Shown: positions 1-64,000 of the stretch, piece by piece
Layout of the letters: each line of letters starts with the position of its first letter
How positions within the stretch are numbered: the stretch's first letter is position 1
Source: a virus
Virus record (IMG/VR): IMGVR_UViG_3300025164_000635
Span: 1-64,000 of that record
DNA: 64,000 nucleotides
Reading direction: 5' to 3' (one strand)
The notes under the pieces: model-generated
Databases searched by the model: none
What the model was told of the DNA's origin: nothing
What the model saw: only the letters and a program-made list of their open reading frames with translations
Made by a program: the position numbers and the translations under genes

Positions 1-312
1 ATCCACCACAGCCCCGAACGCCGCTGCTACCGTTTCTACCAAGGTTGCGCCGGCCTTGACCGAGAATGGTGGAGGCGAGAGCGAGCAGCACAACAAGGGG
101 ATGCCCAGCGCCAATCCGCCTGGCCTGGAAGAGGTGCTGGCTGAGTTGGTGCCTGCGATCTTCCCGGACCGCCTGGCACTTGTTTCTGCCTTCAACAATC
201 TCAGGGTGAAGTGGGACTCGGCAAAGAGAGAGCCGATCGTTGAATCGTTGACTCGATATGCTGAGTCCCAAAAGAGGCTGACTGCCGGCAGATCCAGGCA
301 AGGAGAAAAGAA

Positions 313-759
313 GTGATGGAAACCTTCCCACAATTCGATGTCGGCACGCAGGAAGAAGTTGTCTTTGGGCCTCCTATCCCATTTCGCGCACCGGTGGTGG
401 TGGAGCTGATGGGGCACGTCCTGATGGCTGGCTATGGCCAGGAAGTGGAGTTCGCCGGTCAGAGCCAATTACAGGTCACGATCCCTGAGATGGACAGTTG
501 GCCGGACGATTTGCGCGGCCCATTCTACATTCCCGGCCAGAGCATGTATCGCACGAGTATCGTCTCCGAAAGCCTGATGTTGGAGGTTGCCGCACGGATG
601 GAGCTCCCGGACTGGTATGAGCGTATCGCCAGAGAGCGGATGGAGGACTACTACGATGGCGAGAGCGGCGTCCTGGACCGGGAAGAGGAAGAGCCTGGCG
701 ATGACGATCGTACCCAGGCTGTCGATCGAGACCAGATGGAGATGGGAAAGGAACTCTAA
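313..759 (+). CDS. hypothetical phage protein, acidic C-terminus
   Basis: 148-aa ORF overlapping the stop of upstream ORF 56..316, with a GGAG RBS; no recognisable motif. Confidence 0.6.
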   Translation: MMETFPQFDVGTQEEVVFGPPIPFRAPVVVELMGHVLMAGYGQEVEFAGQSQLQVTIPEMDSWPDDLRGPFYIPGQSMYRTSIVSESLMLEVAARMELPDWYERIARERMEDYYDGESGVLDREEEEPGDDDRTQAVDRDQMEMGKEL

Positions 760-815
760 CTCTAACCAGGAAGGGGAGGGCGGAGCCGCTCTCCCTCTTC
801 CCGGAGGAGATACTC

Positions 816-1226
816 ATGGATATTGGCGCTTTCGATGAACGACAGTTCCAGCGTCTGTTGTCCTTGCTGTTAAGCCACTCAGAACACTTGGATGAGACCT
901 CTCCGGGAGAAACCTACGATTCTGAGATTTGTAGGTTTGTGAATATGATCTTCAGGACGGCCTGGGACAACCTTGGAATTGCTGCAATCCAGGGAGGCGA
1001 AACCCTGACGGATGAGGATCACCTCATTCGGGTGGCCCACAAGGCTCTTCACCTGGCCTACGACCTGGGGCGGGTGATGCAAGCGGCCAAGGTCCGCATT
1101 TGTCCAACAGACGAGTGGAAGCCTGGCGATCCATCCCGATCGGACCGGGAGATTGAAGATCTACGAAGAAAGTCGAACCATTTAACCGACTCTGATTTCG
1201 ATTGGCTGCTCAGGGGAATGAAGTGA
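816..1226 (+). CDS. hypothetical phage protein
   Basis: GGAGGAG RBS before ATG; 136 aa. Confidence 0.65.
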   Translation: MDIGAFDERQFQRLLSLLLSHSEHLDETSPGETYDSEICRFVNMIFRTAWDNLGIAAIQGGETLTDEDHLIRVAHKALHLAYDLGRVMQAAKVRICPTDEWKPGDPSRSDREIEDLRRKSNHLTDSDFDWLLRGMK

Positions 1227-1762
1227 ACATCTTCGATGTGACGACCAATCTGACGATTGACCTAGATGATGAGCACACGCTTCACAGCATTTGGCCGTTT
1301 GGACGGTACCCGGGTGCCCAGAGATTCACTGTCCAGAGAGTCTGGATGCCCGACCCCAATGGCCTTTCTGCTCCCCAGATAAACGTCACTCTGGATTCAG
1401 TTTTGATGGATGTGGACTGGGTGGAGAAGTGGAATCGGGGTCTGGAGGTGTCGGTCACTTTGGCGCGCGCCGAGCAGCAGGCGCTCGGCCAGGAAGTGGA
1501 CGGCGATGCCATCTACCACTTCAGCACAGCCGACTGTCGCCGGGCCTTCGAGCGTGTCAAGGGAGTCTTCTACGACGAGATTGAGCGGTTGGCGGATCCC
1601 AAACTGACTCTTAGTCTCCGTGATCTCGTCGGGAGTGCGCTGATCGCCTTTGTAGGCGCTCTGCACGATGCCAAGATGCACGAGCTAGGACTGACAGGAC
1701 TATGGCCCGAAATAGCTACCCACAGGACCGAGAAGCCGGATCCAGAATCGCCTGGTTCCTGA
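1223..1762 (+). CDS. hypothetical phage protein (start probably GTG 1223)
   Basis: ORF 1202..1762; GTGA overlap with the upstream stop. Confidence 0.55.
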   Translation: MNIFDVTTNLTIDLDDEHTLHSIWPFGRYPGAQRFTVQRVWMPDPNGLSAPQINVTLDSVLMDVDWVEKWNRGLEVSVTLARAEQQALGQEVDGDAIYHFSTADCRRAFERVKGVFYDEIERLADPKLTLSLRDLVGSALIAFVGALHDAKMHELGLTGLWPEIATHRTEKPDPESPGS

Positions 1763-1908
1763 ACAACATTTACCACGACAACATGCTCATCGTGGCAGGC
1801 GGCCATTTTCAGCCGTATGCCGATCAGCTTGTCCGGGAAGGGGTCATCGAGATGGAGACGCTGGACAATGGCCTGGTGCGCCTCAGCCTGGTTCTTCCCG
1901 GAGAAGAA

Positions 1909-2212
1909 GACCAAACCCCACCTTGGGACGAAATCACAGAGGAGGCATACTGATGGAACTCAACGACGCTATCAGAGCATCGATCTCCAAAGCCGTGAGA
2001 GAGGGAATCGAGGAAGGGATCACCCGATATGCCTGGTGGAAGGACGGCCAGCAGTTCGTTGGCACGGGGACGTATTCTCTCGCTGTTGCGTTGCGAGCGG
2101 CGCAGGACGACCCGACTATCCCACATATCGCACAGCGCATCATTGATGATCTGTTGAAGCAATGACCAGACCCCACCCTGGGACGAAGTTGTAGAGGAGC
2201 CTTACTAATGGA
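1909..2212 (+). repeat. 49-bp imperfect direct repeat pair (1909-1957, 2164-2212)
   Basis: GACCAAACCCCACCTTGGGACGAAATCACAGAGGAGGCATACTGATGGA vs GACCAGACCCCACCCTGGGACGAAGTTGTAGAGGAGCCTTACTAATGGA. Confidence 0.85.
1953..2165 (+). CDS. small hypothetical protein flanked by 49-bp imperfect direct repeats
   Basis: GAGGAGG RBS, TGATG coupling; repeats at 1909-1957 and 2164-2212. Confidence 0.6.
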   Translation: MELNDAIRASISKAVREGIEEGITRYAWWKDGQQFVGTGTYSLAVALRAAQDDPTIPHIAQRIIDDLLKQ

Positions 2213-2684
2213 GACTCATAGTAGAATCAACAGGCGACTGAGGCTTGCCGAGATTGTGGAGGATACCAACGACTGGGCTGCCAAATACCTAGAGGATGTC
2301 GATGCATTGCGCGCCGAAATCAAGCGCTTGAGCGCCGCTGTCAGCGCACAGCCGGCGCTACTCAGAGCATGTCAGTACGCACTGAGTACCCTATCGTTCA
2401 ACGATTTTATCTATAAGGACGGAGAAACACACGTGATCCTCCAGGCCGCCGTGGATGCCACACAATGCAAGGGCGATTATCTTCGAGAGAAGCATGGCGA
2501 TGTGGCAGAAGCTATCGAGAATGTCATCCGCGATGCTGAACTGGACGCCGCCGAGCGCGCAGCACGGGAGATGCAACAGGAAGCCGCAGACATGGCGGCC
2601 GCATCTCGCTATGGAGAGATAAAGATTGCGATCTTGGAACTCGATCCTGTAACCGTCGCGCGACGGGCATTGGAAAGGAATTGA
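2208..2684 (+). CDS. hypothetical protein; C-terminal half paralogous to 2880..3152
   Basis: shared VIRDAEL(D/A)AAE(R/H)AA and L(D/N)P-x-x-(V/I)AR segments. Confidence 0.65.
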   Translation: METHSRINRRLRLAEIVEDTNDWAAKYLEDVDALRAEIKRLSAAVSAQPALLRACQYALSTLSFNDFIYKDGETHVILQAAVDATQCKGDYLREKHGDVAEAIENVIRDAELDAAERAAREMQQEAADMAAASRYGEIKIAILELDPVTVARRALERN

Positions 2685-2685
2685 T

Positions 2686-2883
2686 ATGGCTACATATCGT
2701 GTCATCCTCAACGATGAGGTCTTATCGAAATGCGAGGAGATACTTGCTAATCCAGGCAAGAGAAAGAAACGCAGGAAAAGTTTCTCATTTGATATTCCTA
2801 GTGATTTCGGTTCACGGCGGATAAAACGAATCATAATCACGCTTGAGGTAGAGGCCGCTCTCGCCGTCCAGGAGCAAACATGA
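2686..2883 (+). CDS. small basic hypothetical protein (AT-richer)
   Basis: 65 aa, KRKKRRK stretch, GGAAAGGA RBS. Confidence 0.5.
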   Translation: MATYRVILNDEVLSKCEEILANPGKRKKRRKSFSFDIPSDFGSRRIKRIIITLEVEAALAVQEQT

Positions 2884-3152
2884 ATCCAAATCCAGTGGAT
2901 CGCGCCAATAAACTTGTCTCTAGCCTGGTTGAAGCTGGATGGATCGAAGATGGTGTAAAGGCTGCCGCATTGATCGCTGCCATTGCGCCAGTCATCCGTG
3001 ACGCTGAACTCGCCGCTGCCGAGCACGCAGCGAAGAAGATGCGAGTGGCCGCGATGGCTGCGCTGTACGATGCAGGAAGCGATGACCACCTCATCGTAAG
3101 GACGCTCAATCCTGAAGTCATTGCACGGCAGACGGTGGAAGAAGATGCCTGA
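2880..3152 (+). CDS. hypothetical protein, partial paralog of 2208..2684
   Basis: ATGA overlap, GGAG RBS, shared motif. Confidence 0.6.
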   Translation: MNPNPVDRANKLVSSLVEAGWIEDGVKAAALIAAIAPVIRDAELAAAEHAAKKMRVAAMAALYDAGSDDHLIVRTLNPEVIARQTVEEDA

Positions 3153-5037
3153 ATTTGTTCCAGTTGATCTGAATACGGCAACACCCTACTGGTGGAAGGT
3201 GTTTGAGCCGAGCGCCAGTCGTGCGTTTGAGGCAGCCGACCTGTACTGTGGCTGTGGCGGCGGGACGCAGGCCATCATCGAGTCGGTCATGAGGCGCGGC
3301 GGCCACATCCGAAAGATGATCGCCGTCAATCATTGGGATGCCGCCATCCAGGTACACAGCGCCAACTATCCCCAGGTGGCCCACTTCCTCAACAGTGTCG
3401 AGAACGTGGAGCCGAAGCTGGCTGTGCCTAACGGTCACCTGGACATCCTGACAGCGGGCATCAAGTGCACGCACCACTCACGAGCGGCCGGGGGCGTGCC
3501 GAGAAGTGAGCAGGAACGCATGGACGCCTTCCAGGTCTTGCGCTGGCTGCACGATCTGGACGTGAGCCGGCTCGTCATTGAAAATGTTCCAGAATTTCTG
3601 GAGTGGGGACCTCTTAACCAAGAAGGGCGGCCTATTGAGCGCTTGAAAGGGAAGCTGTTCGTCCAGTGGATCGGGATGCTGGAAGCACTCAACTACAAGG
3701 TGCAGTGGAAGGTTCTCACAGCCTGCTGGTATGGAGACCCGACGAGCCGGGAACGATTCTGGCTGATCGCCAAGAAGGGCAACCGGAAGGTCTTCTTCCC
3801 GGAAGCCACTCATCGAGATCCAAATCAGCCCGCCACGGTGGATATGTTCAGGCCCGAGTTACCGCCCTGGCCTGTGGCGCGAGACATCATTGACTTTGAG
3901 CTGCCGACTCGCAGCATCTTTGGTAGTGACCTGGTGCCGAACACGCTATCGAGAATCCTGGCCGGCTTGCACCGATTCGCCGGCATCCGTCTGAAAGTAG
4001 CCGAGCTTCCCGGCTGTCCTGAGTTCAAGGCCAGGAAGACCGGGAAGGGTGAGAAGATTCGTGTCTCGCCCTACGCCGTAGATGCCCATCGACTACACTA
4101 CCTCAACCTGGCGATCCGAGCCGCACAGGATCATCCCATCGCCGTCAAGAATCGGCGCTACGTCACCAAGGTTAATCCGAAGGCGGTCGATATGGTTCGC
4201 CGTCTCCAGCAGGCCGGTCCACCCAATGAAGAAACAGCGGCCGCCTACATGATCAAGATGTACGGAGAATCCCACTCAGCCTCAATAGATGAGGCCCTGC
4301 CTACGGTCGTCGGCGGATCTCACCTGGGATTCGTCTTGGTCAACCGGGGTGGCCAGGATGGGTACGATCGAAATCATAGCCTGGATGAAACCATGCCCAC
4401 CCTGACAACCGAGAATCCCATCGGTGTCGTGGACTTCCTGCTCCAGCAGCAGAGTGGGGGAGTAGCCCGGTCGGTTGAGCAGCCTGTTCCGGCTCTGGCT
4501 ACGGATGGCGCGGTCCGGCTGGTGAATGTGATCATGCCGTCCGAGGGGTACTACCGCGGCAATGGCGCCCGGCCGGACGATCAGCCTCTACCGAGCCTCA
4601 CCCGGCGAGGAGCAGGGCTGGTGAGCTATCTGGTCAGTGGCCATCACTACAACGGTCGAGATCGGATCGCCTCCAGTGAGGTCGCCATGCCGACCTTGAC
4701 CACAAGACCAGACTGGTCGGTCATCAACACCTTCCTGGCTATCCAGCACGGCACTAACTACGGGACAGAGCGAGACGGGCAGGGGGTAGATGAGGCACTC
4801 CGCACGGTGACCGGGAAGGATCGCTTCATGCTCGTTCTTCCCGGTCTGGGCTTCCTGGACATTCGCTACCGGATGCTGGCCTTGAAGGAACTGGCGAAGG
4901 CTCATTCGGTGCCGGCTGGCTTCACATTCGAGGGAGTGACGAACGAAGCCGGGAAGAAGATGATCGGTAATATGTGGCCGATCCGCATGGGCACGGCGGT
5001 TGTAGACGCTGCCCTGACCGAGAGAGGGGAGAAATGA
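3145..5037 (+). CDS. dcm: DNA (cytosine-5)-methyltransferase
   Basis: motif I DLYCGCGGG, motif IV GIKCTHHS (KC for PC), motif VI ENV, motif VIII PTSRERF, motif X GNMWP; long variable region with repeated PTL/PTV units. Confidence 0.9.
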   Translation: MPEFVPVDLNTATPYWWKVFEPSASRAFEAADLYCGCGGGTQAIIESVMRRGGHIRKMIAVNHWDAAIQVHSANYPQVAHFLNSVENVEPKLAVPNGHLDILTAGIKCTHHSRAAGGVPRSEQERMDAFQVLRWLHDLDVSRLVIENVPEFLEWGPLNQEGRPIERLKGKLFVQWIGMLEALNYKVQWKVLTACWYGDPTSRERFWLIAKKGNRKVFFPEATHRDPNQPATVDMFRPELPPWPVARDIIDFELPTRSIFGSDLVPNTLSRILAGLHRFAGIRLKVAELPGCPEFKARKTGKGEKIRVSPYAVDAHRLHYLNLAIRAAQDHPIAVKNRRYVTKVNPKAVDMVRRLQQAGPPNEETAAAYMIKMYGESHSASIDEALPTVVGGSHLGFVLVNRGGQDGYDRNHSLDETMPTLTTENPIGVVDFLLQQQSGGVARSVEQPVPALATDGAVRLVNVIMPSEGYYRGNGARPDDQPLPSLTRRGAGLVSYLVSGHHYNGRDRIASSEVAMPTLTTRPDWSVINTFLAIQHGTNYGTERDGQGVDEALRTVTGKDRFMLVLPGLGFLDIRYRMLALKELAKAHSVPAGFTFEGVTNEAGKKMIGNMWPIRMGTAVVDAALTERGEK

Positions 5038-5041
5038 CTCA

Positions 5042-5524
5042 TTGTGTGAGAGGCGATTTGCTATGTATCTCAAAATAAAGTTTAGATGTATTAACTGCAA
5101 CAAGGCAGTGAGAGGATATACGTTGAGGAGGAAGTTTTGTTCGGCTCTCTGTGAACGTGAATACACAGCCATGAAACAGAGAGAGCACATTGATTATCCA
5201 GAGGAATTGCATGTATCGAAGTCGGCGCTCGGTGCTGCGTCTGAACTTGATGTCTGCTCTGACTTGCTCAGAAGAGGTTATGAAGTTTTTAGATCGGTAA
5301 ACTCGTCCTGTTCTTGCGATCTAATTGCCATGAAGGACAAGAAGATACTACGTATTGAGGTGAAGACTGGTTGGCGGCACAAACAATCTGGCAAGTTGAT
5401 CTACCCCAAGCCCAGTAGCCATAACTATGATATGTTGGCTGTAGCTGTCCTGGGTAGAGGAATTGAATTCGTGCCTAAATTGGGCATCGTGGATGCCGCG
5501 CTTACCGAGAAGATAGGAGAATGA
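5042..5524 (+). CDS. PD-(D/E)xK endonuclease with N-terminal Zn finger (homing-endonuclease-like)
   Basis: CINC...FCSALC Zn motif; GAASE...CDLIA...IEVKT nuclease motif; AT-richer than neighbours. Confidence 0.8.
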   Translation: MCERRFAMYLKIKFRCINCNKAVRGYTLRRKFCSALCEREYTAMKQREHIDYPEELHVSKSALGAASELDVCSDLLRRGYEVFRSVNSSCSCDLIAMKDKKILRIEVKTGWRHKQSGKLIYPKPSSHNYDMLAVAVLGRGIEFVPKLGIVDAALTEKIGE

Positions 5525-5817
5525 TGGACTACTCTTTCCAGGCTCCCTGTGACTTTGCAGTGTGGGCCCGAACACAAATCCGAGAAGGAAACACTGCGGT
5601 CTACGAGCTGTCTGAGAATGGGGGCTACATCCTGGAAGGAGTGGTCGGTGGTCGGATGCAGCACGTCCGCCTGCCTTTCTGGTTGGGCTACCGCCTGACC
5701 GAGAAGTGGCGCCGGGAAAGGCAACTGCATCGCGTCGGCGCTCAGACCATCGCCCAGATCGTCAGGATGGCCCAACAGGTCTTCTACGATCCTGTTCTCA
5801 AGAGGATTGAGACATGA
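5521..5817 (+). CDS. hypothetical protein
   Basis: AGGAGA RBS, coupled to upstream gene. Confidence 0.55.
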   Translation: MMDYSFQAPCDFAVWARTQIREGNTAVYELSENGGYILEGVVGGRMQHVRLPFWLGYRLTEKWRRERQLHRVGAQTIAQIVRMAQQVFYDPVLKRIET

Positions 5818-6361
5818 GAATATCAGACCTTCATCCAGAACCACATAGGAAGTACATCGTTCTCAGAGACGGATTGCTGTTCACGGCAACCCCATGCTAC
5901 GGTATGCACTCACCATGGTGGGTGGTGAAAACGATGGGGCACAGCTCAGGAGATGAGGCTCCGCCAGAAGACATGCAGCCGAATGATGAGTGGTGGTACC
6001 TGGACGAATTTCTGAATAGCACCGTAGATATTGGGAAGGATTGAGACATGATCATCAAGAGACAGTCCGGCTGGCGGAAGTTCCTGACGCTCGTCTACTG
6101 GCGTATCCAGATTGCCGCGCTTCTGGGGTGTGGTCGGCCACTCGAGATCCTGGAGACTTTCACCTTCCAGGAACAGGAACCAAGTCTTGAAGAGGATGAT
6201 TACTCTCAATATGGGCTGAGTGGTGAGCCTGAGCACTCAACCGACCAGGGAGCCTTTTGCTGGTGTGGGCCGCGAGTTCAGGGCGACGTGATCATCCACA
6301 GGGATCTCCCAAGAATAATCAGAGAGGCCATTGAGCAGCAGGCTAAAGGATTGAGACATGA
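5803..6361 (+). repeat. identical 15-mer AGGATTGAGACATGA at three consecutive gene junctions (5803, 6037, 6347)
   Basis: exact matches that each include the RBS and ATG of ORFs 5814, 6048 and 6358. Confidence 0.9.
5814..6044 (+). CDS. hypothetical protein
   Basis: starts at the repeated junction 15-mer. Confidence 0.55.
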   Translation: MRISDLHPEPHRKYIVLRDGLLFTATPCYGMHSPWWVVKTMGHSSGDEAPPEDMQPNDEWWYLDEFLNSTVDIGKD

Positions 6362-6389
6362 ACCCCAGAACTATCCAAGTAACCTTTGA
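6048..6389 (+). CDS. hypothetical protein (H...CWC-x-P...H motif)
   Basis: starts at the repeated junction; EH...FCWCGP...IIH possible metal site. Confidence 0.55.
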   Translation: MIIKRQSGWRKFLTLVYWRIQIAALLGCGRPLEILETFTFQEQEPSLEEDDYSQYGLSGEPEHSTDQGAFCWCGPRVQGDVIIHRDLPRIIREAIEQQAKGLRHEPQNYPSNL

Positions 6390-6540
6390 TCCAAACATCC
6401 TACCCCAATGGGCCAAGGAAGATCCGAAGGTCATGTCGCTCTGCCGGCGTGATCTGGCCTACCGGGCGGATGTCTTGCGTGCTGCTACTGAGCAGATGAA
6501 GCTACATCTCAAAGACCTGGCGCGGAGGCTGGTGAGGTGA
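6358..6540 (+). CDS. hypothetical protein
   Basis: starts at the repeated junction. Confidence 0.55.
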   Translation: MNPRTIQVTFDPNILPQWAKEDPKVMSLCRRDLAYRADVLRAATEQMKLHLKDLARRLVR

Positions 6541-6749
6541 GAGCCCGAAATCCGACTGTCGTCCAGTTGCCTGTCACGTTCTATGCCGAGAAGGATCATG
6601 TGGCGGCTATCTTCTACGTGGGGGAATCCACCCTGGGGATTCGCTTCGAGTCGCCTGAGCAAATGCTGGAGTTCTTCTCACGCATGATGGATCAGGCCGT
6701 CAAGGTGTGGCCTGACAACTCGTGGATCAAAGAGTATCTGTCAGACTGA
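6537..6749 (+). CDS. hypothetical protein, tandem paralog A
   Basis: LPV.F...GIRFES.E..L.FF......A.KVWPD.SWIKEYLSD shared with the next gene. Confidence 0.7.
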   Translation: MRARNPTVVQLPVTFYAEKDHVAAIFYVGESTLGIRFESPEQMLEFFSRMMDQAVKVWPDNSWIKEYLSD

Positions 6750-6758
6750 GAGAAAGAC

Positions 6759-6962
6759 ATGACAAATGTCATAGCCCATCTACCGGTTTCCTTCGTGGCC
6801 GGGTCAGACTATGTGGGGGCGGTCTTCCACACAGGTGGCACTGACGTAGGGATTCGCTTTGAATCCACTGAGGAATTGCTGTCGTTCTTTGAACAGTTGA
6901 TTGAGCGGGCCACTAAGGTATGGCCCGATGACTCGTGGATCAAAGAGTATCTATCAGATTGA
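6759..6962 (+). CDS. hypothetical protein, tandem paralog B
   Basis: paralog of 6537..6749; near-identical 3' end and downstream spacer. Confidence 0.7.
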   Translation: MTNVIAHLPVSFVAGSDYVGAVFHTGGTDVGIRFESTEELLSFFEQLIERATKVWPDDSWIKEYLSD

Positions 6963-6971
6963 GAGAAAGAC

Positions 6972-7196
6972 ATGACACCCTATCAGCAGAAAGTCCTGGA
7001 AGCCCTGGATAGCCAACCTCGAACGATTCTGGACGTTCACGACCGCGTCTACCCTGGTCTCTCGTGGCGAGGGCGATCAGGTGCCGGCCGCCGAGGTCAG
7101 GTTAAGAGCGCCTTGTATCAGTTGGTCAACGACGGCCTGGCCGTCAAGAAACACAATCCAAGTGGATACTACGACTGGTTCACCAAGAAGGGTTAG
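6972..7196 (+). CDS. putative winged-helix DNA-binding protein
   Basis: MTPYQQKVLEAL...PRTILDV...VKSALYQLVNDGLAVK pattern. Confidence 0.55.
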   Translation: MTPYQQKVLEALDSQPRTILDVHDRVYPGLSWRGRSGAGRRGQVKSALYQLVNDGLAVKKHNPSGYYDWFTKKG

Positions 7197-7198
7197 AC

Positions 7199-7729
7199 AT
7201 GGCACGCAAAGGCTACCACGACTCCACAACCAAGGATGGGCTGCGCGATCTATGGCGCACGCCTCTGCCCATCTACACGTGGCTAAACTCCATGTACCAT
7301 TTCGATGTCGATCTGTCTGCCGTGGACAGTCGGCTGTGTGAACGATTCATCGATCCGGGAAAGGATGCACTATCCGGGCTTACTTCCTGGACGCTGTACG
7401 GTCGATCAGGCTTCAACAATCCGCCCTACAGCAACATCGAGCCGTGGTTTGAGAAGGCCATCACCGAGGCTTCCTTTGACTTTCGGAGTGTCCACCTGGT
7501 CCCAACGCCGAATGGTGAGTATCGCTACCGGGCTCTGGAAGATGCGCGCTGCCACGGGATCACCTTCATTCACGGTCGGCTAGGTTTCCTCCATCCTCAT
7601 TTCATACAGCCCATGGCCGGCAATCTGAGAGGGTCGTGCGTCATTGTGTTCGGGCCTGGCGCGAGAACCAGTCCCTTATCGGTCTCTTTTATTGATCGGG
7701 ATGACATCTTCCGCAAGTGGGATGGATAA
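7199..7729 (+). CDS. phage DNA N6-adenine methyltransferase (phage Dam family)
   Basis: WRTP, FDVDL, catalytic NPPY, GRL-x-F. Confidence 0.85.
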   Translation: MARKGYHDSTTKDGLRDLWRTPLPIYTWLNSMYHFDVDLSAVDSRLCERFIDPGKDALSGLTSWTLYGRSGFNNPPYSNIEPWFEKAITEASFDFRSVHLVPTPNGEYRYRALEDARCHGITFIHGRLGFLHPHFIQPMAGNLRGSCVIVFGPGARTSPLSVSFIDRDDIFRKWDG

Positions 7730-7734
7730 AGGAA

Positions 7735-8025
7735 ATGATGGGACCCCCTCCGCGTGAGAAGTGGCTTTACCGGATTGTGAATCACGTCGGCTACCTGGTC
7801 CGGGTTGAGGCCATGCTGCCTCCTGAGTGGTCTCCCTGGAAGCACGACGTTGAGGTGTTGACTACTCCCGATCTCGGTATTGCCGCCGAGATTGCCAAGA
7901 TCGTCATTCGCCGCGGACTCCAATGCTGGATTGAGCCGGAGAAGGTTAAGCAGGTACATGCCTGCCGCGACAAAACAGGCTGGTCCTCCTCCTTGAATCC
8001 TCCCAGAGAGGAAGAATTGTGGTAA
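7735..8025 (+). CDS. hypothetical protein
   Basis: ORF 7717..8025 with AAGGA upstream of an internal ATG. Confidence 0.45.
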   Translation: MMGPPPREKWLYRIVNHVGYLVRVEAMLPPEWSPWKHDVEVLTTPDLGIAAEIAKIVIRRGLQCWIEPEKVKQVHACRDKTGWSSSLNPPREEELW

Positions 8026-8369
8026 AGAGACCCCCTTCCCGGAAGACACTCCTGGTTCTCCAGTTCATTGTCATGCGGCTTGACGTACTAGGCTATCCGC
8101 CGACCATGCGAGAGCTCATGTCTGAGTTTGGCTGGCACTCGACGAGCGTGGCTCGTCACCATTTGGAAAGACTGAACATGTATGGGCTGATCAAGCTGGA
8201 GCCGGGAAGGGCACGTGGCATTACCGTAGACGGGGAGTGGAAGCCATCCCAACGTATCCTGGAAGTCCTGGAGAGGGAAGGGCTGTGGCCCTGGAACGTT
8301 TCGCCGCGAAACGATGGTGAAGAGGAGAAAGAGAAATGGCCCGAGACAAGAGAAAATGTGTCGGGATGA
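8019..8369 (+). CDS. LexA-type DNA-binding domain protein (no peptidase domain)
   Basis: GYPPTMREL...G..STS.ARHHL..L...GLI...PGRARGI is the LexA N-terminal wHTH signature; only 116 aa. Confidence 0.85.
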   Translation: MVKRPPSRKTLLVLQFIVMRLDVLGYPPTMRELMSEFGWHSTSVARHHLERLNMYGLIKLEPGRARGITVDGEWKPSQRILEVLEREGLWPWNVSPRNDGEEEKEKWPETRENVSG

Positions 8370-8593
8370 TCAATGGCGTCCCGCTCTTCCAGGACGACAT
8401 CAACTTCACGCGGAAGAAGATCAGGGACTACCGGGAAGAGGTCAAGCGCTACGCTCGGATGGCAAGGAAGGCTCGCCCTGAGCAGCGTGGCGGCTACATG
8501 GCCCGGGTCAATCGCGCCGAGAGGGACATACAGCGCATGAAGGACTCCCTAGCGATCTTGCGTGCTAGGGTAGGGAAGTGGGACCTGGACTAA
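8336..8593 (+). CDS. basic coiled-coil hypothetical protein
   Basis: GAGGAG upstream; R/K-rich helical sequence. Confidence 0.55.
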   Translation: MARDKRKCVGMINGVPLFQDDINFTRKKIRDYREEVKRYARMARKARPEQRGGYMARVNRAERDIQRMKDSLAILRARVGKWDLD

Positions 8594-8636
8594 AACACAA
8601 CCACCCCCTCACGGCGTCCCGTGAGTGGAGTGGTTG
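8592..8636 (-). terminator. Rho-independent terminator-like hairpin on the minus strand
   Basis: minus strand CAACCACTCC-A-CTCACGG-GACG-CCGTGAG-GGGGTGGTTG-TGTTTT; the G-U pair works only on the minus strand. Confidence 0.65.
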
Positions 8637-8648
8637 CGCCCTTCCTTG

Positions 8649-8677
8649 TTTATACATGAACCAAGAAGGGATGTCAA
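8649..8677 (-). promoter_or_regulatory. sigma70-type promoter, leftward
   Basis: minus strand TTGACA (8677-8672), 17-nt spacer, TATAAA (8654-8649). Confidence 0.7.
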
Positions 8678-8759
8678 GCCCCTCTCTCCAATAGTCTCAA
8701 GCGAGATGCTCAAGAAATTGGTTTAACTCAAGAACACAAGCCCTAGAAGGAGTGGAGGA

Positions 8760-9131
8760 ATGTTCAACAAAGAAAAAGCAGGCAGAATCGCACGTGGTCG
8801 CAGAATTGTCAAAGATCTGGACGATCTGATCCTGATCGTCGAGACCGATACGGCCTTTGGTCCTGATGAGTTCAGGGAGGTGCAACCCTTGATGGACAAT
8901 CTCGTCAAGGCGCGTATGTGTGCCTCCAACATCCTGCTACGCCTGGGCGATCAGACGGCTTTCCAGACTTCACCGACGATCCGAACCTTTGTTGTTCCCG
9001 GTTACGACCCAAATACCGGGGCGACCTGTCCCGATTGCGGGAAGAGAATGTTTCTCGTCCGATCCACGGCTAGTGAAGACGGGTCGAGGATTTTCAGTTG
9101 TACAGCCTGTAATAAGGAGCACATCCTATGA
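8760..9131 (+). CDS. hypothetical protein with C-terminal Zn ribbon
   Basis: CPDC...CTAC; GGAGG RBS. Confidence 0.7.
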   Translation: MFNKEKAGRIARGRRIVKDLDDLILIVETDTAFGPDEFREVQPLMDNLVKARMCASNILLRLGDQTAFQTSPTIRTFVVPGYDPNTGATCPDCGKRMFLVRSTASEDGSRIFSCTACNKEHIL

Positions 9132-9241
9132 AGCGCCTCTTACTGATCCTGCTCATCGTCTTCTTGGCTGGTTGTGGGGGCGGTGGGACAGTAGACGACA
9201 GTCCTGTTCCTGCGGGGTCGCAACTTGCCGCCGCCAAGTAG
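9128..9241 (+). CDS. small lipoprotein (37 aa; not in ORF track)
   Basis: MKRLLLILLIVFLAGC lipobox; AAGGAG RBS; ATGA overlap. Confidence 0.65.
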   Translation: MKRLLLILLIVFLAGCGGGGTVDDSPVPAGSQLAAAK

Positions 9242-10046
9242 ACCCCCCTTACGATACCACGGCGGGAAGTGGCGAATTGCATCCTGGATCATTGAATCCT
9301 TCCCGGATCATGACATCTATGTCGAGCCCTTCGGCGGCGGGATGAGTGTCTTGCTGCAAAAGACACCCTCCCGCCTGGAGGTTTACAACGACCTGGATGG
9401 GGACGTTGTGAACTTCTTCCGGGTACTCCGGGAAGATACGAGCGAGTTGCTGCGTTTGCTGCAGCTCACACCCTTCTCGCGTGCCGAGCTAGATTTGTCC
9501 TATCAGCCCTCTGCCGACCCACTGGAGAGGGCCCGGCGTTTCTACGTCCGGGCCCACCAGTCTTTCTCAGGCCCCTCGGCCCAAGTGCGATCGGGCTGGC
9601 GTTTCCAGAGAGAGAACGATTCTTGGTCAAGTATCGTTTATTTGTGGAGAGATGTCGAGCATCTTGTCGAAACTACGGGCCGCCTGAAGGATGTAGGTCT
9701 GGAGAACGATGAGGCTACGAAAGTCATCCAGCGATACGATACGCCCGATACCCTGTTCTACTGTGATCCTCCTTACCCGGCCGGTGTTCGCAGTGCCCGA
9801 TGGGGGAAAAAGGCATACCAGCACGAGATGACCAGGAAGGATCACATCCTACTGGCCGAGCTCCTGAACGATATTCAGGGCATGGCGATCGTGAGTAGCT
9901 ATCCTTCCCGGCTGTACGATCGGTTGTATGTGGGCTGGTCACTGGTGACTCATCCGGCTCGCTCCAATGGCAACCGAAACATGCTAGAGCAACTATGGAT
10001 TTCTCCAAACACACGGAAGCGGTCAAAACAGCAGCGGCTGTTCTAG
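9225..10046 (+). CDS. dam: DNA adenine methyltransferase, D12/Dam class
   Basis: PLRYHGGK, YVEPFGGG, YND, catalytic DPPY. Confidence 0.9.
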   Translation: MPPPSRPPLRYHGGKWRIASWIIESFPDHDIYVEPFGGGMSVLLQKTPSRLEVYNDLDGDVVNFFRVLREDTSELLRLLQLTPFSRAELDLSYQPSADPLERARRFYVRAHQSFSGPSAQVRSGWRFQRENDSWSSIVYLWRDVEHLVETTGRLKDVGLENDEATKVIQRYDTPDTLFYCDPPYPAGVRSARWGKKAYQHEMTRKDHILLAELLNDIQGMAIVSSYPSRLYDRLYVGWSLVTHPARSNGNRNMLEQLWISPNTRKRSKQQRLF

Positions 10047-10852
10047 CTTTCTTGGTTCTCGTCGGGATAGGTGCTCTCATTTCACCTACAGCCATAGACA
10101 TTGACCGGTTCTTCAGGCCGGCAGTCCAGGCCGTTTTTTCGGGTATTGACCCCTACCAGGTCGAGGGTTTCTTCAGTCCACCCTGGCTCATCCCGTTCCT
10201 GACCCCTCTCTTGTTACCGGATAGCCTTGGGCGTGGTCTCTTCCTGGCCCTAACCATCCTGGTGACCGTATGGGCACTTCGATGCCTGGAAGCGGACCTC
10301 CTCCCGGCAGCTCTGTTTCTCACCACGCCCTTTTGGGTGATTGAGATGATGTCCGGGAATGTGGACTGGCTCCCGCTTCTCGGTATCTCTTTGCCATTAC
10401 CCATGGGTCTACCACTGATGCTACTCAAGCCACAGTTTGCCATTGGGGTGATCTTTTTTCGCCTATGGCAGACCTGGAAGGAAGGGCAGGGCAGGGGGGT
10501 TGTCAGGGCTGTATGGCCGACTGTCCTCGTCATGGGTATATCATTTTTGATATATCCCCATTGGTTACAGTCCTTGACAGGCGCTATGTCCCCGGCCGCC
10601 CAGGCTTACGGGCTCAGGTTTTTCCCCTGGAGTGTCCCCATCGGTTTTTTCGCCTTGATTTATTCAGTCCGGGAAGGGCGCATTAAGGCTGCTTATCCGG
10701 TGGGCGTGCTTGTCAGCCCTCATGTGTCACCCTACACTTGGAATGTACTCCTCCTGAGCCTACTCCATAATCGGTTCTACATGATCGTGGCCTGGGCGCT
10801 TTCCTGGCTGTTTTGGATTGGTCTCATCCTAGTCTATGGGGGTGTTCTATGA
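9995..10852 (+). CDS. multi-pass membrane glycosyltransferase, GT87/DUF2029-like (GT-C)
   Basis: multiple hydrophobic helices; DPY...FFSPPW, GNVD, LLKPQ, SPH..PY motifs. Confidence 0.7.
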   Translation: MDFSKHTEAVKTAAAVLAFLVLVGIGALISPTAIDIDRFFRPAVQAVFSGIDPYQVEGFFSPPWLIPFLTPLLLPDSLGRGLFLALTILVTVWALRCLEADLLPAALFLTTPFWVIEMMSGNVDWLPLLGISLPLPMGLPLMLLKPQFAIGVIFFRLWQTWKEGQGRGVVRAVWPTVLVMGISFLIYPHWLQSLTGAMSPAAQAYGLRFFPWSVPIGFFALIYSVREGRIKAAYPVGVLVSPHVSPYTWNVLLLSLLHNRFYMIVAWALSWLFWIGLILVYGGVL

Positions 10853-10864
10853 GTTCGGTCTGTT

Positions 10865-10898
10865 AAAAAGAGGGTGATCATTCGATCACCCTCTTTTT
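10865..10898. terminator. bidirectional intrinsic terminator between convergent modules
   Basis: AAAAAGAGGGTGATC-ATTC-GATCACCCTCTTTTT. Confidence 0.9.
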
Positions 10899-10967
10899 CG
10901 CATATGTAAGTAAGCAGGCCGGGCTATCTAGGAGACGGCGGCATAGGGGGACCTGCCGCTGGCGGCA

Positions 10968-11423
10968 TCACCCTTTTGGGCCGGCTGCCCTCGCCTTGGC
11001 TTTGCGTACCGCGCTTGCTTCGGGAGTAATGCTGTGGACACCCTGGTTAGCGATCAGGGCAGCGATGAGTACCGTGACCACCCTGACAGCGCCGGTCGCC
11101 GAGCACTCCACAATCACAAGCCCCAAAACCGGTGTACAAGCCAGGCCGAGTATCCCGACAGAAGCAAGCACCAGAAGGCCGAGCATGATGAGTTGCTTCT
11201 GTTCCCGGTTCAGACCTGCATATCCCACATTGAGGCCCGGGATGTAACTCAGGGCCAGCGAGAGTGCCGTGCCGGCGATGGTTGCCAGGAGCTCTGGTGA
11301 GAGTTCCGGGAGTGGCGGCGGCTCGACTGGTGATTGGAAAGTCATCGGTGAGGCCATGACTCCAGAGGCGACCACACCGAGAAGAGTGACGAGCACAACG
11401 AATAGCAGGATGCGTTTCTTCAT
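10968..11423 (-). CDS. holin-like membrane protein
   Basis: start probably MKKR at 11423; about 4 hydrophobic segments, basic C-terminus; last gene of the late module. Confidence 0.55.
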   Translation of the reverse strand: MKKRILLFVVLVTLLGVVASGVMASPMTFQSPVEPPPLPELSPELLATIAGTALSLALSYIPGLNVGYAGLNREQKQLIMLGLLVLASVGILGLACTPVLGLVIVECSATGAVRVVTVLIAALIANQGVHSITPEASAVRKAKARAAGPKG

Positions 11424-11530
11424 GACAGATCTCCATGGGGGTAGGGCGAAACCGTCACCCAGGCGGACGAGAGTTTTGAACGAAATCCTTTTTATGTTTG
11501 ATGCTTGCTTAGCCGTTGATAGTATAAGGA

Positions 11531-11980
11531 TCACCCCCCTCCTTCGTCGGGTAAACTGGGGCCTGTATAGGGAAAAGCGTCCTCCCGGTCGGCATAGGGA
11601 TTGAACTCCGGTTCAAGACTCAGGGCTGGTTGTGGTGTCTCGTGAAGTGCCTGCTCCAGCAATTGGAGGACAGTCTCATCGTCTCCTTCCAGGCTTCTGA
11701 ATGTGATCACTCCCGAGTACTGGGTGTCGAACCAGTTCTGATTGATGGCCGGGGCCGGGAAGGAGCTGGCGAGCACCGCAATCACGGCTCGGCGTCCCAC
11801 GCCGGCATCGTGCGGGTTCCAGGTGAGAAGTGCTTTGTAGTTGCCCCGCACGACTGCCTTCATCACACGCAGCGACAGGCTCAGACTGACACCCGGTCCG
11901 AGAAGAACGGCGATGGGGCTCCCCGGATCTACCCGTGTATCGACGGTACCTCTTTTCTTCATGTGTTTCCTCCGCTTCAT
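11531..11980 (-). CDS. hypothetical protein
   Basis: coupled to upstream gene; 149 aa. Confidence 0.55.
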   Translation of the reverse strand: MKRRKHMKKRGTVDTRVDPGSPIAVLLGPGVSLSLSLRVMKAVVRGNYKALLTWNPHDAGVGRRAVIAVLASSFPAPAINQNWFDTQYSGVITFRSLEGDDETVLQLLEQALHETPQPALSLEPEFNPYADREDAFPYTGPSLPDEGGG

Positions 11981-12585
11981 GGATTTCCTCTTTTGATGAG
12001 TTCAATCACAACCGAGACGATGCCGGCCACTATACTACTGCCGAGAAGAGTCAGCAAGGCCACTTGGACATTAGCACGTGAGAGAATACGTGTCTTGGTG
12101 ATCTCTGTCTCGTCAGATCGGCCCTTCTGCTTTTCGACTTCTAGCCTGTCCAGCCGAAGTTTCTGGCTATCGACCAGAACCATGATCTCCCCTCTTGTGG
12201 AAGCCTGCCGTTCATCGAAATCGTCCTGAACAGCCGTTAAGGATTGCTGATAGCGAGCAATCCCATCGGCTGCTACCCTTTCGGCTCGTTCGCCCACTCG
12301 GACAGCATTGGTGAGCTGAGCCTCAATCATGGGACGTAGCTCGCCCAGAGATTTGCTGATCGTCTCAACCATTGGAGAGAGCTTTCCTAGTGCCTTCTCG
12401 ACTTCCTCAATTCGATCTCCGTGGCCATTGAACCTCTCAATGTTCTGCTCATTATAGGCACCCAAGCGATCACGTAGGTCATCCAGGCGACGTGCCAGAT
12501 CCAGGATTTGGGCGCCCGTGACTTGGTACTGTGACGTGAGTACCTTGAGCACGTGGCTCAGAGATGCATCGTCAGGTGGCATCAT
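11977..12585 (-). CDS. coiled-coil protein with a C-terminal transmembrane helix (lysis-module-like)
   Basis: heptad-rich body and a single C-terminal TM helix VALLTLLGSSIVAGIVSVVI. Confidence 0.6.
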   Translation of the reverse strand: MMPPDDASLSHVLKVLTSQYQVTGAQILDLARRLDDLRDRLGAYNEQNIERFNGHGDRIEEVEKALGKLSPMVETISKSLGELRPMIEAQLTNAVRVGERAERVAADGIARYQQSLTAVQDDFDERQASTRGEIMVLVDSQKLRLDRLEVEKQKGRSDETEITKTRILSRANVQVALLTLLGSSIVAGIVSVVIELIKRGNP

Positions 12586-13511
12586 CCCAGGTCTATCTCT
12601 GGAAGCCAGAATGCGAAAACACTTCCCTTTCCCGGCCAGCTTTTGACTTCCAACCGGCCACCGTGAATCTCAATCAAGCCCTTGACAATAGCCAGGCCAA
12701 GGCCGATCCCCTGTTGCTCACGCTTCTCACGGTCGATCTGCTCAAATGGAGTAAAGATGATCTCTATGTACTCCTGTGACAGACCTATACCGGTGTCCAC
12801 GACCTCACACCTTACACCTCGGTCTATCTCGAAGACCGAGATCTGGATCATACCCGCTTCTGTAAACTTGATTGCGTTTCCGAGAAGATGGCTGATGGCC
12901 TGTTCAATCTGCAGGCTGAATGCACAGACAGCGGGCAAATCGCTCGCAATACGAATCAAGAGTTTCAACCCTTTCCTTTCCAGAAGAGTCTGATGCTTTG
13001 GCAGGACATGATCGATAGCCACCTGCCACTCCCGAAATTCTTCTCGGTGTGCGGCATAGGCTAATTTCGCATCGCTGTATAGAATGTCGTTGAGTGATAG
13101 AAACTCATCGATCAACAACATCAATCGATCGATGCCCAGTGAGAGCTTGCCAATAAGCATCTTTCTATCAGAGCCAGTGATAGATGGATCCCGGAGAAGA
13201 TGGACGCCTCCCACCAGGAAGGTAGCGGGGGTGCGAAATTCGTGGTGAAGCATTGTAAGCGTGGATTTTCGTATTCTGTCTCGCTCCTTGCGTACTATGA
13301 TTCCTGATCGCAATCGTATCAGCAGTGTCAGGAAGAACGCGCCGATCGCAAACTGGGTAAGGTTCAGTGCCCACAGGACAAGACTCTCCTGTGCGGCACT
13401 CATGGCATAGATAATTGTTGTAGCTATCGTAAACGGAAGTGCGGCCATAACGAGGAGAGCTATGATAGTCTGGACAACCTGGATCGCACCTTCGTATGAA
13501 TATCTTCTCAT
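12582..13511 (-). CDS. membrane sensor histidine kinase (HisKA + HATPase_c)
   Basis: 2 N-terminal TM helices; H-box HEFRTP, N-box LLGNAIKF, G1 DTGIG, F-box IFTPF, G2 GIGLGLAIV, final G.GS.F. Confidence 0.92.
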   Translation of the reverse strand: MRRYSYEGAIQVVQTIIALLVMAALPFTIATTIIYAMSAAQESLVLWALNLTQFAIGAFFLTLLIRLRSGIIVRKERDRIRKSTLTMLHHEFRTPATFLVGGVHLLRDPSITGSDRKMLIGKLSLGIDRLMLLIDEFLSLNDILYSDAKLAYAAHREEFREWQVAIDHVLPKHQTLLERKGLKLLIRIASDLPAVCAFSLQIEQAISHLLGNAIKFTEAGMIQISVFEIDRGVRCEVVDTGIGLSQEYIEIIFTPFEQIDREKREQQGIGLGLAIVKGLIEIHGGRLEVKSWPGKGSVFAFWLPEIDLG

Positions 13512-13530
13512 CTCTTCCTGTCTTCCCGTT

Positions 13531-13737
13531 TCAGCCCATCATTTGAACAGCGGGTCCGTATTTCCGTCCCACGCTTTCCCCTGGCGGAGAGAGTTCTATC
13601 ATGATGAACAACTGTGTCACCTTGCGTAAGGCGGGCTGCTGATACTCAACCTGTGTGAGCAACTGCGTCACCTTACGCAAGGCGGGCTGCTGGTATTCAA
13701 TACTGGCATCGAGCTGAGTGATCCGTCGTGTGCTCAT
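13531..13737 (-). CDS. small 17-aa-repeat protein (paralog of 43743..44072)
   Basis: MSTRRITQ start; EYQQPALRKVTQL present twice. Confidence 0.65.
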   Translation of the reverse strand: MSTRRITQLDASIEYQQPALRKVTQLLTQVEYQQPALRKVTQLFIMIELSPPGESVGRKYGPAVQMMG

Positions 13738-13738
13738 G

Positions 13739-14725
13739 TCATGCTACTTTGACACCTGCCTGGAGCGCATCCAGACCGCCCTGTGTCCAGGCGGCTGCCG
13801 TGTTAGGGTCGGTCTTGAGATCGTCCCCGACGTAGCGGGCGTAAGACGTTCCGATCGGGCGTGTGGCCGAGAAGGATTCGGTCGCGCCCGACTTGACCCC
13901 AAGCTGAATCCCATCTCCGGCCGCAGTCAGTTCCCTTGCGCGTGCCTCAACCCACAAACGCAAGACAGTTTGGCCGCTTTCCAGCGTATATGTCGTCATG
14001 CCGTACAAATCCTTCTCGGTTGCCGTAGCTGACTCAACGTAGGTCGTGTCGCTGTCAGAGGGGATTTCATCCACGAGAAGGTAATTGTCTACACTATTGC
14101 CGTCATTCCCGACGAGCTGTGATGAGTCTCCGTTACCATTTGGAGTAAGCATGACCACCTTGCCGTCCCCTGGGTAGCCATCATCGACTCCGCCCGCCGT
14201 GTCGTTCAGCGCGAAATCATCTATGCGCCACACACTTGCGCCCGTGTGGAGGATGTAGATGAGATTGAATGTCGTGTCCGCTCCCGGCTTTGTATCGCCA
14301 GAGAACGTGGCGTCCACCGTTCCATCCACTTTCACTTCCAAAACACCTCCAGCGTCAGCGATCTTGATTCTCACCTCGACGAGATACCAAGTATTGAGCT
14401 GGATCGCAACGCTTCCCGTCGCGACCAGAGTTCCCGTGCTCGTGTAAAGCTGAAGATTTCCTGCGGAACTCAGACGCAGGGAGCCAAGCTCAGTGCCGCT
14501 AGCGTACCATCTCATTATTACCTGGGCTGCGATCCCGGTTGCAAAAAGCCCAAGGCGGACGTAGCCCTCGGAGATCGCCGATATACTCTTTTGTGCAGCA
14601 GTACCACCTGACTGCCAGCATCGTGATCCGCTCCGGGGCGTTGTCGTCGAGACACTCCCATTCCCGGCGACGCCCCAGAATAATGTGTCTCCTGCCTCAA
14701 AGCCTTCTGTGAAAATGCGCGTCAT
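13739..14725 (-). CDS. tail-associated beta-sandwich (LamG/ConA-like) protein
   Basis: FTEGFE start, NTWYLVEV...LEVKVDG, IDD motif; located in the tail fibre cluster. Confidence 0.6.
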   Translation of the reverse strand: MTRIFTEGFEAGDTLFWGVAGNGSVSTTTPRSGSRCWQSGGTAAQKSISAISEGYVRLGLFATGIAAQVIMRWYASGTELGSLRLSSAGNLQLYTSTGTLVATGSVAIQLNTWYLVEVRIKIADAGGVLEVKVDGTVDATFSGDTKPGADTTFNLIYILHTGASVWRIDDFALNDTAGGVDDGYPGDGKVVMLTPNGNGDSSQLVGNDGNSVDNYLLVDEIPSDSDTTYVESATATEKDLYGMTTYTLESGQTVLRLWVEARARELTAAGDGIQLGVKSGATESFSATRPIGTSYARYVGDDLKTDPNTAAAWTQGGLDALQAGVKVA

Positions 14726-14735
14726 GACAAGCCTC

Positions 14736-15890
14736 CTAGCTATAGATAACATGCACAGTCAGGTCTGAGCCTGCCGTGCTCGAGCCGATTTGATCGACAT
14801 CCACCGTCAGGTAGTCTCCATCTGCCCAGGAAGGTACCTCGATGGTCGTGCTCTCACCCTCATTCGCAGCCGCAGCAATCTGCGGCCGGTTCGATTGAGT
14901 CGTGAAAACAGTCACTCCGTTCTTATGAACGTCCACGATGATTGCAGCCCCCACAGGAGCTGTATCTACGGCCAACTTGACCTTGCTGATAGTCAGCGTT
15001 CGCCCCGTCTCGTTGTAGAAGCGCAACTTCCCGGTTGTGACGACAAGCACTCCTTCGATTGAAGACAGGAGTTGCGAGTTGAGTTTCGGTAGGTTACCGA
15101 TTTGCACTCGCTTTTTCGCGTTTGAGGCGGCGCTATCTTCAATGAGGAACAGATCCGCCGCAACCGGTGTTGTCTTCTCGGTGATCGCGGCAATCTCGCC
15201 CGCAGTGTCATCGTGAATGGCTGCTGCGTCTGTACCTCCGGGAAGGTTACCGATCTGCACTCGTTTCTTGGCGTTTGAGGCGGCGCTGTCCTCAATGAGT
15301 AACAAGTCTCCTGAAACGGGAGATGCCTTCTCGGTAATCGCGGCGATCTCACCGGCCGCGTCGTCATGGATGGCGGTTGTATCCGAGCCTCCACCGCCCG
15401 AAAATTGTGTGAATGAGAGAGCCGTTGTACCCAATGTGATAGGCGCATTAGTCGTCAGGACGAAGCCCTGATCACCATTGACTGTGCCTTCCTCGACGAA
15501 CACAAACATTCCAGGCGTAACTTCGGCGCTGGTATTGGCATCGATCGCCCGACTCCATGCTCCAGACGCAGCCACATAGATACCATTCTCTGCGCCTGCG
15601 CTTTGATCTTTGACCAGCACCCGATCCACGGCTACCACGGAAACACCATCAATTGTCTGCTCACCGGACAGTGTGATGTTAGCTGTCGTCGCGGCCCGCA
15701 CGGAGTCTTTTACGTCGGCCAATGAGAATGAGCCGGGTGCCGGCTCGCAGTCCTCCCAGGAAGAGCCGGTATCGCGCTGCCATTTCTCGTTTGTCGTATC
15801 GTAGAAAATCCGCCCTGGCGTGCCTGCCGCAGGCCGGTTCGCCGCCGTATCACGCAAGATGAGATCTTCCAGGTTGGCTGAGGTGGGCAT
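14736..15890 (-). CDS. tail fibre protein
   Basis: VKDSVRAATTANITLSG.QTIDGV...DRVLVKDQ...ENGIY fibre motif; two ~50-aa internal repeats (AIHDD.AGEIAAITEK...KKRVQIGNLP). Confidence 0.75.
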   Translation of the reverse strand: MPTSANLEDLILRDTAANRPAAGTPGRIFYDTTNEKWQRDTGSSWEDCEPAPGSFSLADVKDSVRAATTANITLSGEQTIDGVSVVAVDRVLVKDQSAGAENGIYVAASGAWSRAIDANTSAEVTPGMFVFVEEGTVNGDQGFVLTTNAPITLGTTALSFTQFSGGGGSDTTAIHDDAAGEIAAITEKASPVSGDLLLIEDSAASNAKKRVQIGNLPGGTDAAAIHDDTAGEIAAITEKTTPVAADLFLIEDSAASNAKKRVQIGNLPKLNSQLLSSIEGVLVVTTGKLRFYNETGRTLTISKVKLAVDTAPVGAAIIVDVHKNGVTVFTTQSNRPQIAAAANEGESTTIEVPSWADGDYLTVDVDQIGSSTAGSDLTVHVIYS

Positions 15891-15892
15891 AG

Positions 15893-18385
15893 TTACTCCA
15901 AGTCCATGAGAACGAATATAGGCGTTCCGTCATCGAGCTTCACGAATTGAAAGTCGTTACCACTGACGGTATACACAAATTGGCGGTATTTGCCCCCCAC
16001 TGCCCCACCAGGAATGTCGGCAGCCACCAATGATCGAAAGGTGGGCTTGGCCGATCCGCCACTGGACGGGCCAGCCAGGACAAGATTAGCAGTCTGCAGG
16101 TCAAGGTCAAGTTGCTGCCCGTTGAGCGCCATCAGTGAAGATTCTAAATCACCATGCAGTATCACCGGTGCATGATGTGGGCTGCTGTCTCCGATCGCTG
16201 TATGTTCTGCAGGTGTCATATAGCCGGGATGGGGATCCGCGGCCGCTTCGTGGTCATCCAGTTCGTCCTGTGTAGCGACATCAGTCGGCACCCATTTCGT
16301 GCCATCCCAGGAAGGTACATGTCCGGTGACTGTGGCAGTGGGCAGATGTCGAACTAGTATCCCATCCGAGATGTCCTTGGCGTGTCTTCCTGGATAAGCA
16401 CTGGTGTTCCAAGCCGACCGATCTCCGTGAATCGGGTTGATAAGCCCCAATCCTGTATATCGACTAAATTGGGATCCCAGGACTCTGGCCTCAGAGTCCT
16501 CGTCGACTTCCAGGTCAATGCCGTCTGTGTCTGCGACCATCCGGGACTGCATGAGGTAGGCTACCCCAGTCACCCGTATACCACGGGCGCCAAGCCCTTC
16601 TGCCGATATATGGTGACAGTTCACGACGTAGCTGGGTCCACCTGTAGGTTCCCAGGGTGGCTCTTGCCCACCAGGCGGCTCGCCCTCCCCGCCCCCGTCA
16701 CCCCCGCCCGCGACGGTCTTGGCCGATAGGACATTTGAGTAGTCCGAGAACCCGTAAACGGGATCGTAGGCAGATACCCGATACCAATAGGTTGTGTTGG
16801 GGTTGCACGTCAAATCTCGATACGTCCGCACATTGGAATCGACTGTGTTCAGCCAGTTGAAGTCGTTTCCATCTGTGCTGCGTTCTACCTGGAAGTAGTC
16901 CTCATTGAAGGTGTTGTCCTGCCAGTACAAGTCAATCCGATTGGAATCTGTGATGTGCGCCAGCGCGGTAATGAGTACGGGCGCTTGTGGCACAGGGCCA
17001 ATGTTGGAATAGGCCGATGACCCGACTGCATTGCGTGCCTTCACCCGATAATACCAATACAGCCCTCCCAGGGCACTATCTGTGAACTGGGTGACGTTGG
17101 CACTCACCGTTGCATAGAGTTCCCAGTCACCGGCCGCCGTTCGTCTCTCGATGGCAAAATCGACTTCGTTATTGGCGTTATCTGTCCAGGTCAAACGCCG
17201 GGTAGTCGATAGAATCTCGACATTCAGATTCGTGGGAACTGCCGGCAAGCCTATGGCGACCGTGATCGAAAGGGCCTGGTCGTCCGTCTGGGGCGTGTCC
17301 ATGGAGTCTGTGGCGCGGACCGTGAAGTTGGATGTTCCTGGGCTGCCCGTGGGTGTGCCCGAGATCTCGCCTGTTGCCTGTGTCAGGTTTAGGCCAGTGG
17401 GCAAAGAGCCTACCACGATACTCCAAGAGATCGGTTCCTTTCCGCCTGCATAGGCTAATGTTTGGCTGTAGGCTTCGTTCTGCTCAGCATCTCCCAGGGA
17501 GTCCGTCGTGACGATCAGATCGCCATAGATGGTGATCGAAAGAGCCTGATCATCGTAGAGGCCGCCTGTGGCTGTGCAGCGAACCGTGAAATAGGAGATG
17601 CGAGGGCCGGTCGTGGGTGTTCCCGAAATTTCGCCTGTGGATGAGTTCAGGTTGAGTCCGCCAGGAAGAGTACCCGCCGAGATGGACCAGGTGTAGGGTG
17701 TGACGCCGCCCGTCGCTTGAACGGTCTGACTGTAGGCCGTTTCAACGATACCATCTTCCAGGCTGGTTGTGGTGATGGTGGGCGGGGAACCTCCTAGCGT
17801 TCCTCCACCAAAATTATCAAGACGAAGATCGGGTCCACCTTGGCTGATGTAAAGAAGGAGATAGCCAGCGTTGTCGTATGTTGGATCTGTGTAGTTGAAG
17901 ACTTCAGCCCAGGACCCAGCTGGGGGCTTGTGATAAACCCTAATGAGATCTCCTATGACAGATAGTCCAACAGAGCTACCTGAAGTCAGGCCCGCAACTT
18001 GAACGTGAGTGAGATAATCAACACCACTGGGGGTGTAGCTCCAGAGACCAATGCTATCGTTGGGACTAGAGTTCCAAGCAAGGATGAAGTAGCCACTTGA
18101 AGTGGTGCCTGCATCTGGAGCAGAGGCCCGGAAGTACAGACGGAAATACTCCGTGTGGCCACCGATGCCATCCCAAGCCAGTGTGGGGACATCAACATAA
18201 GCCTCCAGATCGGGCCCATATTGAGTGTTCCAAACTGCCTGTCCGCCCGGTCCATCCTCTCCAACTTGACCGGAGATAACCTTGATGCCAGGCGCTCCGC
18301 TTGGTGTAGCCCATGAGGAACTCGGTGGTGGGCCCTCATTCGCCCGATTGAAATCATCCAGGATGGGAGTTTCCGGGAAGGCCAT
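15893..18385 (-). CDS. tail protein with two putative Ig (He_PIG-like) and two FN3 domains
   Basis: GG..PYTWS...G.LP.GL.L...TGEISGTPT twice; LTW.DN..NE..F.IER...Y.YRV.A twice; start probably MAFPET at 18385. Confidence 0.8.
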   Translation of the reverse strand: MAFPETPILDDFNRANEGPPPSSSWATPSGAPGIKVISGQVGEDGPGGQAVWNTQYGPDLEAYVDVPTLAWDGIGGHTEYFRLYFRASAPDAGTTSSGYFILAWNSSPNDSIGLWSYTPSGVDYLTHVQVAGLTSGSSVGLSVIGDLIRVYHKPPAGSWAEVFNYTDPTYDNAGYLLLYISQGGPDLRLDNFGGGTLGGSPPTITTTSLEDGIVETAYSQTVQATGGVTPYTWSISAGTLPGGLNLNSSTGEISGTPTTGPRISYFTVRCTATGGLYDDQALSITIYGDLIVTTDSLGDAEQNEAYSQTLAYAGGKEPISWSIVVGSLPTGLNLTQATGEISGTPTGSPGTSNFTVRATDSMDTPQTDDQALSITVAIGLPAVPTNLNVEILSTTRRLTWTDNANNEVDFAIERRTAAGDWELYATVSANVTQFTDSALGGLYWYYRVKARNAVGSSAYSNIGPVPQAPVLITALAHITDSNRIDLYWQDNTFNEDYFQVERSTDGNDFNWLNTVDSNVRTYRDLTCNPNTTYWYRVSAYDPVYGFSDYSNVLSAKTVAGGGDGGGEGEPPGGQEPPWEPTGGPSYVVNCHHISAEGLGARGIRVTGVAYLMQSRMVADTDGIDLEVDEDSEARVLGSQFSRYTGLGLINPIHGDRSAWNTSAYPGRHAKDISDGILVRHLPTATVTGHVPSWDGTKWVPTDVATQDELDDHEAAADPHPGYMTPAEHTAIGDSSPHHAPVILHGDLESSLMALNGQQLDLDLQTANLVLAGPSSGGSAKPTFRSLVAADIPGGAVGGKYRQFVYTVSGNDFQFVKLDDGTPIFVLMDLE

Positions 18386-19260
18386 CAGTCCTCTCCCGTC
18401 CAGATGCCATGATTCAGCACGGTGCCGCCCTTGACGCTTACTGGACAATCTGAGATGAGCGTACCAGGATAGTGACCGTTAATTCCGATGGCGTTTGCGC
18501 CGTTCGATACGAACTTCACCGAGAAGCCATGACAAACTGCGTCCAGCGCCATTGTGATGGCCGTCCCATTGAAGCCGGAGAAGTTCAGGTAAGCCTTCTT
18601 GGATAACCCGGTCAGGGCAACTCCTTCAGGGACGGTAATGCCGGCCGTCATTGTGATTTCCCTGGAAGGAAGCCGCACGGCGCTGCGTGGCAAAGCAGCC
18701 GCCAGGGCCGCCACCAGGCCCGCCTGGGTCGCATCGTAGCCCGTTCGAGTGCCGTCTTTGAACAGGACAATGTTATTTCGGGCAATCCCAGCCGCCATCT
18801 CGGAGATGTCCACTCCGTCGATTGTGATGCCTGGATCGACTCCCAGGTTTCCTTCCAGGTCACGACTACCGTCAATTTTAAGGAACTGGGGAGCTTGAGC
18901 ATCATGTAGTTGGCCCAGGTGATAGATGCTATCCAGTTCGTGCGGCTCCAAGCCCATCGCCACAGAGCCAGCCGGAACGACCGCTTGTGCTTGTGCATCG
19001 GCAGCCACACCGCTGTTTGAGACGACCAACATATTGCTTCCCGGAATCCGCTCAACAAACACCTCTGAGTTGTAGGCCACACTCACGCCAATCGGGACCC
19101 GGGCCCGCTCAACCGAGCCACCTGACACCCGTACCAAGCATGTCCCATCGATCGTATTAGCATCCAGGACACGTGCTCGCCAGGTACGGGTTTGCGATTG
19201 ATTCTCAATCGCACCCGAGAAGGCTGCTTTAGTGTCTGAGTGAGGCTGTCCGAGTGGCAT
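18385..19260 (-). CDS. minor tail protein (N-terminal OB-like, C-terminal beta-helix start)
   Basis: position between tail tip and fibre genes; FLKIDGSR, TIDGVDIS, ITVPEGVALTG patterns. Confidence 0.6.
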   Translation of the reverse strand: MPLGQPHSDTKAAFSGAIENQSQTRTWRARVLDANTIDGTCLVRVSGGSVERARVPIGVSVAYNSEVFVERIPGSNMLVVSNSGVAADAQAQAVVPAGSVAMGLEPHELDSIYHLGQLHDAQAPQFLKIDGSRDLEGNLGVDPGITIDGVDISEMAAGIARNNIVLFKDGTRTGYDATQAGLVAALAAALPRSAVRLPSREITMTAGITVPEGVALTGLSKKAYLNFSGFNGTAITMALDAVCHGFSVKFVSNGANAIGINGHYPGTLISDCPVSVKGGTVLNHGIWTGED

Positions 19261-19262
19261 CT

Positions 19263-22200
19263 TTAGATCTCGTGAACCGTGATGGTGCTGCCGGACACCA
19301 CGCTATCGTTGGCGGCCTTGTTGATTGTCCATTCGACTGCTTCGACTTGCCAGTTCCGGCCGTCGTAAGAGATTGAGTCCCCCATTTCCAAGAGCGGGTG
19401 GAACTGGGTTGAGATGCCCATGCGGGAGCGGGCGGCAATCAAATCCCGCAGCACATAGGCTTCCTCGGCGGCAATTTCCGGGTCGGTCATCAGATTCGGA
19501 TCATCCTTCTTGACGAAGAAGTGTCTCCACGTCCGATGTAGCCCAACGCTGTCGAATACATCCCGCTCTGTCCAGGCTCCCACCAGCCGATAGTGAGAGG
19601 GAACGAGCATATCGTTTTTGATATTAGACTTTCGGCCTCGGCCAAGAGGGATTGCCCAGTCTGGTGTCCAGCCGCCACCACTCGGGTCCTCAATAGGGAT
19701 TCGGCCAATCAGCACATGATCATTGAACCGGGCCAGGGGTACGCTCCGGGAAGCACCCACAATGCGGCCCAGGCCAGCCCCTACCCTCTCGCCTGGATCG
19801 ACCGAGAAGTAGGGCACCAGCCGGTGAAGTTCATCCACCCAGATGTTGTCCAGGGTGATCGCGTTGGCCCCATTGCCCGCGAAGCAAACCTTGTAGGCGG
19901 ACGATGCGGCATTGAAAAGAGGGGCCGAGCCGCACAGCACAAGGGTATCGTTCATGTAGACGGCCACGGTCAGCCAGTCAAGGACGTTGGCGGCATCCTT
20001 GTCCTTGGCAAACGATAGCCCTTCGTACCGTCGAGTGGTGACTGCAACCTTCAGTAGCCCGCGTCCCAACCCGTGCGGGACTTCCCGGACGAATGTGCCG
20101 GCTCCTGTATTGACCGCCAGATGAGTCTCGGTATCTGTCCACTTGACCTCAATAGGCCAAGCGCTGGCGGGATCACCGGCCGTCAGGCCGACCCGCCCAA
20201 AGTCTGAGAAGATTTCAGCCTGGAAGATGATTGGCAGCGGGAATGTGAGAATCGAGGCGATGGTGCCCGTGCCGGTATACTGGCCCAGAACCTCGGTCAT
20301 CGGGTTGATCACCGTCCATTTCGTGGTATCTACATCGGCAGTACACCGATCCTCCAGGGCTGCACGCCGATCCACAAGATGTTGGCCGGAGAAAGCGTAC
20401 AGCGCGTGAATGGCATCCTGGGCACTGTACACTGGCTGGCCGTCCGAGAAGTCCGCGTTGCCGAAGTAGATTCGCGGTGGGGTGACCTCTTTGGAAATGG
20501 AAACGTCGTCCACATAGTAGACCGTAGGAAGATCGGTTAACCAGAAGCCTCTCTTGTCCATAAACCAGACTTCACAATAGCTAATGTTCTTGGCCTGGTC
20601 TGTCTCAACGTTCCAAACCCACTCTTCCCACTGTGCCCGTGACTTAAACGTCGTCGTTGAGGACTTGACCTTTGAGCCATCTGTGTAGAACAGTCGTACT
20701 CGGACTTCAACCTGGGCGTCATCAGAAGTGTCCTCGTCGCCCGACTCGATCCAGACGTAGGCTTTGATCTGGAGTTTCAACCCCTGCCCTGTCAGGCCCG
20801 TCATCAGGTAATGAACGCCTGAGTTGTTTGAGTCGGGGTCAGTCGTCACCTTAATGCAGCGGGGTGACCGTCCTTCAGGGACCGCGGCTGTATTGATCAC
20901 GGTGGCGTTATTGTCGCTCAGCCAATTGGTCGTTGTCCCATCCTCGGCATCCCCGTTCACAGCTATGTCTAGCCTGTCGGACAAAGCAGAGTAGGCTAGG
21001 AAGCCGGCTGCCCCAATCGTGAAGGGACGCCCCATAGTGCCCCCTTCCATGGTGACACTGCGTGGGTTGTCTCCATCCATAAAATCATTGTCACCCATCC
21101 CGTAAGCCTCGGCCTCGAATAGTTGCTCAGGGGCACCGGCTTGTGTTGGGTCGGTCATCCAGAACACCTTAATGAGACTGTACTTCCAGACGATGATCAG
21201 CCGGGAAGAATAGTATTTGGGGTATGAGTTGTTGACGTTCCGAGTCGTGGTCGCTACGACTGTCTCGATGTTCGTCGTGACACCTTTGGTGCGTTTGACC
21301 AGCTCAAACGTAAAGATGTTGTTTGGCGGGGCAGCCGTCTCCTTTCCCGGCTTGTAACGAACAAACCACAGATTATCGTTGTCCTGGATACGAAAGCCCA
21401 AACCTGCATACTCTGTCCCAGAAGCAACCTGGGTTGGCTGTATCCCCAGGACACTCATGTTGACCTGGTTGATGGACTTATAGAATGAAATCTCAGCCGT
21501 CAGTGTCCCTAGGAAGGCACGGCTGATGAATGTAGTATAGGCAGCCCCTTCTTTCCCATTTGCTTCCATCGACAGGCCGCCAGTACTGCCCGTCCAGGAT
21601 CCGCCATGCAAGGCCGTATGCCCCAAGCCCGAGGCACCCAGAGTATCGTCTGTCGTCCTGGGAGCATAGTTGTCACCCCCGAAGGCCAAGCCTGGCCACT
21701 CAGTCGCGTCCGATGTACCGACCAAGCCGGGAAGATTGCTGGAGTCCCGCACCGCAATCGGAAGTCGGATGACGGGCAGGGAATGATCTTCATCGACACT
21801 GATGACATCCCCTTCCAGGACAGAAACCAAGCACTCCCCCACACTGGTCCAGAAGCCGGCCTTTATCTCAGCGCGTAACGCTCTCAGCGGAGAAGAGCCG
21901 AGAAGACGGCTCGGTTGGGTCAATACCTCCTCTGGATTGGAGAGGACGAGACTGATCTGACGAGAGGCCGTGATCTGGCCGCCCAGGCTCAGGACGTAAG
22001 GCGTCACATCTTCCACCAACTGATCGTCCGGGTCCGGGATAAAGGAGGTCGCGTTTGCTCTCTTGACACCCATCCCAGAACTATCAGCTTGGTACTCACC
22101 ACCGACGAGATACATGAATCGCCCGTTCCGCACGATCGGCATCGGGAAACAGGCATCCACATTCGCCTTAGTGCCGATGTCCATGTAAAAGATGGGGTTC

Positions 22201-23177
22201 TCCCAGTTGACCCCATCCAGACTTTTCGTGATGGCCTGCCCCACTACCCCACCGTACTCTTTGGCGTAAGTCATGAACACCTCGTCCCCATCGACATATC
22301 GGGACAGTTTCACGTTCTCGCGCACGATAGCTTTCTTGTTGTCGGCCACGTCAAACAGTCGGTGATCCGACCAGGTTTTGTTCACGTAATCGAACTTAAA
22401 CAGGACAATGCCCTGCACCCTCTGCTCAACGGCAACCATCTTGGTGCCGCTCACGGTGTAGTCTGTGATCGGCGGCAAGTCGGTCACCATCGCAATGATG
22501 TCGTACCCCTTACTGGGTAACCGCACGGCGTCAAAGCTGCGTACCTGGTATGGCCAAAGAATCTCGCTCCACGACCAGATGTACTCGTTGGTCCCACCGG
22601 TCGAGTCTACATACCCCAGACGCCAATTCCCATTGTTTGTGACAGCAATCACGTGCATCTGGTGATCGTCCACAACGGCAGTCTTCTTGAGCATGCCCGT
22701 ATAGGGCGTCATGCCCTGAACGATGTCGGTTGTGGAAGAGATGAGGGAGCCGTTCTGGAAGCGCTTGACGTAGAGAAATGCGCCCGCCACTTCTGTATGC
22801 ACAATGTCCGTGATGGCGGGCGAAGCGAGACTCTGTGCTGCGGACACGCCAAACACGCCAAACGACTCGGTGTACGAGCCAGCATTTTGCCAAGTCTGAT
22901 CGCCTGAATCTTCCAGGCTCAGCCGGCGCAATCTCAGAATGGTGTTGTCGGTCGGGTCTGCAAATGCGGCAACGATGTTGCTCACCCCCGAGTACAGCCC
23001 AATCGCGGCATCGAAATCAGATAAAGAGGTCGTGTAGAAGTGGGGCCGGTTGCTCCAGTTGGGCGCGTAAGGCTTCAGGGTGACTTTCAGGGATGGGGCT
23101 GCGTGCGCGTCATCCACCGCCGCAAGCAATGCAGTGTACTGGGCAGCCGTCAATCCGCTTTCCGCCTGCGAGATCAT
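19263..23177 (-). CDS. large tail tip/baseplate-hub-like protein with a carbohydrate-binding insert
   Basis: 1304 aa downstream of the tape measure and distal-tail-like genes; NGDAEDG...W and YYVDDVSI (CBM-like); C-terminal HPLLEMGD. Confidence 0.65.
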   Translation of the reverse strand: MISQAESGLTAAQYTALLAAVDDAHAAPSLKVTLKPYAPNWSNRPHFYTTSLSDFDAAIGLYSGVSNIVAAFADPTDNTILRLRRLSLEDSGDQTWQNAGSYTESFGVFGVSAAQSLASPAITDIVHTEVAGAFLYVKRFQNGSLISSTTDIVQGMTPYTGMLKKTAVVDDHQMHVIAVTNNGNWRLGYVDSTGGTNEYIWSWSEILWPYQVRSFDAVRLPSKGYDIIAMVTDLPPITDYTVSGTKMVAVEQRVQGIVLFKFDYVNKTWSDHRLFDVADNKKAIVRENVKLSRYVDGDEVFMTYAKEYGGVVGQAITKSLDGVNWENPIFYMDIGTKANVDACFPMPIVRNGRFMYLVGGEYQADSSGMGVKRANATSFIPDPDDQLVEDVTPYVLSLGGQITASRQISLVLSNPEEVLTQPSRLLGSSPLRALRAEIKAGFWTSVGECLVSVLEGDVISVDEDHSLPVIRLPIAVRDSSNLPGLVGTSDATEWPGLAFGGDNYAPRTTDDTLGASGLGHTALHGGSWTGSTGGLSMEANGKEGAAYTTFISRAFLGTLTAEISFYKSINQVNMSVLGIQPTQVASGTEYAGLGFRIQDNDNLWFVRYKPGKETAAPPNNIFTFELVKRTKGVTTNIETVVATTTRNVNNSYPKYYSSRLIIVWKYSLIKVFWMTDPTQAGAPEQLFEAEAYGMGDNDFMDGDNPRSVTMEGGTMGRPFTIGAAGFLAYSALSDRLDIAVNGDAEDGTTTNWLSDNNATVINTAAVPEGRSPRCIKVTTDPDSNNSGVHYLMTGLTGQGLKLQIKAYVWIESGDEDTSDDAQVEVRVRLFYTDGSKVKSSTTTFKSRAQWEEWVWNVETDQAKNISYCEVWFMDKRGFWLTDLPTVYYVDDVSISKEVTPPRIYFGNADFSDGQPVYSAQDAIHALYAFSGQHLVDRRAALEDRCTADVDTTKWTVINPMTEVLGQYTGTGTIASILTFPLPIIFQAEIFSDFGRVGLTAGDPASAWPIEVKWTDTETHLAVNTGAGTFVREVPHGLGRGLLKVAVTTRRYEGLSFAKDKDAANVLDWLTVAVYMNDTLVLCGSAPLFNAASSAYKVCFAGNGANAITLDNIWVDELHRLVPYFSVDPGERVGAGLGRIVGASRSVPLARFNDHVLIGRIPIEDPSGGGWTPDWAIPLGRGRKSNIKNDMLVPSHYRLVGAWTERDVFDSVGLHRTWRHFFVKKDDPNLMTDPEIAAEEAYVLRDLIAARSRMGISTQFHPLLEMGDSISYDGRNWQVEAVEWTINKAANDSVVSGSTITVHEI

Positions 23178-23611
23178 GTAAGGGTGTCCTCCATGACCCG
23201 GATCGTGACTGTCCAGTATTCCTGGGCCGGGGTGAGTTGTCGAATAGGAGGCTCAATGACCATCAGACACCGGTAGCCATTCCCGGCATCTCGATTGACC
23301 GGGAAAGTGGGAGCGTCGTCGTGCAGGATGGGCATGTAGTAGCAGGTCTCGCCGGACAGGGCAATCAAGGCGTCCTTCTCGGCGGGCGTGGCAGTCACCT
23401 GCATGATGGCATCCCGGAACGTTACAATGTCTCCAGCGTTCCTCAAGCGATGGACATGCAATGCACCCGTCAGACTGCGTTCCTGGGAGACGGCTGCGGT
23501 CAAGCGTTCCTCGGGTCCGGGCTGGGCCACATGGTACATCGTTGAGTCATGTACCGGTTCATCGTCACTGTCCAGGAAGAGGTGTATGTGGTTGTGGATG
23601 ATACTAGCCAC
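23174..23611 (-). CDS. distal tail protein-like
   Basis: small gene directly after the tape measure gene; synteny only. Confidence 0.45.
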   Translation of the reverse strand: MASIIHNHIHLFLDSDDEPVHDSTMYHVAQPGPEERLTAAVSQERSLTGALHVHRLRNAGDIVTFRDAIMQVTATPAEKDALIALSGETCYYMPILHDDAPTFPVNRDAGNGYRCLMVIEPPIRQLTPAQEYWTVTIRVMEDTLT

Positions 23612-26600
23612 TCGTCAACTCCTGAACAGCCCGATTTACATTTGCGACGACCGCCTCAGTCAATCGCTCGAAGGCACGGAAAACAGTATCGTGTCCCTTG
23701 AAGTAGGGCTGGTGGGCGCTGCCCAGCGCCCCACTGATGTCTAGCACGATCGCGTTCAGTGAGTTTGCCAGCTTCCCGTTCGGGTCCTTGATGTCTTCTG
23801 AGAAACGATCGAACCGATAGCTCATGGCCGAGGTCAGGACGCCTATCTGATCCTGAAGGCGAATGACTTCCGCTGTGTGCAGCATGGTCTTGATCAGCGA
23901 GACGGCCTGGGCTGCACTCTCAATCTCGAACTGCTTCTTCCGGTCCTCGAAGGCTTTGACCTGCAGGCCATTGGTGATGCTAAAGTGCTTGACCGATTCG
24001 TCATGGCGAAGTTTCGCCATCTTCTGGTCTTCCTCAAACTGCTTGGCGCGTAAGCCGAACTGCTCTTCGTCCAGCTTGCCCTGCTCAAGCAATCGTTCCA
24101 AGGCACGCGCCAGATCCTCTTCAGCCCATTCCCGGCGTGTGTCGATACGATCCTTCTCTTTGCCGAAGTCCTCTTCGGCCCAGCCCCGACGTTCTTCGAG
24201 CCGGTTGCGTTCCCGGTTGAAATCTTCTTGGGCCCACTGCTGTCGTTCTTCTAAGCGTTCCCCTTCCCGGCCCAACTGCTCAACCTGCATCCCATATCCA
24301 ACGACGCCGCGTTCCCGCTGTCGGGACAACTGCCTTCTTTCCCGGCCCGTGGCGTAGCGCATGGCCGTGTCAATGTCCTCCATCTGCCAGCCGAAGGAGA
24401 GAGCTTGCTGCGACCCCTGGAAGGCCAGGTTCTCACGCTGCCATCCAAATTGAGTCTGTCCACGTTGGAAGTTGGTCGTCAGGTCTTGCAAGCTCTGGGT
24501 GAAGCGCGTCATGCTGCGCTCGAAATTCACCGTCAGATCCTGCTCCTGCCAGCCCAACCCAGTCATCTGCCGCTGGTACTGCCGTTGAACGTCCTCTTCG
24601 GTGCGGCCCCGCTGTATGCCGGATACTCTCCTCTGCTGCTCCAAATTCTCGTAGAACTGCCGATAGCCCAGGCCAGCGGCTCCCATGCGTTCCAGGTCAG
24701 CATACTCACCGCCCATCCCCTGGAAGGCATCGGCGCCCCGGCCCAGCCAGCCGTAGTTCATCGTCCCGGCCTGCAACTGGAATTGGCGTCTCTGCGCCCG
24801 GGCGCCTTCCCCAAGTTGCGCCTGCTCAATGTTGAAGCCGCCTGTGAAGTCGTAGCCGCCGATCTGACCGCCCAGCTGGTAGACCTGTTGCCGCCCCAGT
24901 TGCGCCAACTGTTGCTGGTACTGGAACTGCTGATAGGCGCGGTCGGCCATGCGTGCCTGTGATTGCGCCTGAACCAGATTCATGCCCGTGTCGATAGGGG
25001 CTGTCGTCCGGCCGTACAGCCGTTGGCCCATTGCCCAATCGGACGGGGCGAACATGGAGACATCCGTCGTCCCGGCCCTCTGAAGCGTTTCCGGCTCAAC
25101 CTGAATCAGTGATCGGAAGTCTGGTTGCGTAGTCGGGATGGCTCTCTGGATGACCTGCTGTACCTGTCCCATTTGGGCAGCGATGGCTTGCCCGGCCCCG
25201 AAGATGCCTCTTTGCCCACCGACCGCTGCGGCCCGGATGGCTGTTTCCGGGAAGAGGAAGCTCGCCCCTTGCTGCATGAGAGAGCGATCCCTATCTCTCT
25301 GCTCTCTTGCCTCCTGAGTAATGTTCTGCTGCGCCAGTGTCATGTCCTGCATCCGGGTTGCTTCGGCTCGAAGGTTCTGGGCAAACTGGGCCTGCTGCAA
25401 CTGCGGCTGCATCCCCTGAAGGCGGGTCGCTTCCCGGCTGATGGCAACCGGGTCGAGCGATCCAACCCGGGTGAGCATGGTTCTCTGCTCAGGAGACAGG
25501 TTGGTGATCAGGTCGGGTGTCAGGGCTGGCAGTTGGACGCCATACTGCTGCGCTAAGCCGCCGATAGGACTGATCTGGCCGAGATTGAACTGGGCCCTGA
25601 GTTGCTGTTGTGGGGTGAGCGAAATCGCCTGCTGAATTGTTCCAGCAAAGCCGGCCCCGCCCCATTCCATGCCGGCCGCTCTTGCCATGCCCACGCCGAG
25701 CCCCATGCGCTGCTGTTGGAGCTCAGGCGGCAAGAGCATCAATTGCTGCATCGCCTTGATGGACTCAGGCCGCATCATCGTCTGCAAGTCCATCCCAGTT
25801 GCCTGAGCCAGCAAGGCGCCCACCTTGACACCTGTGCCCGCTTCCATCGGCTGCCGGATCGCTTCCATGCGGGCTTCAAGTTCTTTGCCGAACCGGGAGT
25901 AGTCGGCAAATTTCTTCATCTGCTCGGCAGCTTCCTGAGTGGCCTTGGACCCTTCTCGGCTCGACCCTTCGGCCCGTTCTGCCCACATCGCGCCCGTGCG
26001 TTGTGCATCCTTCCAGACATCTGCGCTTTGTGAGAGACTTGCCACCAGGAGACGTGCACCCGTGTCGATTCCACCGAGAAGCTGGTTGACGATCTGACCA
26101 GCGGTTATCCCCTGTTGCCGGCCAATCGTCTCATCGTAGATGGCGCCACCGAGCGCAATCCCACCTGTCAGAGGCCCTGTAATAGCGCCTCCACCGGCAA
26201 GACGAGCGCCGAGAAGAGCACGGGTGCCCAGGATGCCGGCTCCCGTCCCAGCAACTCGCCCTATGGAAGCGCCCGTCTCGCCTCCTTGTGCCTCTCCAAT
26301 GTTTGCTCCAGCCTCTCCCAAGAGCTCGCCGCCCAGCAGTCCTATGCCAAGGGCACCTCCCACAAGGCCACCCCCTACACCAGCCCCCCGTAGCGCCAAT
26401 CGCCCCAGGGCACGTCCTTCCAGGGCATACATTCCTCTCAGGGCCGCTGTCTCACCAAGTCCACGCACACCACGTGCCAAGCCGCCTGCACGACCCACCA
26501 CCCCACCTGCGATATTCTCGGCCAGGCCCGTCATGGGCCGACCCAAAACACCAAGACCCGCCATACTTGCAAGGCGACCGCCACCGGCCAGAGCAAAAAG

Positions 26601-29600
26601 ACTACCCAGTCCTAAGCCACCAGCGGCCAGGGCGTAAGAGCCCAGTGAGGGCTGATCAGGATCTTCCATTCCAAGAACGCCCGAGGTGGCCTCCATGACG
26701 GGTCCCATGATGTCCCATCCAGCCCGACCGACCGACAGACCAAACCTTTGAGCCGCAACCTGCCCACGTCTGACGGTTCCGGCTGGCCCAAAGAAGCCAG
26801 CGGGTCCGCCCATCATAGCAACGTCCTGCTGTTGGCCACCTAGGAACTTGGCGTAATCGTCCATGCGCCCTGTAATCTGGCCGCCTGTCATACGCCAGGC
26901 ACGTTGCAGGTTCCAGGCGGCAAAGGCGATCTGACTGACATCGCCCTCACCAAAGATACGACCCATGGCGCTGCGCGCCGATCGTTGGAGAGCGGCCCTG
27001 GATAGCGGGTCTTGATCCTCGGCGCCCGCTTCCCGGAGTTGGACGATTTGTTGTCCAACCGCTCTTCTCTGCTCAGGCGTGAATCCCAATTCCTGGAAGA
27101 GGCCCCGCAGGCTGCGTGCGGCCTGTATGTCCCCCTGCGGGCCGGCCGCGGCCATCATCTCCTGTGCCCATTTCCGTTCAGCAGGAGCCTCCCTACCCTG
27201 CTGGATGCGCTTCAGGACATCCCCGAAATCCTCAGTGTGTCGGCGTGCCGTTTGAAGGGTCTCTCCGAAATCTTTGAGATACTTGTTCGTCTCCTTCTGT
27301 TGGATCGCGGCGGCCGCAATCTGCCGGAAGTTCTCGGCGGTCGACTCGGGCCCCACTGCCCCACCACCGAGTGTCTTCATTTCCGCGAATCGTTCTGCAA
27401 TGAACTTCTCGGTCACCCGGCCCGATTCGAGACGGCGGAACGTCTCGGCCGCGGCCGGAGTCATCTTGCCTTGGAACATCTGCTCAAGTACACCGCCTTC
27501 GTATCTTTCTCCTCCTTCAGTTGTGCCAGGCGGGAATGTTTCTGCCATGGCCTGGCCGAAAGTCTGTCCCTCTTTGATGCGCTGTCTGATGATCGACAAC
27601 TGCTCCTGAAAGCGCTCACCCCCGTACTTATAACCAAGATTCTTTGGACGTCCCTGGTACATAAGAACCCGACCGATGGCTCTCCCAACATCTCCCCCTT
27701 CCTCGGTGAGGAGCTTGACGAAATCACCCATCGACTGTGCGGCAATGTCGGCTGGAACCTGGCCCGGCTCTTTGTAGCCGGTCGTCGTCGAGGCTTCCCG
27801 TTCGGCTTTTGCTTGTGCTCGCCGACGAGCAACAAATTCAGCCGTCTCAATCCCGCTTCCTTCCTGGAAGATGCCGGCTGCGCGAGCCGATTCTCCAGGG
27901 GTAACCCCACCTGGTGTCTGGGGCGTGAGCCTCGGCTCGGGTGGTGTCTCAGGCTCAGGTGGTATTGCCATCACAGGCGGTCTTCTACTGGGTGGCTTGC
28001 GTCCACCGCCTCCCTGGGCACGAGGAGTTGGCGCTGGGGCAGTCGGATCGAAACGAGCTGCTAGTTCTTCAGGGCTCAACTCACCAGACACACGAGCCTT
28101 CATGGCCGCGTCCAGCCGATCCCGTTCCTCCTTGGCTATCTTCCGCCGCGCCTCTAGTAGCTCGCGTTCTTCGTCGTTTATGTTGGCTAGGTTCCCAGAA
28201 GAACCTGGATTGTCATACTCATCGAGGCTTGGAACTCCCACTCCCAGACGGATACGCTGCATCGCCTCCCAGGATTTCTGGCGGAACGCTTCCAGGCCAC
28301 GGGAGACTGTCTCAGTCACGTAAGTCGGAAGCAGGCCAGCGGAAGCCAGGTCGGACAATAGTCCACGAGCTCTCTCTTCCTCGTCCTCAGACTTTTCGCC
28401 TGTCACCCAAGGCGCGATATTGCCGCTTTCCAGACGTTGGGCGGCTAGCATCGGGGTTGCTAGGCGCTCGAAGAAGCCGAATCCACCGGTCGGCTGCCGT
28501 CCCTTAGCGGTCTGCTGGAAGTTGGTGTACTGTGGATTGTTGATGACATCTCGCATGATGCCACGCAGCCAGGGCGCTTTACTCTGAACACCCCGGTTGG
28601 TGATACGAGTGCCAATCACGGCTGTCAGAGGGCCTGCCTCTTTCCAGAAGCCCTGCTCACCGCCCATCCCCTGAATTAGGTCGTTGACCAGCTCTTCGGT
28701 CACGTCGTCACGGGTGACCCCCTCAAGCCTCTTGGCAATTCCTGTTCTCGTCTCAGGATTGGACGAAAGGAGGGTTGCCACGTCCCGATGCCAGGCTTTG
28801 TTGAGCTGTTCTTTAGTGGGGTCGGCAAAGCCACGGAACTCCTCGGCTTCCAGGACAGCCCGGATGATCTCCTTGGGGAGGGCCTGGAAGTCAACTTCTC
28901 GCTCGGGCGGCTTGCCCATTGTGGGATCGAGGGTTTCCCGAATCTTGCCGCGTACCCGACCTCGGCTGGTCGGGTCGTCTTCCCCGCCCGTCCTCAACGA
29001 ATAGGAGTTCATGATGCCCATCAGGGTTCTCATGCCGGACGAGACCGGCTCGTCCAGAGAAGCTTGATAGGCGAAATAGGAGGTACGCGCCAGAGTATCC
29101 TGTTCGCTCTGGGTGTTCATACCCATCGACTTCATCGCGATGGACAGGTTCCTTACAAACGGGTTGAACACATCGCCCCGCTGCTTCTGGGCAATCTGCT
29201 CGACGAGGTATGCCTGACGAGCGTCCTTGGTGGTGACCGAGGCGTTCATCTGCTCCAGGCTACCAAAGAACTCATCGGCCGTCTTGGGCGCCTTGCCGAC
29301 ATTCTGCATCCACTTGGCGAGTTCGGATGCCTTCATGCCGGTTCGTCTGACCAGATCATCCTCAACCGTCAAGTAGTTCTCCCAAGTGCGCTGACCGTGT
29401 ACCTGCTCACCGGTCACCAGCTCCAGGAACCGGAACTGCCGTTCCAGGAACTCTTCCTCTGTGGATCTCCTGGCGGCCTCGCCCGGCGTGGTGATGGACT
29501 TGCCAATCTTGAACACGGTGGCCAGGAAGAGAGCCACCTGGTCCCCATCTGCGTCCCCTTGGAAGCGGTTGGCGATCATCTGGGAGAAAGCCATCCCCTG

Positions 29601-32600
29601 GAAGTTCCGAGGAACGGGGATTCCCAAGCGGCCCGCCTCGGCGGTCGTCACGATCCGGAAGCCCGGCATGGACGTTACGCCTTGTAGCACGTCTGGTCGC
29701 CTCTGGCCCAAGGCGGTCATACCTGTCTCAACGTACCGATCCAGTGCCTCCTGGCTCATATCCCCTGAAGGCATACCGGTCAGTTCCCGCAACGCTTTTT
29801 CACCAACGATGACTTCCATAGGACGGGCGCCGGGAATGAAGGCATACGTCCCTTCTGTCCCCATGCGACCTGTCACATCTGAGGAGACCAACCCTTTCGC
29901 CACGGCCTTTGTGCCCATCAGTCGATTCATCCGATCACGTACCTGGCCGAAGGCACGCGCCTCTTCATTTGAGCCGGCCCGGGCTTTGACGAGCGTCTCG
30001 TAATAGTGGATGATCGCGTTATGTTCCTCTTGGGGGAACACGTCCTTCTCGGTGCCGGGAATGGGGTTGACCATTCCCGTGACTTCACTCGGAACGCTCA
30101 TGATCGACATCTGCGGCAATGGCGGAGTGATCACTCCGCCCCCAATGTCAACATACCGGCCTGGCGTAACCTGAGCCATCTTCTCAACAAACGAGAGCTC
30201 AGATGGTAGCTTGGCGATCTCTTCTCGGAGGTCTGCTAGGCTGACGACATTCATGTCCTCGCGAGTGGTTGGGTCCCGTGAGGCAGTAGCCGATTTCAGC
30301 AGACTCTCGTAATACTGGCGCTGGTGCCCTCCTTCCCGGAGTGCCCTTTCGGCCATACGAGGCGGCATGGCCTGCAACTCACCGAGCGTGGCCTGAGCCC
30401 GGCCCGTCCAGAGTTTCTCCATCTGGAACATGCGGCCGCCGACCGGCATCGCCCCCTGGAAGGTGACTTCCCGACGCTCGTTCCGATTCTGCCGCCAGTC
30501 ATCCCAGTCGATCTGGCCCAACGACTCCCGCCCATGAACACGGGCGTAGGTTTCGGCCTCCTCGTAGCTGACCGGGATACTCATGCGGACGTTCTGCTTC
30601 ACCATCTGCTGCTGAATGGCTCGTCCGATTTGGATGATGTAGGGGTCTAGTTTTTCGCCCCAGATCAGGCGTTTGCCGGTGATGGCCGCCTTGCTCTTCC
30701 GGGCCCACTCCCGTTCTTCGGGATCATAGTCCTCGACCAATCCTTCTTTGTAAGGGTCAAGACCCATCGACTGAAGCGTTTTAGTTAACAGCTCAAAGCC
30801 GCGTTTCTTGGTAGCGTAATAGTCACTCACCAGCGAGAAAAGTTCCTGACGAGGCGCTTGTGCAACTGGCATCAGCGCTTCAATGTTCAGGGCACCCCCC
30901 TCAACCCGTTTATTCAAGTCCTCGTAGGCCATGCCAACCGCTTTGTTTCCGAGCCAGGACTTGATCAACTCCTGCTCACCGCTAACCTTCCCCACGCCCT
31001 CCACCCGCAGCATGGACTCGCCACTCTCATAATGCTGGAAGGCGCGATTGACTGCAAACTGCATGAACTGCTTGGCCTTGAACGCTATCTCCCGGGCGTG
31101 CCCCAGCCGCCCCAGGGGGATTGAGCCACCGGTCTGCCGGCGATAGGCTTCCTCGTCCGGTGTAAAGTCCACACCCGAAGGAAGAGGGATGTCTTCCTGG
31201 TGGGGAAGGACAAAGCCGCCCTGGGCATCCATCTGCCGCATGGTTGCGGCGTCCATCAACATCATGCCTTCTGGCAAGTTCGGGGTGTACCCCACATTGA
31301 AGTGGATGCCTCGCTCAGAACGAGGAGCTCCTTCCATGCGGAACGGGGAGATGATGTTCCGACCCGTTTCAGGGGCCGCCGAGAGCATGTAGTCCCGGCG
31401 TGCAGCCATCGACACCCGTTTGCGGATCTTGGCAATCTGCTCCAGCAGAAGACCCGCTCTGATTCTTCCCGGCGTAGAAACATGGCCGGGAAGAGCCTTG
31501 TTGAGTTGCTCAATGTCATAGCCCAAGCTTGGATCACGTCCACGTGCCACCAGGCCGCCCGACTTCTCGTACCATCTCTGGACGGTCATCGGGTCGCCAG
31601 ACTCGCGTTCCTGACCTACTTGGTTGATCTTCACAGCCAACTGGTTCAGGGCTTCTCCGGCCGCGGTCGACGTCTCGCCAAAGACAGGCCCGACTCTGGG
31701 CATCCCTTCCATGAGCTTGCGGCGTCTCTCGTTCACGAGACGCATGGCCGCCCGGGGAGTCATCCCCTCTCCAATGGATTTACGCCACACGTGCATCAAC
31801 TCCGAGAAGATCTCGGGCTGGACGGGCCTCATGCCGGCTTCAAACTGGACGGGCGTGACAAGCACATCATCGATCGTCGGCTGGCCACGGAACTCACCCA
31901 ATCGCCCTTCCTGGACGACCGGCATCTCCCCCGTTTCCTTCTCGGAGGCAATGTCGGGCAGAATGAAGCGGCCGCCCTGGGTGAGAATGGACTTGGCTCC
32001 CAGAATCTCTTTGACGCGGCCGTAGGCCACACGTGCAAAGCCCAGAGGGGATGTTTCGGCAACTGGCTCGGTTGGCTTTTCGGCAGCCCTCTGCGGGAGA
32101 CGGGTCGGATCAAAGCTACTGACCCCGATCTCTTGCATATGAGATTGAAGCTCTTTGATAGCCTCTTCTTCCGAGAAGTCTCCCTTCCGGGCGCCCTTCG
32201 CCAGCATGCCGGCGATCTCGTACAGCGCCCGCATATCTCGCCGCCAAGCAAACGGGATGACAGGCGAGCCGGGTTCGCCAGTGCCTCTCTCGAACTCACT
32301 CAGTCGATGGGGGTGAAATCCAGTCCACTTCTCAATGAGACCTGCCTCATCAGAGGCGGCACGGATGGGGGTATAGAGAGTGCCGCCGGGCTGAAACTCT
32401 TTGGCCTCGGCCACAGGCCGCTCAGAATAGGTGATGTTCTTAACCGGTACTAGCTCCGAGGAAAGATGAGGGATTTCCTCGACGTTCTGACCCGTCATAC
32501 GCCTCATGATCTGGCGGGCGTACTCAACCCGGTTCTCTTCGTTCAGGCCGTGCCAAGCGACGATGATGTCTGTCGCAATGGTCTTGGGAGCAAAGAACAG

Positions 32601-33065
32601 GCTGGCCTTTGCTCCTGGGGCAAGGCTTTCTCGGAGTGCGTGGGCATACATTTGGGGCTGGAGAAAATAGCCCTCTTCCTTCGGGGTGCCGGTGTATTTC
32701 TCAGGCTGGAAGTGGACCTTCTCGGTGGGCGTGGAGACCTTAACGTCTGAGACGTTGATGATCTTATCGCCACCGTTCCAGAGCACGACGTCAGGCCGTC
32801 CCTTATAGGGAATATCGTAAGCTCTGCCGGTCAGCCCCTTGATCTGAGTGGAGATACGCGCAACGCCCGTCCCGGAAAGAGTCTCAGGATGGGCTTTTAC
32901 GAAGGGGATCAGTGTGTCTGAGACAAACTGATCGAACTCTTCACCGTGCTTGATGTCTTCAGATGACCAGAAACCCTGCTTGGGATCGCTGGAGAGGTAG
33001 GGCCAGCCTTTAGCGGAATAAGCGGCCGCGCTCGGTCTGACTTCGGGACGATCAGGAGGAGGCAT
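23604..33065 (-). CDS. giant tape-measure protein fused to a putative two-barrel RNA polymerase and an N-terminal PD-(D/E)xK domain
   Basis: tape-measure position after tail tube and chaperones; C-terminal Gly/Ala hydrophobic and Q/E/R helical repeats; QRRP and RFQGDADGDQVALF (aa ~1121, ~1171); KSWLGNKA..EDL (aa ~700); GRPD..DVK..QPQMY (aa ~92-140). Confidence 0.8.
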   Translation of the reverse strand: MPPPDRPEVRPSAAAYSAKGWPYLSSDPKQGFWSSEDIKHGEEFDQFVSDTLIPFVKAHPETLSGTGVARISTQIKGLTGRAYDIPYKGRPDVVLWNGGDKIINVSDVKVSTPTEKVHFQPEKYTGTPKEEGYFLQPQMYAHALRESLAPGAKASLFFAPKTIATDIIVAWHGLNEENRVEYARQIMRRMTGQNVEEIPHLSSELVPVKNITYSERPVAEAKEFQPGGTLYTPIRAASDEAGLIEKWTGFHPHRLSEFERGTGEPGSPVIPFAWRRDMRALYEIAGMLAKGARKGDFSEEEAIKELQSHMQEIGVSSFDPTRLPQRAAEKPTEPVAETSPLGFARVAYGRVKEILGAKSILTQGGRFILPDIASEKETGEMPVVQEGRLGEFRGQPTIDDVLVTPVQFEAGMRPVQPEIFSELMHVWRKSIGEGMTPRAAMRLVNERRRKLMEGMPRVGPVFGETSTAAGEALNQLAVKINQVGQERESGDPMTVQRWYEKSGGLVARGRDPSLGYDIEQLNKALPGHVSTPGRIRAGLLLEQIAKIRKRVSMAARRDYMLSAAPETGRNIISPFRMEGAPRSERGIHFNVGYTPNLPEGMMLMDAATMRQMDAQGGFVLPHQEDIPLPSGVDFTPDEEAYRRQTGGSIPLGRLGHAREIAFKAKQFMQFAVNRAFQHYESGESMLRVEGVGKVSGEQELIKSWLGNKAVGMAYEDLNKRVEGGALNIEALMPVAQAPRQELFSLVSDYYATKKRGFELLTKTLQSMGLDPYKEGLVEDYDPEEREWARKSKAAITGKRLIWGEKLDPYIIQIGRAIQQQMVKQNVRMSIPVSYEEAETYARVHGRESLGQIDWDDWRQNRNERREVTFQGAMPVGGRMFQMEKLWTGRAQATLGELQAMPPRMAERALREGGHQRQYYESLLKSATASRDPTTREDMNVVSLADLREEIAKLPSELSFVEKMAQVTPGRYVDIGGGVITPPLPQMSIMSVPSEVTGMVNPIPGTEKDVFPQEEHNAIIHYYETLVKARAGSNEEARAFGQVRDRMNRLMGTKAVAKGLVSSDVTGRMGTEGTYAFIPGARPMEVIVGEKALRELTGMPSGDMSQEALDRYVETGMTALGQRRPDVLQGVTSMPGFRIVTTAEAGRLGIPVPRNFQGMAFSQMIANRFQGDADGDQVALFLATVFKIGKSITTPGEAARRSTEEEFLERQFRFLELVTGEQVHGQRTWENYLTVEDDLVRRTGMKASELAKWMQNVGKAPKTADEFFGSLEQMNASVTTKDARQAYLVEQIAQKQRGDVFNPFVRNLSIAMKSMGMNTQSEQDTLARTSYFAYQASLDEPVSSGMRTLMGIMNSYSLRTGGEDDPTSRGRVRGKIRETLDPTMGKPPEREVDFQALPKEIIRAVLEAEEFRGFADPTKEQLNKAWHRDVATLLSSNPETRTGIAKRLEGVTRDDVTEELVNDLIQGMGGEQGFWKEAGPLTAVIGTRITNRGVQSKAPWLRGIMRDVINNPQYTNFQQTAKGRQPTGGFGFFERLATPMLAAQRLESGNIAPWVTGEKSEDEEERARGLLSDLASAGLLPTYVTETVSRGLEAFRQKSWEAMQRIRLGVGVPSLDEYDNPGSSGNLANINDEERELLEARRKIAKEERDRLDAAMKARVSGELSPEELAARFDPTAPAPTPRAQGGGGRKPPSRRPPVMAIPPEPETPPEPRLTPQTPGGVTPGESARAAGIFQEGSGIETAEFVARRRAQAKAEREASTTTGYKEPGQVPADIAAQSMGDFVKLLTEEGGDVGRAIGRVLMYQGRPKNLGYKYGGERFQEQLSIIRQRIKEGQTFGQAMAETFPPGTTEGGERYEGGVLEQMFQGKMTPAAAETFRRLESGRVTEKFIAERFAEMKTLGGGAVGPESTAENFRQIAAAAIQQKETNKYLKDFGETLQTARRHTEDFGDVLKRIQQGREAPAERKWAQEMMAAAGPQGDIQAARSLRGLFQELGFTPEQRRAVGQQIVQLREAGAEDQDPLSRAALQRSARSAMGRIFGEGDVSQIAFAAWNLQRAWRMTGGQITGRMDDYAKFLGGQQQDVAMMGGPAGFFGPAGTVRRGQVAAQRFGLSVGRAGWDIMGPVMEATSGVLGMEDPDQPSLGSYALAAGGLGLGSLFALAGGGRLASMAGLGVLGRPMTGLAENIAGGVVGRAGGLARGVRGLGETAALRGMYALEGRALGRLALRGAGVGGGLVGGALGIGLLGGELLGEAGANIGEAQGGETGASIGRVAGTGAGILGTRALLGARLAGGGAITGPLTGGIALGGAIYDETIGRQQGITAGQIVNQLLGGIDTGARLLVASLSQSADVWKDAQRTGAMWAERAEGSSREGSKATQEAAEQMKKFADYSRFGKELEARMEAIRQPMEAGTGVKVGALLAQATGMDLQTMMRPESIKAMQQLMLLPPELQQQRMGLGVGMARAAGMEWGGAGFAGTIQQAISLTPQQQLRAQFNLGQISPIGGLAQQYGVQLPALTPDLITNLSPEQRTMLTRVGSLDPVAISREATRLQGMQPQLQQAQFAQNLRAEATRMQDMTLAQQNITQEAREQRDRDRSLMQQGASFLFPETAIRAAAVGGQRGIFGAGQAIAAQMGQVQQVIQRAIPTTQPDFRSLIQVEPETLQRAGTTDVSMFAPSDWAMGQRLYGRTTAPIDTGMNLVQAQSQARMADRAYQQFQYQQQLAQLGRQQVYQLGGQIGGYDFTGGFNIEQAQLGEGARAQRRQFQLQAGTMNYGWLGRGADAFQGMGGEYADLERMGAAGLGYRQFYENLEQQRRVSGIQRGRTEEDVQRQYQRQMTGLGWQEQDLTVNFERSMTRFTQSLQDLTTNFQRGQTQFGWQRENLAFQGSQQALSFGWQMEDIDTAMRYATGRERRQLSRQRERGVVGYGMQVEQLGREGERLEERQQWAQEDFNRERNRLEERRGWAEEDFGKEKDRIDTRREWAEEDLARALERLLEQGKLDEEQFGLRAKQFEEDQKMAKLRHDESVKHFSITNGLQVKAFEDRKKQFEIESAAQAVSLIKTMLHTAEVIRLQDQIGVLTSAMSYRFDRFSEDIKDPNGKLANSLNAIVLDISGALGSAHQPYFKGHDTVFRAFERLTEAVVANVNRAVQELTSG

Positions 33066-33067
33066 CG

Positions 33068-33430
33068 CTAGGTCCGGTTGAAGAGGTTTTGAAGATCATT
33101 CTTGCCGTTCCCTTGTTGGAACTTCTGCTCCAGGACTTGATCCATCCACTCTCGGAAGTCGGACTCGCCCGAGGCGCACGCCTCGAACTCGTTCATCAGG
33201 ATGTGTGGCTGTGAGGCAACACCACCTGGCCACCACAGGCTGTTCCAGGTTCGGCACTTGCGATAGAGCCAGTAGACCTCTGGCATCTTCTGAACTCCCT
33301 CCGGGAAGAGGGCTGACTCAGGCACCATGGAGAAGGTGTTGCCGAACTTGAGGCGTTCGGCTTGGTAATACTCGTACTTGAGTGCACCCGCTACCGCCTC
33401 CTGAATCTGGCGATAGTGGGCGCTCATCAT
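33068..33430 (-). CDS. tail assembly chaperone (gpT-like)
   Basis: between chaperone and tape measure; LWWPGG...QP motif; overlaps the upstream ORF in the -1 frame. Confidence 0.55.
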   Translation of the reverse strand: MMSAHYRQIQEAVAGALKYEYYQAERLKFGNTFSMVPESALFPEGVQKMPEVYWLYRKCRTWNSLWWPGGVASQPHILMNEFEACASGESDFREWMDQVLEQKFQQGNGKNDLQNLFNRT

Positions 33431-33903
33431 TTTGCTTGCTGCCAGTCCCAGTCTGGATTGAACTGACGAACCGCCCGATGGATGGTCTGGGCAACCAACG
33501 GGTGGAGCTTGCCCCATATCGAGGTGAACTCCTCCCACTTCATGATGTTGGCCGGCATCTTGGGGAAGACCGGCTTTCCGTTGCGTTCCAGGTTGCCCAC
33601 GTCTTGCAGAGTCCAGTAGGCTTCGTGCTGGATCCGCTCACGCCAGTTATCATCAATCACTTCAGACACGGCCAATCCGCTTTCGTCGGCCCCGGTGTAT
33701 CGTACCTCTCGTTTCGACTGCAAATCCGTTCTCCGGATCTGATCTTCTTCGGTCGCCTGCCGGACAACGACCCACACCCGTTTGGCGTCCCGTTCCTCGT
33801 CAGGAAGGCCGTCCAACTGTTGGTCTTCCAGGGACTTGAAAGCTGGCGAGATGTCGGCCAATTTGATCGGCTCACTGATGGTCGGATAGAGTGCGAGATC
33901 CAT
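33427..33903 (-). CDS. tail assembly chaperone (gpG-like)
   Basis: directly after the tail tube gene; AGGAG RBS; C-terminal NPDW. Confidence 0.6.
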   Translation of the reverse strand: MDLALYPTISEPIKLADISPAFKSLEDQQLDGLPDEERDAKRVWVVVRQATEEDQIRRTDLQSKREVRYTGADESGLAVSEVIDDNWRERIQHEAYWTLQDVGNLERNGKPVFPKMPANIMKWEEFTSIWGKLHPLVAQTIHRAVRQFNPDWDWQQAK

Positions 33904-33949
33904 GGTATCTCCTGGTGGGTAGGGGGATTGCTCCCCCTACCCGGCTCGA

Positions 33950-35296
33950 TTAGCTGGTCGGTATGGCATACGCTGCGCTGACGGTATTCTGGAAGCGCAC
34001 CTCGGCGTAAGGGGGGCTCACCGGCTTCTGGACGGTGCCGAGAAGAGTGATGATCACTGGCTGTCCAGCCGTGAACGGCAGAGCACCCTGCAACGCCCAG
34101 GACACATTCCCCTGGGTGGTGCGAACATTCAGGGCGAACTGCCGTGCGCCCGATAGGTAAGTCAGGGGACTGTAAGCCCGGAAGTCCACGTCTCCCGTGA
34201 AGGGAGAGGCCGAGAATCGCTTCCCGGTCGTCGAGTTGGTGATCAGAGCCCGATATAGATCGTAGTTGCTGATCAGGGCTGTCGCCCGGAACGTGATCTG
34301 GCGTGTGATGTTCGGGAAGTCTAGAGGACTGTACTCCCCGATGATCATGGCCTGCTCGACCGGCAGCAGAGAGTTCGTGATGGTCACCGTCAGACCCGAA
34401 CACTGCAACTGCTCGCCCTCAATGATGACCTGCGACTTCGGATCGGCTGCGATTGAAAACGCATCGTCGGAGTCGTAAGCATCGGTGAGCCAGTTGATGT
34501 TCACACTATGGCCAGCGCCGGCGATCTCGGTTGTCAGGGCCTCGGCCACCGTGATCTTGGCCGTCGTCGCCGTGACGACGGTGAACGTGCCATTGTTACC
34601 CGCTTCCGTGAAGCCCGACGTGACGATGGAGTCGCCCGGCTCGAAGCGCTGGAAACCGGATGCCGAGTCGTTGAAGCTGTCGTCTGTGGCACTCACAGAG
34701 ATCGTGGCCGCCGTGTAGCGTTTCGGGACGAACAGGTCTTCGTCTTCCGGCGAGCGTGCCATCAAGTCCATGGTGGCCGAGAGCACGCCCATCGACGGCA
34801 GGTTGAGCTCTAGGCTGCCGATACGAGCGTCCTGCATCTGCTCGCCCAGAGCATCTACGCCCGTGGCCGTCACCCCTTCCAGGAAGCGCCGCACAGACAT
34901 ATACGGCGTGTAGTTGGTCTGGGCCGAGTCGTGGGTGAAGGTGTGGATGTACGAGCCGGTCTCGGCTGAGTCGGCGCCGCCGCCGTCGATGTTGAAGGCG
35001 AAGTTGTCTGTGACAGTATCCTTGCCCATGGCCGCCAGGAGTATATGACCGATGTCATCCTGGAGACGAGGCAGGAAGGCGAGTTGGCCGGCTCCCCAGA
35101 CACCGGTCTTGTACATACCGCGTGGCGTGATGTCCGAGCCCGCTTCTAGGGGTAGGTTCCGGGAAGGCTGTGTGGGGCCGAACGGCGCTGCGGTAAAGGG
35201 AAACTTTCGCCAGGCGGGTGTCGCACTCATGAGGTTGTGGTCCCTCTGAATGGCAAGACCGAACTGGGATGCTGCTGCGATGTGAATTTGTCCCAT
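33950..35296 (-). CDS. major tail (tube) protein with an inserted beta domain
   Basis: position; HILLAAMG, YIHTFT, LTVTITNSL patterns; insert GDSIVTSGF...NNGTFTV. Confidence 0.75.
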   Translation of the reverse strand: MGQIHIAAASQFGLAIQRDHNLMSATPAWRKFPFTAAPFGPTQPSRNLPLEAGSDITPRGMYKTGVWGAGQLAFLPRLQDDIGHILLAAMGKDTVTDNFAFNIDGGGADSAETGSYIHTFTHDSAQTNYTPYMSVRRFLEGVTATGVDALGEQMQDARIGSLELNLPSMGVLSATMDLMARSPEDEDLFVPKRYTAATISVSATDDSFNDSASGFQRFEPGDSIVTSGFTEAGNNGTFTVVTATTAKITVAEALTTEIAGAGHSVNINWLTDAYDSDDAFSIAADPKSQVIIEGEQLQCSGLTVTITNSLLPVEQAMIIGEYSPLDFPNITRQITFRATALISNYDLYRALITNSTTGKRFSASPFTGDVDFRAYSPLTYLSGARQFALNVRTTQGNVSWALQGALPFTAGQPVIITLLGTVQKPVSPPYAEVRFQNTVSAAYAIPTS

Positions 35297-35328
35297 TGGG
35301 ATTCTCCTGTTGACGACTTAGGTTGCGA

Positions 35329-35898
35329 TCACGACAAGGGGATGCCGGTGGGATAAGGCTTTGGCCCAGTCGTGGTGAGCGCAGACCAGCGAAGGAAGAA
35401 GCGGGTGGTATTCGCCGTCTTCGCTCCAGAGTCGTACTCCACCACACCTGCGACCAGGAAGAGGTGTACTCTCTCCCCGTACTCATCCACCAAGTCCCGT
35501 ATATCCATATTTCTGAGAGCAAACTTAGCACGCGCCAGTGCTTCCTGGATCACGGCGTCCGCCTCAACGGGGTCCTCACGAGATCGGGTGAGGAGCCCGA
35601 CCGCCTCGACGACCCCCCGGATGAACTCGGAGGTATCACCGCCGATTATGGCCGGTGGCATGTGGAGACCGAGCGTGTTGGCCCTCCGGTCTGCCAGTGT
35701 GCCGTCCGTCCAGGCTGTATCCAGGATGGGATCGAAGTTGAGCAACACGAGTGCGATCCGATCCTTTCCAGGATTTCCCTGCGTTCTGAGGTATACCCCG
35801 TCCACCCGCGTCGTATTGTTAGCCGACAGGTCGGTCATGCAGACCTTTTTCAGGGTGTCCAGGATTCGCACATTCAGCAGGTGCTTGATGGCCGACAT
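35329..35898 (-). CDS. tail completion/terminator protein (putative)
   Basis: synteny between connector and tail tube. Confidence 0.5.
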   Translation of the reverse strand: MSAIKHLLNVRILDTLKKVCMTDLSANNTTRVDGVYLRTQGNPGKDRIALVLLNFDPILDTAWTDGTLADRRANTLGLHMPPAIIGGDTSEFIRGVVEAVGLLTRSREDPVEADAVIQEALARAKFALRNMDIRDLVDEYGERVHLFLVAGVVEYDSGAKTANTTRFFLRWSALTTTGPKPYPTGIPLS

Positions 35899-35901
35899 AC
35901 C

Positions 35902-36567
35902 CTACCTCGTCTGAGGAGGATGGAGTGCGATCAGGTTCTTATACCAGTTCCACATCTCGCGGGCCTGGGCCGCCCGTGAGTTGTCCACAGGCGTCCCGGA
36001 GTCAAGCTTGATGTTGTACTCTCGATTCATGGACGAGGCGACCGCCTGCGGCTGCAGGATGAACGCCCCGGCCAGGAAGGAAAGCGGGTGCTCGGCCCAC
36101 ATGGGAATGTAGATCTCAGGCTGCACCACGAGAACATTCCCATCCCCGTCCAGGCGATACTCTATCGCTGGCCAGGTAGCGTAGTAGTGCAGAACCAGTT
36201 CCCGATTGCTCGATGGCGTCTCCAGGTGTAGAACATTTCCCCACACCCAGAAGGCCAACTCCTGATCGGTCTCGCTTCGGTAACCGTCTTCTTGGAAGCG
36301 TCTCTTTGCCCATATCTTCGAGTTGGCGGGATCGTAGATCATGCCCATCTCGAAGAAGTCGACGGGTAGGTCGGCCAGCCGGCCTCCTTCCCGGATAACC
36401 AGGCTTTGCTCTCGTTCGCGGGCGGTATGGGCGCAGAAAGCATCCTGCGCCCAGTTCCAGGCCGCAATCCTCATTGGAGTGACGTGTTGCGGCGTGACAT
36501 CGGTCACAGTCACGTCATCCAGGAAGTAACTGAGCTTATCGTTGATCGTGCCCCAGGTCGTGCTCAT
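35902..36567 (-). CDS. head-tail adaptor protein (putative)
   Basis: follows the major capsid gene; N.AQ..F, LP.DF, L.YYA.P, IP..AEH.L patterns. Confidence 0.6.
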   Translation of the reverse strand: MSTTWGTINDKLSYFLDDVTVTDVTPQHVTPMRIAAWNWAQDAFCAHTAREREQSLVIREGGRLADLPVDFFEMGMIYDPANSKIWAKRRFQEDGYRSETDQELAFWVWGNVLHLETPSSNRELVLHYYATWPAIEYRLDGDGNVLVVQPEIYIPMWAEHPLSFLAGAFILQPQAVASSMNREYNIKLDSGTPVDNSRAAQAREMWNWYKNLIALHPPQTR

Positions 36568-36571
36568 GAAA

Positions 36572-37996
36572 TTACTGGATGCTCACTGCACCACGATTGG
36601 CGAATGACCCTTCACAGAAGAGGACCTCGTACACGTCCGGGTTCTGCTGATTCATTTCGCCGCGCTCCTGCCAGGTGACGCGCTCGATCGAGGGGAAGTC
36701 GGCGTTCTCGTCCGTTGGACGATTCCAAACGATCTTCTCGCGTCCTGCCCAGACCACCATCCCACGAGCGCCGACTGCGTACACGGGGTACACATGCTGC
36801 GCCTTGGTGACGTAGCCGTACACGCCCGCGGTGACCGCCTCGTTGAACTCTTCGGTGATCGGATAGCGGAACACCAGTCGATTATTGGTTGTATCCACAG
36901 CCTGAACTTCCATGATGATCGTCTTGCCGTCCAGGAAGTTCACGCCGTTCGTGATTCCCCAATCACTGGTTCGGGACGCATGCAGCGCCACGAAGTCACC
37001 GACCGCAAAGTCACCATCTGAGAAGTCGGAACACTGGACGTAGTGGGTGACGGCTGTGCCGCCCTGACCGGTGAGCCAGATGCCGTCGACCGAGCCGGTC
37101 TCGGGATCGGGGGCGCCATCGCCCCAGTTCACCGGGCTGGTGATGTTCACCTGTTTGTCGATCTTGCCGGCACACCACAAGGACATCCCGACCCCGTAGT
37201 CCTGGATCGTGATGTTGCGGTACTGGATGACCCCACCATTGATGATGCGCTGATCGTTCAACTGCCGTAGGTCAATCATCCAGTCACGCGCCGGTGAGTT
37301 CCATAGATCCCAGTAAACTGAAGTCGGGACCGAGATCAGGACGTTGCTGCGGAAGTCCTGGCCGGGAACCGGGTTGGCGTAATCACCGTGTTGCTTCAGT
37401 GTATCCTTGCTGCGGATCGCCATACGCAGCGACATCTCTTCCAGGTACTGGATGTCGAACTTGTACGTGCCCGACCTGTCCAGTGTCCCGAAGTCGTTGG
37501 CCGATGACCAGACTGCGCCGTTGCCCAGGAACTTGTACATAGCGTTGTTGAGCACGGCATCTCGGGCGATCTTCTCGTGTACCTCAACGACATTGTTGAG
37601 AAGCTGCGCGTTCATGGCCGCCCGGATGAAGGCGTCCGTGTCGTTTCCGAAACGGGTGACCAACTCGTCGGCCTTGTCCCATTGCGCCTTGCCGCCGTAG
37701 CGGAACCGGGAACGCAGGCGCCGCTCACGGGTGTCAACGTAGATACCAGACGTGTAGCGCTGGTACCAGCCAATCGGGTTGTGATTGGCGTGCGATGGGA
37801 TCAGCTCACGACCCGTGTAGAAGAAGTTGTTCAGGCCGACCCCTACGGGAACCTGGACGTAATCCGCCCAGGGTGTGAACATCACGTCGGCTTGGTGGAA
37901 CCGCGTGTCCACCGATGCGTCTCGTTCATCCCACGTACCACGGTTCCAGGCCGCCATGGGGTGAATGTCGAGATATTGTGCTAGTTCGAGTGCCAC
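36572..37996 (-). CDS. major capsid protein
   Basis: 474 aa after the scaffold-like gene, strong AGGAGG RBS; HK97-like layout (YGG...; V.TSVYWDL; G.I.Y.NI.I). Confidence 0.7.
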   Translation of the reverse strand: MALELAQYLDIHPMAAWNRGTWDERDASVDTRFHQADVMFTPWADYVQVPVGVGLNNFFYTGRELIPSHANHNPIGWYQRYTSGIYVDTRERRLRSRFRYGGKAQWDKADELVTRFGNDTDAFIRAAMNAQLLNNVVEVHEKIARDAVLNNAMYKFLGNGAVWSSANDFGTLDRSGTYKFDIQYLEEMSLRMAIRSKDTLKQHGDYANPVPGQDFRSNVLISVPTSVYWDLWNSPARDWMIDLRQLNDQRIINGGVIQYRNITIQDYGVGMSLWCAGKIDKQVNITSPVNWGDGAPDPETGSVDGIWLTGQGGTAVTHYVQCSDFSDGDFAVGDFVALHASRTSDWGITNGVNFLDGKTIIMEVQAVDTTNNRLVFRYPITEEFNEAVTAGVYGYVTKAQHVYPVYAVGARGMVVWAGREKIVWNRPTDENADFPSIERVTWQERGEMNQQNPDVYEVLFCEGSFANRGAVSIQ

Positions 37997-38017
37997 TGTG
38001 GCCTCCTAAGTTTGAGA

Positions 38018-38803
38018 TTACTGCTTGCCGACCAATGCAGTCCTTTTGAGCTCCCAATTCTTTCTCTCTTCTTCCTGGAGTGCCTTGTCTTTCATGCCGC
38101 CTGCAATCCAGGACTCGTGCGCGGCCATCGCCTTCTGGTGATAGAACTCCGGTGTCCCCTCTCCAACGGATTGCTCGGGAGGAGGGGGAACGGTGCCGGG
38201 AAGAACGACCGAGGGAGACACCTGCTGCAGAGTGGCCGCAAGGGCCACGGCCTTCGTCTCAAGTTCCTCGGCGGTCATCTTGGAGTTCATGATCAAGTCG
38301 AGGATCGGATTCGATTCCGTTCCATCCTCGGCCTTCACTGTGGCGGACAGAAGTTTTGGGTGCTTCATCAGGACAGCTTGGCGAGCAACCTGCCCTTGCA
38401 GTTGGGCTATCTGTGCGTTTGCGGCTTCCAGAGCTTGCTGTGTGGTGACCAGAGTGGCCGCCTGGGCACGCACGGCCTCCAGGTCGGTAGTTATTCGGGC
38501 AATCTGGTCATCTCGGGCACGAACCTCCATCTGGCCCGCTTCGATCTGGCCAGTCATCTTCCTCCAGCGTTCCTGGGCAGCGCCGATGACACCGTCGTAC
38601 TTGGCACGCCAGTATTCAGGGGAAGTATCACCAGGCTCAGTCTCACCGGCCTGTCTCAACTGTCGGGACGAGGCAAAGGGAGGCGGTTCCGCCTGACCAA
38701 AGACTTGTGGCTGAGGGGCAGGCACTGCGGGCGGCGGCGCGGCCGGTGTAGCAGGCAGCGTGGTCACTCCAGGGTCTGTTGCAGTCGTTCCATCGGGTGG
38801 CAT
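38018..38803 (-). CDS. capsid scaffolding protein
   Basis: Pro/Ala-rich N-terminus, YWRAKYDG, long coiled coil; directly upstream of the capsid gene. Confidence 0.7.
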   Translation of the reverse strand: MPPDGTTATDPGVTTLPATPAAPPPAVPAPQPQVFGQAEPPPFASSRQLRQAGETEPGDTSPEYWRAKYDGVIGAAQERWRKMTGQIEAGQMEVRARDDQIARITTDLEAVRAQAATLVTTQQALEAANAQIAQLQGQVARQAVLMKHPKLLSATVKAEDGTESNPILDLIMNSKMTAEELETKAVALAATLQQVSPSVVLPGTVPPPPEQSVGEGTPEFYHQKAMAAHESWIAGGMKDKALQEEERKNWELKRTALVGKQ

Positions 38804-38825
38804 TTCTCAAGCTCCTTGATGTGGA

Positions 38826-39371
38826 TTAGTCCTCAAAGTAGCTGAGAACTTTCAGGTACAGCCGGCTCTTCCCGGCTGTGTAGACTTTGGTGGCCGCGCC
38901 GGCGAAATACACGATCAGTTCTTGCGGGGTCGCGTAAATCTTGGGCGGGATGGGTGTGGCCGCGGCTGCGAGATCCACGAAGCCAGCCGCAGCCGTGATG
39001 TCGGCGTCGGCCAGAAGTGCATCTGAGCCGAGAAAGACGCCGTCGATCTCTTCGCTGGCCGCGTCGTTGACCCAGGCGGTCACTGTTTCCAGGTAGCCGC
39101 CGAGAAGACGCAGCTTCTTGGGTAGCTCACCTAGGCTGACTTTCGTTCCGGCGCCGCCGCTGACGCCACCGGTACCCGTGCAGGCCGGCAGGTCGTTGAA
39201 GTCGAACTCGGCGCTGATGTAGTATTCCATCAGATGCTTCCCGGAATACTCATCGCGTGTTCGCTCAACCTGGACCCAAGCTGTCTGGGGCCGCTCCGGT
39301 GTTGAGACCGGGATCAGGCCCGTGTCAACGGTACCGCGCTTAGGAACTAACAGAGTCGTTGGAGTAGGCAT
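38826..39371 (-). CDS. virion structural protein (head decoration-like)
   Basis: LGELP...L.G....VTAW...AGK..L pattern. Confidence 0.5.
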   Translation of the reverse strand: MPTPTTLLVPKRGTVDTGLIPVSTPERPQTAWVQVERTRDEYSGKHLMEYYISAEFDFNDLPACTGTGGVSGGAGTKVSLGELPKKLRLLGGYLETVTAWVNDAASEEIDGVFLGSDALLADADITAAAGFVDLAAAATPIPPKIYATPQELIVYFAGAATKVYTAGKSRLYLKVLSYFED

Positions 39372-39385
39372 GTTCTATAGCCTCC

Positions 39386-39991
39386 TTAGAGTGATGTATC
39401 CTTCATGAGCGCGAACAGGACGGTGATGTCGATAATGGCAGCCGCCGTCTTGTCCGACAAAGTCGCCACAATCGTCCGCACGCGGTCGGTGGTCACGGGT
39501 GAACCGGGCATCACCAACTGCTGCGCGCCGACCGCTTCGGTGATCGTGACAGTCTCGCCGGCAGCGTCATCGACCAGGGTGGCATCCACTATGATCTTGG
39601 AGGGCGTGGCCGAGACGACTACCTTCGTGCCGTTGTTGCTCACGTCTCCTGTGAAGCCCGCCACGACGATGGAGTCCCCCTGTGAAATCCAGGTCGGGAA
39701 GGCAGCCGCCGAATCGTTGTAGGAGTTATCGGTCTCAGCCGCCGAGATCGTGGCCGCGCTGTACTTCCTGGCGCCGACGACAGCGGCATTGACCAGTTCC
39801 GTTTCCGTCCCGCCCTTGTAGCCGACCTTGAGAGTGGCGTTCTCGGCCGGCGCGTCCTGCACGCCCAACAGCGTTCCGACCACCATGGCGTCCCGTGGTA
39901 GCTCAAAGAGTTCCACGTCGTCAACATCGGCATCGGTCACAGTAGCCGTCAGGCGTCTCAGCCCGGTATTAGCTTGAAATCGGGTTTTCAT
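39386..39991 (-). CDS. virion structural protein (decoration-like) with the same insert as the tail tube
   Basis: LFELP.DA.V; insert GDSIVVAGF...NNGTKVV. Confidence 0.55.
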   Translation of the reverse strand: MKTRFQANTGLRRLTATVTDADVDDVELFELPRDAMVVGTLLGVQDAPAENATLKVGYKGGTETELVNAAVVGARKYSAATISAAETDNSYNDSAAAFPTWISQGDSIVVAGFTGDVSNNGTKVVVSATPSKIIVDATLVDDAAGETVTITEAVGAQQLVMPGSPVTTDRVRTIVATLSDKTAAAIIDITVLFALMKDTSL

Positions 39992-40232
39992 GCATTCGCC
40001 TCCTTCCGTTTCGCCGCGAAACGGATCGATTATCCACAGCAGACATCACAATTTGCCCACTATGGCCTAAGCCAAGCGTGTTTCGCCAGGCGACGTGAAT
40101 CAACGGAGTGCGAGTGATGACGCGAATGGTTTTCGTCGAGCCACACTTGCAAACGACCGGCGAAGAATCCTCCATCATCCTCTGTACCTCGAACACGTCC
40201 TGACACGCCTGACACTCGTAGTCGTACCTCAC
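39969..40232 (-). CDS. FmdB-family zinc-ribbon protein
   Basis: YDYECQAC...FEV...CKCGS...RVI. Confidence 0.8.
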   Translation of the reverse strand: MRYDYECQACQDVFEVQRMMEDSSPVVCKCGSTKTIRVITRTPLIHVAWRNTLGLGHSGQIVMSAVDNRSVSRRNGRRRMHENPISS

Positions 40233-40582
40233 GTCAAATCTGTCCTTTCCCGGATCGGGGCTTCTGTCCTTGCCAATAGTCGCTGGTTTCGGGCAGGTCC
40301 CTGGAGAAATAGTTTGAATCGCCCGGTTCGGTTAGTGTGCTGTCCAAAACCGACCCGCACGGGCATGTCTCCATCCACCTCGTCATCCCATAGCTCGCCA
40401 GGCCCTTCTGCCCAGACCGAGAAGGTGGGTTGGTCGAGATGCCGGTCGATGACGTGATAGATGGCGCCTCCTGCCGAGGACTCATAGTCAAACTGAGCAG
40501 GTCGGCCATTCTTTTCCCATAAGCCGAAGACGAAATCGTATTCATCGTCACCGGACTTAATCTGGCGTGGTTCGTCAGCCAT
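40229..40582 (-). CDS. hypothetical protein
   Basis: coupled within the late operon. Confidence 0.55.
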   Translation of the reverse strand: MADEPRQIKSGDDEYDFVFGLWEKNGRPAQFDYESSAGGAIYHVIDRHLDQPTFSVWAEGPGELWDDEVDGDMPVRVGFGQHTNRTGRFKLFLQGPARNQRLLARTEAPIRERTDLT

Positions 40583-40820
40583 TTTGCCTCATCTGGATCA
40601 GGGGCCCTGAGTGTGGCTGTCTCTTCTGCCGGATCTCGCCCAGAAATTGAGCACCTTCTGCAGTGGTGATCTTCTGAAAAGTCCGAAGGGTTTCGACCTG
40701 CCTCTTCAAGGAGTTCAGGTAGAGGCCGCGTTGAATGGGCGGGACCGCATTCACTTTCTTGAGGGCCTCCACGATGTCTTCTCGGCCCCTGACCAGTCCT
40801 GGATAGAGAACCATGCTCAT
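40575..40820 (-). CDS. hypothetical protein
   Basis: GAGGAG RBS before MSMVLYPG. Confidence 0.5.
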   Translation of the reverse strand: MSMVLYPGLVRGREDIVEALKKVNAVPPIQRGLYLNSLKRQVETLRTFQKITTAEGAQFLGEIRQKRQPHSGPLIQMRQNG

Positions 40821-41017
40821 CTCCTCTTGTGAGACCACTTCCGGGCGTTGGATGCAAAATTCGCCTTCTTGCGAATGGCCGTACTCTTGGCCCTCTTCCC
40901 GGCAGCGATACAGGCGGACGTCACACCGCCGTACCCTTGCCGCTTGCACCAAGCCGTGAAGCTGCCCTCACGCGACTTCTTGATGTGGATACCGCTCCTG
41001 CGTTTTCGCTTAGCCAT
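40817..41017 (-). CDS. small basic protein (IHIK...G.FT...KKANFA.NARKW motif)
   Basis: GAGGAGGAGG RBS; highly basic; motif recalled from phage virion-associated proteins. Confidence 0.65.
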   Translation of the reverse strand: MAKRKRRSGIHIKKSREGSFTAWCKRQGYGGVTSACIAAGKRAKSTAIRKKANFASNARKWSHKRR

Positions 41018-41342
41018 CGTCCTCCTCCTCATCCCACTCACCAGGTGGTCTGCCTCTAAAAAGAACCGGTTGGAACTCCAGGTCGTCCCGGGCATGGAAA
41101 TCGGCCTGGACGTCTAGATCGACGACATGCACGGTCAGTCGGGCGACCACGGGGCCGGTCACCGGGATGAAGACGGAGGCATCGACCACGGCCAGCTCAA
41201 TCTCGGCTTGCCCTGATTCTCCCAAGACGTAGATGTGGGTCTCGTGCCCTGTACCTTGAGACATAATGCGTAGTCGCCCAATACGCTCGGCCTTTTTCTG
41301 TACTTCTTCCCGGCTTTCCAGTCCCACGGACTGTGTGCTCAT
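41010..41342 (-). CDS. hypothetical protein
   Basis: AAGGA RBS; acidic tail. Confidence 0.55.
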   Translation of the reverse strand: MSTQSVGLESREEVQKKAERIGRLRIMSQGTGHETHIYVLGESGQAEIELAVVDASVFIPVTGPVVARLTVHVVDLDVQADFHARDDLEFQPVLFRGRPPGEWDEEEDDG

Positions 41343-41514
41343 GATCAGGTCGATCCTTTCATTCGCATACGGCCCATGCTCTTTGGCATCTTCATATGTC
41401 TTCCTCTGGTCATCATTGAGTTGCTACTACTCTTCCGGCCACTATAGAAAGAGCCACGAGACCGGGAAGACGAGCGAGAACGATTCTTGGTGTATCGGTG
41501 TCCTGCCATAGGAA

Positions 41515-41847
41515 TCACCTCTTTCCTCTCACCTCGTACCAGGCGGATAAGGTGTTACCGTCCATGTTGAAAATCCAATAAATACGATAGTCCTTGTTGT
41601 GTGCCAGGCTCTTGACGAGAGGAGTCGTGAGTAATCGTCCTACGGCACTCCCACTCCCCTGCGTGCTGGCCGTCGTCACATCTTTGAATCCGCCACCCGT
41701 CACATCGTAGACTTTTGCGACAAATGAGGTGGGGTCCTCAAGACCCCAGGAGGCTGGGATGGTGATGGCATAGGCCACCTTGGCCTCGACGCCATGTACC
41801 CGTTTGTCTTCGACAACCTTTCGATAGTCGATGATGGCGGTGGCCAT
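41515..41847 (-). CDS. hypothetical virion protein
   Basis: coupled in the late operon; beta-rich. Confidence 0.55.
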   Translation of the reverse strand: MATAIIDYRKVVEDKRVHGVEAKVAYAITIPASWGLEDPTSFVAKVYDVTGGGFKDVTTASTQGSGSAVGRLLTTPLVKSLAHNKDYRIYWIFNMDGNTLSAWYEVRGKR

Positions 41848-42074
41848 TAGTGTTCCTCTCCTGGTCCGCCCGGCTCTTCTTCCAGAGTGAGCACGGGAAC
41901 ATTTTCCAGGGTCAGGCCAGGAAGACTAAGTAGAGTCAAAGAAAAGGTCAGACTGGCTAGGGTTAGTGTCGGCATGTCGTCCAGGGTCAAGAAAACTGTC
42001 TCGTTGAACTCACTGCCCGGTGGAAAATAGCCATTCGGAAAATAACTGGCTGGAAATAACAGATCGGGAAACAT
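41847..42074 (-). CDS. small protein (F.xYF..GYFP N-terminus)
   Basis: follows the repeat fibre gene. Confidence 0.55.
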   Translation of the reverse strand: MFPDLLFPASYFPNGYFPPGSEFNETVFLTLDDMPTLTLASLTFSLTLLSLPGLTLENVPVLTLEEEPGGPGEEH

Positions 42075-42077
42075 GGG

Positions 42078-43739
42078 TCACGTGAGATCATAGGTAATGG
42101 TCAGGCGATTCCCGTCCGCGTCCACGGTGGCCGAGATACGATTCTTGCTATCGGCCACCGCATTGCGGAAGATGGGACTGAGACCTGGTAGGCCGGAGAG
42201 CTTCCCGGCCAGGGCTGCGGCCATGATCGCCACAGCCTGTCGAAACGTCAGGCCCACCTCAATTGCATCTACCCGATCCAGCAGGGCGTCTGCGACCGCG
42301 TTCCTCTCTGCGACCGTCAGGGCAACTCCATCGGTTCCGGTATCGGCCAAGATAGATTGCGCGGTACTCTCCAGTGCTGCGGCCCCGGCCGATAGGTTAT
42401 CGAGATAGCCGGCTCGTAAGGCAGTCAGCCTTCCTTCCAGGTCGTCCACCTTTGATTCAATATCGGCCAGGTCTGCCGAAACAGAAGCACCGGTCGGCGT
42501 CCCTACCTTAGTCTGGAGATCGTCTGTGTCGGCCAAAACGGATTGAGCGGTGCTTTCCAGAGCTGTAGCGCCCGCTGACAAGTTGTCCAGATAGCCGGCA
42601 CGTAGTTCAGTGAGTCGGCCCTCCAGGTCATCTACCTTGCTCTCGATGTCAGCCAGGTCCGCCGAGAAGGATGTCCCAACTGGCGTCCCGAGCTTTGTCT
42701 GAAGATCATCGGTGTCGGCCTGGATACTCACGGCGGTACTCTCCAGGGCGACTGCACCGCCCGACAGATTGTCCAGGTAGCCGGCCCGCAAGTCAGTTAA
42801 TCGCCCTTCCAGGTCATCGACTTTCGACTCGATGTCGGCTAAGTCTGCCGAGAAGGAAATGCCCGTTGGCGTCCCTAGCTTGGTCTGAAGATCGTCCGTG
42901 TCGGCCAGAATTTCTGTGGCGGTACTTTGTAGCGCCACAGCACCACCTGACAGGTTATCCAAGTAAGCCGCGCGCACGGCGGTCAATCGTCCCTCCAGAT
43001 CATCGGTCGCCGTCACGATAGACTGAGCCGTAGCTTCCAGTGCGACTGCCCCGGCTGATAGATTATCCAGGTAGCCAGCGCGCAGTGTGGTCAACCGTCC
43101 TTCCAGGTCATCTACTTTTGATTCGATGTCGGCTAAGTCTGCCGAGAAGGAACCTCCTGTGGGCGTTCCGATCTTGGCCTGGATGTCGTCCGTGTCGGCC
43201 AAGATGGATTGAGCGGTGCTCTCCAGGGTCACTGCGCCCGCCGAGAGGTTATCCAGGTAGCCAGCGCGAGTGTCCGTAAGCCTCCCTTCCAGGTCATCGA
43301 CTTTGCCCTCGACGTCTGCAATGTCGGCGGCCACAGAAACGCCCGTGGGCGTGCCAATCTTGGTCTGGAGATCGTCTGTGTCAGCTTGCACAGTAGCGAG
43401 TGCCGCGGCTGTGGAGAGAGCATCGATCTGATTGGTGCTCGTCTGAATGTTGACGCTTAGATCACACCATTCATTCCCAGCTACATCACTGAATGTGATA
43501 TTTATGTTGTCGGCGTTCATCTCTGAGGCCGACAACGTGACCTTGACCATCGTTCCGCTCGCGGGGGTAACGACTGGTAGTGTGGCTAGGTTGTTAAAGG
43601 GCCCTCCATCCAGGCTTACCTTGACATCGCCCGCCGCCAAGGTTGGATTCACCTGGAAGAGCTTCGTGTTAAATTGGCTAGTGAGACCAATGTAAAAGAT
43701 GAACTCTGTATTCTTCTTGGGCGGCAAATAGGAGGCCAT
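42078..43739 (-). CDS. fibre-like virion protein with 62-aa tandem repeats
   Basis: 5 full and 1 partial DTDDLQTK.GTP...DDLEGRLT..RAGYLDNLS repeats; C-terminal RISATVDADGNR. Confidence 0.75.
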   Translation of the reverse strand: MASYLPPKKNTEFIFYIGLTSQFNTKLFQVNPTLAAGDVKVSLDGGPFNNLATLPVVTPASGTMVKVTLSASEMNADNINITFSDVAGNEWCDLSVNIQTSTNQIDALSTAAALATVQADTDDLQTKIGTPTGVSVAADIADVEGKVDDLEGRLTDTRAGYLDNLSAGAVTLESTAQSILADTDDIQAKIGTPTGGSFSADLADIESKVDDLEGRLTTLRAGYLDNLSAGAVALEATAQSIVTATDDLEGRLTAVRAAYLDNLSGGAVALQSTATEILADTDDLQTKLGTPTGISFSADLADIESKVDDLEGRLTDLRAGYLDNLSGGAVALESTAVSIQADTDDLQTKLGTPVGTSFSADLADIESKVDDLEGRLTELRAGYLDNLSAGATALESTAQSVLADTDDLQTKVGTPTGASVSADLADIESKVDDLEGRLTALRAGYLDNLSAGAAALESTAQSILADTGTDGVALTVAERNAVADALLDRVDAIEVGLTFRQAVAIMAAALAGKLSGLPGLSPIFRNAVADSKNRISATVDADGNRLTITYDLT

Positions 43740-43742
43740 CGA

Positions 43743-44072
43743 TCATCCTGGTTGATAGATCGTAATGGAGTCGTTCACATTCATGAGGTCAGCCCCGCCT
43801 GGGCCAACCTTTTTCTTGCCGCCTCCTCCACTGCCTCCCTTGTCCTTCGTCTTCTTGCCCTGCCCCATCGGGCCTAATTCAAGCATGACCATTAGAGTTG
43901 ACAGTTGTCGTTTTCGGGGCTCTTGAATCTCGACATTGACACCGGTCTGGGTAGTACGCCGACTGGCGGGCTCTTGAATCTCGACATTGACACCGGTCTG
44001 GGTAGTACGCCGACTGGCGGGCTCTTGAACCTCAACATCGACATCAACTTGGGTAATACGTCTCGTGCTCAT
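43743..44072 (-). CDS. 17-aa-repeat protein, paralog of 13531..13737
   Basis: MSTRRITQ; EIQEPASRRTTQTGVNV repeats. Confidence 0.7.
   Translation of the reverse strand: MSTRRITQVDVDVEVQEPASRRTTQTGVNVEIQEPASRRTTQTGVNVEIQEPRKRQLSTLMVMLELGPMGQGKKTKDKGGSGGGGKKKVGPGGADLMNVNDSITIYQPG
43917..44029. repeat. exact 51-bp tandem repeat (2 copies plus a partial copy), coding
   Basis: GGGCTCTTGAATCTCGACATTGACACCGGTCTGGGTAGTACGCCGACTGGC at 43917 and 43968. Confidence 0.95.
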
Positions 44073-44075
44073 AGA

Positions 44076-44435
44076 TTAGGGCCATTGGCGCACGATCATA
44101 TTGACGAGCCGAGCTTCTTCTTGTTCAACAGGCGTAGCCGCCGTGCCACTCCTGACCTGGAGAAACTTGACGCCTGCAAATCGTAACGGATTGGCGAGGG
44201 TGATGTAGCGATCCTCTGCGGCCTGTACCGTAACCTCATTGTCATCGTCTCCGTAGAGATCCCGAACGACATCCGGGACGGAGCCCGCCAGGAAGGTAAA
44301 ATCGGCGGCCGTCCACTCTGCCGGCATCTCAATCCCGACAAGCAGCAGACCATTCAGAGAGACTGCCTCGGACAGTGTGCCTGCCGCGGCGAAATGAACA
44401 GGAAGTACGAACAGTCTTGACATGCTTTGGCTCAT
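44076..44435 (-). CDS. virion protein (jelly-roll-like)
   Basis: LSEAV.L....LVGI.MP..WTAA..TF...VRSGT...PV.Q pattern typical of phage head-region proteins. Confidence 0.55.
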   Translation of the reverse strand: MSQSMSRLFVLPVHFAAAGTLSEAVSLNGLLLVGIEMPAEWTAADFTFLAGSVPDVVRDLYGDDDNEVTVQAAEDRYITLANPLRFAGVKFLQVRSGTAATPVEQEEARLVNMIVRQWP

Positions 44436-44764
44436 TCGAGTACCCCCAGAAGTACAATCTTGAGTGTGGCTCCCAGGGGAGCCACCACGGAAACGCCGGT
44501 CAAGGTAGCGCCTCCTAGGTAAGCGACCGTGCAGTCATACCCTGAGACAGCCCCGTTCAGCCGGAGCTCAATCACTTCGTCACTCGACAGGAAAAGAGAG
44601 GTGACGCTTGACAGAGGGGCCGGGAAGAGATCGACTGCGCTGGCCGAGGCTGGCAGCTCCATCTCGTATTGCATCATCTCAGCATCCCCGGTCAGGAGGT
44701 TCTCAAACAGGGGTGAAATGCGATCACCGTTTGTGTCCAGCACCGATAGGAAGACCTGCTTCAT
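44432..44764 (-). CDS. hypothetical virion protein
   Basis: coupled to the portal gene. Confidence 0.5.
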   Translation of the reverse strand: MKQVFLSVLDTNGDRISPLFENLLTGDAEMMQYEMELPASASAVDLFPAPLSSVTSLFLSSDEVIELRLNGAVSGYDCTVAYLGGATLTGVSVVAPLGATLKIVLLGVLE

Positions 44765-46377
44765 TTGGGTACTCCTGCAGGAACAGGTACGGGCGCGTTC
44801 TGCCCATTCCCGGACGGCTGGCCACCCCCGAAGGGAGCCGGCTTCGATTCCGCGATCGCCGTAGCCCGTTTGATCTCAAGCTCGTTCTCAAATTCCATGT
44901 CGGCCCGGATGCGGTCCTGCTCTGCTTCGGGATCGTGGACGCCAATCTCGGTCAGGTAGCTCAGGAGACTGATACCGCCCTTCGTGAGGCGGTTATTGAG
45001 CATGTCGGCTCGTTCGCTTACTTCCAGGGGGATTTGAGGATTCCAGATCAATAGTTGATTGAGGCGAAGATGGTCTTCCGAGAGGTTGACTGGCAAAGTA
45101 ACGCCGGCCTGGGTCAATGCATTTCCATAGCCCATCAGGCCGGCCAAGATGATGCGATTTAAGTGCCGCATGGCGGTCGAGAAGTCGATGCGCTCAGCTT
45201 GTGTGTGCGCCATCGTCGGCCACATCCGGTAAGCCGTCACCGGGCCCGTGATCCGGCCGCCCGACACATCATCGTCACCCAGAGCGACGGCTGCAATGTC
45301 GGCCTGCCGGCGGATCTCGTTCCAAAGCTCAGCATCGTAATTGGCAAGACTGGCTGGCACTTCGGGATAGCGCAGGAAGTCGGCCTTGGGATCGCCTGAG
45401 TTGGGAGCTGCTCTCTTCACGCCCAAATTGAGAGCAGTCGATACTTCCCGGCCATGCTCATCGAGAACGGGCTGCATCTTCAGACCCTTCTCAACATTGG
45501 CAACAGTCATGATCGGATGGGTGACTTCCCGGACGGCATCCCCTTTGTCAGCCGATCTGAAATTCTTCTCTCGCGTCAATCCTACCAGGTCGGGAATGTG
45601 ACTATTGCCCCAGAATCCATCGTCTCGAATGTGGGGGATATAGACGATGGGCACTCTCTTGAATGGGTGTGGCCCTTCCAGGATACCGTATCCTTCAACT
45701 TGGGCCACTTTGCCGTTCACCCGAATGACATAGCTGTCCGGCGTCCAGTGCTCCATGTAGAGGGCATCTTCATTCTCATCAACCTTGACCCCGTAGCGTG
45801 CGGCATCCACAGATGAGATCAGATAGCCAATGTAGCACTCCCGCAGGTTCCACCATTGGCCCTTGTCGTAAACGGGTAGCAGCGTTCCTGGTGTGACCGG
45901 GAAGATACGCAGGCGGGTCGCTAACTCAGTATCTTGGGGTTGCCACAGGACTTGCAGGCCATACCCGCCGAACACCTGGGTCATCAAGCCCACCCTCTGA
46001 ATGAGCGCAGTCGCTTCTGAGTCATCCCAAGTGGAGCGTAAGAGGTCCTGAATAGAGGTCGCCTCAGCTCGTGAGGTGCTACTATCACCGCCCGGTTTCA
46101 CGACGATCTGGACAGGGTTTGAGAGGACATTGTGAGGCTGAATCCCGATCAGTACGTCACGGTGGACGCGACACACTTTCCCGATCGGGTTCAGGGCAAG
46201 GGGATAGAGCTTGGGGCGATCTCCGGTCGCCGGATCGGAGATACTAGACTCAGGATCACGAATGGAGTCCCCGCGAAACCACGACAGATAATCCGCGTAG
46301 GCGGTTCGCCGGGCAGCCCACTCGTCTGAATTGTAGAGTTCTTCGTCTGGATTCTTGACCAGGCCAAAGCGTGCCAA
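44761..46377 (-). CDS. portal protein
   Basis: 538 aa after terminase; HPF.RVPIVYIP....FWG.S.I.DL SPP1-type pattern; SG..ITG. Confidence 0.85.
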   Translation of the reverse strand: MARFGLVKNPDEELYNSDEWAARRTAYADYLSWFRGDSIRDPESSISDPATGDRPKLYPLALNPIGKVCRVHRDVLIGIQPHNVLSNPVQIVVKPGGDSSTSRAEATSIQDLLRSTWDDSEATALIQRVGLMTQVFGGYGLQVLWQPQDTELATRLRIFPVTPGTLLPVYDKGQWWNLRECYIGYLISSVDAARYGVKVDENEDALYMEHWTPDSYVIRVNGKVAQVEGYGILEGPHPFKRVPIVYIPHIRDDGFWGNSHIPDLVGLTREKNFRSADKGDAVREVTHPIMTVANVEKGLKMQPVLDEHGREVSTALNLGVKRAAPNSGDPKADFLRYPEVPASLANYDAELWNEIRRQADIAAVALGDDDVSGGRITGPVTAYRMWPTMAHTQAERIDFSTAMRHLNRIILAGLMGYGNALTQAGVTLPVNLSEDHLRLNQLLIWNPQIPLEVSERADMLNNRLTKGGISLLSYLTEIGVHDPEAEQDRIRADMEFENELEIKRATAIAESKPAPFGGGQPSGNGQNAPVPVPAGVPK

Positions 46378-46675
46378 AAGCCGAACCTCAGTAGCGCCTT
46401 CCTGCGCTCTGATTTCTCGGCTTCTCTAAAGCCCTGGCCTAACTTGTGGTCGTGGTGGGGGAAGGAATCGGGTAACGATCGACTTGAACCGAATTGCACT
46501 CAGGACAGTTCAACTCAATCATCACTATGCCTTGTTCCATGTCGAAGGTCAGGTTGTAGAGGAATCTTGGTTTCTTTCCTCGGTCGGTCAGCCTGTTCAC
46601 ACATGGTCTGCTTTTACACTCTGCCCGATAGGAGCCGTTCGGCATCCATCGCCCTCAACCCAATTGTGGAACATC

Positions 46676-46903
46676 TTACAAGAATCTCTGTCGTTTGTCA
46701 ATATGGCGTCTCGTGACCACGCGCCTGAACCTTCCGCTTGCTCTAACCGACCGCAGACCGCCTCGGCTTCTCGGCTCGACCTGAATCTGAGGATTTGCAG
46801 TGTCTTCGATGAGCTGGGCCTGCCAGCGTATAACAATCTGCAACATTCGGCGTAACATTGACTGAACCTTGTCCAGTGACCAAAGTCCCATACGTTTGAT
46901 CAT
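46676..46903 (-). CDS. hypothetical protein
   Basis: ATGA-coupled to the terminase stop. Confidence 0.45.
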   Translation of the reverse strand: MIKRMGLWSLDKVQSMLRRMLQIVIRWQAQLIEDTANPQIQVEPRSRGGLRSVRASGRFRRVVTRRHIDKRQRFL

Positions 46904-48759
46904 CGCCGATCCCTCCGGGTCTGTGTTCGTGCTCCTCGATAGGAGCTTCTCGGCAGCCTCACCATCTCTTCGTCATCACTGGCCGGCATGGGTTTCAGAT
47001 CTTCGTTGATCCTGAACTTATCGACCACCCTACTCCAAAGAGTCCCTTCGTACCTGACCGCCAAGCAGTATACAAACAAAGAGGCAATCACGTCATCGGA
47101 CAACTTATCGTGCCCCGGCCCCTTTTCCCGGTAAACGCCGCCTTGATACCAAAGAGCGGTCAGCTTCGGCCAGGCAAAATGACTATCTTGCGCCAAGAGC
47201 GTAAATAGAGACCGAGCCCAGGCTTTGTTGTTACCGGCAAACGTGACCGGCACAGTCTGATAGCTAGCGAAAACACCACTGTCCTCGAACCCGGTCAGTC
47301 CCAGATTGGTCGCGTCGTAATAGCCCATGGCTGCGTAATCATCCATGCACTGCTTGAACGCGCTCAGCCACGGATCGTAAGTCCCATCCCCATCCAGCAT
47401 CCCAAAATAGACTAACGGGATTGGTTTCACCATGAAGGTCGTCAAATCAAGCGCCAATACGGTCGGCACATTCTGGTCACTCAGCTGGGCCGGATACGAC
47501 TTTCCCGGATCGCCCACCACAATGTAGCTATGTCGCGCAATTGGCGGCACTCGATACCGGATGACGCCCATTTCCCCTCGACTCTCAGACGGGATCCGCT
47601 CGGCCAGTAAGTCCTTATCCATCTCTTCATCGTGGCACCGATTGAAAAGCACTTCTGGCAATAGCCGATTCAGGCTCGAGGAGTTCGTATCCCCACCCAA
47701 CCAACGCCTCTGCTCGGCCTCAGATAGCAAGGCCCCATGAAATGCCTTCTGCCGATCGGTGATGTAGACGTTCGCGTCTCGGTGAATCCCCTCCACGTAG
47801 CGTGCCTTCACCAAAGGATCGTTCTTCTCGGCCAGCGTCCTGATGCGTCCTTTGAGCACTTCCAACTCAGGATTCAACATCCCGTCTTCGGGTGGGTTCG
47901 TCAGCATGGTCAGTTTCGACCACATATCCTCACCATTCGCCCGTTGTCCGCGCGAACGGGTCATGAGTGTTCCCAAAGCGGCCACAATACCCATGAGGTA
48001 CTGCACCTCGTCCACATTCAGCCAATCCACATTCTTCCCGGTAATGTTCTGCGCTGTGCCATCTCGCCCAATCGTTTGACACACAAACCGGCTCTCATAT
48101 TGCGGCCCAAAGGGACTCCGAATCACCACGGTCGGGTGTGGCTTTGAGACAAACAACTCGCCCCCACGAGTCATCTCTACAAATTTCGTGAAGGGCGTAT
48201 CGGTGCACCACTTTGTCAACTCTTCCACCATCAATACGGCCTGATTCTCGGTGGGCGCCACGTTCAGGAACCGGAAGCCCGGATACAACGCACAGCACCC
48301 CAGGCCCGCCACGGCTACCGCACTCGTCTTGCTCGTCCCGGTCCCCGTGATGGCCAGCACGACCGCCACACTCGGATCGATCAACCCATTCTGTATCACC
48401 CACGGCAAAAAGAGATACCCATGCGGATACAAGAAGTCTGGCTCAGCCAGCTCTGTCCAGCGCGTCTCAATACGCATGAGGCCAAACCCCTCGACCTCCA
48501 GTTTCATCTCCTGCTCCGGCCGGCCCGCCTGCACCCACATCTCGTGCAACTGACCGTACTCAAAAAGAGACCGGTAATGGCCAGTCTCACCCCCTTCCGC
48601 CCGCCAGCGAGTCCCCCCGCCTGGCAAGCGCATGTAGTAGTTCGTCAGCACATTCAGGTCACCGTCGCGTGCCTCCTTCAATACCCGCATGTCTGACGGC
48701 TCCGCCAGCGACTCAAATCGCTTCATCCACCTCGATAACGCCCTCTCGTCCGCCCTCAT
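46900..48759 (-). CDS. terL: terminase large subunit
   Basis: Walker A GTGTSKT, Walker B WLNVDE, motif III LTNP, nuclease VVGDPG...YDAT...SDD. Confidence 0.85.
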   Translation of the reverse strand: MRADERALSRWMKRFESLAEPSDMRVLKEARDGDLNVLTNYYMRLPGGGTRWRAEGGETGHYRSLFEYGQLHEMWVQAGRPEQEMKLEVEGFGLMRIETRWTELAEPDFLYPHGYLFLPWVIQNGLIDPSVAVVLAITGTGTSKTSAVAVAGLGCCALYPGFRFLNVAPTENQAVLMVEELTKWCTDTPFTKFVEMTRGGELFVSKPHPTVVIRSPFGPQYESRFVCQTIGRDGTAQNITGKNVDWLNVDEVQYLMGIVAALGTLMTRSRGQRANGEDMWSKLTMLTNPPEDGMLNPELEVLKGRIRTLAEKNDPLVKARYVEGIHRDANVYITDRQKAFHGALLSEAEQRRWLGGDTNSSSLNRLLPEVLFNRCHDEEMDKDLLAERIPSESRGEMGVIRYRVPPIARHSYIVVGDPGKSYPAQLSDQNVPTVLALDLTTFMVKPIPLVYFGMLDGDGTYDPWLSAFKQCMDDYAAMGYYDATNLGLTGFEDSGVFASYQTVPVTFAGNNKAWARSLFTLLAQDSHFAWPKLTALWYQGGVYREKGPGHDKLSDDVIASLFVYCLAVRYEGTLWSRVVDKFRINEDLKPMPASDDEEMVRLPRSSYRGARTQTRRDRR

Positions 48760-48944
48760 CCATCCCCCTTCCCTACAGGTGGAGTCTTGCCCCACCATTC
48801 CGTGCGTCTGGAGACCGCCTCATCAAAGGCGTCCAGACAGCTAATTAGAAACTGCGCCAGGATGAAGTCCGGCGTGTCCGACCGATTCTCCATGCTGTTC
48901 TCGTTCAGCAACACCGTCAGCTTGTCCCGAAATCCGTCACTCAT
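48756..48944 (-). CDS. small phage protein
   Basis: LLN.NS.EN.SDTPDFILA.FL..CL.AF pattern; coupled to neighbours. Confidence 0.65.
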   Translation of the reverse strand: MSDGFRDKLTVLLNENSMENRSDTPDFILAQFLISCLDAFDEAVSRRTEWWGKTPPVGKGDG

Positions 48945-49210
48945 ACCTCGAGAGCCTCCGTTATACTCTCAACCTGCCTTACCAACTCCTCCAGGCGCGT
49001 GACCCGTTCCTGAAACTGGTTTGCCAACGCCACATACACCCCATTCGACTGCTCCCTGAGCGTCGGCGCCTCCATCATCGGCCGCATGACGCCCGACAGC
49101 CGCCCCTCCAGTCTCCCCAGACCCTTCTGGAGTTGCTCCAGGCTCACATCCAGCTTAACCAGTACCTCCTGCATGTGTGTCTGTTTAGCCATCTGGTCAT
49201 GCTGCTGCAT
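48941..49210 (-). CDS. coiled-coil hypothetical protein
   Basis: GGAGGGG RBS; heptad pattern. Confidence 0.55.
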   Translation of the reverse strand: MQQHDQMAKQTHMQEVLVKLDVSLEQLQKGLGRLEGRLSGVMRPMMEAPTLREQSNGVYVALANQFQERVTRLEELVRQVESITEALEV

Positions 49211-49469
49211 CTTGCCCCTCCTTGAGATATTCTCGACTTGCCTGAATGTACGCAGGCGGCTGTGTCCAGCCCGACAACAGTGCTAACCACACCCGCCCAA
49301 ATACTAGAGCCGATAGCCTTTCTCGCAAACTCAGCCGCCAGCAGGATACGCACTGCTCCCCATCTGACCATACTGCCAGCGGCACCACTCCCCCTACCCT
49401 CTCCGAGTAACTGTGACTGCTTGGAAACAAGACCTTGTTCGCTAACCCAAAAGCCACTGGCCTCATCCC
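49197..49469 (-). CDS. hypothetical protein (MRPV.F...LP.W.DG..CVSCW.L...ER...L..GR.WL.L....QPP)
   Basis: C-terminal part of ORF 49197..49649, start probably MRPVAF. Confidence 0.55.
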   Translation of the reverse strand, partial: GMRPVAFGLANKVLFPSSHSYSERVGGVVPLAVWSDGEQCVSCWRLSLRERLSALVFGRVWLALLSGWTQPPAYIQASREYLKEGQDAAA

Positions 49470-49811
49470 CCACCCCACCCCACCTGCTCCATCAGGGCTA
49501 CCAACGCTTCCGTCACCCGTATCCACTCGTCCCACTGCGCCACCAGACGCCTTGGCGCGTTCGCTCTCATCATCGACGCCCTCTCTATCAGCGCCCTCAA
49601 CTCCCCCACCCCCAACGGCCTCAAACTCTCTTCGGTCACCATCCCTCACACCTCCTCTTACAGAGTCCCCCTATTCTACCACTCCCCACCCTTCTCGGCC
49701 TCACCCACGCATACAACTTGGCCGCCGGAAAAGGGAGAAATATATAAGAACAGATGGCCTTTTAGTGAAGTATAGGGCTTTCTGTCCACATCCAGGAAAG
49801 GAGAAAGTGTC

Positions 49812-49919
49812 ATGTCACAGGTTGGTTCGTTCATTCTGTTGGTCGTGGCCGCCGTGTTCATTCTGGCTGGTGGTGGCGCAGGCGTCATCATCGGGCAACT
49901 GTTCACGATGGGCTTCTAA
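49812..49919 (+). CDS. 35-aa membrane peptide, first gene of the rightward early cluster (not in ORF track)
   Basis: AGGAAAGGAGA RBS; MSQVGSFILLVVAAVFILAGGGAGVIIGQLFTMGF. Confidence 0.6.
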   Translation: MSQVGSFILLVVAAVFILAGGGAGVIIGQLFTMGF

Positions 49920-50019
49920 CTGAATAGCAGAGGCAGAGGGGCAACCGAAAGGTTGTGTCCCTCGCCCTCTGGGATTCAGCCGAAAGGCTATACCAAGAAT
50001 CCTGGAAAGGAGAACAGCC

Positions 50020-50265
50020 ATGTTGCAGATCAACCATGTCGAGATCAGGACAATCGAGGCCGCGAAACTGATGGACTTCGTGGGCAAGGCGCAACCGTCT
50101 GCTTGGGGTATCGGTCGGTATGCCCTGCAGGCAGGGCAGCCCACCATCCAGGTTGAGCAGCGGGTGTGCCATGCCGCCGCTCTTGAACTGCGCCAGTTGG
50201 CCGCAGAGAAGGACATCGCCAACCCGGCGCTGTTCGCTATTGCGGCCTATCTCGGCAATCTGTAA
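50020..50265 (+). CDS. early hypothetical protein
   Basis: AAGGAGA RBS. Confidence 0.65.
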   Translation: MLQINHVEIRTIEAAKLMDFVGKAQPSAWGIGRYALQAGQPTIQVEQRVCHAAALELRQLAAEKDIANPALFAIAAYLGNL

Positions 50266-50369
50266 AACAACTGAATATCGCAGAGAGGGGCTAGGCCATA
50301 GGCTTAGCTCTAATGCGGCATACCGGTCTCAAGCCCGGTAAACCCATGTCGCATAAAGGAGAAAGAGTC

Positions 50370-50561
50370 ATGCGTACAGTTATCCAGGACCGGGTAGCTT
50401 CAGAAGCTACTCGGAGAGCATACGAACGTATGATGGAGAGCAACCCAAGACCCAGCTACCAGCCTCAGTCTGAGGCCGAAGCCTGGAGACAGGCGTGGAT
50501 CTCAGGCAAGGTCAGCCTAGGGGATGTCCCGGCTCGCTATCGCTCCCTCGTTGCTCGCTAA
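50370..50561 (+). CDS. early hypothetical protein
   Basis: AAGGAGA RBS before MRTVIQ. Confidence 0.6.
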   Translation: MRTVIQDRVASEATRRAYERMMESNPRPSYQPQSEAEAWRQAWISGKVSLGDVPARYRSLVAR

Positions 50562-50676
50562 CAATCGAATATCTGCCTTCTTCCAGGAAGGCAGAGCAGG
50601 CTCATTCTCTCGGAGGAGGATGGGCCTGCTCTGCTTTCTGGGACTAGAGCCCAGAGCAGAGAAAAGGAGAATCACC

Positions 50677-50871
50677 ATGACGTACCCGAAAGGCTACACC
50701 AACGACTACGCTACCATCTGGGAGCAACGCATGAGCAAGGCCATCGGCCTGCACCTACACTGGCTGACTGAGGCATGCTACCAGGCCGCTCTTTACAGCG
50801 ACCGCCTCACCATCCAGGCTCAGGTCAAGCTGGGCAAGCTCTACATGGCTGCCAGCAAGGGCGGCAAGTAG
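50677..50871 (+). CDS. early hypothetical protein
   Basis: AAGGAGA RBS before MTYPKG. Confidence 0.65.
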   Translation: MTYPKGYTNDYATIWEQRMSKAIGLHLHWLTEACYQAALYSDRLTIQAQVKLGKLYMAASKGGK

Positions 50872-50982
50872 TCGTCAATCTACTTCTGTCTTCCCCTCCG
50901 GGAAGGCAGAGGCTTGGGTATCACGGTATCCAAGCCTCTGCCTTTCGGGACTAGAGCCCGAAGCAGAGAAAAGGAGAAACCC

Positions 50983-51252
50983 ATGTCTCACAAGATCATC
51001 TTCGTGCTGGTGCTGGTCGGGCTGATGCTGGCCTTCACGGCCTGTGATGCCTCGAAAGAGGCAGGCTGGACGACCTCCTGTATCCGGGAGTACAAGGCCG
51101 CCAACGATGGGGCTGATCCGGATGCGGACACACTCAAGGCGTGCGTTGAGGCCAAGAGAGATGCTGCTGAGTCTCTCAACAAGACACTCAATCAGGGCAA
51201 GCAGCAGGCCGAAGCCCTGGTTGCTACACCCGTCCCTGACCCCAATAAGTAG
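50983..51252 (+). CDS. lipoprotein (possible superinfection exclusion)
   Basis: MSHKIIFVLVLVGLMLAFTAC lipobox; RBS. Confidence 0.7.
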   Translation: MSHKIIFVLVLVGLMLAFTACDASKEAGWTTSCIREYKAANDGADPDADTLKACVEAKRDAAESLNKTLNQGKQQAEALVATPVPDPNK

Positions 51253-51384
51253 CAAGCTATAGACAACCAAATATCGCTTCACCCCTGCTCCCTCATGGGA
51301 GCAGACCAGAGCCACTCTCCTGCGAGGGCGGCTCTGGTCTGCTTCTGGGACTAGAGCCCAGGCAAACAGAAAGGAGTAGTAGCC

Positions 51385-51879
51385 ATGTTACACAATCCGT
51401 TGTTCTGGTTCTGTGTTGCAGCTCTGCTTGTTGCTATCCATGAGCTGATCGTCCGCAATCGCAACCCCTTCTACGAGCTGGACTTGCGGGAGTATTACGA
51501 GCCGAGCTCCCAGGAAGGGGATGAGTGCCCCATCTGCGGTGTCATGGGCGGGCACGATGCCGAGATATGCACGGGTGATGAGTATGCCGGCGTGTGCCGT
51601 GAGGACTTCTATGTCCAATTCGGCAACACCCCAGAAGTTCGGGAGCTGTATCACATCTGGGTCTCTGAGGCTAATGTGGAGTTCCGCTGGATGGTCATGG
51701 ATATGTGCGGCATGTACGGTGCCTCCGAGACCTTGGGCCGCCTCCGGGAAGCCATCAACGAGGAGCGGCCTCTCGACTTGCCATCCAGCAAAGAGATGCA
51801 CCGCCGCATCCTCCGGGCTTGCCCCGATCCCGACCTCGCCCGCGGTATGGGTGAGGAGACCCTCTACAGAGTGCGATAG
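51385..51879 (+). CDS. membrane-anchored protein with a CPIC...H...C motif
   Basis: N-terminal TM helix; AAGGAG RBS. Confidence 0.6.
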   Translation: MLHNPLFWFCVAALLVAIHELIVRNRNPFYELDLREYYEPSSQEGDECPICGVMGGHDAEICTGDEYAGVCREDFYVQFGNTPEVRELYHIWVSEANVEFRWMVMDMCGMYGASETLGRLREAINEERPLDLPSSKEMHRRILRACPDPDLARGMGEETLYRVR

Positions 51880-51887
51880 GAGGAACA

Positions 51888-52307
51888 GTGGATAAGTATG
51901 TACGGGTCCGTCTGACGAGCGCTAGCCTCTTGGCGCAGTCAGATCCCTTCCCAGTGTTGTTGTGGTACGACGCCAGGAAGCGGGCCGTCCACCTGAAGGT
52001 CATCTCCAGCGCGGGTGGGCGGTATGACGTGCACCTTCGGTTCCAGGTGCACGAGGGCAAGGCTTACCTCATGGATCGGATGTGCTTCTGTGAGGACTTC
52101 GAGTCCTCGATGAAGCACTTCGACATGCTCCAGGAGCTCGGGATGCCGGTTGAGGGGAGTGCCTTGCCTCTCTATCGGGGCCTGCCCATCTGCAAGCACA
52201 TCCTGCTCGGCGGTCTGAAGGTGATCGCCGAGAACTGGGTGGCCCTCTTCCTGGATGGGCAGCCGCAGGCTAAAGCCTTCCAGGAAGATGAAGTCCTGCC
52301 GTTCTAG
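51888..52307 (+). CDS. SWIM zinc-finger protein
   Basis: SS..G.Y.V...CFCEDF...ICKHI. Confidence 0.75.
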   Translation: MDKYVRVRLTSASLLAQSDPFPVLLWYDARKRAVHLKVISSAGGRYDVHLRFQVHEGKAYLMDRMCFCEDFESSMKHFDMLQELGMPVEGSALPLYRGLPICKHILLGGLKVIAENWVALFLDGQPQAKAFQEDEVLPF

Positions 52308-52476
52308 CACGAGCAAAACAACACACGTGCCTCTTGTGCACTCCAATGACGCCACTGGTGTCTGGACATGCAAGAGAGGCATGTGCCATATCATGCCGAA
52401 AGGCAGCGCTTGGCCGCGTTACAGCCGATTGAACGACCTGATAGGCAGGAATCAACCTACATAAAGGAGAACAGCC

Positions 52477-54879
52477 ATGTCGTTCACGTCATTTCGCTCT
52501 ACCCGTAAGGTGGTTGTGGTGGACCGCTTCGGGCGACCCACCGGAGAGGAAAGGATTCTCTCTAACAGCCCGATCGACGCCCTGTTCCCTGACGAGAAGA
52601 TCGTCATGGTGAACTGGAAGTACGAGGGCGCGAAGGCGCCCACCGCTGAAGAGTTGCGCCGGCCGATCCGCCACGGCGGCAACGAGTACCGTGGTGACTG
52701 GGCCTGGGGCAGCAGCGTCAAGCGCGGATACACTGTGGGCCTGACCCGTGACCTGCTGGTGGACACGGGATTGCTGAACTGCTGTGAGGACGCCCACCGA
52801 TTCGGTCGGGCGTTCCTTGCCAACGGCCTGTATGGGGCCGGGAAGGGTGAGCTGCACATCAAGTTCGTGCCCGAAGGGACTCAGACCCTGGCCGGCCCGG
52901 TGGCGGACGGCTTCGGGTATGTGAGACGCTCGGTGGCCGAGAAGATGAATGCCGGACACGACAAGATCAAGTTCGGCACCGCGCGCGACTCGTCGCACTG
53001 GTGGCAGCGCATTCCCTGGACATCCGAGATCCAGGAAGAGCTGGAGCCGCTTCTGCGTGACAACCTGGTGGAGGCTGGTGACCCCGGGTTGTGGATGTTG
53101 AGGCAGTTAGGCGACCGCGATCAGGGTCGCCGCCACCTGGTCGAAGCCGAGCCGTTGATGGCTGAGCACCCGTATGTGGCGAACATGCTCATGAGGGTGT
53201 CCTCAGACATCCTGGCCCGGGCGGCCACGACGGTCCCCCTGAATCACGCGGTGAAGGTTACTGTGCCCGCGAACGTCCCCAACATCGCTGTGGACGGGAA
53301 AACACTGAGCACGCGCTACCCGATCGATGCCAAGAACTCCATCCGGGCGAACAACAACACGCTCAACACCGTGGAAGCCGAGATGGAGCGGATTGCCGAG
53401 ATGGAGCGGATTGCCCAGATGGAGGTCATTCAGTATGGCATGACCTCCATGGGTGACCATCCCTTCTCGGCTAAAGGCTGCGCCGGGATCGTTGACGATG
53501 ATCTCCTCGATGCCGACTTCGTGTTGTGCACGAAGGACATCAAGATGGGTGACAAGAAGTTGGTGGACATCAAGGCGGAGATCGTGGTCTCGGTGACCCA
53601 GTGGTTTGCCCAGGGCGAGGCGGTCGGTGTGAATACGAAGTTCTGGGCCGACCAGGGCGGTGATTGCGACGGCGATCTGGCGTTGATCGCCGATTGCAGT
53701 GAGTTGCCCCGCCTGTGGGAGGCGGTTAGCGGGTTTGGGCTCCAGCCCACGCCCAAGCTCATCAAGACTCACACGAAGCTGGAGGACGAGGACATCCGGG
53801 GTGAGTTGGCTGAGAAATCCATGCTGAATGTGGTCGGCATGGCAGTCAACCTCATGGCTGCGACGTTTGTCACGGCCAACCGGGAAGAGATGGCCCACCG
53901 CCTGGGCTATGCGAGTGAGGCTGCCCTGGATAACGCCCTGAATTACTGGGTGAAAGCAGGCACGGATCTCTTCAAGGTGTCTGTCGACACCAAGCAGCTC
54001 ATGCAAGATCTCTCTCGGTTCCAGAGCAAGCTGGTCAATGTGCTCGGTACGCTGCCGCCGTGGGTGAGCTGGCCCAACGACTGGGCCTTCACGCACGGCG
54101 TCCCGTCCTTCTGGAACGAGGACGAGATGGGTCACCTGAAGAGCGACGATCCTGTTCGGAAGAATGCCGTTCCTACCAATTCCTGGTACGACGGGACCAT
54201 CGTCCAGATCATGAGGCTGACCCTGCTCGCCCTCAGCGCGATGCTGAGCCATACCCTGGCTGTGCGGCCGCTGCATGACTTCCAGAGATGGGCCCTGGTT
54301 GTGCCGGACAGTGTTCTGGGGCCCGCGATCGGTCTCCAGAAGATGTTCGTAGCCGAGTCCCAGCGCGTCAACTGGGAGTGGCCCCAGGATGTCGTCCGCT
54401 TCAGCCAGTGGTGGGCCGAGAAGGTCGCCACCTGGAAGAACGAGATGGGCCTGGATGACACCCTAGCCTGCGCTGCTATCTGGCGCGCGGCCCATGACAT
54501 GCGGAGCAAATACGCCGGGGCGTCGTCTGTGTTCATGGCCTTCCCGGAAGAAGTACTGGATATTCTCCGGGATAAGCCCGGCCTCTCCAAGTTGGTGTCT
54601 GGTGTCATCCTCGGCCTGCCCGAAGTGACCGAGGAGACGGTCATCCAGGGCACCGTTCGGGAGTTCAAACGCAAGGACTCACAGTCCGGCCGGACCGTCA
54701 TCCGCAAGTGCTTGGTGGACGGTAACTCGGGCCTACCCCATATGCCCGACATCAACTACCCGGGCGCGATTGCCGTCTTTGCTTCGGATCACCCGTCGCC
54801 CGAGAATGGGCTGAAGGTGACCGTCAAGGTCACCCGGCGCACCAAGAAGTCCTGGTTCGCTGATTGCATCTGCCAGTAG
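52477..54879 (+). CDS. single-subunit two-barrel RNA polymerase (YonO / cellular-RdRP-like)
   Basis: ADGFGYV, TRYP, QY...SAKGC...DFVL..KDIK, catalytic GGDCDGD (53662-53676), G...N...AGTDLFK. Confidence 0.8.
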   Translation: MSFTSFRSTRKVVVVDRFGRPTGEERILSNSPIDALFPDEKIVMVNWKYEGAKAPTAEELRRPIRHGGNEYRGDWAWGSSVKRGYTVGLTRDLLVDTGLLNCCEDAHRFGRAFLANGLYGAGKGELHIKFVPEGTQTLAGPVADGFGYVRRSVAEKMNAGHDKIKFGTARDSSHWWQRIPWTSEIQEELEPLLRDNLVEAGDPGLWMLRQLGDRDQGRRHLVEAEPLMAEHPYVANMLMRVSSDILARAATTVPLNHAVKVTVPANVPNIAVDGKTLSTRYPIDAKNSIRANNNTLNTVEAEMERIAEMERIAQMEVIQYGMTSMGDHPFSAKGCAGIVDDDLLDADFVLCTKDIKMGDKKLVDIKAEIVVSVTQWFAQGEAVGVNTKFWADQGGDCDGDLALIADCSELPRLWEAVSGFGLQPTPKLIKTHTKLEDEDIRGELAEKSMLNVVGMAVNLMAATFVTANREEMAHRLGYASEAALDNALNYWVKAGTDLFKVSVDTKQLMQDLSRFQSKLVNVLGTLPPWVSWPNDWAFTHGVPSFWNEDEMGHLKSDDPVRKNAVPTNSWYDGTIVQIMRLTLLALSAMLSHTLAVRPLHDFQRWALVVPDSVLGPAIGLQKMFVAESQRVNWEWPQDVVRFSQWWAEKVATWKNEMGLDDTLACAAIWRAAHDMRSKYAGASSVFMAFPEEVLDILRDKPGLSKLVSGVILGLPEVTEETVIQGTVREFKRKDSQSGRTVIRKCLVDGNSGLPHMPDINYPGAIAVFASDHPSPENGLKVTVKVTRRTKKSWFADCICQ

Positions 54880-54887
54880 CATAGGTT

Positions 54888-54917
54888 CCGAGGCCGATCT
54901 TCGGATCGGCTCTCGGC
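54888..54917 (+). other. hairpin with C(UUCG)G tetraloop right after the RNAP gene
   Basis: CCGAGGCCGATC-TTCG-GATCGGCTCTCGG. Confidence 0.6.
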
Positions 54918-55106
54918 TTCTGGGTAGGTGAAAGCCCATCCAGAAGCCGGGAAGGAACTTACCTTCTCTAGCGTGGAGTCTCACCACACTCTCCCTCCCA
55001 CGGGGCACGGCAGCCTACTTCCGGGCTACCGCCGTCTTCCCCCTGGGGCTAACGCCGCACTAAAGCTCCGAGAGGAAGCAAACTCCTATAGGAAAGGTGG
55101 TGTAGC

Positions 55107-55430
55107 ATGTCCAAGTTCCTGAACCGTGACGTTGACCTGAAGGCGAAGGTCGCTGGCAAGCCCGGTACCGGTACGCCCGGCCCGCGGCAGCCCGTAGCCA
55201 CGACCGACATCAACGTGACGCAGCTCGAGGCGTTCGCGGCCAAGCTGGAAGCGACGTACCCCAAGCTGGAGCCCAACGACCGCGCCATCGCCAACAGCAT
55301 GAACCCGGCGACGGGCAAGGCCAATATCCTCCTGGCCGGCATCAGTCGCGCCCGGGGTGACAAGGCCAGCGTGACCGTGTACAGCACCGGCCGCGTTGTC
55401 TGGGCGGGCGTCCCCGCGTTCACTCTGTAG
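55107..55430 (+). CDS. hypothetical protein
   Basis: AGGAAAGGTGG RBS; strongly biased codons. Confidence 0.65.
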   Translation: MSKFLNRDVDLKAKVAGKPGTGTPGPRQPVATTDINVTQLEAFAAKLEATYPKLEPNDRAIANSMNPATGKANILLAGISRARGDKASVTVYSTGRVVWAGVPAFTL

Positions 55431-55495
55431 CCCACAGTGGAGGGGTCCGACATAGGGCCCCTCCCCCCCCACCCTTTCCTGGAAGGAATCGAACC

Positions 55496-55606
55496 ATGAA
55501 ACTCAGCCTGTCCGAACTCATCCTACTGGCCGCTGGGTTGCTTGCAACGGCTACATCTGGCTATCACTCCAGCCCTGGGTCACTGGTGATAGCCATCATC
55601 CCCTAA
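55496..55606 (+). CDS. 36-aa hydrophobic peptide (not in ORF track)
   Basis: GGAAGGA RBS; MKLSLSELILLAAGLLATA... Confidence 0.45.
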   Translation: MKLSLSELILLAAGLLATATSGYHSSPGSLVIAIIP

Positions 55607-55618
55607 CAACATGGCTAT

Positions 55619-55657
55619 GGAGCCGGTGCCCGCGGCGGGTGCCGGCTCCCCTCTTTT
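55619..55657 (+). terminator. intrinsic terminator
   Basis: GGAGCCGG...CCGGCTCC GC-rich stem followed by CTCTTTT. Confidence 0.6.
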
Positions 55658-55659
55658 GA

Positions 55660-56650
55660 ACAGGTGCCCTGAGAGCAGCCCCAGATGACGGGCGGGGTAT
55701 TAAAGCAGGCCAAAACCCTCACCCCGATGACCGTTCCAAATATCATCCCAGGCTGCTCTTAGGGAATCTGTCCTTAAAAAGGCAACAGGCTCTCGCATGA
55801 GGGTCACCCAGGGGCACACCAGGGGCCCTGAAGGGGTGCAATCCCTGTGGCCCGTTGGAACTTCCGGGAAGTACACGGTGGTAGAACGGGCGTTCTATTG
55901 AGGCGGGACTGAGTAGGCGTCGGCAGATTATGAGGGGAGTCACCCTGGAGCGGGCTCTCACGAGTCGTGACGTGAGTGGTGCCGTGCGGACTGAACGTGA
56001 GGTGGCCCGTGCGGACTGCCCTCATAGTCTGCCGAGGCGGACACAGTTCTGCCACGGTGGGGTGGAAGGCCCTGCGGGGCGTGCATGCGCTTGAATCATG
56101 CAGCCGGCAAGTAATGGCTAGAGTAGCCTCTGGTCCCGTGATCACTATGCGGGGAAAGGCAGGCTTGAGCAGGGAATGCGTGCACGCGCCCTGTCAAGGG
56201 AGTTCTGCCGGGCGTGTCTCTAACCCTGGGCACGCAGCACAATCCTAAGCCGGACTTTGAGGGCCGTGATGGATGGTGGGGGAGAGGCCGGGAAGAGTCT
56301 ATGACCGCCGGTGTTTCGGCACCAGGGCGACGGGCTCTTCCTGGCTGGCTCCCATGACCTGTTTCTCTCATGTGTCCGATGGCCGAGAAGGGCTTCAAGG
56401 CAGGCAGTGGAGGCGTGTGGACGATAATTCCTACGCTGGAAACTGCCGTCACAGTTAGGTTCGTGTGACTACGTGGCCGGCTGTGGCCGAGTGGACTGGT
56501 CATCCACTCGTAATGTGCGGGTTCGACTCCCGCCAGCACGCTTTCATGAGCAGTATAGACGCTTTTTGGTTTGAGGCTATCGGGCATTCATACTGGCCTC
56601 AAACCCAAACGGGCGATCTATCCTATTGTTTCGGCAATGGGATAGTGAGA
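55660..56650 (+). ncRNA. candidate large structured ncRNA region
   Basis: about 1 kb without a convincing RBS-led ORF; long stems 55667-55680/55751-55764 and 55920-55936/56019-56035, each with a + strand G-U pair; T-loop GGTTCGACTCC at ~56520. Confidence 0.5.
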
Positions 56651-56683
56651 TAAGGAACACATTGCCTGGAAGGGAGGCAACCG

Positions 56684-56896
56684 ATGAAGAGACGTGTCGT
56701 CATCAGAGGGCAGCCTATGAAGTACATCGTGAAGTACATCAAAGACCCAGTAAGGGACAGGCGAGGGGAGCCGCCCTACCGAGCCCTCATTGACGGGGAA
56801 GAATGTGGCGAGTGGAAGCGAACCGCCATACAAGCGAGCACTGAACACGATCGGATTGTGGCCGAGAAGGCTGCAACCAAGATAAAGGAGGCATGA
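56684..56896 (+). CDS. hypothetical protein
   Basis: GGGAGG RBS. Confidence 0.6.
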   Translation: MKRRVVIRGQPMKYIVKYIKDPVRDRRGEPPYRALIDGEECGEWKRTAIQASTEHDRIVAEKAATKIKEA

Positions 56897-57138
56897 TGTA
56901 CACCACAACGACATTTCCACCCATCTTTCAGCACGGCCCAGTGTCCTCGACCATGCAGTTGCACGTGCCTACCAGCGGCTATGGCCGGAGTGTCGCCATC
57001 GTCCGAACACTGCACAACGGATCGGTCACCCACGAGTATCTGCCGGAATTCCTGGCCGAGCTGGTCGTCGCCATGATCCCGTTCGACGAGCCACTGGTCG
57101 CGTCGGTGAGGATCGCCTACTCGGAGATGGGACAATGA
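56893..57138 (+). CDS. hypothetical protein
   Basis: AAGGAGG RBS; ATGA coupling. Confidence 0.6.
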   Translation: MMYTTTTFPPIFQHGPVSSTMQLHVPTSGYGRSVAIVRTLHNGSVTHEYLPEFLAELVVAMIPFDEPLVASVRIAYSEMGQ

Positions 57139-57365
57139 TCATCCTCAACGTCCTGTACCCCTATGCCGATCCGACAACCGAAGTGCTGCACGTGAACGCG
57201 GCCACCCTAGAGAATGCCGAGACATACGCCATCCGCCGACTTGTGGAGGAAGCGGTCAATACTCTGAACGCCTCGGCCGGCTCCAAAAGCATGAGCCGTA
57301 CCTACCACGGGCACGAGCTTTGGTGGTGGAAGAATCTGGCGACCAAGCTGGAGATCCCGCGATGA
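57135..57365 (+). CDS. hypothetical protein
   Basis: ATGA coupling. Confidence 0.55.
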   Translation: MIILNVLYPYADPTTEVLHVNAATLENAETYAIRRLVEEAVNTLNASAGSKSMSRTYHGHELWWWKNLATKLEIPR

Positions 57366-57571
57366 CCGTCAGCGAAGCCTACGAGCAAACCAATGCCTTT
57401 GGTCGGCCCAGATACGCTATGTTCCTGAGAGATGGAGCCGGCCATCTGCATCAGATTCATCGCATCAATAGGCTCGATGACAACTACCTCCTTGATACTG
57501 AGCACGGCTCTTTCCCCAGATTGGGGATGGAACAGTGCATCACAGCAGAGCAGAGTGAACATTACCGCTGA
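57362..57571 (+). CDS. hypothetical protein
   Basis: ATGA coupling at MTVSEA. Confidence 0.55.
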   Translation: MTVSEAYEQTNAFGRPRYAMFLRDGAGHLHQIHRINRLDDNYLLDTEHGSFPRLGMEQCITAEQSEHYR

Positions 57572-57686
57572 ATGGCCGGGAAGATGACCTTCCCTGGGGG
57601 TGAGCGGATTGGACTCCCTAAGCCATTGAAGGTTGGCTGCGGCCAGCCGGACGAGGGTTCGACTCCCAAGCGGTAACTCCCCACCA
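57562..57686 (+). ncRNA. tRNA-like structured RNA (T-loop, 3' ACCA); not a canonical tRNA
   Basis: TTACCGCT/AGCGGTAA and AATGGC/GCCATT helices, GGGTTCGACTCCC T-arm, ends CCCCACCA. Confidence 0.45.
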
Positions 57687-57783
57687 AGCGGACGTCCCGT
57701 GGCGGTGTACGGCCCATGACGTGGCCGTGAAGACCGGACAATCGGGACGTTCGCTTTGTGGGCATTTTCTTCCGAGGTGAAAC

Positions 57784-58095
57784 GTGGAAGTCTCTACCTA
57801 TAACGGTACCATTCGGATCCAATTCAGTGAGGGCAGCAAACGACACCAATGTATCCTCACCATCATGCTTGAGGACGGGAAACCCATTGTCACCAGTGGC
57901 CGAGGAGTGTGGCCGGGAAAGGAACGCCTGGCGGCCATTGATAACAGTGAATTGCAGGACTTCCTGGACAAGCTACAGGCCAGCACCGAGAAGACACTCA
58001 AGATGGCCGACCTGCGCCAGATACTGGCCAAAAGCGAACCGTTCTTCCAGGTCCAGGAGTCCAGGTCGTCCGCGAACCGTGCCAATCGCTTCTAG
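57784..58095 (+). CDS. hypothetical protein
   Basis: GAGGTGA RBS before GTG. Confidence 0.6.
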   Translation: MEVSTYNGTIRIQFSEGSKRHQCILTIMLEDGKPIVTSGRGVWPGKERLAAIDNSELQDFLDKLQASTEKTLKMADLRQILAKSEPFFQVQESRSSANRANRF

Positions 58096-58140
58096 GCGGA
58101 AGGGGCTGCGGCCCTGAAAGCAGTAGGTTACCCGAACCTG

Positions 58141-58179
58141 CGTCTTCTAAACGTTTCGCCGCGAAACGTTTAGAAGACG
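58141..58179. repeat. 39-bp palindrome (19-bp perfect arms, 1-nt centre)
   Basis: CGTCTTCTAAACGTTTCGC-C-GCGAAACGTTTAGAAGACG. Confidence 0.95.
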
Positions 58180-58427
58180 AAACGAGTGAAGTAGGGAAGC
58201 TGAACCTGTAAAGAGCCCTGAGTGGCTGCCGCCGATGAAGGAAGGGGGATGGAGAAATCCATTCCCCTTTGCCTTTTGTATGAGGTGAGACATGAAATTG
58301 GACATTCCCGAGAAGATCGCCATCTGGGGTTTTGTGCTATCCATGGCAGCCCTGATCGTGCGTATCGTCACCAGTTTGTGAAACCCCGATGCCAGCGGAC
58401 AATCTGGCAGAGACGAAAGGAGACAGA

Positions 58428-59219
58428 GTGAACATCGGAATCTGGGCACAGCCGGCATTCTTCCCGGCCACGCCCCCCGCTCCCCGTGACTTTGAGGCAG
58501 TCACGGAAACGGGTGAAGAGGTCGAGCCTCAGCGTGAGAATCGCTACCGTTTCCATAATGGGAGCGTAGGCGATTGGATTGAGATCGAGAACGTAAGTGA
58601 ATCCAGTGAGTACAACGACGAGCTATTCGACCGCCTGGAGGCACTGCGCCAGGCCGATCGCAATGCTTGGAGTGCTACCCTGGACGAACTGGACAGCGAC
58701 ACCTACCGGCAGTACATGATCGACCGTACTTCCCGGTGGCACATGGAGAAGGCCCGGCCCGCTCTGAAATGTGAACGGGAAGGGCTGGAAGCCGCGGTCA
58801 AGGCCATGCGTGACTGCACCCGGGCGGAAGCCTATGACCGGAAAGGGCAGTCGATGAAGTTGGCTCAGTCCATCCGGGAGCGGGCCACTCAGGCCAAGTC
58901 ACTCGATGACCTGTGCAAGCTGGCCGATGAGGCCGACGCCTTTGACAATCGGACGCAGCAACTCGTCAGTGTGAAGGCGCTGTTGCCGAAGTACATCCCG
59001 GATACCATCTGGAACTACATCGAAGGCGCCATTGAGAGGGCGCACGAACGCATCAAGGCTGAGAAGAATCGCCACATTCGCTCCTGCCCACCCGAAGTGG
59101 ATGCCTGGATCAGGGCGAACGGCTCCAAGGTCGTTGAGTACAGAGGCGTCCAGCGACCCATGAGGATCCTACCACGCCACGTTCAGGTGAATGTGGCGAC
59201 CCAGGAGATAAGACGATGA
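58428..59219 (+). CDS. hypothetical helical protein
   Basis: AAGGAGA RBS before GTG 58428. Confidence 0.65.
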   Translation: MNIGIWAQPAFFPATPPAPRDFEAVTETGEEVEPQRENRYRFHNGSVGDWIEIENVSESSEYNDELFDRLEALRQADRNAWSATLDELDSDTYRQYMIDRTSRWHMEKARPALKCEREGLEAAVKAMRDCTRAEAYDRKGQSMKLAQSIRERATQAKSLDDLCKLADEADAFDNRTQQLVSVKALLPKYIPDTIWNYIEGAIERAHERIKAEKNRHIRSCPPEVDAWIRANGSKVVEYRGVQRPMRILPRHVQVNVATQEIRR

Positions 59220-59419
59220 AGCAAACTCGTATCAAAATCAATGCCCGGCCCAATGTGCCGGCAGTCCTCATCGTAGGCACCAGCGACGAGATGGTCATGA
59301 ACTTGATGCTGAATGGCTACCTCGGTATGTTCCCCCTGATAGGGGATGAGAGAGTGACCTTCCAGGTCTCCGAGGAAGAGACGGTATACTCACCCCTCGC
59401 CATGCTGACCATTCTGTAA
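59216..59419 (+). CDS. hypothetical protein
   Basis: AGGAGA RBS. Confidence 0.55.
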   Translation: MKQTRIKINARPNVPAVLIVGTSDEMVMNLMLNGYLGMFPLIGDERVTFQVSEEETVYSPLAMLTIL

Positions 59420-59607
59420 CGGGCGCCACGCCGGTCGGGGTTGCAGCCCCGATCAGTACCGGTTAATCCGTCCAGAACCCTCCAAAGAAGCCTTTTACCT
59501 GTGTCGTGTGTCACGCCAGGCATTTCAGCTTCCCGGACACCCTCTGAGACGGTGTAAAAACCGGTTGATCGTACCCGACGAGAATCCCGGCCGGCGTATT
59601 TTCCCCC

Positions 59608-59639
59608 TTGACAAACTCTTGATTGGGTGTATAATCAAG
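59608..59639 (+). promoter_or_regulatory. consensus sigma70 promoter overlapped by an inverted repeat
   Basis: TTGACA (59608-13), 16-nt spacer, TATAAT (59630-35); CTTGATT-N8-AATCAAG (59618-59639). Confidence 0.8.
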
Positions 59640-59809
59640 TCCAAGAATGGGGAAGGGGAGAAGCAAGCCGACTGGGGATACCTTCGTATTGACTCCCCTA
59701 CCCTCTTCCTGGCTGAGGATTGAATGTGCGAGTGTTCTCTCATCCTTCTTACCCACGTGTGGACATTGCGCTCCGTTTCGATTCTCCCCTGTCCGAGAAG
59801 GAATAGGTC

Positions 59810-60136
59810 ATGAATTGCGTCATCAACTTCTCACATCCGCTGACCGAATATCAGTACAAGGATCTCTCAGAGCAGCTTGGCCACTTCACCGAAGTATATA
59901 AGCCTGTCCAGTTCGATATGGTCACGGGCAACCTGCGCCGAGAAGTGGAGACCCTGCTGAATGACACCGTGCAAGACATCTCGGAGATTGTCGCCATTAT
60001 CCCGCCAAAGTTGAGCGTGGCGGCCTATTGGATGGCGCTCGAGATGGAAGCGCTGGGATGGCACAATGTACCAGCCGTCTACTTTATTCATGACTCCAGC
60101 GTCCCCCCTCAGTTTGTCGTGGGCGGTGTAGAGTGA
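59810..60136 (+). CDS. Csx15-like protein (type III CRISPR ancillary family), candidate cOA ring nuclease/sponge
   Basis: INFSHPLT, PVQFD, PP.LS.AA, SVPPQF.V match the recalled Csx15 pattern. Confidence 0.7.
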   Translation: MNCVINFSHPLTEYQYKDLSEQLGHFTEVYKPVQFDMVTGNLRREVETLLNDTVQDISEIVAIIPPKLSVAAYWMALEMEALGWHNVPAVYFIHDSSVPPQFVVGGVE

Positions 60137-60301
60137 TCTGGCTATTCTTCGCACTCATCATGTTTCTGGTCATCGACTACCATCGCTTGCGAAGGGCCTG
60201 GAAGGGACCCGGGCCTTTCGATGGACAAGGCTATCCCAGCTCAACGCTGCGGCTTCTGATCGTAGCAACGGTAGTCGCCATACTCCTGCTGAGGTGAAAT
60301 C

Positions 60302-60559
60302 ATGAAAGTCTATCGACAAACATTCCAAGTCACCGGGTTAGGCTCCTTCCCACTCGACATGCTCCGATATGATGAGTGCTATCCGCGCACAGAGCGAGAT
60401 ACAGCTCTGATCGATCAGTCTTTCCAGGAAGCCAACGTGCAATACATTGGCCTTGAGCGCATCCTCACCGATGAGGCGAAAGACCCCACATTCGATCGCT
60501 GGAAGTCATTCCTGTGGGCAGTTGTGAAGAATAGCATCGTGACAGAGCAAATCAAATGA
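60302..60559 (+). CDS. phage hypothetical protein (G.G.FP.DMLRYD.C.P...PT..RW.SF.W)
   Basis: GAGGTGA RBS; distinctive motif. Confidence 0.65.
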   Translation: MKVYRQTFQVTGLGSFPLDMLRYDECYPRTERDTALIDQSFQEANVQYIGLERILTDEAKDPTFDRWKSFLWAVVKNSIVTEQIK

Positions 60560-60792
60560 GCTCCGATCTCAGACCCGAGAAGGTCATATTGCAATTTGTC
60601 CAGGAAGCCGAAGAGCAGGGCCGGACACTGGCCGAGATTGCCAAGCACACCGGTCTCTTCCAGGCGCAGGCCGCTGTCATGCTCCAGACCTGGGAGAACG
60701 AGGGCTACCTTGTCCGGCACATTAACACCTATGGGGCACCGGGAAAGGAAAGGACGGTCGCGCGCTGGTACGCGACCCCCAAGAAGGACTGA
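60556..60792 (+). CDS. winged-helix DNA-binding protein
   Basis: G.TLAEIAKHTGL...L..WE.EGYL.R. Confidence 0.65.
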   Translation: MSSDLRPEKVILQFVQEAEEQGRTLAEIAKHTGLFQAQAAVMLQTWENEGYLVRHINTYGAPGKERTVARWYATPKKD

Positions 60793-60824
60793 AGAACCCA
60801 CAGTGCAAAGGAGACCACACCACC

Positions 60825-61151
60825 ATGGATCCCTCTTCAACAACCATCTTTCTATCCATCATGACCCTCATCACGCTCATGCTGGGCGGCCTGATCGCCG
60901 TAGACTATTACGATCGGTCCATCGCCCGATCGCGTGACTACGAGGTGAGGAAGCTCATCGTCGCTCCAGACGAAGTGGAGTTCACTGTTTACTTCCAGCG
61001 CCGGGCAGGATTTCGGTGTATCTCTCACACCGAAACCCTACGCGGGAAGAGGGAACTCCTCTTCGAGACGGGCAATATCCCAGAATGGGCCTTTGCTCGG
61101 GTGTCCACCATGCAGAGATACACGACACGACCCAGGAGTGCCCATGCCTGA
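60825..61151 (+). CDS. membrane-anchored hypothetical protein
   Basis: N-terminal TM helix; AAGGAG RBS. Confidence 0.6.
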   Translation: MDPSSTTIFLSIMTLITLMLGGLIAVDYYDRSIARSRDYEVRKLIVAPDEVEFTVYFQRRAGFRCISHTETLRGKRELLFETGNIPEWAFARVSTMQRYTTRPRSAHA

Positions 61152-61863
61152 TGAAGGACAATTGTCCTTCGTAGTTCAAGATGGAACCCACACTGAAAAA
61201 CCTAAAAGAGTAATCCGAGAAGTCATTGCCCGAGAGAACGTGACCTGGCGAGCCGATAACATAGGCGTGAAGTCGTTATCAACCCTGGAGCTCTTGTCCC
61301 TCGTCACGGGCGACGCCGAAGCTGCTGCAAACCTACTGGCCAGCAATGACATTGCCGACATGATGAAGATGAGTTGCGCCGAGATGACCAAGACCAAGGG
61401 AATCGGGAGGAAGCGTTCCTACCAGATATTGGCCGCTCTGGAACTGGGACGACGTTCCCTCACCACAGCGCCTATTGAGAGGACACAGATCCGCGCACCC
61501 GCCGATGCCGGCGACATCTTCATGGCCGACATGCAGAATCTGACCCAGGAAGAACTGCGTGTGATGGTGTTGGACACACGCAATCGAATCCTGGCAGTAC
61601 CCACCATCTACAAGGGATCTCTGAACACAACCTGGATTCGCACAGCCGAAGTATTCAAGCCGTGCATCTCCAGAGACGGGGCCGCCATCATTGTCGCGCA
61701 CAATCATCCAAGCGGTGATCCATCTCCTTCCTCAGAGGACATCAGCCTCACGAAGGAGATCATCAACGCCGGGAAGTTGCTGGACATCGAGGTACTCGAT
61801 CATCTCATCATCGGCCATCAGCGTTTCATCTCACTCAGGGAACGCGGCCTGGCCTTTGAATAA
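61144..61863 (+). CDS. radC: RadC family JAB/MPN domain protein
   Basis: LS..ELL, KGIG HhH, QEE..V..LDTRN, HNHPSGDPSPS.ED, LDHLIIG. Confidence 0.92.
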   Translation: MPDEGQLSFVVQDGTHTEKPKRVIREVIARENVTWRADNIGVKSLSTLELLSLVTGDAEAAANLLASNDIADMMKMSCAEMTKTKGIGRKRSYQILAALELGRRSLTTAPIERTQIRAPADAGDIFMADMQNLTQEELRVMVLDTRNRILAVPTIYKGSLNTTWIRTAEVFKPCISRDGAAIIVAHNHPSGDPSPSSEDISLTKEIINAGKLLDIEVLDHLIIGHQRFISLRERGLAFE

Positions 61864-61877
61864 AGGAGAACATAGCG

Positions 61878-62285
61878 ATGAACCACCTAAGCGCCTCTGA
61901 AGCATGTGAAGCGCACCGAAAGAGAATCACTGATAGGTTCGCTTCCATCCTGCGACAGCGATTCGAGGACCTCGACGAGGGTCATACCCTGCAAGCTGCA
62001 GAGCACGCGGCCTCTGCCTACATCGGATACCCTGAAGATTGGATCCGCAGACCCGAGACGGCCTTACTGAATTATCCCAAGCTGGTCGTCTGTGAATGCG
62101 GCAAACGATCGGTCGCGGAGTATCACTACGGAATCGGCTGGACACCGGTGGATCCCGAGTGGAAGATGCACCTGGGCTTTGAGCCGATGGTTTCTTACTG
62201 GTCATGTGGTCAGCCAAACCATAAGGCGACTGTTTGGCAGGAGTTGTTCATCCTGGAAGACATCCAGCAGGTGACCGAGCCATGA
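61878..62285 (+). CDS. hypothetical protein with Cys/His cluster
   Basis: AAGGAGA RBS; CECG...C...H. Confidence 0.6.
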   Translation: MNHLSASEACEAHRKRITDRFASILRQRFEDLDEGHTLQAAEHAASAYIGYPEDWIRRPETALLNYPKLVVCECGKRSVAEYHYGIGWTPVDPEWKMHLGFEPMVSYWSCGQPNHKATVWQELFILEDIQQVTEP

Positions 62286-62794
62286 TAAGGTTCAAGCTCA
62301 TCATCTACACCGATGGCTGTTGCTTCCCGGTGCCTAACTCAGCCGGGACAGGTGGCTATGCCGCCGTCCTACGCTATGGAGAGAGCACCAAAGAGATTGT
62401 CGGCGGTTTCCTGATGACCAATGCGCCTCGGATGGAACTCTACGGGGCACTCACGGCCCTGGAAGCACTCAAGAGGCCATGTCATGTCATCATCAGGAGT
62501 GACAGCAAGTACCTGGTCAATATGTTCGGGCAAGGGTGGGCCAGGAAGTGGAAGGCACAAGGATGGTACCTTGATCCCAGGGCCACCGTCCCACAGTTGG
62601 CCAAGAACGTTGACCTTGTGAGCCGGCTCCTGAACATGATTGATTCACACTTCTCGGTCAGGTTTGAGTGGGTGAGGGGCCACAACGGGGACCCCGATAA
62701 CGAGCGGTGTGACAAGCTGGCCCAGCAAGGAGCCGAAGAGGCTTACGAGCCGGACCCAGGCTACCAACCCAGACAGGAGGAGAGTGATGGGTAG
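62282..62794 (+). CDS. rnhA: ribonuclease HI
   Basis: YTDG, TN..RMEL, SDSKY, KNVDL, WVRGHNG.P.NERCDKLA. Confidence 0.93.
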   Translation: MIRFKLIIYTDGCCFPVPNSAGTGGYAAVLRYGESTKEIVGGFLMTNAPRMELYGALTALEALKRPCHVIIRSDSKYLVNMFGQGWARKWKAQGWYLDPRATVPQLAKNVDLVSRLLNMIDSHFSVRFEWVRGHNGDPDNERCDKLAQQGAEEAYEPDPGYQPRQEESDG

Positions 62795-63065
62795 CCAACC
62801 CAAGTACCGAGTCTGGTATGATGAGATGTCCGACCTCCTTCAGGAACCACTCACTCCTCGTGAGCAAGAAGTGGCGACCCTGGTTGTAGCCGGCCTGCGA
62901 AACAAAGAGATTGCTAACCGGCTCTGCATCAGTGTAGAGACGGTCAGGACGCATGTTGCCAATATCCTTGCCAAGCAGGGCATTTTAAGCCGGAAAGACA
63001 TCCGGTTGGGCGACTTGCAACCTGCCCCTTCCCTTGGCGTTCAAGCGGGAGAAAGCAAACCATGA
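62787..63065 (+). CDS. stand-alone LuxR-type HTH protein
   Basis: LTPREQEV..LV..GL.NKEIA.RL.IS.ETV.THV.NIL.K; no receiver domain. Confidence 0.9.
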   Translation: MGSQPKYRVWYDEMSDLLQEPLTPREQEVATLVVAGLRNKEIANRLCISVETVRTHVANILAKQGILSRKDIRLGDLQPAPSLGVQAGESKP

Positions 63066-63802
63066 AGACTAACCTTCTCGGATTCCACATCGAAGTCACG
63101 CATAACAGGCTCGCTAGTCTCAACATTCACCATGTCGATCGGCGCGCAGCATTGGAATACCCTGAGTTCACCACTACTAGCCCCACTCGGGTAAAGCTCA
63201 TGCGGATTAAGGCGGTGCTTCAGCTTCAGCCAGGAACATCAATGGCGGACGCCAAAGCTTGGGTCGAAGCCCAGAACTGGGGAGACCAAGTGCCTTCTGA
63301 GCAGGACGACAGCGATAGCAGGTCTGAGTATTACGGTTCACGCCAGGAAGAAAGGTGGGGCCTGGATGAGCCTCCAGATGAGAAGAGAGAGGCTGAGATC
63401 GCGCTGGTCAACAGACTCAGGGCCAGGCATCAGTGCCCCATCTGGCGCGGGAAGGACGGCTCACTCCATCCCATCTCACTCATGTCTCCCGGGCATCTCA
63501 CCAATGCCTTACGCCAACTCTATCGGAGACTGGCCAAGATCGCATCGGCCAGGATGTTCTACCACGATCCCTTCTGGGGCCCTCACGGTGATGGAGCCCA
63601 GGATGCAGCAGAACGGGCCATGGATGAGGCAGACGAGATCGAGTACCAGGTAGGGCTTTGGGCTACTGCCCTGGAAGGTGAGCTCGAGAGACGTGGCCTG
63701 CCCCTACCGGAGAGAGTGAAGGCCGAGCCGCCGCCCCGGGTCAAGAATGTCTGGGTTGAGGGAGCCTTCACCATTGCGGAGATCGATCGTGAAAAAGAGT
63801 AG
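63062..63802 (+). CDS. hypothetical protein (W...DG....I..M...HL.N motif)
   Basis: ATGA coupling; 246 aa. Confidence 0.6.
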   Translation: MKTNLLGFHIEVTHNRLASLNIHHVDRRAALEYPEFTTTSPTRVKLMRIKAVLQLQPGTSMADAKAWVEAQNWGDQVPSEQDDSDSRSEYYGSRQEERWGLDEPPDEKREAEIALVNRLRARHQCPIWRGKDGSLHPISLMSPGHLTNALRQLYRRLAKIASARMFYHDPFWGPHGDGAQDAAERAMDEADEIEYQVGLWATALEGELERRGLPLPERVKAEPPPRVKNVWVEGAFTIAEIDREKE

Positions 63803-64000
63803 AGAGAAGCGTTTCCAGTGGGTCTCCCGCTGGCACTTCTCGCCCAAGAAGTGACGCTAGGTGACACACCTTTCGGATAGGATGAAGACATGAGCCTGGA
63901 AGACATCCTCAGAGACTACGCCCACCAGTTCGGCATCGATGATTCGTTCATTGAGGCGAGTGACCACCCCTACACCTGCGGCTGTAGCAAATGTAAGAAT

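Follow-up and report, generated by a model that had tools for sequence, protein, structure and literature searches.

Does an uncultured phage carry an RNA polymerase (RNAP) inside a protein that occupies the place of a tape measure? The question is raised by a giant ORF in the 64,000-nucleotide window analysed here, which belongs to a 95-kb genome. The ORF (P0001; 23604–33065, minus strand) is a single frame of 3153 aa, in which we distinguished a nuclease-like N-terminal region, an RNAP-like core, a Pro-rich linker and a tape-measure-like C-terminal half. Searches of the whole protein against Pfam, PHROG, NCBIfam and PDB sequences, both with the single sequence and with a profile, gave no match.

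Motifs of the candidate polymerase core

The candidate beta-like barrel (DPBB-B; aa 585–745, 30831–31313, minus strand, as are all parts of the giant ORF) contains LPEGM with E598, an inserted beta-sandwich, K702-x-W-x3-K708 and IEALMP. The motifs quoted in a preliminary description of this DNA were found where it had placed them, with YTPNLPEGMMLMD at aa 593, IKSWLGNKAVGMAYEDL at aa 701 and NIEALMP at aa 727. After a connector of about 320 aa, the candidate beta'-like catalytic barrel (DPBB-A; aa 1066–1190, 29496–29870) likewise carries its reported motifs: GRMGTEG...VIVG at aa 1066–1088, QRRP at aa 1121–1124 (29694–29705) and DADGD at aa 1171–1175 (29541–29555; GDADGD, 29541–29558). The Pro-rich linker was also confirmed, at about aa 1655–1725 (27891–28103); it is rich in Pro and Gly, includes PPSRRPP at 27975–27995 and joins the enzyme half to the ruler half.

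Homologues of P0001 are rare: six were found among 1.84 billion representative proteins and one more on a metagenome contig (L002), where the gene order around the giant protein is kept. Every homologue is either giant or truncated, and in every full-length one the enzyme half is fused to a ruler-like half and the C-terminal half is conserved. A word-indexed search missed this family, returning at first nothing and then only a 97% fragment. Nothing was found when viral contigs were scanned with P0001, its alignment and two homologues, or when either half was compared with cultured phages by tblastn, and the ESM Atlas gave no usable match to the polymerase region.

The preliminary description had made its polymerase reading depend on conservation of DxDGD in homologues, and the motif is kept in all 7 family members (20–35% identity), as GD[FYA]D[GA]D preceded at 45–49 residues by R-x-P. 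Of the 3153 columns only about 50 are invariant, and these include R1122, P1124, D1171, D1173, D1175, K702, W704 and K708; LPEG[MV] occurs in 4/6 members, with MSEGM in one. The Ala of DADGD is shared with a 97%-identical protein (P0008); Phe or Tyr replaces it in the other members, DFDGD and DYDGD being the usual forms. The pattern [RK]xP 20–100 residues before DxDxD has been used as a filter for two-barrel RNAPs (PMC10770324, Supplementary Data 4). Every member of the P0001 family fits this filter ([RK]xPx{20,100}DxDxD), and among the 132 ORFs of the genome only P0001 and an N6 methyltransferase contain the pattern.

The claimed beta-like resemblance (PEGM to NFED, K..NKA to K..GNKG) was not confirmed, scoring no better than reversed-sequence controls in profile–profile comparison, and no significant similarity to RNAPs was obtained past about 18–30 residues around DxDGD. 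When the family was aligned by hhalign with gp96 and gp64 of Thermus phage P23-45, the family of a second RNAP of this phage (P0009, described below) and Escherichia coli beta/beta', regions upstream, downstream or without DxDGD scored no higher than reversed controls. The sole hhalign match to the gp96 family fell on the DFDGD barrel of gp96, where VIVG/PIVIG, RRP/RNP and DxDGD are collinear, at a probability of 2%.

The AlphaFold2 model of the region is poor (pLDDT 53.6, pTM 0.33, with values below 50 at the catalytic motif), and double-psi barrels are therefore not visible in it. Foldseek returned nothing for this model at E ≤ 1e-3, although 18 of the best 49 PDB matches listed were RNAP large subunits, every one with E > 0.06. 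VIA placed a beta-sandwich at aa 620–693 (30987–31208) on the wall domain of RNAP second-largest subunits, a weak alignment below significance in which ED (in two lineages) and Lys (in three) at its flanks are in register within about 3 residues. It also placed aa 1073–1184 on the phiKZ nvRNAP, again below significance, and a wide VIA search returned helical bundles only. The one BFVD match (A0A7R7G2L5_2; E 4e-6, TM 0.1), followed by tape-measure-like helical proteins, is uninterpretable with so poor a model. Fold-level comparison gave no match to the QDE-1/RDR2/YonO class; crAss-like phi14:2 gp66 did not appear in the fold-search lists, and its absence does not count against a relationship.

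Two further regions of the N-terminal half carry recognizable features. A mainly helical region past the catalytic motif (aa 1195–1580, 28326–29483; helices as predicted) is conserved, with invariant N1301, R1305, Q1334, D1338 and Y1355, and is possibly the equivalent of the bridge helix and trigger loop; its comparison with the corresponding regions of known RNAPs gave no significant match. Near the N-terminus, aa 80–141 (32643–32828) contain a PD-(D/E)xK/RecB-like motif set (D92, D107-x-K109 and Q137xxxY141), found by pattern in the family consensus and in 4/6 members. A PDB sequence search of this region gave no match, and on its motifs we regard it as a candidate nuclease-like region.

Gene neighbourhood and a second RNA polymerase

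The genes around the giant protein run in the order adaptor, 189-aa protein, 448-aa protein (33950–35296), two small proteins, the giant protein, 145-aa protein, 1304-aa protein and fibre-like proteins. This order is siphophage-like, and both order and sizes resemble those of P23-45. The preliminary placement of the gene between tail chaperones and tail-tip genes could not be confirmed: its neighbours match no tail family, and neither they nor P0001 gave a match to a family of tail-tube, sheath, chaperone, TMP or distal-tail proteins. A chaperone frameshift pair upstream was considered and rejected, as the two overlapping ORFs lack a slippery heptamer and the start of the second lies in an ATGA overlap; the pair looks ATGA-coupled. 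The only family match of the head–tail adaptor is the podophage SU10_adaptor (E 3.6e-5, below the Pfam cut-off).

In its C-terminal half (aa 1726–3153, 23607–27890) P0001 has a composition typical of tape measures, with long helical Q/E/R-rich repeats and Gly/Ala-rich hydrophobic segments (aa 2141–2246, 26328–26645), together with a conserved FGWxMED motif at aa 2891. The tape-measure label is given by gene order, position and composition, and we use "tape-measure-like" in this sense. No peptidase family was found anywhere in P0001.

A second polymerase gene lies in the early region. P0009 (52477–54879, plus strand) is an 800-aa single-subunit two-barrel RNAP of the QDE-1/gp64-like class, with a fold match across both barrels and DxDGD (GDCDGD at aa 394–400), and is a candidate non-virion RNAP. 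It is the last gene of an early operon whose other, small genes (49797–52476, plus strand) have strong RBSs and structured leaders; the operon diverges from the packaging and structural module and contains a twister-P5 at 50279–50338 and three GGGACTAGAGCCC hairpins as structured RNA or DNA elements heading its genes. Among viral contigs only one, a fragment of 20 kb, has a P0009 homologue. A homologue is also present in four MAGs, Chloroflexota or uncultured, none of which gave a match to the giant protein; the homologues point to Chloroflexota as the probable host.

Comparison with known virion polymerases

The preliminary description had held that this architecture was absent from the literature. 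It has in fact been published: gp96 of P23-45 (also of P74-26, G20c and TSP4; PDB 8h2n) is a virion two-barrel RNAP fused to a tape measure, with gp64 as the nvRNAP (Chaban et al., Nat Commun 2024, PMC10770324). Like gp96, P0001 is giant, sits in an apparent tape-measure slot and has [RK]xP...DxDGD in its N-terminal and membrane segments in its C-terminal part. As in P23-45, the early genes form a cluster that diverges from the packaging genes and includes a second two-barrel RNAP gene, and a cascade from vRNAP to nvRNAP is predicted. Neither phmmer and hmmsearch against the PDB, gp96 included, nor tblastn against phages revealed homology of P0001 to gp96. As judged from sequence, the two proteins are the same kind of architecture in separate sequence families.

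P0001 is shorter than gp96 (3153 versus 5002 aa). Its core begins only after an N-terminal extension of about 560 residues, which includes the RecB-like motifs, and this shifts the catalytic motif to aa 1171 from aa 779 in gp96. A short, disordered connector joins the two barrels of gp96 and makes that enzyme flat (clamp-less), whereas the much longer connector of P0001 leaves passage through a tail tube unexplained. The tape-measure part of gp96 has a metallopeptidase domain that P0001 lacks by our search. In P23-45 virions the RNAP remains within full-length gp96 (PMC10770324), and the suggestion that the polymerase of P0001 might be cut off the tape measure is wholly speculative.

With crAss-like phi14:2 gp66 and the N4 vRNAP, P0001 shares a polymerase set in a giant multidomain protein that is, as proposed here, particle-borne and responsible for first transcription. 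Those two proteins, however, belong to short-tailed phages as capsid or cargo proteins, and the N4 enzyme is T7-like rather than two-barrel. RNAPs of the QDE-1, plant RDR2 and YonO type are matched by P0009 in fold, and P0001 has their catalytic signature.

Taking these observations together, we consider it moderately probable that P0001 is a virion protein built like gp96, in which a two-barrel RNAP core is joined by the Pro-rich linker to a tape-measure-like half. Its N-terminal part is probably a very divergent single-chain RNAP injected to start viral transcription. The core would span about aa 585–1580, with D1171, D1173 and D1175 as the catalytic Mg site, and the Gly-rich segments of the C-terminal half would be membrane-active. 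Built into the tail, the protein would on infection leave ruler half first, forming or lining a channel across the envelope, and the polymerase half would then reach the cytoplasmic face along with the leading DNA end. There it could transcribe the first-entering early operon (about 49.8–54.9 kb) without need of host RNAP, until P0009, encoded at the operon's end, took over early and middle transcription.

An extended version of this scheme, which we think unlikely, would have the nuclease-like region ready the incoming DNA end and the hairpins serve the injected polymerase as structure-specific promoters or processing sites. P0001 would then represent a second lineage of tail-delivered RNAPs, independently evolved or diverged beyond recognition, and an entry-coupled module unlike that of P23-45 with its AT-rich linear promoter.

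Alternative explanations and implications

The preliminary proposal of a two-barrel RNAP module in a tape-measure-like protein stands as the best explanation, having gained support from motif invariance, from weak but position-consistent structural matches and from the second RNAP gene in the early region; on this proposal the two candidate barrels would have the double-psi fold. Acidic DxDxD-type loops are known in other metal-binding proteins too. The GDxDGD loop could belong to another metal-dependent enzyme or form a structural Ca/Mg site in a giant tail protein, leaving P0009 as the sole phage polymerase, and this agrees with the confinement of significant RNAP similarity to the 18–30 residues at the motif and with a fold that neither the model nor the VIA search resolved. 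We nevertheless rate this reading as rather improbable, since a hydrophobic or aromatic second position combined with a fixed upstream R.P is a specific RNAP signature and independent weak structural matches land where expected on beta-type and beta'-type chains. Moreover, if P0009 were the only RNAP, its gene would still need a first transcriber. It is more doubtful by far that P0001 has kept the polymerase fold as a catalytically dead structural or DNA-binding plug. The Ala that it and P0008 carry where others have Phe or Tyr would suit such decay, but the three Asp, the Gly, R.P and the Lys pair are all intact, and H, N, G or C is tolerated at that position in other two-barrel RNAP families, including the P0009 family and phiFa (DHDGD).

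A different doubt concerns the ruler rather than the enzyme. P0001 could be a cargo or internal protein that is ejected from a virion with a short tail or of another atypical form, comparable to crAss-like gp66 and the N4 vRNAP, with its C-terminal half as a trans-envelope conduit. The podophage family of the sub-threshold adaptor match would fit this, as would the failure to detect a tail tube, sheath, chaperone frameshift or TMP family. Against it, the gene order mirrors that of siphophages and P23-45 and the C-terminal half has the composition of a tape measure, and we find this possibility distinctly unlikely.

On the favoured reading, that of a gp96-like virion RNAP, P0001 is probably a new lineage of a known design and not a new invention, because the design is already published for P23-45 (PMC10770324). 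Among 50,697 phage records the gp96 type was found only in Thermus phages; if the present reading is true, tape-measure-fused virion RNAPs are not a peculiarity of those phages but a recurrent solution across unrelated ones. Such polymerases would also pass unseen through standard annotation with Pfam, PHROG and NCBIfam, and early transcription independent of the host is then probably counted too rarely among phages from metagenomes. The P0001 family would further set beside gp96 a sequence that differs greatly from it, in which the connector is longer, a nuclease-like domain is added and a peptidase is lacking. Two questions would thereby become open to test: the storage of a large enzyme in a tail and its passage through it, and the coupling of transcription to DNA entry.

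A conserved giant protein in a family without annotation

The source, an IMG/VR virus record, is 95,304 bp long and complete by CheckV, with the window covering its first 64 kb. The giant ORF occupies positions 23604-33065 on the minus strand and encodes 3153 aa. All motif positions quoted in the preliminary description were recovered in this protein: LPEGM at aa 597, KSWLGNKA at aa 702-709, IEALMP at aa 728-733, VIVG at aa 1085-1088, QRRP at aa 1121-1124 and GDADGD at aa 1170-1175 (29541-29558); a Pro-rich stretch lies at about aa 1655-1725. No match to the protein was found in Pfam, PHROGs, NCBIfam or PDB sequences. An exhaustive phmmer search of 1.84 billion representatives with aa 500-1650 as the query identified 6 proteins: four giants of 2766-3188 aa, one probably truncated protein of 1690 aa and a single fragment with a frameshift. 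The seventh family member came from a metagenome scan; on its contig, Ga0114923_10000314, the upstream gene order is that of the window (474/502-aa protein, adaptor, 448/398-aa protein, giant gene).

Family members share 20-35% identity with the window protein, and only about 50 of its 3153 alignment columns are invariant, among them K702, W704, K708, R1122, P1124, D1171, D1173 and D1175. Every member keeps R-x-P followed, after 45-49 residues, by GD[FYA]D[GA]D. A C-terminal FGWxMED region is common to every full-length member, and Gly-rich hydrophobic C-terminal segments are present in three of the four full-length members besides the window protein. Because these C-terminal features are kept, the enzyme-like and ruler-like halves form a conserved fusion rather than an assembly artefact.

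Evidence for a probable two-barrel RNA polymerase module

The family signature satisfies [RK]xPx{20,100}DxDxD, the two-barrel RNAP filter of Chaban et al. In a profile-profile comparison with the gp96 family of Thermus phage P23-45, the aligned region was confined to gp96 718-795, the DFDGD barrel (E 0.021, probability 2%), with VIVG/PIVIG, RRP/RNP and DxDGD collinear; against the family of P0009, the second RNAP of the same phage, the motif alone was aligned. When the DxDGD motif was removed, profile comparisons of the upstream, downstream and beta-like regions with gp96, gp64, P0009 and E. coli beta/beta' stayed at the level of reversed controls. Thus, of the RNAP motifs first proposed, the DxDGD and R-x-P signature stands, while the beta-like alignments are unproven. 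Such failure of sequence methods beyond the signature is expected, since RNAP families lack mutual sequence similarity according to the P23-45 authors (PMC10770324).

The AlphaFold2 model of aa 560-1580, built from an 8-sequence alignment, was poor (pLDDT 53.6, pTM 0.33, below 50 at the catalytic loop). Foldseek of this model returned no PDB match at E <= 1e-3; RNAP large subunits made up 18 of the 49 PDB matches listed, all at E > 1e-3; they were beta' chains from AR9 and from bacteria, and Rpo132 of vaccinia. The sole match at E <= 0.001 was BFVD entry A0A7R7G2L5_2 (E 4e-6, probability 0.90, TM 0.1), which covers the second part of a long, unnamed protein from a virus and may represent a further giant tail protein of similar kind.

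We further mapped E. coli beta motifs onto the structurally matched RNAP chains to locate the ED and Lys motifs relative to the sandwich (aa 620-693), which aligns weakly with the wall domain of second-largest subunits. The match ended at 969-970 in K. phaffii Rpb2 (conserved Lys pair 979/987), at 901 in yeast Pol III (Lys 911/919) and at 865-867 in the archaeal enzyme (Lys 875/883), and started about 19 residues past the ED motif in ASFV and about 19-21 past it in the archaeal enzyme, the latter value relying on numbers transferred from the chain of a close archaeal relative. The sandwich of the giant protein starts 22-24 residues past E598 and ends 9-11 residues ahead of K702/K708. These matching spacings therefore place it where the wall/flap domain splits the beta-type barrel. 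We consider it likely that the giant protein carries a genuine two-barrel RNAP module.

Comparison with P23-45 gp96 and the putative tail region

The preliminary description knew of no published precedent for this architecture; one exists in P23-45 gp96, a tape measure of 5002 aa that carries a two-barrel virion RNAP in its N-terminal part, with an active fragment at 327-1124 and DFDGD at 779-783, and for whose system crystal structures are available (PMC10770324). Further literature searches turned up no second account of a fusion of this type, and gp96 homologues were restricted to Thermus phages among 50,697 phage records. Homology between gp96 and the giant-protein family was not detectable. 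Unlike gp96, the giant protein has about 560 more N-terminal residues with RecB-like D...DxK...QxxxY motifs, lacks the metallopeptidase domain and joins its candidate barrels by a largely helical connector of about 320 aa, which is short and disordered in gp96. The RecB/Cas4-like PD-(D/E)xK motif set (aa 80-141; 32643-32828, minus strand) comprises D92, D107-V-K109 and Q137xxxY141; by pattern match it is retained in homologues P0002, P0005 and P0006, while P0004 lacks the first ~590 residues and hence this region, for which no PDB sequence match was found. The published architecture would recur here in a sequence family that is new, escapes annotation and carries an extra nuclease-like domain.

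The tape-measure role is the weakest part of this reading, although we still regard it as fairly probable. The C-terminal half combines Gly-rich hydrophobic segments (aa 2141-2246) with Q/E/R-rich helical sequence, and the neighbouring gene sizes parallel P23-45 gp92-gp100. Instead, the protein may be cargo that a short-tailed virion ejects, because the neighbours gave no tube, chaperone, Dit or Tal family match, no frameshift site was found and the adaptor's sole match, sub-threshold, is a podophage family.

Elsewhere in the window, a 553-aa coiled-coil protein (DUF7310, E 1e-16; 42078-43739, minus strand), probably scaffolding-like, lies between the portal and a putative capsid gene, and a histidine-kinase-like protein (HisKA + HATPase_c, E 1.7e-25; 12582-13511, minus strand) lies amid tail-fibre genes. 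Plus-strand genes encode a 638-aa C5-cytosine DNA methyltransferase (3121-5037) and an N6-adenine D12-class DNA methyltransferase (9225-10046).

A second polymerase and the early operon

P0009 (800 aa; 52477-54879, plus strand) carries GDCDGD at aa 394-400. Its 9 homologues give the consensus GGDFDGD with R-Y-P invariant, its model (pLDDT 59.8) matches QDE-1 (Foldseek E 2e-5, probability 1.0), and it adjoins RdRP-annotated clusters in the ESM Atlas. Its predicted fold is like those of the single-subunit two-barrel RNAPs QDE-1, RDR2 and P23-45 gp64, and P0009 is a probable non-virion RNAP. Its gene closes a plus-strand series of small genes that have strong AAAGGAG ribosome sites. The series begins near 49.8 kb and is divergent from the minus-strand terminase/portal/structural module; likewise in P23-45, the pre-early small genes and gp64 adjoin the packaging genes divergently. 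There, gp96 transcribes the pre-early genes, gp64 included (PMC10770324). A P23-45-like scheme, in which a tail-delivered virion RNAP would transcribe the early operon and so yield the non-virion RNAP, is somewhat favoured as a whole.

A type-P5 twister ribozyme at 50279-50338 (plus strand) scores 50 bits, above the gathering score of 37.6 (E 3.8e-8), and separates two small early genes, immediately 5' of a ribosome-binding site. Three plus-strand hairpin copies (50629-50671, 50936-50978 and 51336-51378) share the invariant loop/stem core GGGACTAGAGCCC, and in each case AAAGGAG and a small early gene's ATG follow directly, while more hairpins occur upstream. The copies may serve the proposed injected polymerase as promoters, or else act as processing sites or ribozyme-like elements.

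Homologues of P0009 with 32-37% identity were found in MAGs labelled Anaerolineae, Anaerolineaceae and Chloroflexia (contigs L010-L013), one of them located towards the end of contig L012 (286 kb). Their presence in Chloroflexota MAGs hints at Chloroflexota hosts, possibly with prophage copies. Inside the P0009 gene, an 18-nt tandem repeat at 53377-53430 encodes AEMERI three times.

Follow-up and report, generated by a model that had tools for sequence, protein, structure and literature searches.

A soil phage that probably injects a nuclease-like head together with its own candidate polymerase

What is the conserved region at the N-terminus of the giant virion gene of this soil phage, and could it be an enzyme that enters the cell along with the phage DNA? 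The stretch of DNA that we analysed (hereafter the window) comprises 64,000 nucleotides, positions 1 to 64,000 of the IMG/VR virus record IMGVR_UViG_3300025164_000635. An earlier note, made from the letters of the window, had read RecB/Cas4-like nuclease motifs into positions 32620-33065, which correspond to aa 1-149 of the giant ORF. Our results suggest, with a probability of roughly 0.6, that aa 34-175 are a RecB-type PD-(D/E)xK nuclease, metal-dependent and probably active, which has diverged strongly, lacks the iron-sulfur cluster of Cas4 and AddB, and is the N-terminal head of a virion-delivered protein.

The giant virion gene and its N-terminus

The giant gene (Table 1) is located after the head and connector genes and before the fibre-like genes, an arrangement that is syntenic in L002, one of two homologues. 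From the N- to the C-terminus, its product consists of a nuclease-like head, a polymerase-like part, a proline-rich linker, a Gly/Ala-rich hydrophobic part, and a ruler-like C-terminus, with no cysteine along the entire protein. Position, composition, and short motifs point to the tape-measure and polymerase identities that we infer for it. The ATG marks the true N-terminus of the 3,153-aa ORF because the frame is open for just 10 codons 5' of it and the TAG stop of the upstream gene lies 2 nt ahead. The N-terminal sequence was identical in two further public assemblies (P0002 and P0006) and is thus not an assembly artefact. A gpG/GT-type frameshift upstream was considered as proof of the tape-measure slot; the two ORFs do overlap in the -1 frame, but the idea was rejected for want of a slippery heptamer.

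The polymerase identity of the part next to the head is read only from its conserved QRRP and GDxDGD motifs. QRRP and GDADGD are invariant in the second homologue (P0004), and the part had no match in PDB or Pfam. The 800-aa ORF in the early region, which may encode a second, non-virion polymerase, was likewise not assigned to a Pfam family. As for the C-terminal module, the 39 metagenomic loci that have it include complete giant ORFs (~2,000-3,600 aa) without the nuclease-like and polymerase-like parts.

Table 1 Coordinates of the giant virion gene, its candidate parts and motifs, and associated genes in the window.
Feature	Position	Strand	Remarks
Giant virion gene	23604..33065	(-)	3,153 aa, zero cysteine
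Two small genes directly upstream	33068..33903	(-)	Conserved, syntenic in L002; the second stops 2 nt ahead of the giant ATG
Nuclease-like domain, aa 34-175	32541..32966	(-)	Candidate PD-(D/E)xK, RecB-type, no iron-sulfur cysteines; aligns with P0004 and L002 from aa 34
Motif I candidate, G41-E-E-F-D45	32931..32945	(-)	G41, F44, D45 invariant; position 43 is E or D
Alternative motif II, G80-R-A-Y-D84-I	32811..32828	(-)	G80, R81, D84 invariant; placed by hhalign on AddB and Cas4 motif II
Motif II of the earlier note, G89-R-P-D92-V-V	32784..32801	(-)	G89, D92 invariant
Motif III, D107-V-K109-V-S	32733..32747	(-)	D, K, V, S invariant
Motif IV, Q136-P-Q-M-Y140-A	32643..32660	(-)	Q136, Q138, Y140, A141 invariant; aligned by hhalign with AddB QLxxY
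Less conserved connecting region, aa 176-350	32016..32540	(-)	26% and 77% identity, vs 30-38% and 84-89% elsewhere
Polymerase-like part, aa 351-1500	28566..32015	(-)	QRRP (29694-29705) and GDADGD (29541-29558)
Proline-rich linker, aa 1673-1726	27888..28049	(-)	
Glycine/alanine-rich hydrophobic stretch, aa 2100-2330	26076..26768	(-)	36-43% G+A
C-terminal ruler-like module	23706..25028	(-)	Common to 39 metagenomic loci
Candidate second, non-virion polymerase	52477..54879	(+)	800-aa early-region ORF, GGDCDGD at aa 394-400

Motifs, conservation, and family placement of the head

Besides a nuclease, the N-terminal region could be a conserved structural or assembly domain (e.g., in tail completion/terminator contact, or in packing of the polymerase) with no nuclease activity and only a coincidental PD-(D/E)xK likeness. 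We regard this as rather unlikely, and as the most credible of the alternatives that we weighed. All motifs reported in the earlier note were recovered in the 23604-33065 (-) ORF, namely G41xxFD45, G89xxD92, D107xK109, and Q136xxxY140. The catalytic-type signature D...(D/E)-x-K occurs in canonical order, with a spacing of 15 residues from D92 to D107 (23 if D84 is used), and is followed by Q136-x-x-x-Y140, which does not vary in either homologue. The loose pattern D-x(8-30)-[DE]xK-x(15-45)-QxxxY was found in 3.9% of aa 1-260 shuffles and 36% of whole-protein shuffles, so the loose motif set alone is unremarkable; its chance occurrence in a third of shuffles at such protein length favours the structural alternative. 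A stricter pattern that includes the hydrophobic strand context, however, arose in just 0.05% (aa 1-260) and 0.3% (whole protein) of shuffles, which argues against coincidence.

Only two homologues were found (P0004 and L002), at ~28% identity to the window's domain. The five residues named beforehand in the earlier note were invariant in both, against a background invariance of ~25% in the domain (36/142 positions; hypergeometric p = 8e-4), although two of the three family members are 85% identical, and the test thus covers in effect one divergence. Because these five residues were conserved, we consider that the motif observation rises above chance, and the result also counts against a structural domain without activity. 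Overall, D45, D84, D92, D107, K109, Q136, and Y140 (also G41 and G89) were invariant in the homologues. With regard to motif II, D92 (the earlier note's choice) and D84 are both invariant, and the profile alignments prefer D84. The domain (aa 34-175) shared 30% identity with P0004. This is on a par with the polymerase part, relative to which the head shows no faster divergence, and exceeds the value for the linker region that follows.

Language-model searches of two divergent sequences (27% identity) led independently to PDDEXK_1 clusters. In the ESM Atlas, the window's aa 1-200 scored 0.96 to PD-(D/E)XK clusters, with 12/30 matches in sets carrying PF12705; the N-terminus of the homologue also scored 0.96 (177/256 features in common), with 26/30 matches in the PF12705 set. 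A three-sequence profile compared with 30 AddB nuclease domains using hhalign scored 24.6 (P = 0.009), with a probability of only 4.5%, and thus falls short of significance taken by itself. This score was above all 100 column shuffles (13.0 ± 2.3, maximum 19.1) and was the highest among nine segments of the giant protein. Both lines of evidence count against a coincidental likeness. The AddB alignment path put motif II at D84 and QxxxY on the AddB QLxxY, whereas the DxK was misregistered. The comparison of the head with Cas4 was just marginally above the null, and there was no signal to a second PF12705 subgroup.

Family models and database sequences, on the other hand, did not match the head, which favours the structural alternative. 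With Pfam, PHROGs, NCBIfam, and PADLOC, neither the domain nor the homologue hit a nuclease family at a threshold as loose as E ≤ 10, and the phage gave no match when it was scanned in six frames with PF12705, PF01930, PF09588, and PF10926 (E ≤ 10 for the first three). Searching aa 1-260 with phmmer against 1.84 billion representative proteins recovered nothing beyond the protein itself and P0003, a spurious repeat protein, while PDB searches (phmmer and profile) found no relative and tblastn against 50,697 phage records yielded nothing useful. No further family members were detected by word-based searches (aa 1-260 and full length) or when viral contigs, metagenome contigs, and 484 related genomes were scanned for N-terminal patterns. 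Neither P0001 nor any of the 39 metagenomic giants gave a nuclease domain with local HMMs of AddB, Cas4, and a third PF12705 subgroup.

The restriction-endonuclease-like (alpha-beta-beta-beta-alpha-beta) fold was not produced by AlphaFold either, as pLDDT for the head was 34 (single sequence) and 45 (3 sequences) and the presumed beta-sheet core (aa 73-157) stayed at low confidence (<50). The structural alternative also gains from the known assembly contacts of tape-measure N-termini at the neck, which in phage 80alpha adjoin the DNA end (10.1101/2024.12.10.627806), and from Thermus phage P23-45 gp96, whose residues 1-326 are disordered and dispensable for polymerase activity. Taking both sides together, the RecB-type PD-(D/E)xK reading of aa 34-175 is supported by motif order and spacing, conservation, the ESM Atlas neighbours, and a weak but specific AddB alignment, and no family HMM matched. 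The 'Cas4-like' label in its strict sense had to be given up, since a protein without cysteine cannot be of the Cas4/AddB iron-sulfur type, and PF01930 had no match at E ≤ 10. The YqaJ/lambda-exonuclease model (PF09588) had no match at E ≤ 10 either. The head is an example of a PD-(D/E)xK candidate that was missed by every HMM library and picked up by conservation and language-model features.

Possible action at genome entry

If the head is a nuclease, its candidate active site would comprise D45 (in the first helix), D92 or D84, D107-x-K109, and Q136xxxY140 (in the following helix). A single polypeptide would then run from the nuclease head through a two-barrel-polymerase-like part (QRRP...GDxDGD) to a tape-measure-like C-terminus. 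Because the head is part of one chain with the polymerase-like and tape-measure-like parts, it would be packed in the virion and delivered with the DNA. Our data show the motifs, their conservation, and the domain layout, from which we infer the fold, catalytic activity, virion delivery, and target. Based on sequence evidence, this soil phage is likely to bring both a nuclease and its own putative polymerase into the cell. Tape-measure N-termini are positioned at the neck, close to the leading end of the DNA. With few copies delivered per virion, the nuclease would most likely act locally on DNA at the entry site; in concert with the polymerase to which it is attached, it might nick the incoming end, resect it, or cleave host DNA in the vicinity. 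The roles that the earlier note had in mind, exposing hairpin promoters or attacking host DNA, are conjecture.

It is also conceivable, yet improbable in our view, that a real nuclease works late in the producing cell (in host DNA degradation, or in phage DNA recombination/packaging), before tail assembly or after cleavage, and is not delivered. This would be consistent with the location of the gene within the late structural module, with tape measures often being seen fragmented, and with the six-frame scans, which revealed no other RecB-, Cas4-, or YqaJ-type nuclease in the phage. However, the head-polymerase fusion is kept in all three members, we found neither a protease site nor a separate form of the gene, and P23-45 virions contain the N-terminal polymerase part within the full-length protein. 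Least probable of all is a PD-(D/E)xK nuclease with an RNA substrate that cuts or trims early transcripts from the injected polymerase: the arrangement of an endonuclease N-terminal to a polymerase in a single chain would suit it, but QxxxY and PDDEXK_1 neighbours are typical of the DNA-end nucleases (RecB, AddB, Cas4), bacterial mRNAs do not need cap-snatching, and nothing in our analysis ties the domain to RNA.

Returning to a delivered DNA nuclease, a broader and doubtful proposition is that it and the injected polymerase are functional partners, and that phages with a tape-measure-fused polymerase repeatedly recruit an iron-sulfur-free RecB-type nuclease as a self-contained 'cut and transcribe' entry module. 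To start transcribing the entering genome, the polymerase would then require a template that is nicked, resected at an end, or cleared on the spot; alternatively, nuclease and polymerase might jointly disable the DNA of the host during entry of the phage genome.

To the best of our knowledge, P23-45 gp96 (published 2024) is the only tape-measure-fused virion polymerase that has been studied, and it has no nuclease. In our literature search, we found no paper in which a PD-(D/E)xK nuclease was described for a tape measure or an ejected pilot protein. Should the domain prove active, the phage would send in a DNA-cutting enzyme and a polymerase as a single chain at genome entry. This would be relevant to how polymerases that are injected locate or make their first template, to how a phage could pre-empt host DNA or defences before gene expression, and to the cargo of tail tubes.

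Comparison with known systems

The closest likeness of the head is to the RecB-family nucleases (PDDEXK_1, PF12705; RecB, AddA/AddB, Cas4, and Exo5), with which it shares the order of four motifs (G-x-x-h-acid on a helix, G-x-x-D-h-h, (D/E)-x-K, and Q-x-x-x-Y), a similar size (~140 residues), and ESM Atlas neighbours that carry PF12705. It differs from them in remaining below every HMM threshold, in having an aspartate (D45) in motif I where many members have a histidine, in the absence of cysteine and thus of an iron-sulfur cluster, and in its N-terminal placement in a giant virion protein. Within this family, Cas4 (e.g., Saccharolobus SSO0001; PF01930) has a pattern, G-[KR]-x-D-V-V ... D-x-K ... 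Q-x-x, that the head closely resembles, but the four iron-sulfur cysteines of Cas4 are missing from the head.

With regard to architecture, influenza PA and bunyavirus L carry N-terminal cap-snatching endonucleases that are PD-(D/E)xK domains placed before a viral polymerase, in one chain or complex. These belong to RNA-dependent polymerases, cut capped host mRNA, and have no QxxxY, unlike the head.

Thermus phage P23-45 gp96, which is found in virions, combines a tape measure with a two-barrel virion RNA polymerase at its N-terminus (PMC10770324). Its sequence has no detectable similarity to the window's protein, and its first 326 residues are helical or disordered, dispensable, and free of nuclease motifs; homology of the head to the gp96 N-terminus was rejected on these grounds. 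The overall design is nonetheless alike, since gp96 is also one giant polypeptide with the polymerase before the ruler part (in the window's protein, a putative polymerase, by motifs, and a ruler-like part), and both phages have a further polymerase-like gene that stands alone in the early region, which in the window is the candidate 800-aa ORF.

Head domain of the giant tail protein

We consider the head (aa 34–175) of P0001, the giant tail protein of the window, to be a candidate PD-(D/E)xK nuclease domain, with a probability of about 0.6–0.7 for this sequence-derived reading. The source virus record is 95,304 bp long and rated complete, and all motif residues cited by the earlier note were found in the P0001 translation. 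Above the P0001 ATG the frame stays open for 10 codons only, and the stop codon of the upstream gene lies 2 nt before it, which indicates that this ATG is the real N-terminus. The N-terminal sequence was identical in two further public assemblies. A loose D...[DE]xK...QxxxY pattern appeared in 3.9% of aa 1–260 shuffles and 36% of whole-protein shuffles, and a stricter pattern (hydrophobic strand context added) in 0.05% and 0.3%, respectively. On its own, the motif pattern is barely above chance, and conservation is the decisive test.

Features of P0001, of the window and of related loci
Feature	Position	Strand	Details
P0001 giant ORF	23604-33065	-	3,153 residues, one protein
Nuclease-like motif span	32620-33065	-	P0001 residues 1-149
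P0001 motif residues			G41-E-E-F-D45; G89-R-P-D92-V-V; D107-V-K109; Q136-P-Q-M-Y140
Less conserved linker	aa 176-350
Well conserved polymerase-like region	to about aa 1500		QRRP 1121-1124, GDADGD 1170-1175, both invariant in P0004
Proline-rich linker	aa 1673-1726
Glycine/alanine-rich hydrophobic stretch	aa 2100-2330
Q/E/R-rich C-terminus	after hydrophobic stretch
Two small ORFs upstream of giant gene	33068-33903	-	112-nt overlap in -1 frame, like tail chaperone pairs
C5-cytosine DNA methyltransferase	3121-5037	+
D12-class N6-adenine DNA methyltransferase	9225-10046	+
Histidine-kinase-like phage ORF	12582-13511	-	HATPase_c 1.7e-25, HisKA 1.9e-5
800-aa early-region ORF	52477-54879	+	GGDCDGD at aa 394-400
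RadC-like JAB domain protein	61093-61863	+	E 6.5e-40
Example giant loci with C-terminal module	L072:3482-11143; L074:102-10205; L105:986-11914

Conservation and comparison with RecB-type nucleases

The P0001 family is tiny. A word-based search with the polymerase-like region yielded P0004 (2,987 aa; 30% identity to P0001 across aa 34–1450), and a genome scan yielded a second homologue (L002:10001-14737) that is 85% identical to P0004; no further member was found in viral contigs, metagenome contigs or the 484 related genomes scanned. L002 is a metagenome-assembled "delta proteobacterium" contig (CAVPJB010000015.1); as this contig runs to 213 kb, the homologue may belong to a prophage or to a phage that was binned in error. 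It is syntenic with the window across head, connector and tail genes. Near position 14,700, a frameshift breaks its giant gene (L002:10001-18752) into two frames of 1,578 aa and 1,357 aa; the break may be genuine or stem from a sequencing error.

Across the three sequences, 36 of the 142 positions in aa 34–175 were invariant. These include all five residues named beforehand in the earlier note (D92, D107, K109, Q136 and Y140; hypergeometric p = 8e-4), together with G41, F44, D45, G80, R81, D84, G89, V110, S111, Q138 and A141. Identity in the head domain was 30% vs 33–38% in the polymerase-like part, and 84% vs 85–89%, with the linker after the head at 26% and 77%. As the head has changed at most as fast as the polymerase-like part and more slowly than the linker, these alignments indicate a constrained, folded unit. 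That this unit is a conserved, non-catalytic assembly domain is the best placed of the alternatives, and we regard it as unlikely.

With regard to the nuclease reading itself, P0001 aa 1–200 adjoined viral clusters named PD-(D/E)XK nuclease in the ESM Atlas, some with PF12705 and Cas4 (0.96; according to the tool, shuffled proteins reach 0.95 about 1 time in 100). The homologue N-terminus, only 27% identical, also scored 0.96, with 177/256 features in common and 26/30 matches in the PF12705 set. We also used hhalign to compare the three-sequence N-terminal profile with locally built alignments of PF12705 domains from fetched genomes. The score was 24.6 against 30 AddB nuclease domains (column-shuffle null 13.0 +/- 2.3, maximum 19.1, n=100), at a probability of only 4.5%, and 16.7 against nine Cas4 sequences (null 12.4 +/- 2.0, with 4% of shuffles scoring at least as high); no signal came from another PF12705 subgroup, the third one compared. 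Among nine consecutive 171-residue P0001 segments, the N-terminal one scored highest against both AddB and Cas4. The alignment path places AddB/Cas4 motif II on G80-R-x-x-D84 and not on G89-x-x-D92; D84 and D92 are both invariant, and either is a candidate for the catalytic aspartate of motif II.

The head domain matched no model in any HMM library scanned, even at E <= 10, and none of the PDDEXK_1, Cas4, YqaJ and DUF2800 models found a match in any of the six reading frames of the phage. With phmmer, no relative was found in 1.84 billion representative proteins or the PDB. AlphaFold reached a pLDDT of 34 when given the single sequence and 45 with the three-sequence alignment, and stayed below 50 in the presumed beta-sheet core. 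The RecB/Cas4-like description proposed earlier stands in part: RecB-like is probable from conservation, ESM Atlas and hhalign, but the whole of P0001 contains no cysteine, and an iron-sulfur cluster like that in Cas4 and AddB is thereby excluded. The accurate label is "RecB-like, iron-sulfur-free", and we reject "Cas4-like".

Remaining architecture and genomic setting

As read from its sequence, P0001 consists of a nuclease-like head, a polymerase-like part and a ruler-like part. QRRP followed by GDADGD is the order in which two-barrel RNA polymerases carry these motifs on their second double-psi barrel; the region had no Pfam or PDB match and is read as polymerase-like solely from its motifs. 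The C-terminal module (aa ~2035–3150, pattern FGW[QG]MED) is common to 39 metagenomic loci (L069–L107), where complete giant ORFs span 1,973–3,643 aa and carry no DxDGD, nuclease-like head, Pfam or PHROG family. The existence of such giants indicates that a widespread giant tail protein acquired the head and polymerase module in this lineage specifically. Together they make up a large, undescribed family of giant tail proteins. Near the N-terminus of one (L085:5306-11224, +; aa 112–145), a weak Sigma70_r2 match (E 1.7e-4; 21.8 bits, under the 24-bit cut-off) points to a possible cargo of another kind, also related to transcription. Most giant ORFs with this module, like P0001, are poor in cysteine (0–1), which fits a protein that has to unfold and cross the envelope.

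Terminase, portal, capsid-like and adaptor genes precede the giant gene, and fibre-like genes follow it. The overlapping small ORFs lack an XXXYYYZ slippery site, and the second probably starts at ATG 33433/33430. The early-region ORF matched no Pfam family and is, by analogy with P23-45, a candidate second, non-virion polymerase. Given the two methyltransferases, phage DNA may be methylated, and such methylation, if present, could mark phage vs host DNA for an injected nuclease.

Possible role at infection and known systems

We predict that the head most likely has metal-dependent nuclease activity and would enter the cell envelope or cytoplasm together with the polymerase and ruler when the phage infects. 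In phage 80alpha, tape-measure N-termini lie at the neck, where the tail completion protein connects them with the end of the DNA (10.1101/2024.12.10.627806); an N-terminal nuclease would, by this arrangement, adjoin the leading genome end. Since it would be present in few copies per virion and start out beside that end, it would more plausibly act in cis, where the DNA enters, than degrade host DNA in bulk. Working with the polymerase, the nuclease might process the incoming end, by a nick or by resection, or cleave DNA close to the pore. A nuclease working in the producing cell only is improbable, and an RNA-directed endonuclease serving the polymerase slightly more so.

Our literature search found no tape measure or ejection protein described as carrying a PD-(D/E)xK nuclease. 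Among tape measures with a fused polymerase, only gp96 of P23-45 has, to the best of our knowledge, been studied. A two-barrel virion polymerase forms the N-terminal part of gp96 and is found in virions; P23-45 also has a second, non-virion polymerase, and the authors of that study suggest that transcription is coupled to entry of the DNA (PMC10770324). P0001, as read from its motifs, would share the layout of gp96, but the two have no sequence similarity. Residues 1–326 of gp96 are dispensable, consist of helical or disordered sequence and lack nuclease motifs. With P0001, a nuclease would join a tape-measure-fused polymerase in another lineage, unrelated to that of gp96.

Follow-up and report, generated by a model that had tools for sequence, protein, structure and literature searches.

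This locus raises the question of whether a long-tailed phage could start its transcription programme with polymerases of its own, one carried in with the virion and a second encoded by its early genes. The window analysed here is a stretch of 64,000 nucleotides (positions 1 to 64,000 of IMG/VR record IMGVR_UViG_3300025164_000635), belonging to a 95-kb genome. An earlier note had proposed for the region 49812-54879 a cascade consisting of an injected RNA polymerase (RNAP), early genes led by hairpins, and then a second phage RNAP. As detailed below, the second polymerase of this scheme is upheld by its predicted fold, while the virion half relies on a motif and a gene position.

The early operon and the polymerase that ends it

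The first plus-strand operon starts at the divergence of the early arm from the arm with the terminase, portal and tail genes. A non-coding, C-rich region (49211..49811) separates the latter, structural arm, on the minus strand, from the plus-strand early arm; it is a candidate for the first-entering end of the genome, based on its location, and may also hold the first early promoter. Upstream of early gene 1 no significant fold was seen with respect to dinucleotide shuffles (z +0.5), and no consensus sigma70 promoter precedes the cluster, where only a weak TTGGCC-17-TATATA could be read at 49718-49746; the lack of an obvious TTGACA/TATAAT in front of the early genes, as previously noted, is thus borne out. 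The accompanying statement that consensus sigma70 promoters are present only at 8649 and 59608 holds in part: the site at 59608 is a perfect TTGACA-16-TATAAT, that at 8649 is a minus-strand TTGACA-17-TATAAA matching 11 of 12 positions, and further host-type promoters exist outside the window, at genome positions 75299, 79082 and 86602. No promoter motif could be defined for either phage RNAP.

The operon begins with an open reading frame for a hydrophobic peptide of 35 aa (gene 1, 49812..49920), followed on the same strand by genes 2 (50020..50265, 81 aa), 3 (50370..50561, 63 aa), 4 (50677..50871, 64 aa) and 5 (50983..51252, 89 aa). The N-terminus of the latter reads as a signal peptide with a lipobox-like sequence, so that its product is a possible lipoprotein; Pfam searches with genes 1 and 5 gave no match. 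Genes 6 (164 aa, Cys-rich) and 7 (139 aa, with a SWIM-like CxC...CxH motif) abut with no spacer between them (51385..52307), and the last gene of the operon (52477..54879, plus strand) encodes an RNAP of 800 aa, hereafter P0001. An inverted repeat located directly 3' of it (54911..54952, plus strand) is a candidate for the end of the early unit. The extended Shine-Dalgarno (SD) sequence AAAGGAGAA occurs seven times across the 95-kb genome, and six of these copies are found 5-8 nt upstream of the ATGs at 49812, 50020, 50370, 50677, 50983 and 52477, which confirms the strong ribosome binding sites attributed to the first early genes.

The earlier description of P0001 as RNAP-like could be substantiated by fold. 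Its AlphaFold (AF2) model (pLDDT 94.7, pTM 0.91) presents the two double-psi beta-barrels, as indicated by the model itself, VIA-align and Foldseek, with the DxDxD metal-binding motif in DPBB-A (catalytic D396, D398 and D400). [quoted passage not shown] All of the top 16 structural matches in VIA-align were single-chain two-barrel polymerases. The family of P0001 comprises 259 representatives, and K82, D396, D398 and D400 are invariant across 88 relatives with 19-44% identity; the best PDB alignments of its profile are with gp96 and with a phage beta', falling on DFDGD in both cases. The modelled structure therefore shows P0001 to be a single-chain two-barrel RNAP with an intact DxDGD metal site. 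Two double-psi beta-barrels and DxDGD are likewise found in phi14:2 gp66 (PDB 6VR4), SPbeta YonO and QDE-1/RDR2, a group among whose solved two-barrel structures P0001 scores Z 10.6-14.7; gp66 differs from it in being virion-packaged and much larger, and QDE-1 and RDR2 in being RNA-dependent. A tblastn search with P0001 against 50,697 phage records gave no match, and hhalign of its family (A2) with gp64 aligned just 26 columns, located at the motif, with a probability of 19%. P0001 is not a member of the gp64/gp62 sequence family, and its relation to these proteins, as deduced from the model, is structural only.

Structured spacers and a twister ribozyme

The genes of this operon are parted by strongly structured spacers, all on the plus strand. 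The six early spacers fold better than their dinucleotide shuffles (z -3.4 to -5.1, with 0-2 of 200 shuffles reaching the same energy), and three of them constitute a repeat family with compensated stems, in agreement with the repeated hairpin elements that had been pointed out among the early genes. Spacer 1 (49921..50019, starting with CTGAATAGC) contains a long GNRA-capped hairpin and small hairpins (MFE -41.8 kcal/mol, z -4.8), and spacer 7 (52308..52476, z -3.45), ahead of the RNAP gene, a long hairpin and a GNRA hairpin. Within spacer 2 (50266-50369), the segment 50279..50338 matches the Rfam model RF02684 over positions 1-58 of 58, with 50.0 bits against a gathering score of 37.6 (E 3e-8). 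As far as its sequence can tell, this element is a canonical type-P5 twister self-cleaving ribozyme, with a predicted cut between 50311 and 50312. Twisters located between genes of phage operons have been suggested to play a role in the processing of polycistronic mRNAs (PMC6765202). The one described here resembles them in being full-length, of type P5 (RF02684), on the coding strand and between two small early genes, and differs in that there is a single canonical copy.

The repeat family is formed by spacers 3 (50562..50676, z -4.8), 4 (50872..50982, z -5.1) and 5 (51253..51384, z -4.5), cassette copies A, B and C, respectively, which share paralogous, covarying hairpins of 22-25 bp with compensatory changes at 9 pairs. 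Copy A consists, in this order, of an AATATC motif, a hairpin of about 24 bp, a small hairpin (5-bp stem, 7-nt loop) with the invariant GGGACTAGAGCCC, and the SD; the stem of the small hairpin in copy B has two compensatory changes with respect to copy A. The motif (G/A)AATATC appears 5-20 nt past three stop codons, about 0.3 occurrences being expected in the stretch, and a GAATAGC variant follows a fourth. The three cassettes have GCAGAG and a P4-like hairpin in common with the twister, without its internal loops, and were considered as possible twisters themselves. This was rejected: with the ribozyme family models they gave no match at E <= 10 in 49900-51400, and since GCAGAG is fully paired with CUCUGC no U-AA loop is left. 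From their sequence, the three paralogous hairpins look like sites for RNA processing or translation control.

A candidate virion polymerase in the tape-measure slot

The virion protein for which an RNAP-like domain had been noted is P0002, a minus-strand product of 3153 aa that does contain the motif, as a DADGD. Its N-terminal module, which extends to about aa 1660 (28086..33065), is the candidate virion RNAP, and a Pro-rich linker parts it from a C-terminal tape-measure module whose sequence shows W/Q/F repeats and hydrophobic, Gly-rich segments (linker and module, 23604..28085). The gene follows a pair of overlapping chaperone-like ORFs and precedes the large genes of the distal tail; since none of the tape-measure protein (TMP) family models matched P0002, the terms 'tape measure' and 'virion' are positional when applied to it. 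Its C-terminal part matches 39 metagenomic loci, and in both of the two that were checked the match is in large ORFs of at least 1280 aa.

In the N-terminal module RRP occupies aa 1122-1124 and GDADGDQ aa 1170-1176, the DADGD itself (aa 1171-1175) being encoded by nt 29541-29555. This RRP-x46-GDADGDQ arrangement is kept, with GDFDGD, in P0012 (RRP at 1171, DFDGD at 1221; 30% identity), the only distant homologue found, so that the family consists of two proteins. P0002 carries the signature [RK]xPx{20,100}DxDxD, which P0012 also keeps and which was used as a filter by Chaban et al. (Supplementary Data 4 description; PMC10770324). Among all ORFs of 100 aa or more encoded by the genome, D.DGD appears just four times. 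The best local alignment of P0002 to E. coli beta' falls on RLGI...DFDGDQMAV, with a score that is not significant (z 1.8), and a beta-like motif was unsupported (z 0.3). Neither gp96 nor the nvRNAP (non-virion RNAP) family showed any resemblance to P0002 in sequence or profile past the catalytic motif: phmmer of P0002 against PDB revealed no gp96 homology, a tblastn search of phages with the P0002 domain gave no match, the Atlas yielded no usable structural hit, hhalign with a gp96/stolb3/TSP4 alignment resulted in a probability of 2%, and tblastn with gp96 retrieved Thermus phages only. The conserved catalytic motif and the position of the gene make it fairly likely that the N-terminal module is a second, virion-borne polymerase.

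A proposed two-polymerase programme and its alternatives

An injected RNAP followed by a second phage RNAP agrees with the evidence and with how the genes are arranged. The use of two different two-barrel RNAPs by a siphovirus, which the earlier note had put forward, is not new, since it has been published for Thermus phage P23-45 (Oshimavirus), which that note did not name and where the tape-measure-fused virion RNAP gp96 transcribes the pre-early genes, including that of the nvRNAP gp64 (Chaban et al., 2024; PMC10770324). Structures cited for the Thermus phage polymerases are PDB 8H2M/8H2N, 8F72 and 8F5M. Both phages are long-tailed, and in each the early genes run away from the terminase/portal/tail arm; in the P23-45 map, of the same divergent layout, small spaced pre-early genes lead to the nvRNAP, a single-chain two-barrel enzyme as here; the physical left end of P23-45 is at the same early/structural junction (PMC10770324). 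They also coincide in having a giant protein in the tape-measure slot with DxDGD in its N-terminal part (in P0002, a candidate domain) and host-type promoters elsewhere in the genome, while P0001 superposes on gp62 and gp64 (Z 13.3 and 11.6). The differences are that there is no detectable sequence homology to gp96/gp64 past the motif, that P0001 has 800 aa versus 616 aa and slightly better scores to RDR2/QDE-1 than to the Thermus polymerases, that DxDGD is at aa 1171 in P0002 versus 779 in gp96, and that strong SDs, long structured leaders and a twister are present here, P23-45 having leaderless starts, each gene with its own AT-rich promoter and terminator.

The data are best explained, with reasonable though far from full confidence, by a long-tailed phage unrelated to P23-45 that runs a similar two-polymerase programme. 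In it, residues 1 to 1,660 of P0002 would form the second two-barrel RNAP, which would be ejected along with the tape measure and, with no need of host RNAP, read the DNA that arrives first (49.8-54.9 kb). The early transcript would be largely polycistronic. The twister would cut it at 50311/50312, and host RNase III probably at the 22-25-bp hairpins, to give single-gene mRNAs; their 3' ends would be left capped by hairpins, and the SD sites would be released from a pyrimidine tract upstream of them. Once made, the 800-aa RNAP would read later early or middle genes, and host RNAP those behind the consensus sigma70 promoters at 59608, 75299, 79082 and 86602. The absence of a strong host promoter before the operon, with perfect ones elsewhere in the genome, counts for this explanation, and the weak site at 49718-49746 against it.

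That weak site is the starting point of an alternative modelled on T7, whose early region gives an RNase III-processed polycistronic mRNA ending in the RNAP gene. The operon would be read by host RNAP, starting within 49.2-49.8 kb at a promoter that is weak or non-canonical; the spacers would be RNase III/ribozyme processing sites, P0001 would be the sole phage polymerase and the DADGD of P0002 no active site. The small host-takeover genes with hairpin processing sites between them and a phage RNAP gene after them are common to both phages (host takeover and processing being putative here), the long perfect hairpins look like RNase III substrates, and the tape-measure protein domain has neither a supporting fold nor significant homology; furthermore, some P23-45 relatives carry the nvRNAP without a TMP-fused RNAP, and 259 nvRNAP-family representatives compare with two proteins for the TMP N-module. 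However, perfect consensus promoters are used at 59608 and 86602 and none before this first operon. T7 differs in that its early genes are read by host RNAP from strong sigma70 promoters, its RNAP is of another fold class and it has no ribozyme. The RRP-preceded GDxDGDQ, kept at 30% identity in a 1,660-aa module that is dispensable for a tape measure, and the rarity of D.DGD also argue against this alternative, which we consider unlikely, albeit the strongest of the three rivals.

The analogy with N4 made in the earlier note finds no support where the hairpins are concerned. In N4 an injected polymerase starts the cascade and the early genes yield a second phage polymerase (a candidate arrangement here), its virion RNAP acting on DNA hairpin promoters with a 5-7 bp stem and a 3-nt loop before RNAP II takes over. 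The hairpin CTGGG-ACTAGAG-CCCAG could in the same manner be a single-stranded DNA promoter for the injected RNAP, with a separate start for each cassette gene immediately upstream of the SD. This would fit the invariant GGGACTAGAGCCC, placed some 12 nt ahead of the SD, with its two stem changes that are compensatory, the restriction of this hairpin to the initial 1.6 kb of the early arm, and the similarity of the motif to GGGTCTAGAGGC, the gp64 promoter of P23-45 (PMC10770324). But it is present at only three of the seven early gene starts preceded by a non-coding stretch, a 7-nt loop on a 5-bp stem is unlike N4 promoters, the other stems are long and RNA-like (22-25 bp), resembling double-stranded RNA processing sites, and the neighbouring spacer carries a bona fide ribozyme at the same relative position. 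The N4 RNAPs belong to the T7-like single-subunit class, whereas the candidate enzymes here are two-barrel, and in the 5 of 16 viral records sharing the invariant 15-mer that were searched none encodes an RNAP relative. An assignment of these hairpins as N4-type promoters is not supported, and the reading as a whole is improbable. Slightly less probable still, the hairpins could be factor-independent terminators or attenuators that set the transcript end of each gene, like the terminators of the P23-45 vRNAP, with AATATC as the AT-rich promoter of each gene. The P23-45 pre-early spacers do carry a conserved hairpin terminator and a promoter, and the motif and its variant past four stop codons would suit this role, but the order is wrong, with AATATC upstream of the hairpins, which have no U-tracts downstream, and one of the elements is a ribozyme.

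Synteny also speaks for the two-polymerase programme: in the relative G001, the RNAP arm is kept opposite the portal/capsid/tail arm. The host is probably not Thermus, and the phage is possibly one of Chloroflexota.

A two-barrel RNA polymerase at the end of the early operon

The 800-aa product of the last gene of the early operon (P0001, 52477-54879, plus strand) had been described in an earlier note as RNA polymerase-like, and its predicted fold bears this out: analysis with AlphaFold2, Foldseek and VIA-align identified it as a two-barrel RNA polymerase. Searches of P0001 against Pfam, PHROG, NCBIfam and PDB sequences returned zero matches, and the records of its nine closest homologues list no Pfam domain, from which it follows that phage annotation pipelines probably miss such polymerases. 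The motif GxDxDGD is invariant among nine metagenomic homologues, and an exhaustive profile search extended the family to 259 cluster representatives (50%-identity clusters). K82, G145, P282, D396, D398 and D400 were invariant in an 88-sequence alignment, with which AlphaFold2 produced a model with pLDDT 94.7 and pTM 0.91; this second run replaced a poor one based on 10 sequences (pLDDT 59.8), in which QDE-1 was already indicated. For the final model, QDE-1 and RDR2 occupied the top Foldseek ranks, with E-values down to 6e-8. [quoted passage not shown] Matches in BFVD comprised phage proteins labelled "RNA-dependent RNA polymerase" along with P23-45 gp64, to which P0001 shows sequence similarity nowhere outside the catalytic loop. 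As modelled, the fold establishes P0001 as an nvRNAP.

Relatives of P0001 were found in metagenome-assembled genomes (MAGs) of Anaerolineae and Chloroflexia, a weak hint of a Chloroflexota-type host; the family is present in only one of the 401 Chloroflexota genomes sampled.

A candidate virion polymerase in the tape-measure position

The other polymerase-like gene, P0002 (3153 aa, 23604-33065, minus strand), is located in the structural arm, before large distal tail genes and after two overlapping ORFs of 158 and 156 aa (33068-33903), read in different frames, that look like a frameshifted tail-assembly chaperone pair. Such a pair normally precedes the tape measure; since no tape-measure family model matched P0002, the term is used for it in a positional sense. 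In its N-terminal module (aa 1 to about 1660), the sequence LGQRRP (aa 1119-1124) is followed after 46 residues by QGDADGDQVAL. A distant homologue, P0012 (2987 aa), which is 30% identical over the N-terminal 1,650 aa, retains RRP and QGDFDGD, and the motif pair of both proteins satisfies the filter '[RK]xPx{20,100}DxDxD' applied by Chaban et al. (PMC10770324). When aa 1100-1200 of P0002 were compared with E. coli beta', the best local alignment fell on RLGI...DFDGDQMAV and was not significant (z 1.8). Judged from sequence, it is rather probable that this N-terminal module is a two-barrel RNA polymerase.

Pfam, PHROGs, NCBIfam and phmmer against the PDB gave nothing for the module, the ESM Atlas gave no usable match, and in hhalign comparisons the nvRNAP family and an alignment of gp96, the tape-measure-fused virion polymerase of P23-45, matched the catalytic motif alone. 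Homologue searches yielded P0012 and near-identical fragments and nothing else. Beyond a Pro-rich linker (aa ~1670-1725), the module is followed by a C-terminal part that contains hydrophobic, Gly-rich segments and to which all matches were confined in viral and metagenome scans with P0002. This C-terminal part was matched by 39 metagenomic loci, the two that were checked both lying within large ORFs (at least 1280 aa), and none of the 39 matched the N-terminal module, so that P0002 looks like a rare cargo module fused to an ordinary ruler.

Two further segments of P0002 were considered. The beta-like resemblance of a K..NK..IEALMP segment was dropped because a Smith-Waterman comparison with E. 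coli RpoB placed it elsewhere (z 0.3). The extreme N-terminus (aa ~84-145, 32650-32900) contains PD...D-x-K and QxxxY-like motifs, of the kind typical of RecB/Cas4-type nucleases, which are kept in P0012; the segment has no family match and the likeness is at motif level only.

As for co-occurrence, none of five records that contain nvRNAP relatives matched the P0002 module, and no giant ORF with DxDGD was found near the nvRNAP copy of the Chloroflexia MAG. The best-preserved relative (G001, IMG/VR 3300005077_000795; polymerase 39% identical) keeps the divergent-arm synteny, with the polymerase opposed to portal, capsid and tail genes. The ORF in its tape-measure slot (16888-20510), which runs off the contig after at least 1207 aa, carries a HEIGH metallopeptidase motif, as does P23-45 gp96; no DxDGD is present in its visible part, nor any sequence similarity to P0002. 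The upstream regions of the relatives showed no comparable hairpins, cassettes or motifs.

Promoters and probable processing signals of the early operon

The strong ribosome binding sites proposed for the early genes were confirmed, AAAGGAG-type Shine-Dalgarno (SD) sequences preceding all seven ATGs (49812, 50020, 50370, 50677, 50983, 51385 and 52477); AAAGGAGAA occurs seven times genome-wide, six of them in this cluster. The hairpin elements also proved real, since each of the six inter-gene spacers (99-169 nt) folds at z -3.4 to -5.1 relative to dinucleotide shuffles; by the same test, the region before gene 1 folds no better than shuffled sequence. Consistent with the reported lack of an obvious early promoter, no consensus sigma70 site was found ahead of the cluster, only a weak TTGGCC-17-TATATA (49718-49746). 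Consensus sites had been placed exclusively at 8649 and 59608. The latter is a perfect TTGACA-16-TATAAT and the former the lower coordinate of a minus-strand TTGACA-17-TATAAA, but they are not the sole ones in the genome, as others exist beyond the window at 75299, 79082 and 86602. The plus-arm promoters (59608-59635, 75299, 79082 and 86602) are TTGACA-16/17-TATAAT, perfect or with one mismatch. Canonical promoters read by the host polymerase are evidently used by the phage, though not before the first operon, and the units behind those of the plus arm are likely host-read inside an otherwise phage-polymerase programme. Motif searches yielded no nvRNAP promoter.

The analogy with N4-type DNA hairpin promoters was not sustained: the spacers contain instead a twister ribozyme and RNA-like, long covarying hairpins. 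The twister, full-length and of type P5, is in spacer 2 on the coding strand (50279-50338; 50 bits, gathering score 37.6); no other Rfam family passed the threshold in the window or in seven related loci. Cleavage is predicted at 50311/50312, counted along the Rfam alignment; the gene 2 transcript would then carry a hairpin at its 3' end, and that of gene 3 would begin with a 58-nt leader bearing a 5'-OH. The biological role of twister has long been unclear; this locus, in which the ribozyme separates genes of an operon that a phage polymerase probably transcribes, gives it a defined context and makes that role directly testable. It has been suggested that bacterial twisters process polycistronic mRNA, a role regarded as likely for those of phages (PMC6765202).

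Spacers 3-5 (50562-51384) are paralogous cassettes (copies A, 50562-50676; B, 50872-50982; C, 51253-51384). In each, the stop codon is followed by an AATATC-type motif, a hairpin of 22-25 bp, a 5-bp/7-nt hairpin and then the SD. The long hairpins vary in sequence among copies with pairing kept; the small one carries an invariant GGGACTAGAGCCC, and its stem differs between copies A and B by two double compensatory changes. According to RNAalifold, a 5' pyrimidine tract pairs with the SD. Rfam matches were limited to pre-miRNA models, i.e. generic long double-stranded RNA. We infer that these spacers serve for RNase III-type processing and for the unmasking of translation, where a host enzyme would do what the twister does unaided.

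It seems unlikely that the three GGGACTAGAGCCC cassettes are, rather than plain RNase III sites, a new functional RNA/DNA module tied to two-barrel phage polymerases. Such a module might be a twister-derived element for processing, self-cleaving or protein-guided: the cassettes have GCAGAG and a P4-like hairpin in common with the twister, but the twister internal loops are absent from the spacers and no Rfam ribozyme model matches them. It could also be a hairpin/CTAGAG promoter recognised by a phage polymerase, GGGACTAGAGCCC resembling the P23-45 gp64 promoter GGGTCTAGAGGC; promoter recognition would then be conserved across polymerases with only their fold in common. However, GGGACTAGAGCCC has no more than three copies in the genome. 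The 15-mer TGGGACTAGAGCCCA is present in 16 viral contigs, probably by chance, and five records searched that share it contain no polymerase relatives.

Among the early genes themselves, gene 5 (50983-51252) encodes a protein with a lipoprotein-like signal peptide, which makes a role in superinfection exclusion possible, and the product of gene 7 (51888-52307) has a SWIM-like zinc motif, CxC...CxH; no Pfam family matches either of them.

Genome layout and the P23-45 programme

CheckV gave 100% completeness for the 95,304-bp IMG/VR record, of which the window covers the first 64 kb. A crude gene call and PHROG matches define two arms separated by a non-coding, C-rich gap of 600 bp (49211-49811). 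The minus-strand arm contains a small ORF where the small terminase would be expected (48941-49210, from the gene call), the large terminase (46900-48798), the portal (44761-46377), P0002 and, further along, tail-fibre-like genes; the plus-strand arm runs from 49812 to the end of the record and on through 1-10.8 kb. This map mirrors that of P23-45, in which the nvRNAP gene is reached through small genes, with spacers of about 70 nt, that point away from the terminase/portal arm; the opposite arm carries the giant tape measure. P23-45 has per-gene promoters and terminators, in contrast with the SD-led early operon described here, which is probably processed at its ribozyme and hairpins.

In P23-45, gp96 transcribes about 9 kb of pre-early genes, located at the genome end that enters first (Chaban et al. 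2024, PMC10770324). The two-polymerase cascade put forward in the earlier note is thus not a new scheme; its nvRNAP stands by fold, and the injected polymerase and the order of transcription are inferred. We consider it credible that the locus is a sequence-unrelated variant of the P23-45 programme. Relatives of gp96 in the phage database are restricted to Thermus phages, and if the tape-measure module is a polymerase, this strategy is no curiosity of that group: transcription of first-entering DNA by a tail-ruler polymerase, followed by a switch to a second one, would recur in unrelated lineages with no detectable sequence similarity.

Following the early operon, about 1 kb in 55454-56800 lacks a convincing ORF, and a strong terminator-like hairpin (55619-55649), followed by a T-run, opens this stretch. 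Two kinds of short sequence recur genome-wide (e.g. at 27860, 34876, 50580 and 52277): palindromes of the CTTCCNGGAAG type, more than 30 times, and GTTTCGCCGCGAAAC, seven times. Both are mostly within genes and may serve for methylation or protein binding. A gene for a DNA methyltransferase is present at 3121-5037.

Follow-up and report, generated by a model that had tools for sequence, protein, structure and literature searches.

In an uncultured 95-kb soil phage, a folded leader of three hairpins stands ahead of each of three small early genes, and the question raised by this locus is at which level these leaders act, as DNA signals that direct a polymerase or as parts of the early transcript itself. 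The stretch of DNA analysed here (the window) comprises the first 64,000 nucleotides of the 95,304-bp phage record. All three copies (A, B, and C; Table 1) lie on the + strand, and each lies in an intergenic gap flanked by small + strand ORFs. The 13-mer GGGACTAGAGCCC starts at 50640, 50947, and 51347 on the + strand and is absent elsewhere in the record, even with one mismatch allowed; its exact occurrence by chance is expected about 0.002 times (2 × 64,000/4^13). The fold energies of the three regions lie 4.4–4.7 standard deviations below those of dinucleotide shuffles (z −4.4 to −4.7). An earlier note on this DNA had described three triple-hairpin copies with an ACTAGAG loop, and the 13-mer matches and fold scores confirm them, as the sites in Table 1 do the AAGGAG and ATG that it placed behind hairpin 3 in every copy.

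Table 1. Features of the early-gene cluster (positions in the window; SD, Shine–Dalgarno site)
Feature	Position	Strand	Description
First cluster gap	49920–50019	+	Long imperfect hairpin without H3 motif; fold z −4.3
Twister cassette	50267–50338	+	Head motif 50267–50279; twister-P5 ribozyme 50279–50338
Head motif, cassette A	50561–50573	+	ACAAYYRAATATC; just past the stop codon of ORF 50370–50561
Copy A, element	50572–50660	+
Copy A, H1	50572–50595	+	Constrained fold; 10 bp including one G–U; stem differs from B and C
Copy A, H2 short form	50596–50629	+	Long form 50586–50639, 25 bp; takes H1 3' arm and H3 5' arm
Copy A, H3ext	50630–50660	+	Outer stem, UU bulge, 6-bp inner stem, loop ACUAGAG; R2 52.6 bits; flank z −3.1
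Copy A, SD and ATG	50664–50679	+	AAGGAG at 50664, ATG at 50677; start of 64-aa ORF 50677–50871
Copy B, element	50884–50968	+
Copy B, H1	50884–50911	+	Constrained fold
Copy B, H2 short form	50912–50935	+	Long form 50901–50946, 21 bp
Copy B, H3ext	50936–50968	+	6-bp outer stem, CU bulge, 6-bp inner stem, loop ACUAGAG; R2 48.7 bits; flank z −3.2
Copy B, SD and ATG	50971–50985	+	AAGGAG at 50971, ATG at 50983; start of 89-aa ORF 50983–51252, putative lipoprotein
Head motif, cassette C	51263–51275	+	Exact pattern match
Copy C, element	51285–51367	+
Copy C, H1	51285–51304	+	Constrained fold; 8 bp
Copy C, H2 short form	51305–51338	+	Long form 51299–51344, 15+5 bp, single-nucleotide bulges
Copy C, H3ext	51338–51367	+	One C–A mismatch in outer stem; R2 46.4 bits; flank z −0.6 alone, weak
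Copy C, SD and ATG	51371–51387	+	AAGGAG at 51371, ATG at 51385; start of 164-aa ORF 51385–51879
800-aa gene closing the early cluster	52477–54879	+	Two-barrel (QDE-1/YonO/gp64-like) RNA polymerase; GGDxDGD invariant in 10 homologues

The first two hairpins (H1 and H2) have stem sequences that are unrelated among the three copies while pairing is maintained, in agreement with the earlier observation that the stems vary and the pairing is kept. Neither H1 nor H2 was found outside the present phage genome, and their covariation is that of three paralogous copies; DNA contigs from four public sequencing runs are near-identical to the window and thus provide no microdiversity usable for covariation, and a look through public runs for this DNA turned up none from RNA. 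The overlap between H1 and H2 that had been noted before is real and wider than described, since H2 in its long form invades both H1 and H3 and reaches 25, 21, and 20 bp in copies A, B, and C, respectively. In all three copies, the long-H2 fold and the three-hairpin fold are separated by an energy gap of 0.8–1.5 kcal/mol, and the elements are bistable. The H2 helix is continuous, and its long form places at least about 20 bp of double strand between the cistrons, which is the size of an RNase III site. A switch that masks the Shine–Dalgarno site was rejected, as the accessibility of the site is alike in both folds (0.80 vs. 0.75 in A, 0.34 vs. 0.40 in B, and 0.37 vs. 0.37 in C).

The third hairpin (H3) is longer than the version first described, with an outer stem of 3–6 bp, a 5' bulge or asymmetric internal loop, and an inner stem closed by G/C pairs. 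This extended hairpin, H3ext, is a bulged helix of about 12 bp and about 30 nt, and is defined by a 7-nt loop of the form AC[AU][AUC]GAG, GG/CC closing, an inner stem of 3–6 bp, and a Shine–Dalgarno site 1–5 nt downstream. A covariance model, which the earlier note had proposed as a check, was built (R2); it scores copies A–C at 46.4–52.6 bits, and all three fall within the definition. In an alignment of 28 distinct sequences, 92.9% of the cells are paired and seven of the nine pairs vary on both sides, pairing counts being favoured in the A7 and A6 alignments because these had been fitted to the structure of the model. Covariation scores 0.633, compared with 0.141 for shuffled alignments (none of 500 reaches the observed value) and at most 0.155 for slid controls. 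Covariation in H3ext is strong. The flanks lengthen the helix according to an energy test (combined Stouffer z −6.6), which, together with covariance-model alignments, replaced a count of outer-stem lengths against shuffles that is uninformative because the flanks have complementary composition.

At least 36 instances of H3ext were found, and in all of them the hairpin stands immediately 5' of a Shine–Dalgarno site. The loop and its closing pairs are near-invariant across phages of 40–57% G+C and Saccharimonadia genomes, while the surroundings vary. A larger array than the present one is found in a 122-kb phage (G409), where 15 cassettes stand ahead of paralogous small ORFs, each cassette combining H3ext with two other hairpins, one variable and one conserved. 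In six other phages (L111, L122, L142, L151, L156, and L202), H3ext lies 5–10 nt past TTGACA-17-TATAAT promoters, and in three Saccharimonadia genomes it lies on the chromosome behind sigma-70-type promoters. In low-GC relatives (L005, L006, L007, L015, and L139), H3ext begins directly past terminator T-runs: each early gap consists of a hairpin, a T7-A-T5 run, and ACGG, with H3ext beginning at the CGG. The place of H3ext is the 5' end of a message or its vicinity, directly behind a promoter or a terminator-like hairpin; within the operons of relatives, it occurs in the middle or near the end rather than at the start. Most other carriers have the 30-nt H3ext alone, with variable internal loops and without a long helix resembling H2.

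H3ext is a widespread, previously undescribed family of phage leader hairpins that is absent from Rfam. Searches of Rfam 15 returned no family for elements A–C even at E ≤ 10, apart from chance matches to miRNA-like hairpins, and no family for H3ext on other carriers; a literature search returned nothing relevant on GGGACTAGAGCCC or its loop. Several known motifs were considered and dropped: the integron attC site, lambda boxB, T-loop or anticodon mimicry, and the k-turn, whose defining features are absent, and the Cas6f repeat hairpin, which shares CUGCC/GGCAG with H1 and is otherwise without its defining features here. Inspection by eye of possible loop-to-flank pseudoknots revealed no complementary partner that was consistent across carriers. 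Close relatives of the phage itself were found neither among viral contigs, in a search with the single protein TerL, nor among GenBank phages by blastn, and the relatives that were reached through the 800-aa polymerase (L062–L082, 32–40% identity) are without the H3 motif.

The main idea of the earlier note was that the copies are single-stranded DNA hairpin promoters read by an injected virion RNA polymerase (RNAP). The virion-RNAP promoters of phage N4 are formed in template-strand DNA from a 5–7-bp stem topped by a 3-nt loop whose central base is a purine, and a T7-like enzyme reads them. The present locus resembles them in several respects: three copies lie in the region presumed to be transcribed first, beside the genome-end junction; the phage encodes a giant virion protein; the cluster has no host promoter consensus; and a conserved loop on variable stems is the expected appearance of such promoters. 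However, the hairpin here is about 12 bp long, bulged, and capped by a 7-nt loop, and the candidate enzyme is of a different type. The giant virion ORF (3153 aa) carries a GDADGD sequence of the two-barrel type (DxDGD) at residue 1171, and it contains no T7-like RNAP domain and has no Pfam or PHROG match; virion RNAPs of the P23-45 type use linear AT-rich motifs (PMC10770324). The strand on which the structure is best formed also argues, indirectly, against a template-strand signal. In state X, the three elements contain 100 bp in total, of which nine are wobble pairs, and all nine are G–U on the + (mRNA-sense) strand and would be C–A mismatches on the template strand. Finally, the same hairpin lies 3' of canonical promoters in other phages and in Saccharimonadia, and is thus transcribed there by host RNAP rather than serving as a promoter. 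The hairpin-promoter reading is not supported, and we regard it as highly improbable.

The gaps beside the three elements give a different indication of what such a leader may be for. Five consecutive gaps share a common head and tail and end in a Shine–Dalgarno site and a start codon. The head is an A/T-richer 13-nt pattern that lies behind stop codons and has exact matches in the window only at 50267, 50561, and 51263; it is common to element cassettes A and C and to a third cassette, which holds a twister-P5 ribozyme. This ribozyme matches the full-length RF02684 model at 50 bits (gathering score 37.6, E = 1.2e-08), and its cleavage site is predicted by homology at U50311/A50312. The stretch 50325–50336, which had been taken for a degenerate copy of the element, is the P4 loop of this ribozyme, and a second supposed degenerate copy near 49971 is part of the long hairpin of the first cluster gap, which matches neither the H3 models nor any Rfam family at E ≤ 10. 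Ribozyme matches recur in relatives: in the early gaps of L075, a hammerhead (43.1 bits, gathering score 48.5) and a twister-like sequence (32.7 bits, gathering score 37.6) both score below the gathering score, and in L043, from a more distant group of the L005 type, a twister scores above it (55.3 bits). Judged from these sequence matches, the slot filled by the elements can also be filled by ribozymes.

Such an arrangement raises the question of whether the three-hairpin element might cleave itself, as an RNA of a new class or one derived from twister. Its slot, head, and tail are the same as those of the twister cassette, ribozymes cluster in these phages, and MAFFT aligns H3 with twister P4, with GCAGAG in common. 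Twister-sister, pistol, and hatchet are reportedly ribozymes that were found through just such associations, in work by Weinberg et al. in 2015 on RAGATH motifs lying beside ribozymes. Against this, elements A–C match no ribozyme family at E ≤ 10, and no match to twister (RF02684, clan CL00120) appears at that threshold even with permissive filters. The architecture is also unlike that of twister, in which the U-A cleavage site lies in an internal loop separating P1 from P2 and two pseudoknots join loop nucleotides to the P4 loop: the helix of H2 runs on without a break, and the loop of H3 differs from that of P4. The only conserved unpaired bases are those of the H3 loop and a 2-nt bulge, with no conserved nucleotides in internal loops or junctions, and H3ext stands alone in most other carriers. 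A catalytic role for the element is very unlikely on this evidence.

A scan of 48.7–52.6 kb returned no sigma-70 promoters and no intrinsic terminators, including none at the elements, and messages from this region thus need some other means of delimitation. The G+C-rich hairpin with a U-tract that defines an intrinsic terminator was not found at the elements, where H2 is followed only by UUUCU, CUUUC, or UUCU. The explanation that we favour, tentatively and at somewhat less than an even chance, is that the elements are sense-strand RNA leaders for message punctuation and stability, which mark the ends, starts, or cuts of early messages. The earlier note had offered RNA processing or a switch beside its promoter idea, and that half of its interpretation would fit the sequence evidence, namely the slot shared with a ribozyme and the bistable fold, whereas the half that concerned the virion RNAP is not supported.

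Under the punctuation model, each repeat would be the transcribed leader of one small early-gene cassette, in the order stop codon, head motif, H1, H2, H3ext, Shine–Dalgarno site, and ORF, with H3ext as the conserved working part. As the present phage shows no promoter in the stretch from the upstream hairpins to H3ext, cutting at the long H2 is proposed: this helix of 20–25 bp would be where a host RNase that is specific for double strands, of the RNase III type, cuts the early transcript. Following cleavage, the H1 arm could re-pair and close off the 3' end of the message upstream, and the freed 3' base of H2 could pair with the sequence behind H3 to give H3ext, which would protect the 5' end of the message downstream, beside its ribosome site. 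The invariant loop would be the binding site of a putative factor, and the twister in the neighbouring gap would perform the same punctuation autocatalytically. Most carriers have no long helix resembling H2, so RNase III cutting would not be general to the H3ext family.

A competing explanation is that each gap combines a terminator and a promoter for the two-barrel RNAPs of the phage itself. The promoter would be the head motif or the H2/H3 junction, transcription arriving from upstream would be stopped or attenuated by H1 and H2, H3ext would be no more than the hairpin in the 5' untranslated region of each primary transcript, and no cutting would occur. The phage has suitable enzymes, as an 800-aa two-barrel RNAP ends the small-gene cluster and the 3153-aa ORF carries GDADGD. 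The fold model of the 800-aa protein is poor (pLDDT 59.8); in the PDB it best matches QDE-1 (E = 2e-5), RDR2, and the phage RNAPs gp64 and gp62. A sequence search of the PDB with the profile of this protein found nothing. A precedent exists in Thermus phage P23-45, the sole studied phage with such a pair of RNAPs, whose promoters are AT-rich or GC-rich linear motifs and whose pre-early genes have AT-rich promoters, in repeated copies, and a conserved 26-nt terminator motif on their flanks (Chaban et al. 2024, PMC10770324). In its polymerases, P23-45 looks like the present phage, with a giant virion ORF of the DxDGD type and, at the end of a run of small genes between which motifs recur, a smaller, non-virion two-barrel RNAP; unlike the elements, its motifs are described as linear DNA mapped by sequencing of transcription starts and terminations, and the two phages were compared by description. 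The A/T-richer head motif past stop codons, exact only in these gaps, the hairpin and T-run in each early gap of the low-GC relatives, and the lack of a host promoter consensus in the cluster are also in keeping with such cassettes, and if the head motif were a promoter for a phage RNAP, the whole element could be a primary 5' untranslated region and cutting would be unnecessary. However, neither H1 nor H2 has a U-tract and no terminator-like site was found; H1 and H2, lying downstream of a head-motif promoter, would stop the transcript of their own cassette; and a twister in the slot would have no purpose unless it trimmed a 5' end. We consider promoter–terminator cassettes rather unlikely.

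A simple role as stabiliser does not account for the near-invariant loop. H3ext could be an operator, where a sequence-specific RNA-binding protein of host or phage origin attaches to the loop and either represses or activates translation of the ORF beside it, in the manner of T4 gp43, RegA, or the MS2 coat protein, or modifies RNAP so that it reads through, as at the nut sites of lambda (boxB/N type), with H1 and H2 only tuning the formation of H3ext. Conservation of the loop and closing pairs amid variable surroundings would be expected of an operator, as would its position abutting the Shine–Dalgarno site; the bistable fold could gate formation of H3ext, and in the low-GC relatives a terminator in each early gap would make read-through or re-initiation necessary. 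On the other side, the downstream genes are unrelated and no protein common to all H3ext carriers was found, the mid-operon or near-end position in relatives is unlike that of nut sites, and the Shine–Dalgarno site is equally accessible in both folds. Regulation by an operator is accordingly improbable. A further suggestion, slightly less doubtful and in line with message punctuation, is that the loop AC[AU][AUC]GAG might be read by a specific endoribonuclease or RNA-binding factor common to the hosts, possibly including Saccharimonadia, which would set the 5' ends of cassette mRNAs and thereby form a widely shared, unrecognised punctuation system. If so, H3ext would be interchangeable in function with self-cleaving ribozymes, and arrays of the G409 type would be its natural habitat. 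A link to Saccharimonadia as hosts was also sought through a 314-aa marker protein of the related phage group, which was not found in the 401 genomes searched, a result that speaks neither for nor against such a link.

Why phages carry self-cleaving ribozymes between early genes has been an open question since 2011, and a ribozyme and a non-catalytic hairpin module with the same head, tail, and slot in one transcript block constitute a natural experiment on message ends and stability. H3ext also provides a compact search model of about 30 nt; the early-gene cassettes that it marks belong to several unrelated phage groups and to bacteria of the candidate phyla radiation. Were its partner a host factor, it could give a clue to the hosts of these uncultured phages. 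Expression design can make use of small, portable leader hairpins by which the 5' ends of mRNAs are set.

Among known systems, stem-loops that stabilise mRNA from the 5' end, as in the ompA leader, the T7 gene 10 leader, B. subtilis aprE, and SP82, do not depend on the sequence of the loop. H3ext resembles them as a stable hairpin that lies at the 5' end or only a few nucleotides from it and has a strong Shine–Dalgarno site close behind, and differs from them in its near-invariant loop and closing pairs. The RNase III sites of T7 (R0.3–R1.3) and of SP82 early mRNA, the latter described as host RNase III sites by Panganiban and Whiteley (1983, as cited in PMC4838370), are likewise repeated intercistronic hairpins of an early block, just 5' of ribosome sites and about two helical turns long (20–25 bp here). 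The T7 sites, however, have a characteristic internal loop, whereas the present helices are near-perfect, are flanked by two competing hairpins, and are proposed to be cleaved. Operons punctuated by ribozymes offer another parallel: in the operons of prophages, hammerheads are found on both sides of single genes (Perreault et al. 2011, PMC3088659), and here too the slot is shared with a twister, relatives have hammerhead and twister matches, and the neighbouring genes are not constant, although Rfam 15 contains no ribozyme or RAGATH family that elements A–C match, and they are without a plausible catalytic core. The same layout is found in the promoter-early stem-loop (PeSL) cassettes of T4-type phages (Arbiol et al. 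2010, PMC2839356), which also speaks for promoter–terminator cassettes: in both cases a short reusable module lies between small non-essential early ORFs, runs through stop codon, A/T-rich signal or promoter, stem-loop, Shine–Dalgarno site, and start codon, and precedes variable downstream genes. PeSL cassettes are defined by a sigma-70 consensus promoter, of which the present cluster has none, though the six H3ext-bearing phages named above do have one; and PeSL stem-loops have no conserved loop, whereas the loop of H3ext is invariant and recurs in unrelated phages.

Three of the gaps between the small early genes carry an element of three hairpins (H1, H2, and H3; copies A, B, and C), and the earlier note's description of this element is confirmed, with all three hairpins lying where the note places them, and extended. 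All three copies are intergenic, each is followed downstream by AAGGAG and then ATG, and each gap folds 4.4–4.7 standard deviations better than its dinucleotide shuffles. The 13-mer GGGACTAGAGCCC has three exact copies on the + strand, at 50640, 50947, and 51347, and none elsewhere in the 95,304-bp genome, even with one mismatch allowed. The H1 and H2 stem sequences are unrelated among the copies and still paired, in line with the earlier claim that stems vary while pairing is kept. The claimed overlap of H1 and H2 is also present, as H2 can grow at the expense of the 3′ arm of H1 and the 5′ arm of H3 to a long form of 25, 21, and 20 bp in the three copies; in all three, the long-H2 and three-hairpin folds lie 0.8–1.5 kcal/mol apart, because of a fourfold repeat of CUGC/GCAG clamps. 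H3 proved longer than first described, since the stretch directly before it, at the 3′ base of H2, pairs with that directly after it. The resulting hairpin, H3ext, has about 12 bp and a bulge and ends shortly before the Shine–Dalgarno (SD) site.

Features of the early region and other genes in the window
Feature	Position	Strand or direction	Remark
Three-hairpin element, copies A, B, C	50572-50660, 50884-50968, 51285-51367	+	
Head motif, 13 nt	50267-50279, 50561-50573, 51263-51275	+	directly after stop codons
Type-P5 twister ribozyme, intact	50279-50338	+	50 bits vs gathering score 37.6
Small ORF block, starting at about 49.8 kb	49812-49919, 50020-50265, 50370-50561, 50677-50871, 50983-51252, 51385-51879, 51888-52307	rightward	
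800-aa gene closing the block	52477-54879	+	
Terminase large subunit	46900-48798	leftward	
Portal gene	44761-46377	leftward	
3153-aa ORF	23604-33065	-	GDADGD at residue 1171

The site at 50325, taken earlier for a degenerate version of the element, belongs to a complete twister-P5 ribozyme (RF02684), whose P4 loop it forms. This ribozyme lies between ORFs 50020–50265 and 50370–50561, with a predicted cleavage site at U50311/A50312 and an ATG at 50313 inside it. The head motif ACAAYYRAATATC, which has no further exact match in the window, opens three of the five gaps of the cluster, the twister gap among them, and is a candidate phage-RNAP promoter or cassette junction. The first gap of the cluster (49920–50019, +) holds one long imperfect hairpin (z −4.3) with GCAGAGG twice, and this hairpin has no family match.

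Pattern scans and two covariance models, the latter a check proposed in the earlier note, recovered H3ext elsewhere. Across 28 distinct H3ext sequences, 92.9% of cells are paired and both sides change in seven of nine pairs; the covariation score is 0.633, whereas shuffled alignments score 0.141 (0/500 reach 0.633) and slid partners no more than 0.155. Because the alignments are fitted to the model, they favour pairing. The covariation analysis was repeated on a 12-sequence set, and an independent energy test of the H3ext flanks gave a Stouffer z of −6.6. In a relaxed scan, 18 of the 19 intergenic instances accompanied by an SD site and an ORF carry A or U at both variable loop positions, whereas coding-region matches show mixed bases there. 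No Rfam family covers these leaders in the window copies or the carriers examined, and the conserved hairpin, a well-supported RNA motif, is previously undescribed. The genes downstream of H3ext are unrelated to one another, so its leader role is not tied to one gene; in kind, the elements belong with the modular leader cassettes that lie between the cistrons of phage early regions.

One related phage group (contigs of 80–150 kb, with a TerL 34% identical to that of the window phage and a common 314-aa neighbour gene) carries one to three H3ext copies each, always on the early-gene strand and beside the terminase junction. In its low-GC members (L005, L006, L007, L015, and L139), nearly every early gap has a terminator hairpin that leads into a remarkably constant T7-A-T5 run and then (A)ACGG, possibly a terminator and a phage promoter in one, and H3ext starts at the CGG of ACGG. 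In several instances on other viral contigs (L111, L122, L142, L151, L156, and L202), H3ext lies 5–10 nt past strong TTGACA-17-TATAAT promoters that have A/T-rich tracts upstream. In the 122-kb phage G409, 15 copies are packed into 7 kb (L223, G409:C1:82500-93500; copies at 84342–91504). Every cassette there opens with a variable hairpin, followed by a conserved short hairpin whose loop is UAAC and then by H3ext, and heads a paralogous ORF of 105–155 aa from a few families; a compensatory G-C to A-U change is found in the inner stem. An RNAP relative (L073 1950–3150, +) has a repeated gap cassette of its own, with hairpin arms CCGGAGG/CCUCCGG, AUUUUG after the hairpin, and an SD site about 20 nt further downstream.

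The hairpin also follows host-type promoters in three Saccharimonadia or Patescibacteria genomes, two of which share 30 identical nt of hairpin between diverged flanks, while the third (L100) could be a chance match, judged by score alone. At L085 5480–5800 (+) and the homologous locus in L086, a clpC-like gene lies on one side of a unit of consensus promoter, conserved hairpin, SD site, non-conserved short ORF, and terminator, which looks like an sRNA or leader-peptide unit; in L085, a dus gene lies on its other side.

The earlier note had proposed a DNA hairpin promoter for the virion RNAP. This reading is disfavoured: nine of the 100 base pairs in the three-hairpin fold of copies A–C are G-U, all nine on the + strand, and these sense-strand wobble pairs, the position of H3ext beside the SD site, and that of the hairpin downstream of host promoters elsewhere point to an RNA that would act in the transcript. 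Across the family, H3ext lies at or near the start of the message, and no promoter-like sequence was found between H2 and H3ext in the window phage.

Ribozyme matches lie in the same slot in other phages as well. In L075, related through its RNAP (32% identity), two consecutive early gaps give such matches, one to a type III hammerhead (3288–3342, +; 43.1 bits, E 2.3e-7, just short of the gathering score, 48.5) and one that is twister-like with a P3 insertion (3534–3613, +; 32.7 bits, under 37.6). L043, a member of the L005-type group reached through the 314-aa marker protein, has a twister-P5 (3062–3115, −; 55.3 bits) about 35 nt upstream of an SD site; it also has a DUF3800-XI RNA (12163–12210, +; 63.8 bits) near a tRNA. 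Prophage hammerheads that flank single genes were reported in 2011 and interpreted as message processing (PMC3088659). That the three-hairpin element is itself a new ribozyme is unlikely, because it has no conserved unpaired core and H3ext stands alone in other carriers.

RNA processing or switching, the other reading in the earlier note, is plausible but unproven. A switch masking the SD site was tested and rejected. As the most economical account, we infer cleavage in H2: a host RNase specific for double strands would cut the early transcript within the long H2 helix, after which H1 and H3ext would re-form, H1 capping the 3′ end of the upstream message and H3ext the 5′ end of the downstream one. 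Such cutting and refolding would account for the retention of both competing pairings in copies A, B, and C. Like the cutting itself, the enzyme and the loop's role are inferences, and the invariant H3ext loop calls for a specific partner.

The main rival to cleavage in H2, compatible with most of the data, is that the element would be a promoter–terminator cassette for the phage's own RNAPs, for which Thermus phage P23-45 (PMC10770324) and PeSL cassettes (PMC2839356) are the models. The 800-aa protein matches no Pfam or PHROG entry; GGDxDGD is invariant in its homologues, and its fold model, although poor (pLDDT 59.8), has QDE-1 (E 2e-5), RDR2, and the P23-45-like phage RNA polymerases gp64 and gp62 as its best PDB matches, so that a non-virion two-barrel RNA polymerase is its probable identity. 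The 3153-aa ORF, also without a Pfam or PHROG match, is a candidate two-barrel RNAP of the virion, comparable to P23-45 gp96 or crAss gp66, with a putative virion role. DNA nearly identical to the window, which spans bases 1–64000 of the IMG/VR virus record, is found in metagenomes from soil, sediment, and groundwater. Thermus phage P23-45 combines a giant two-barrel RNAP of the virion with a smaller one that is not a virion protein (PMC10770324), and the window phage, through its RNAP-like 800-aa protein and its 3153-aa ORF with GDADGD, resembles it in having candidates for both.
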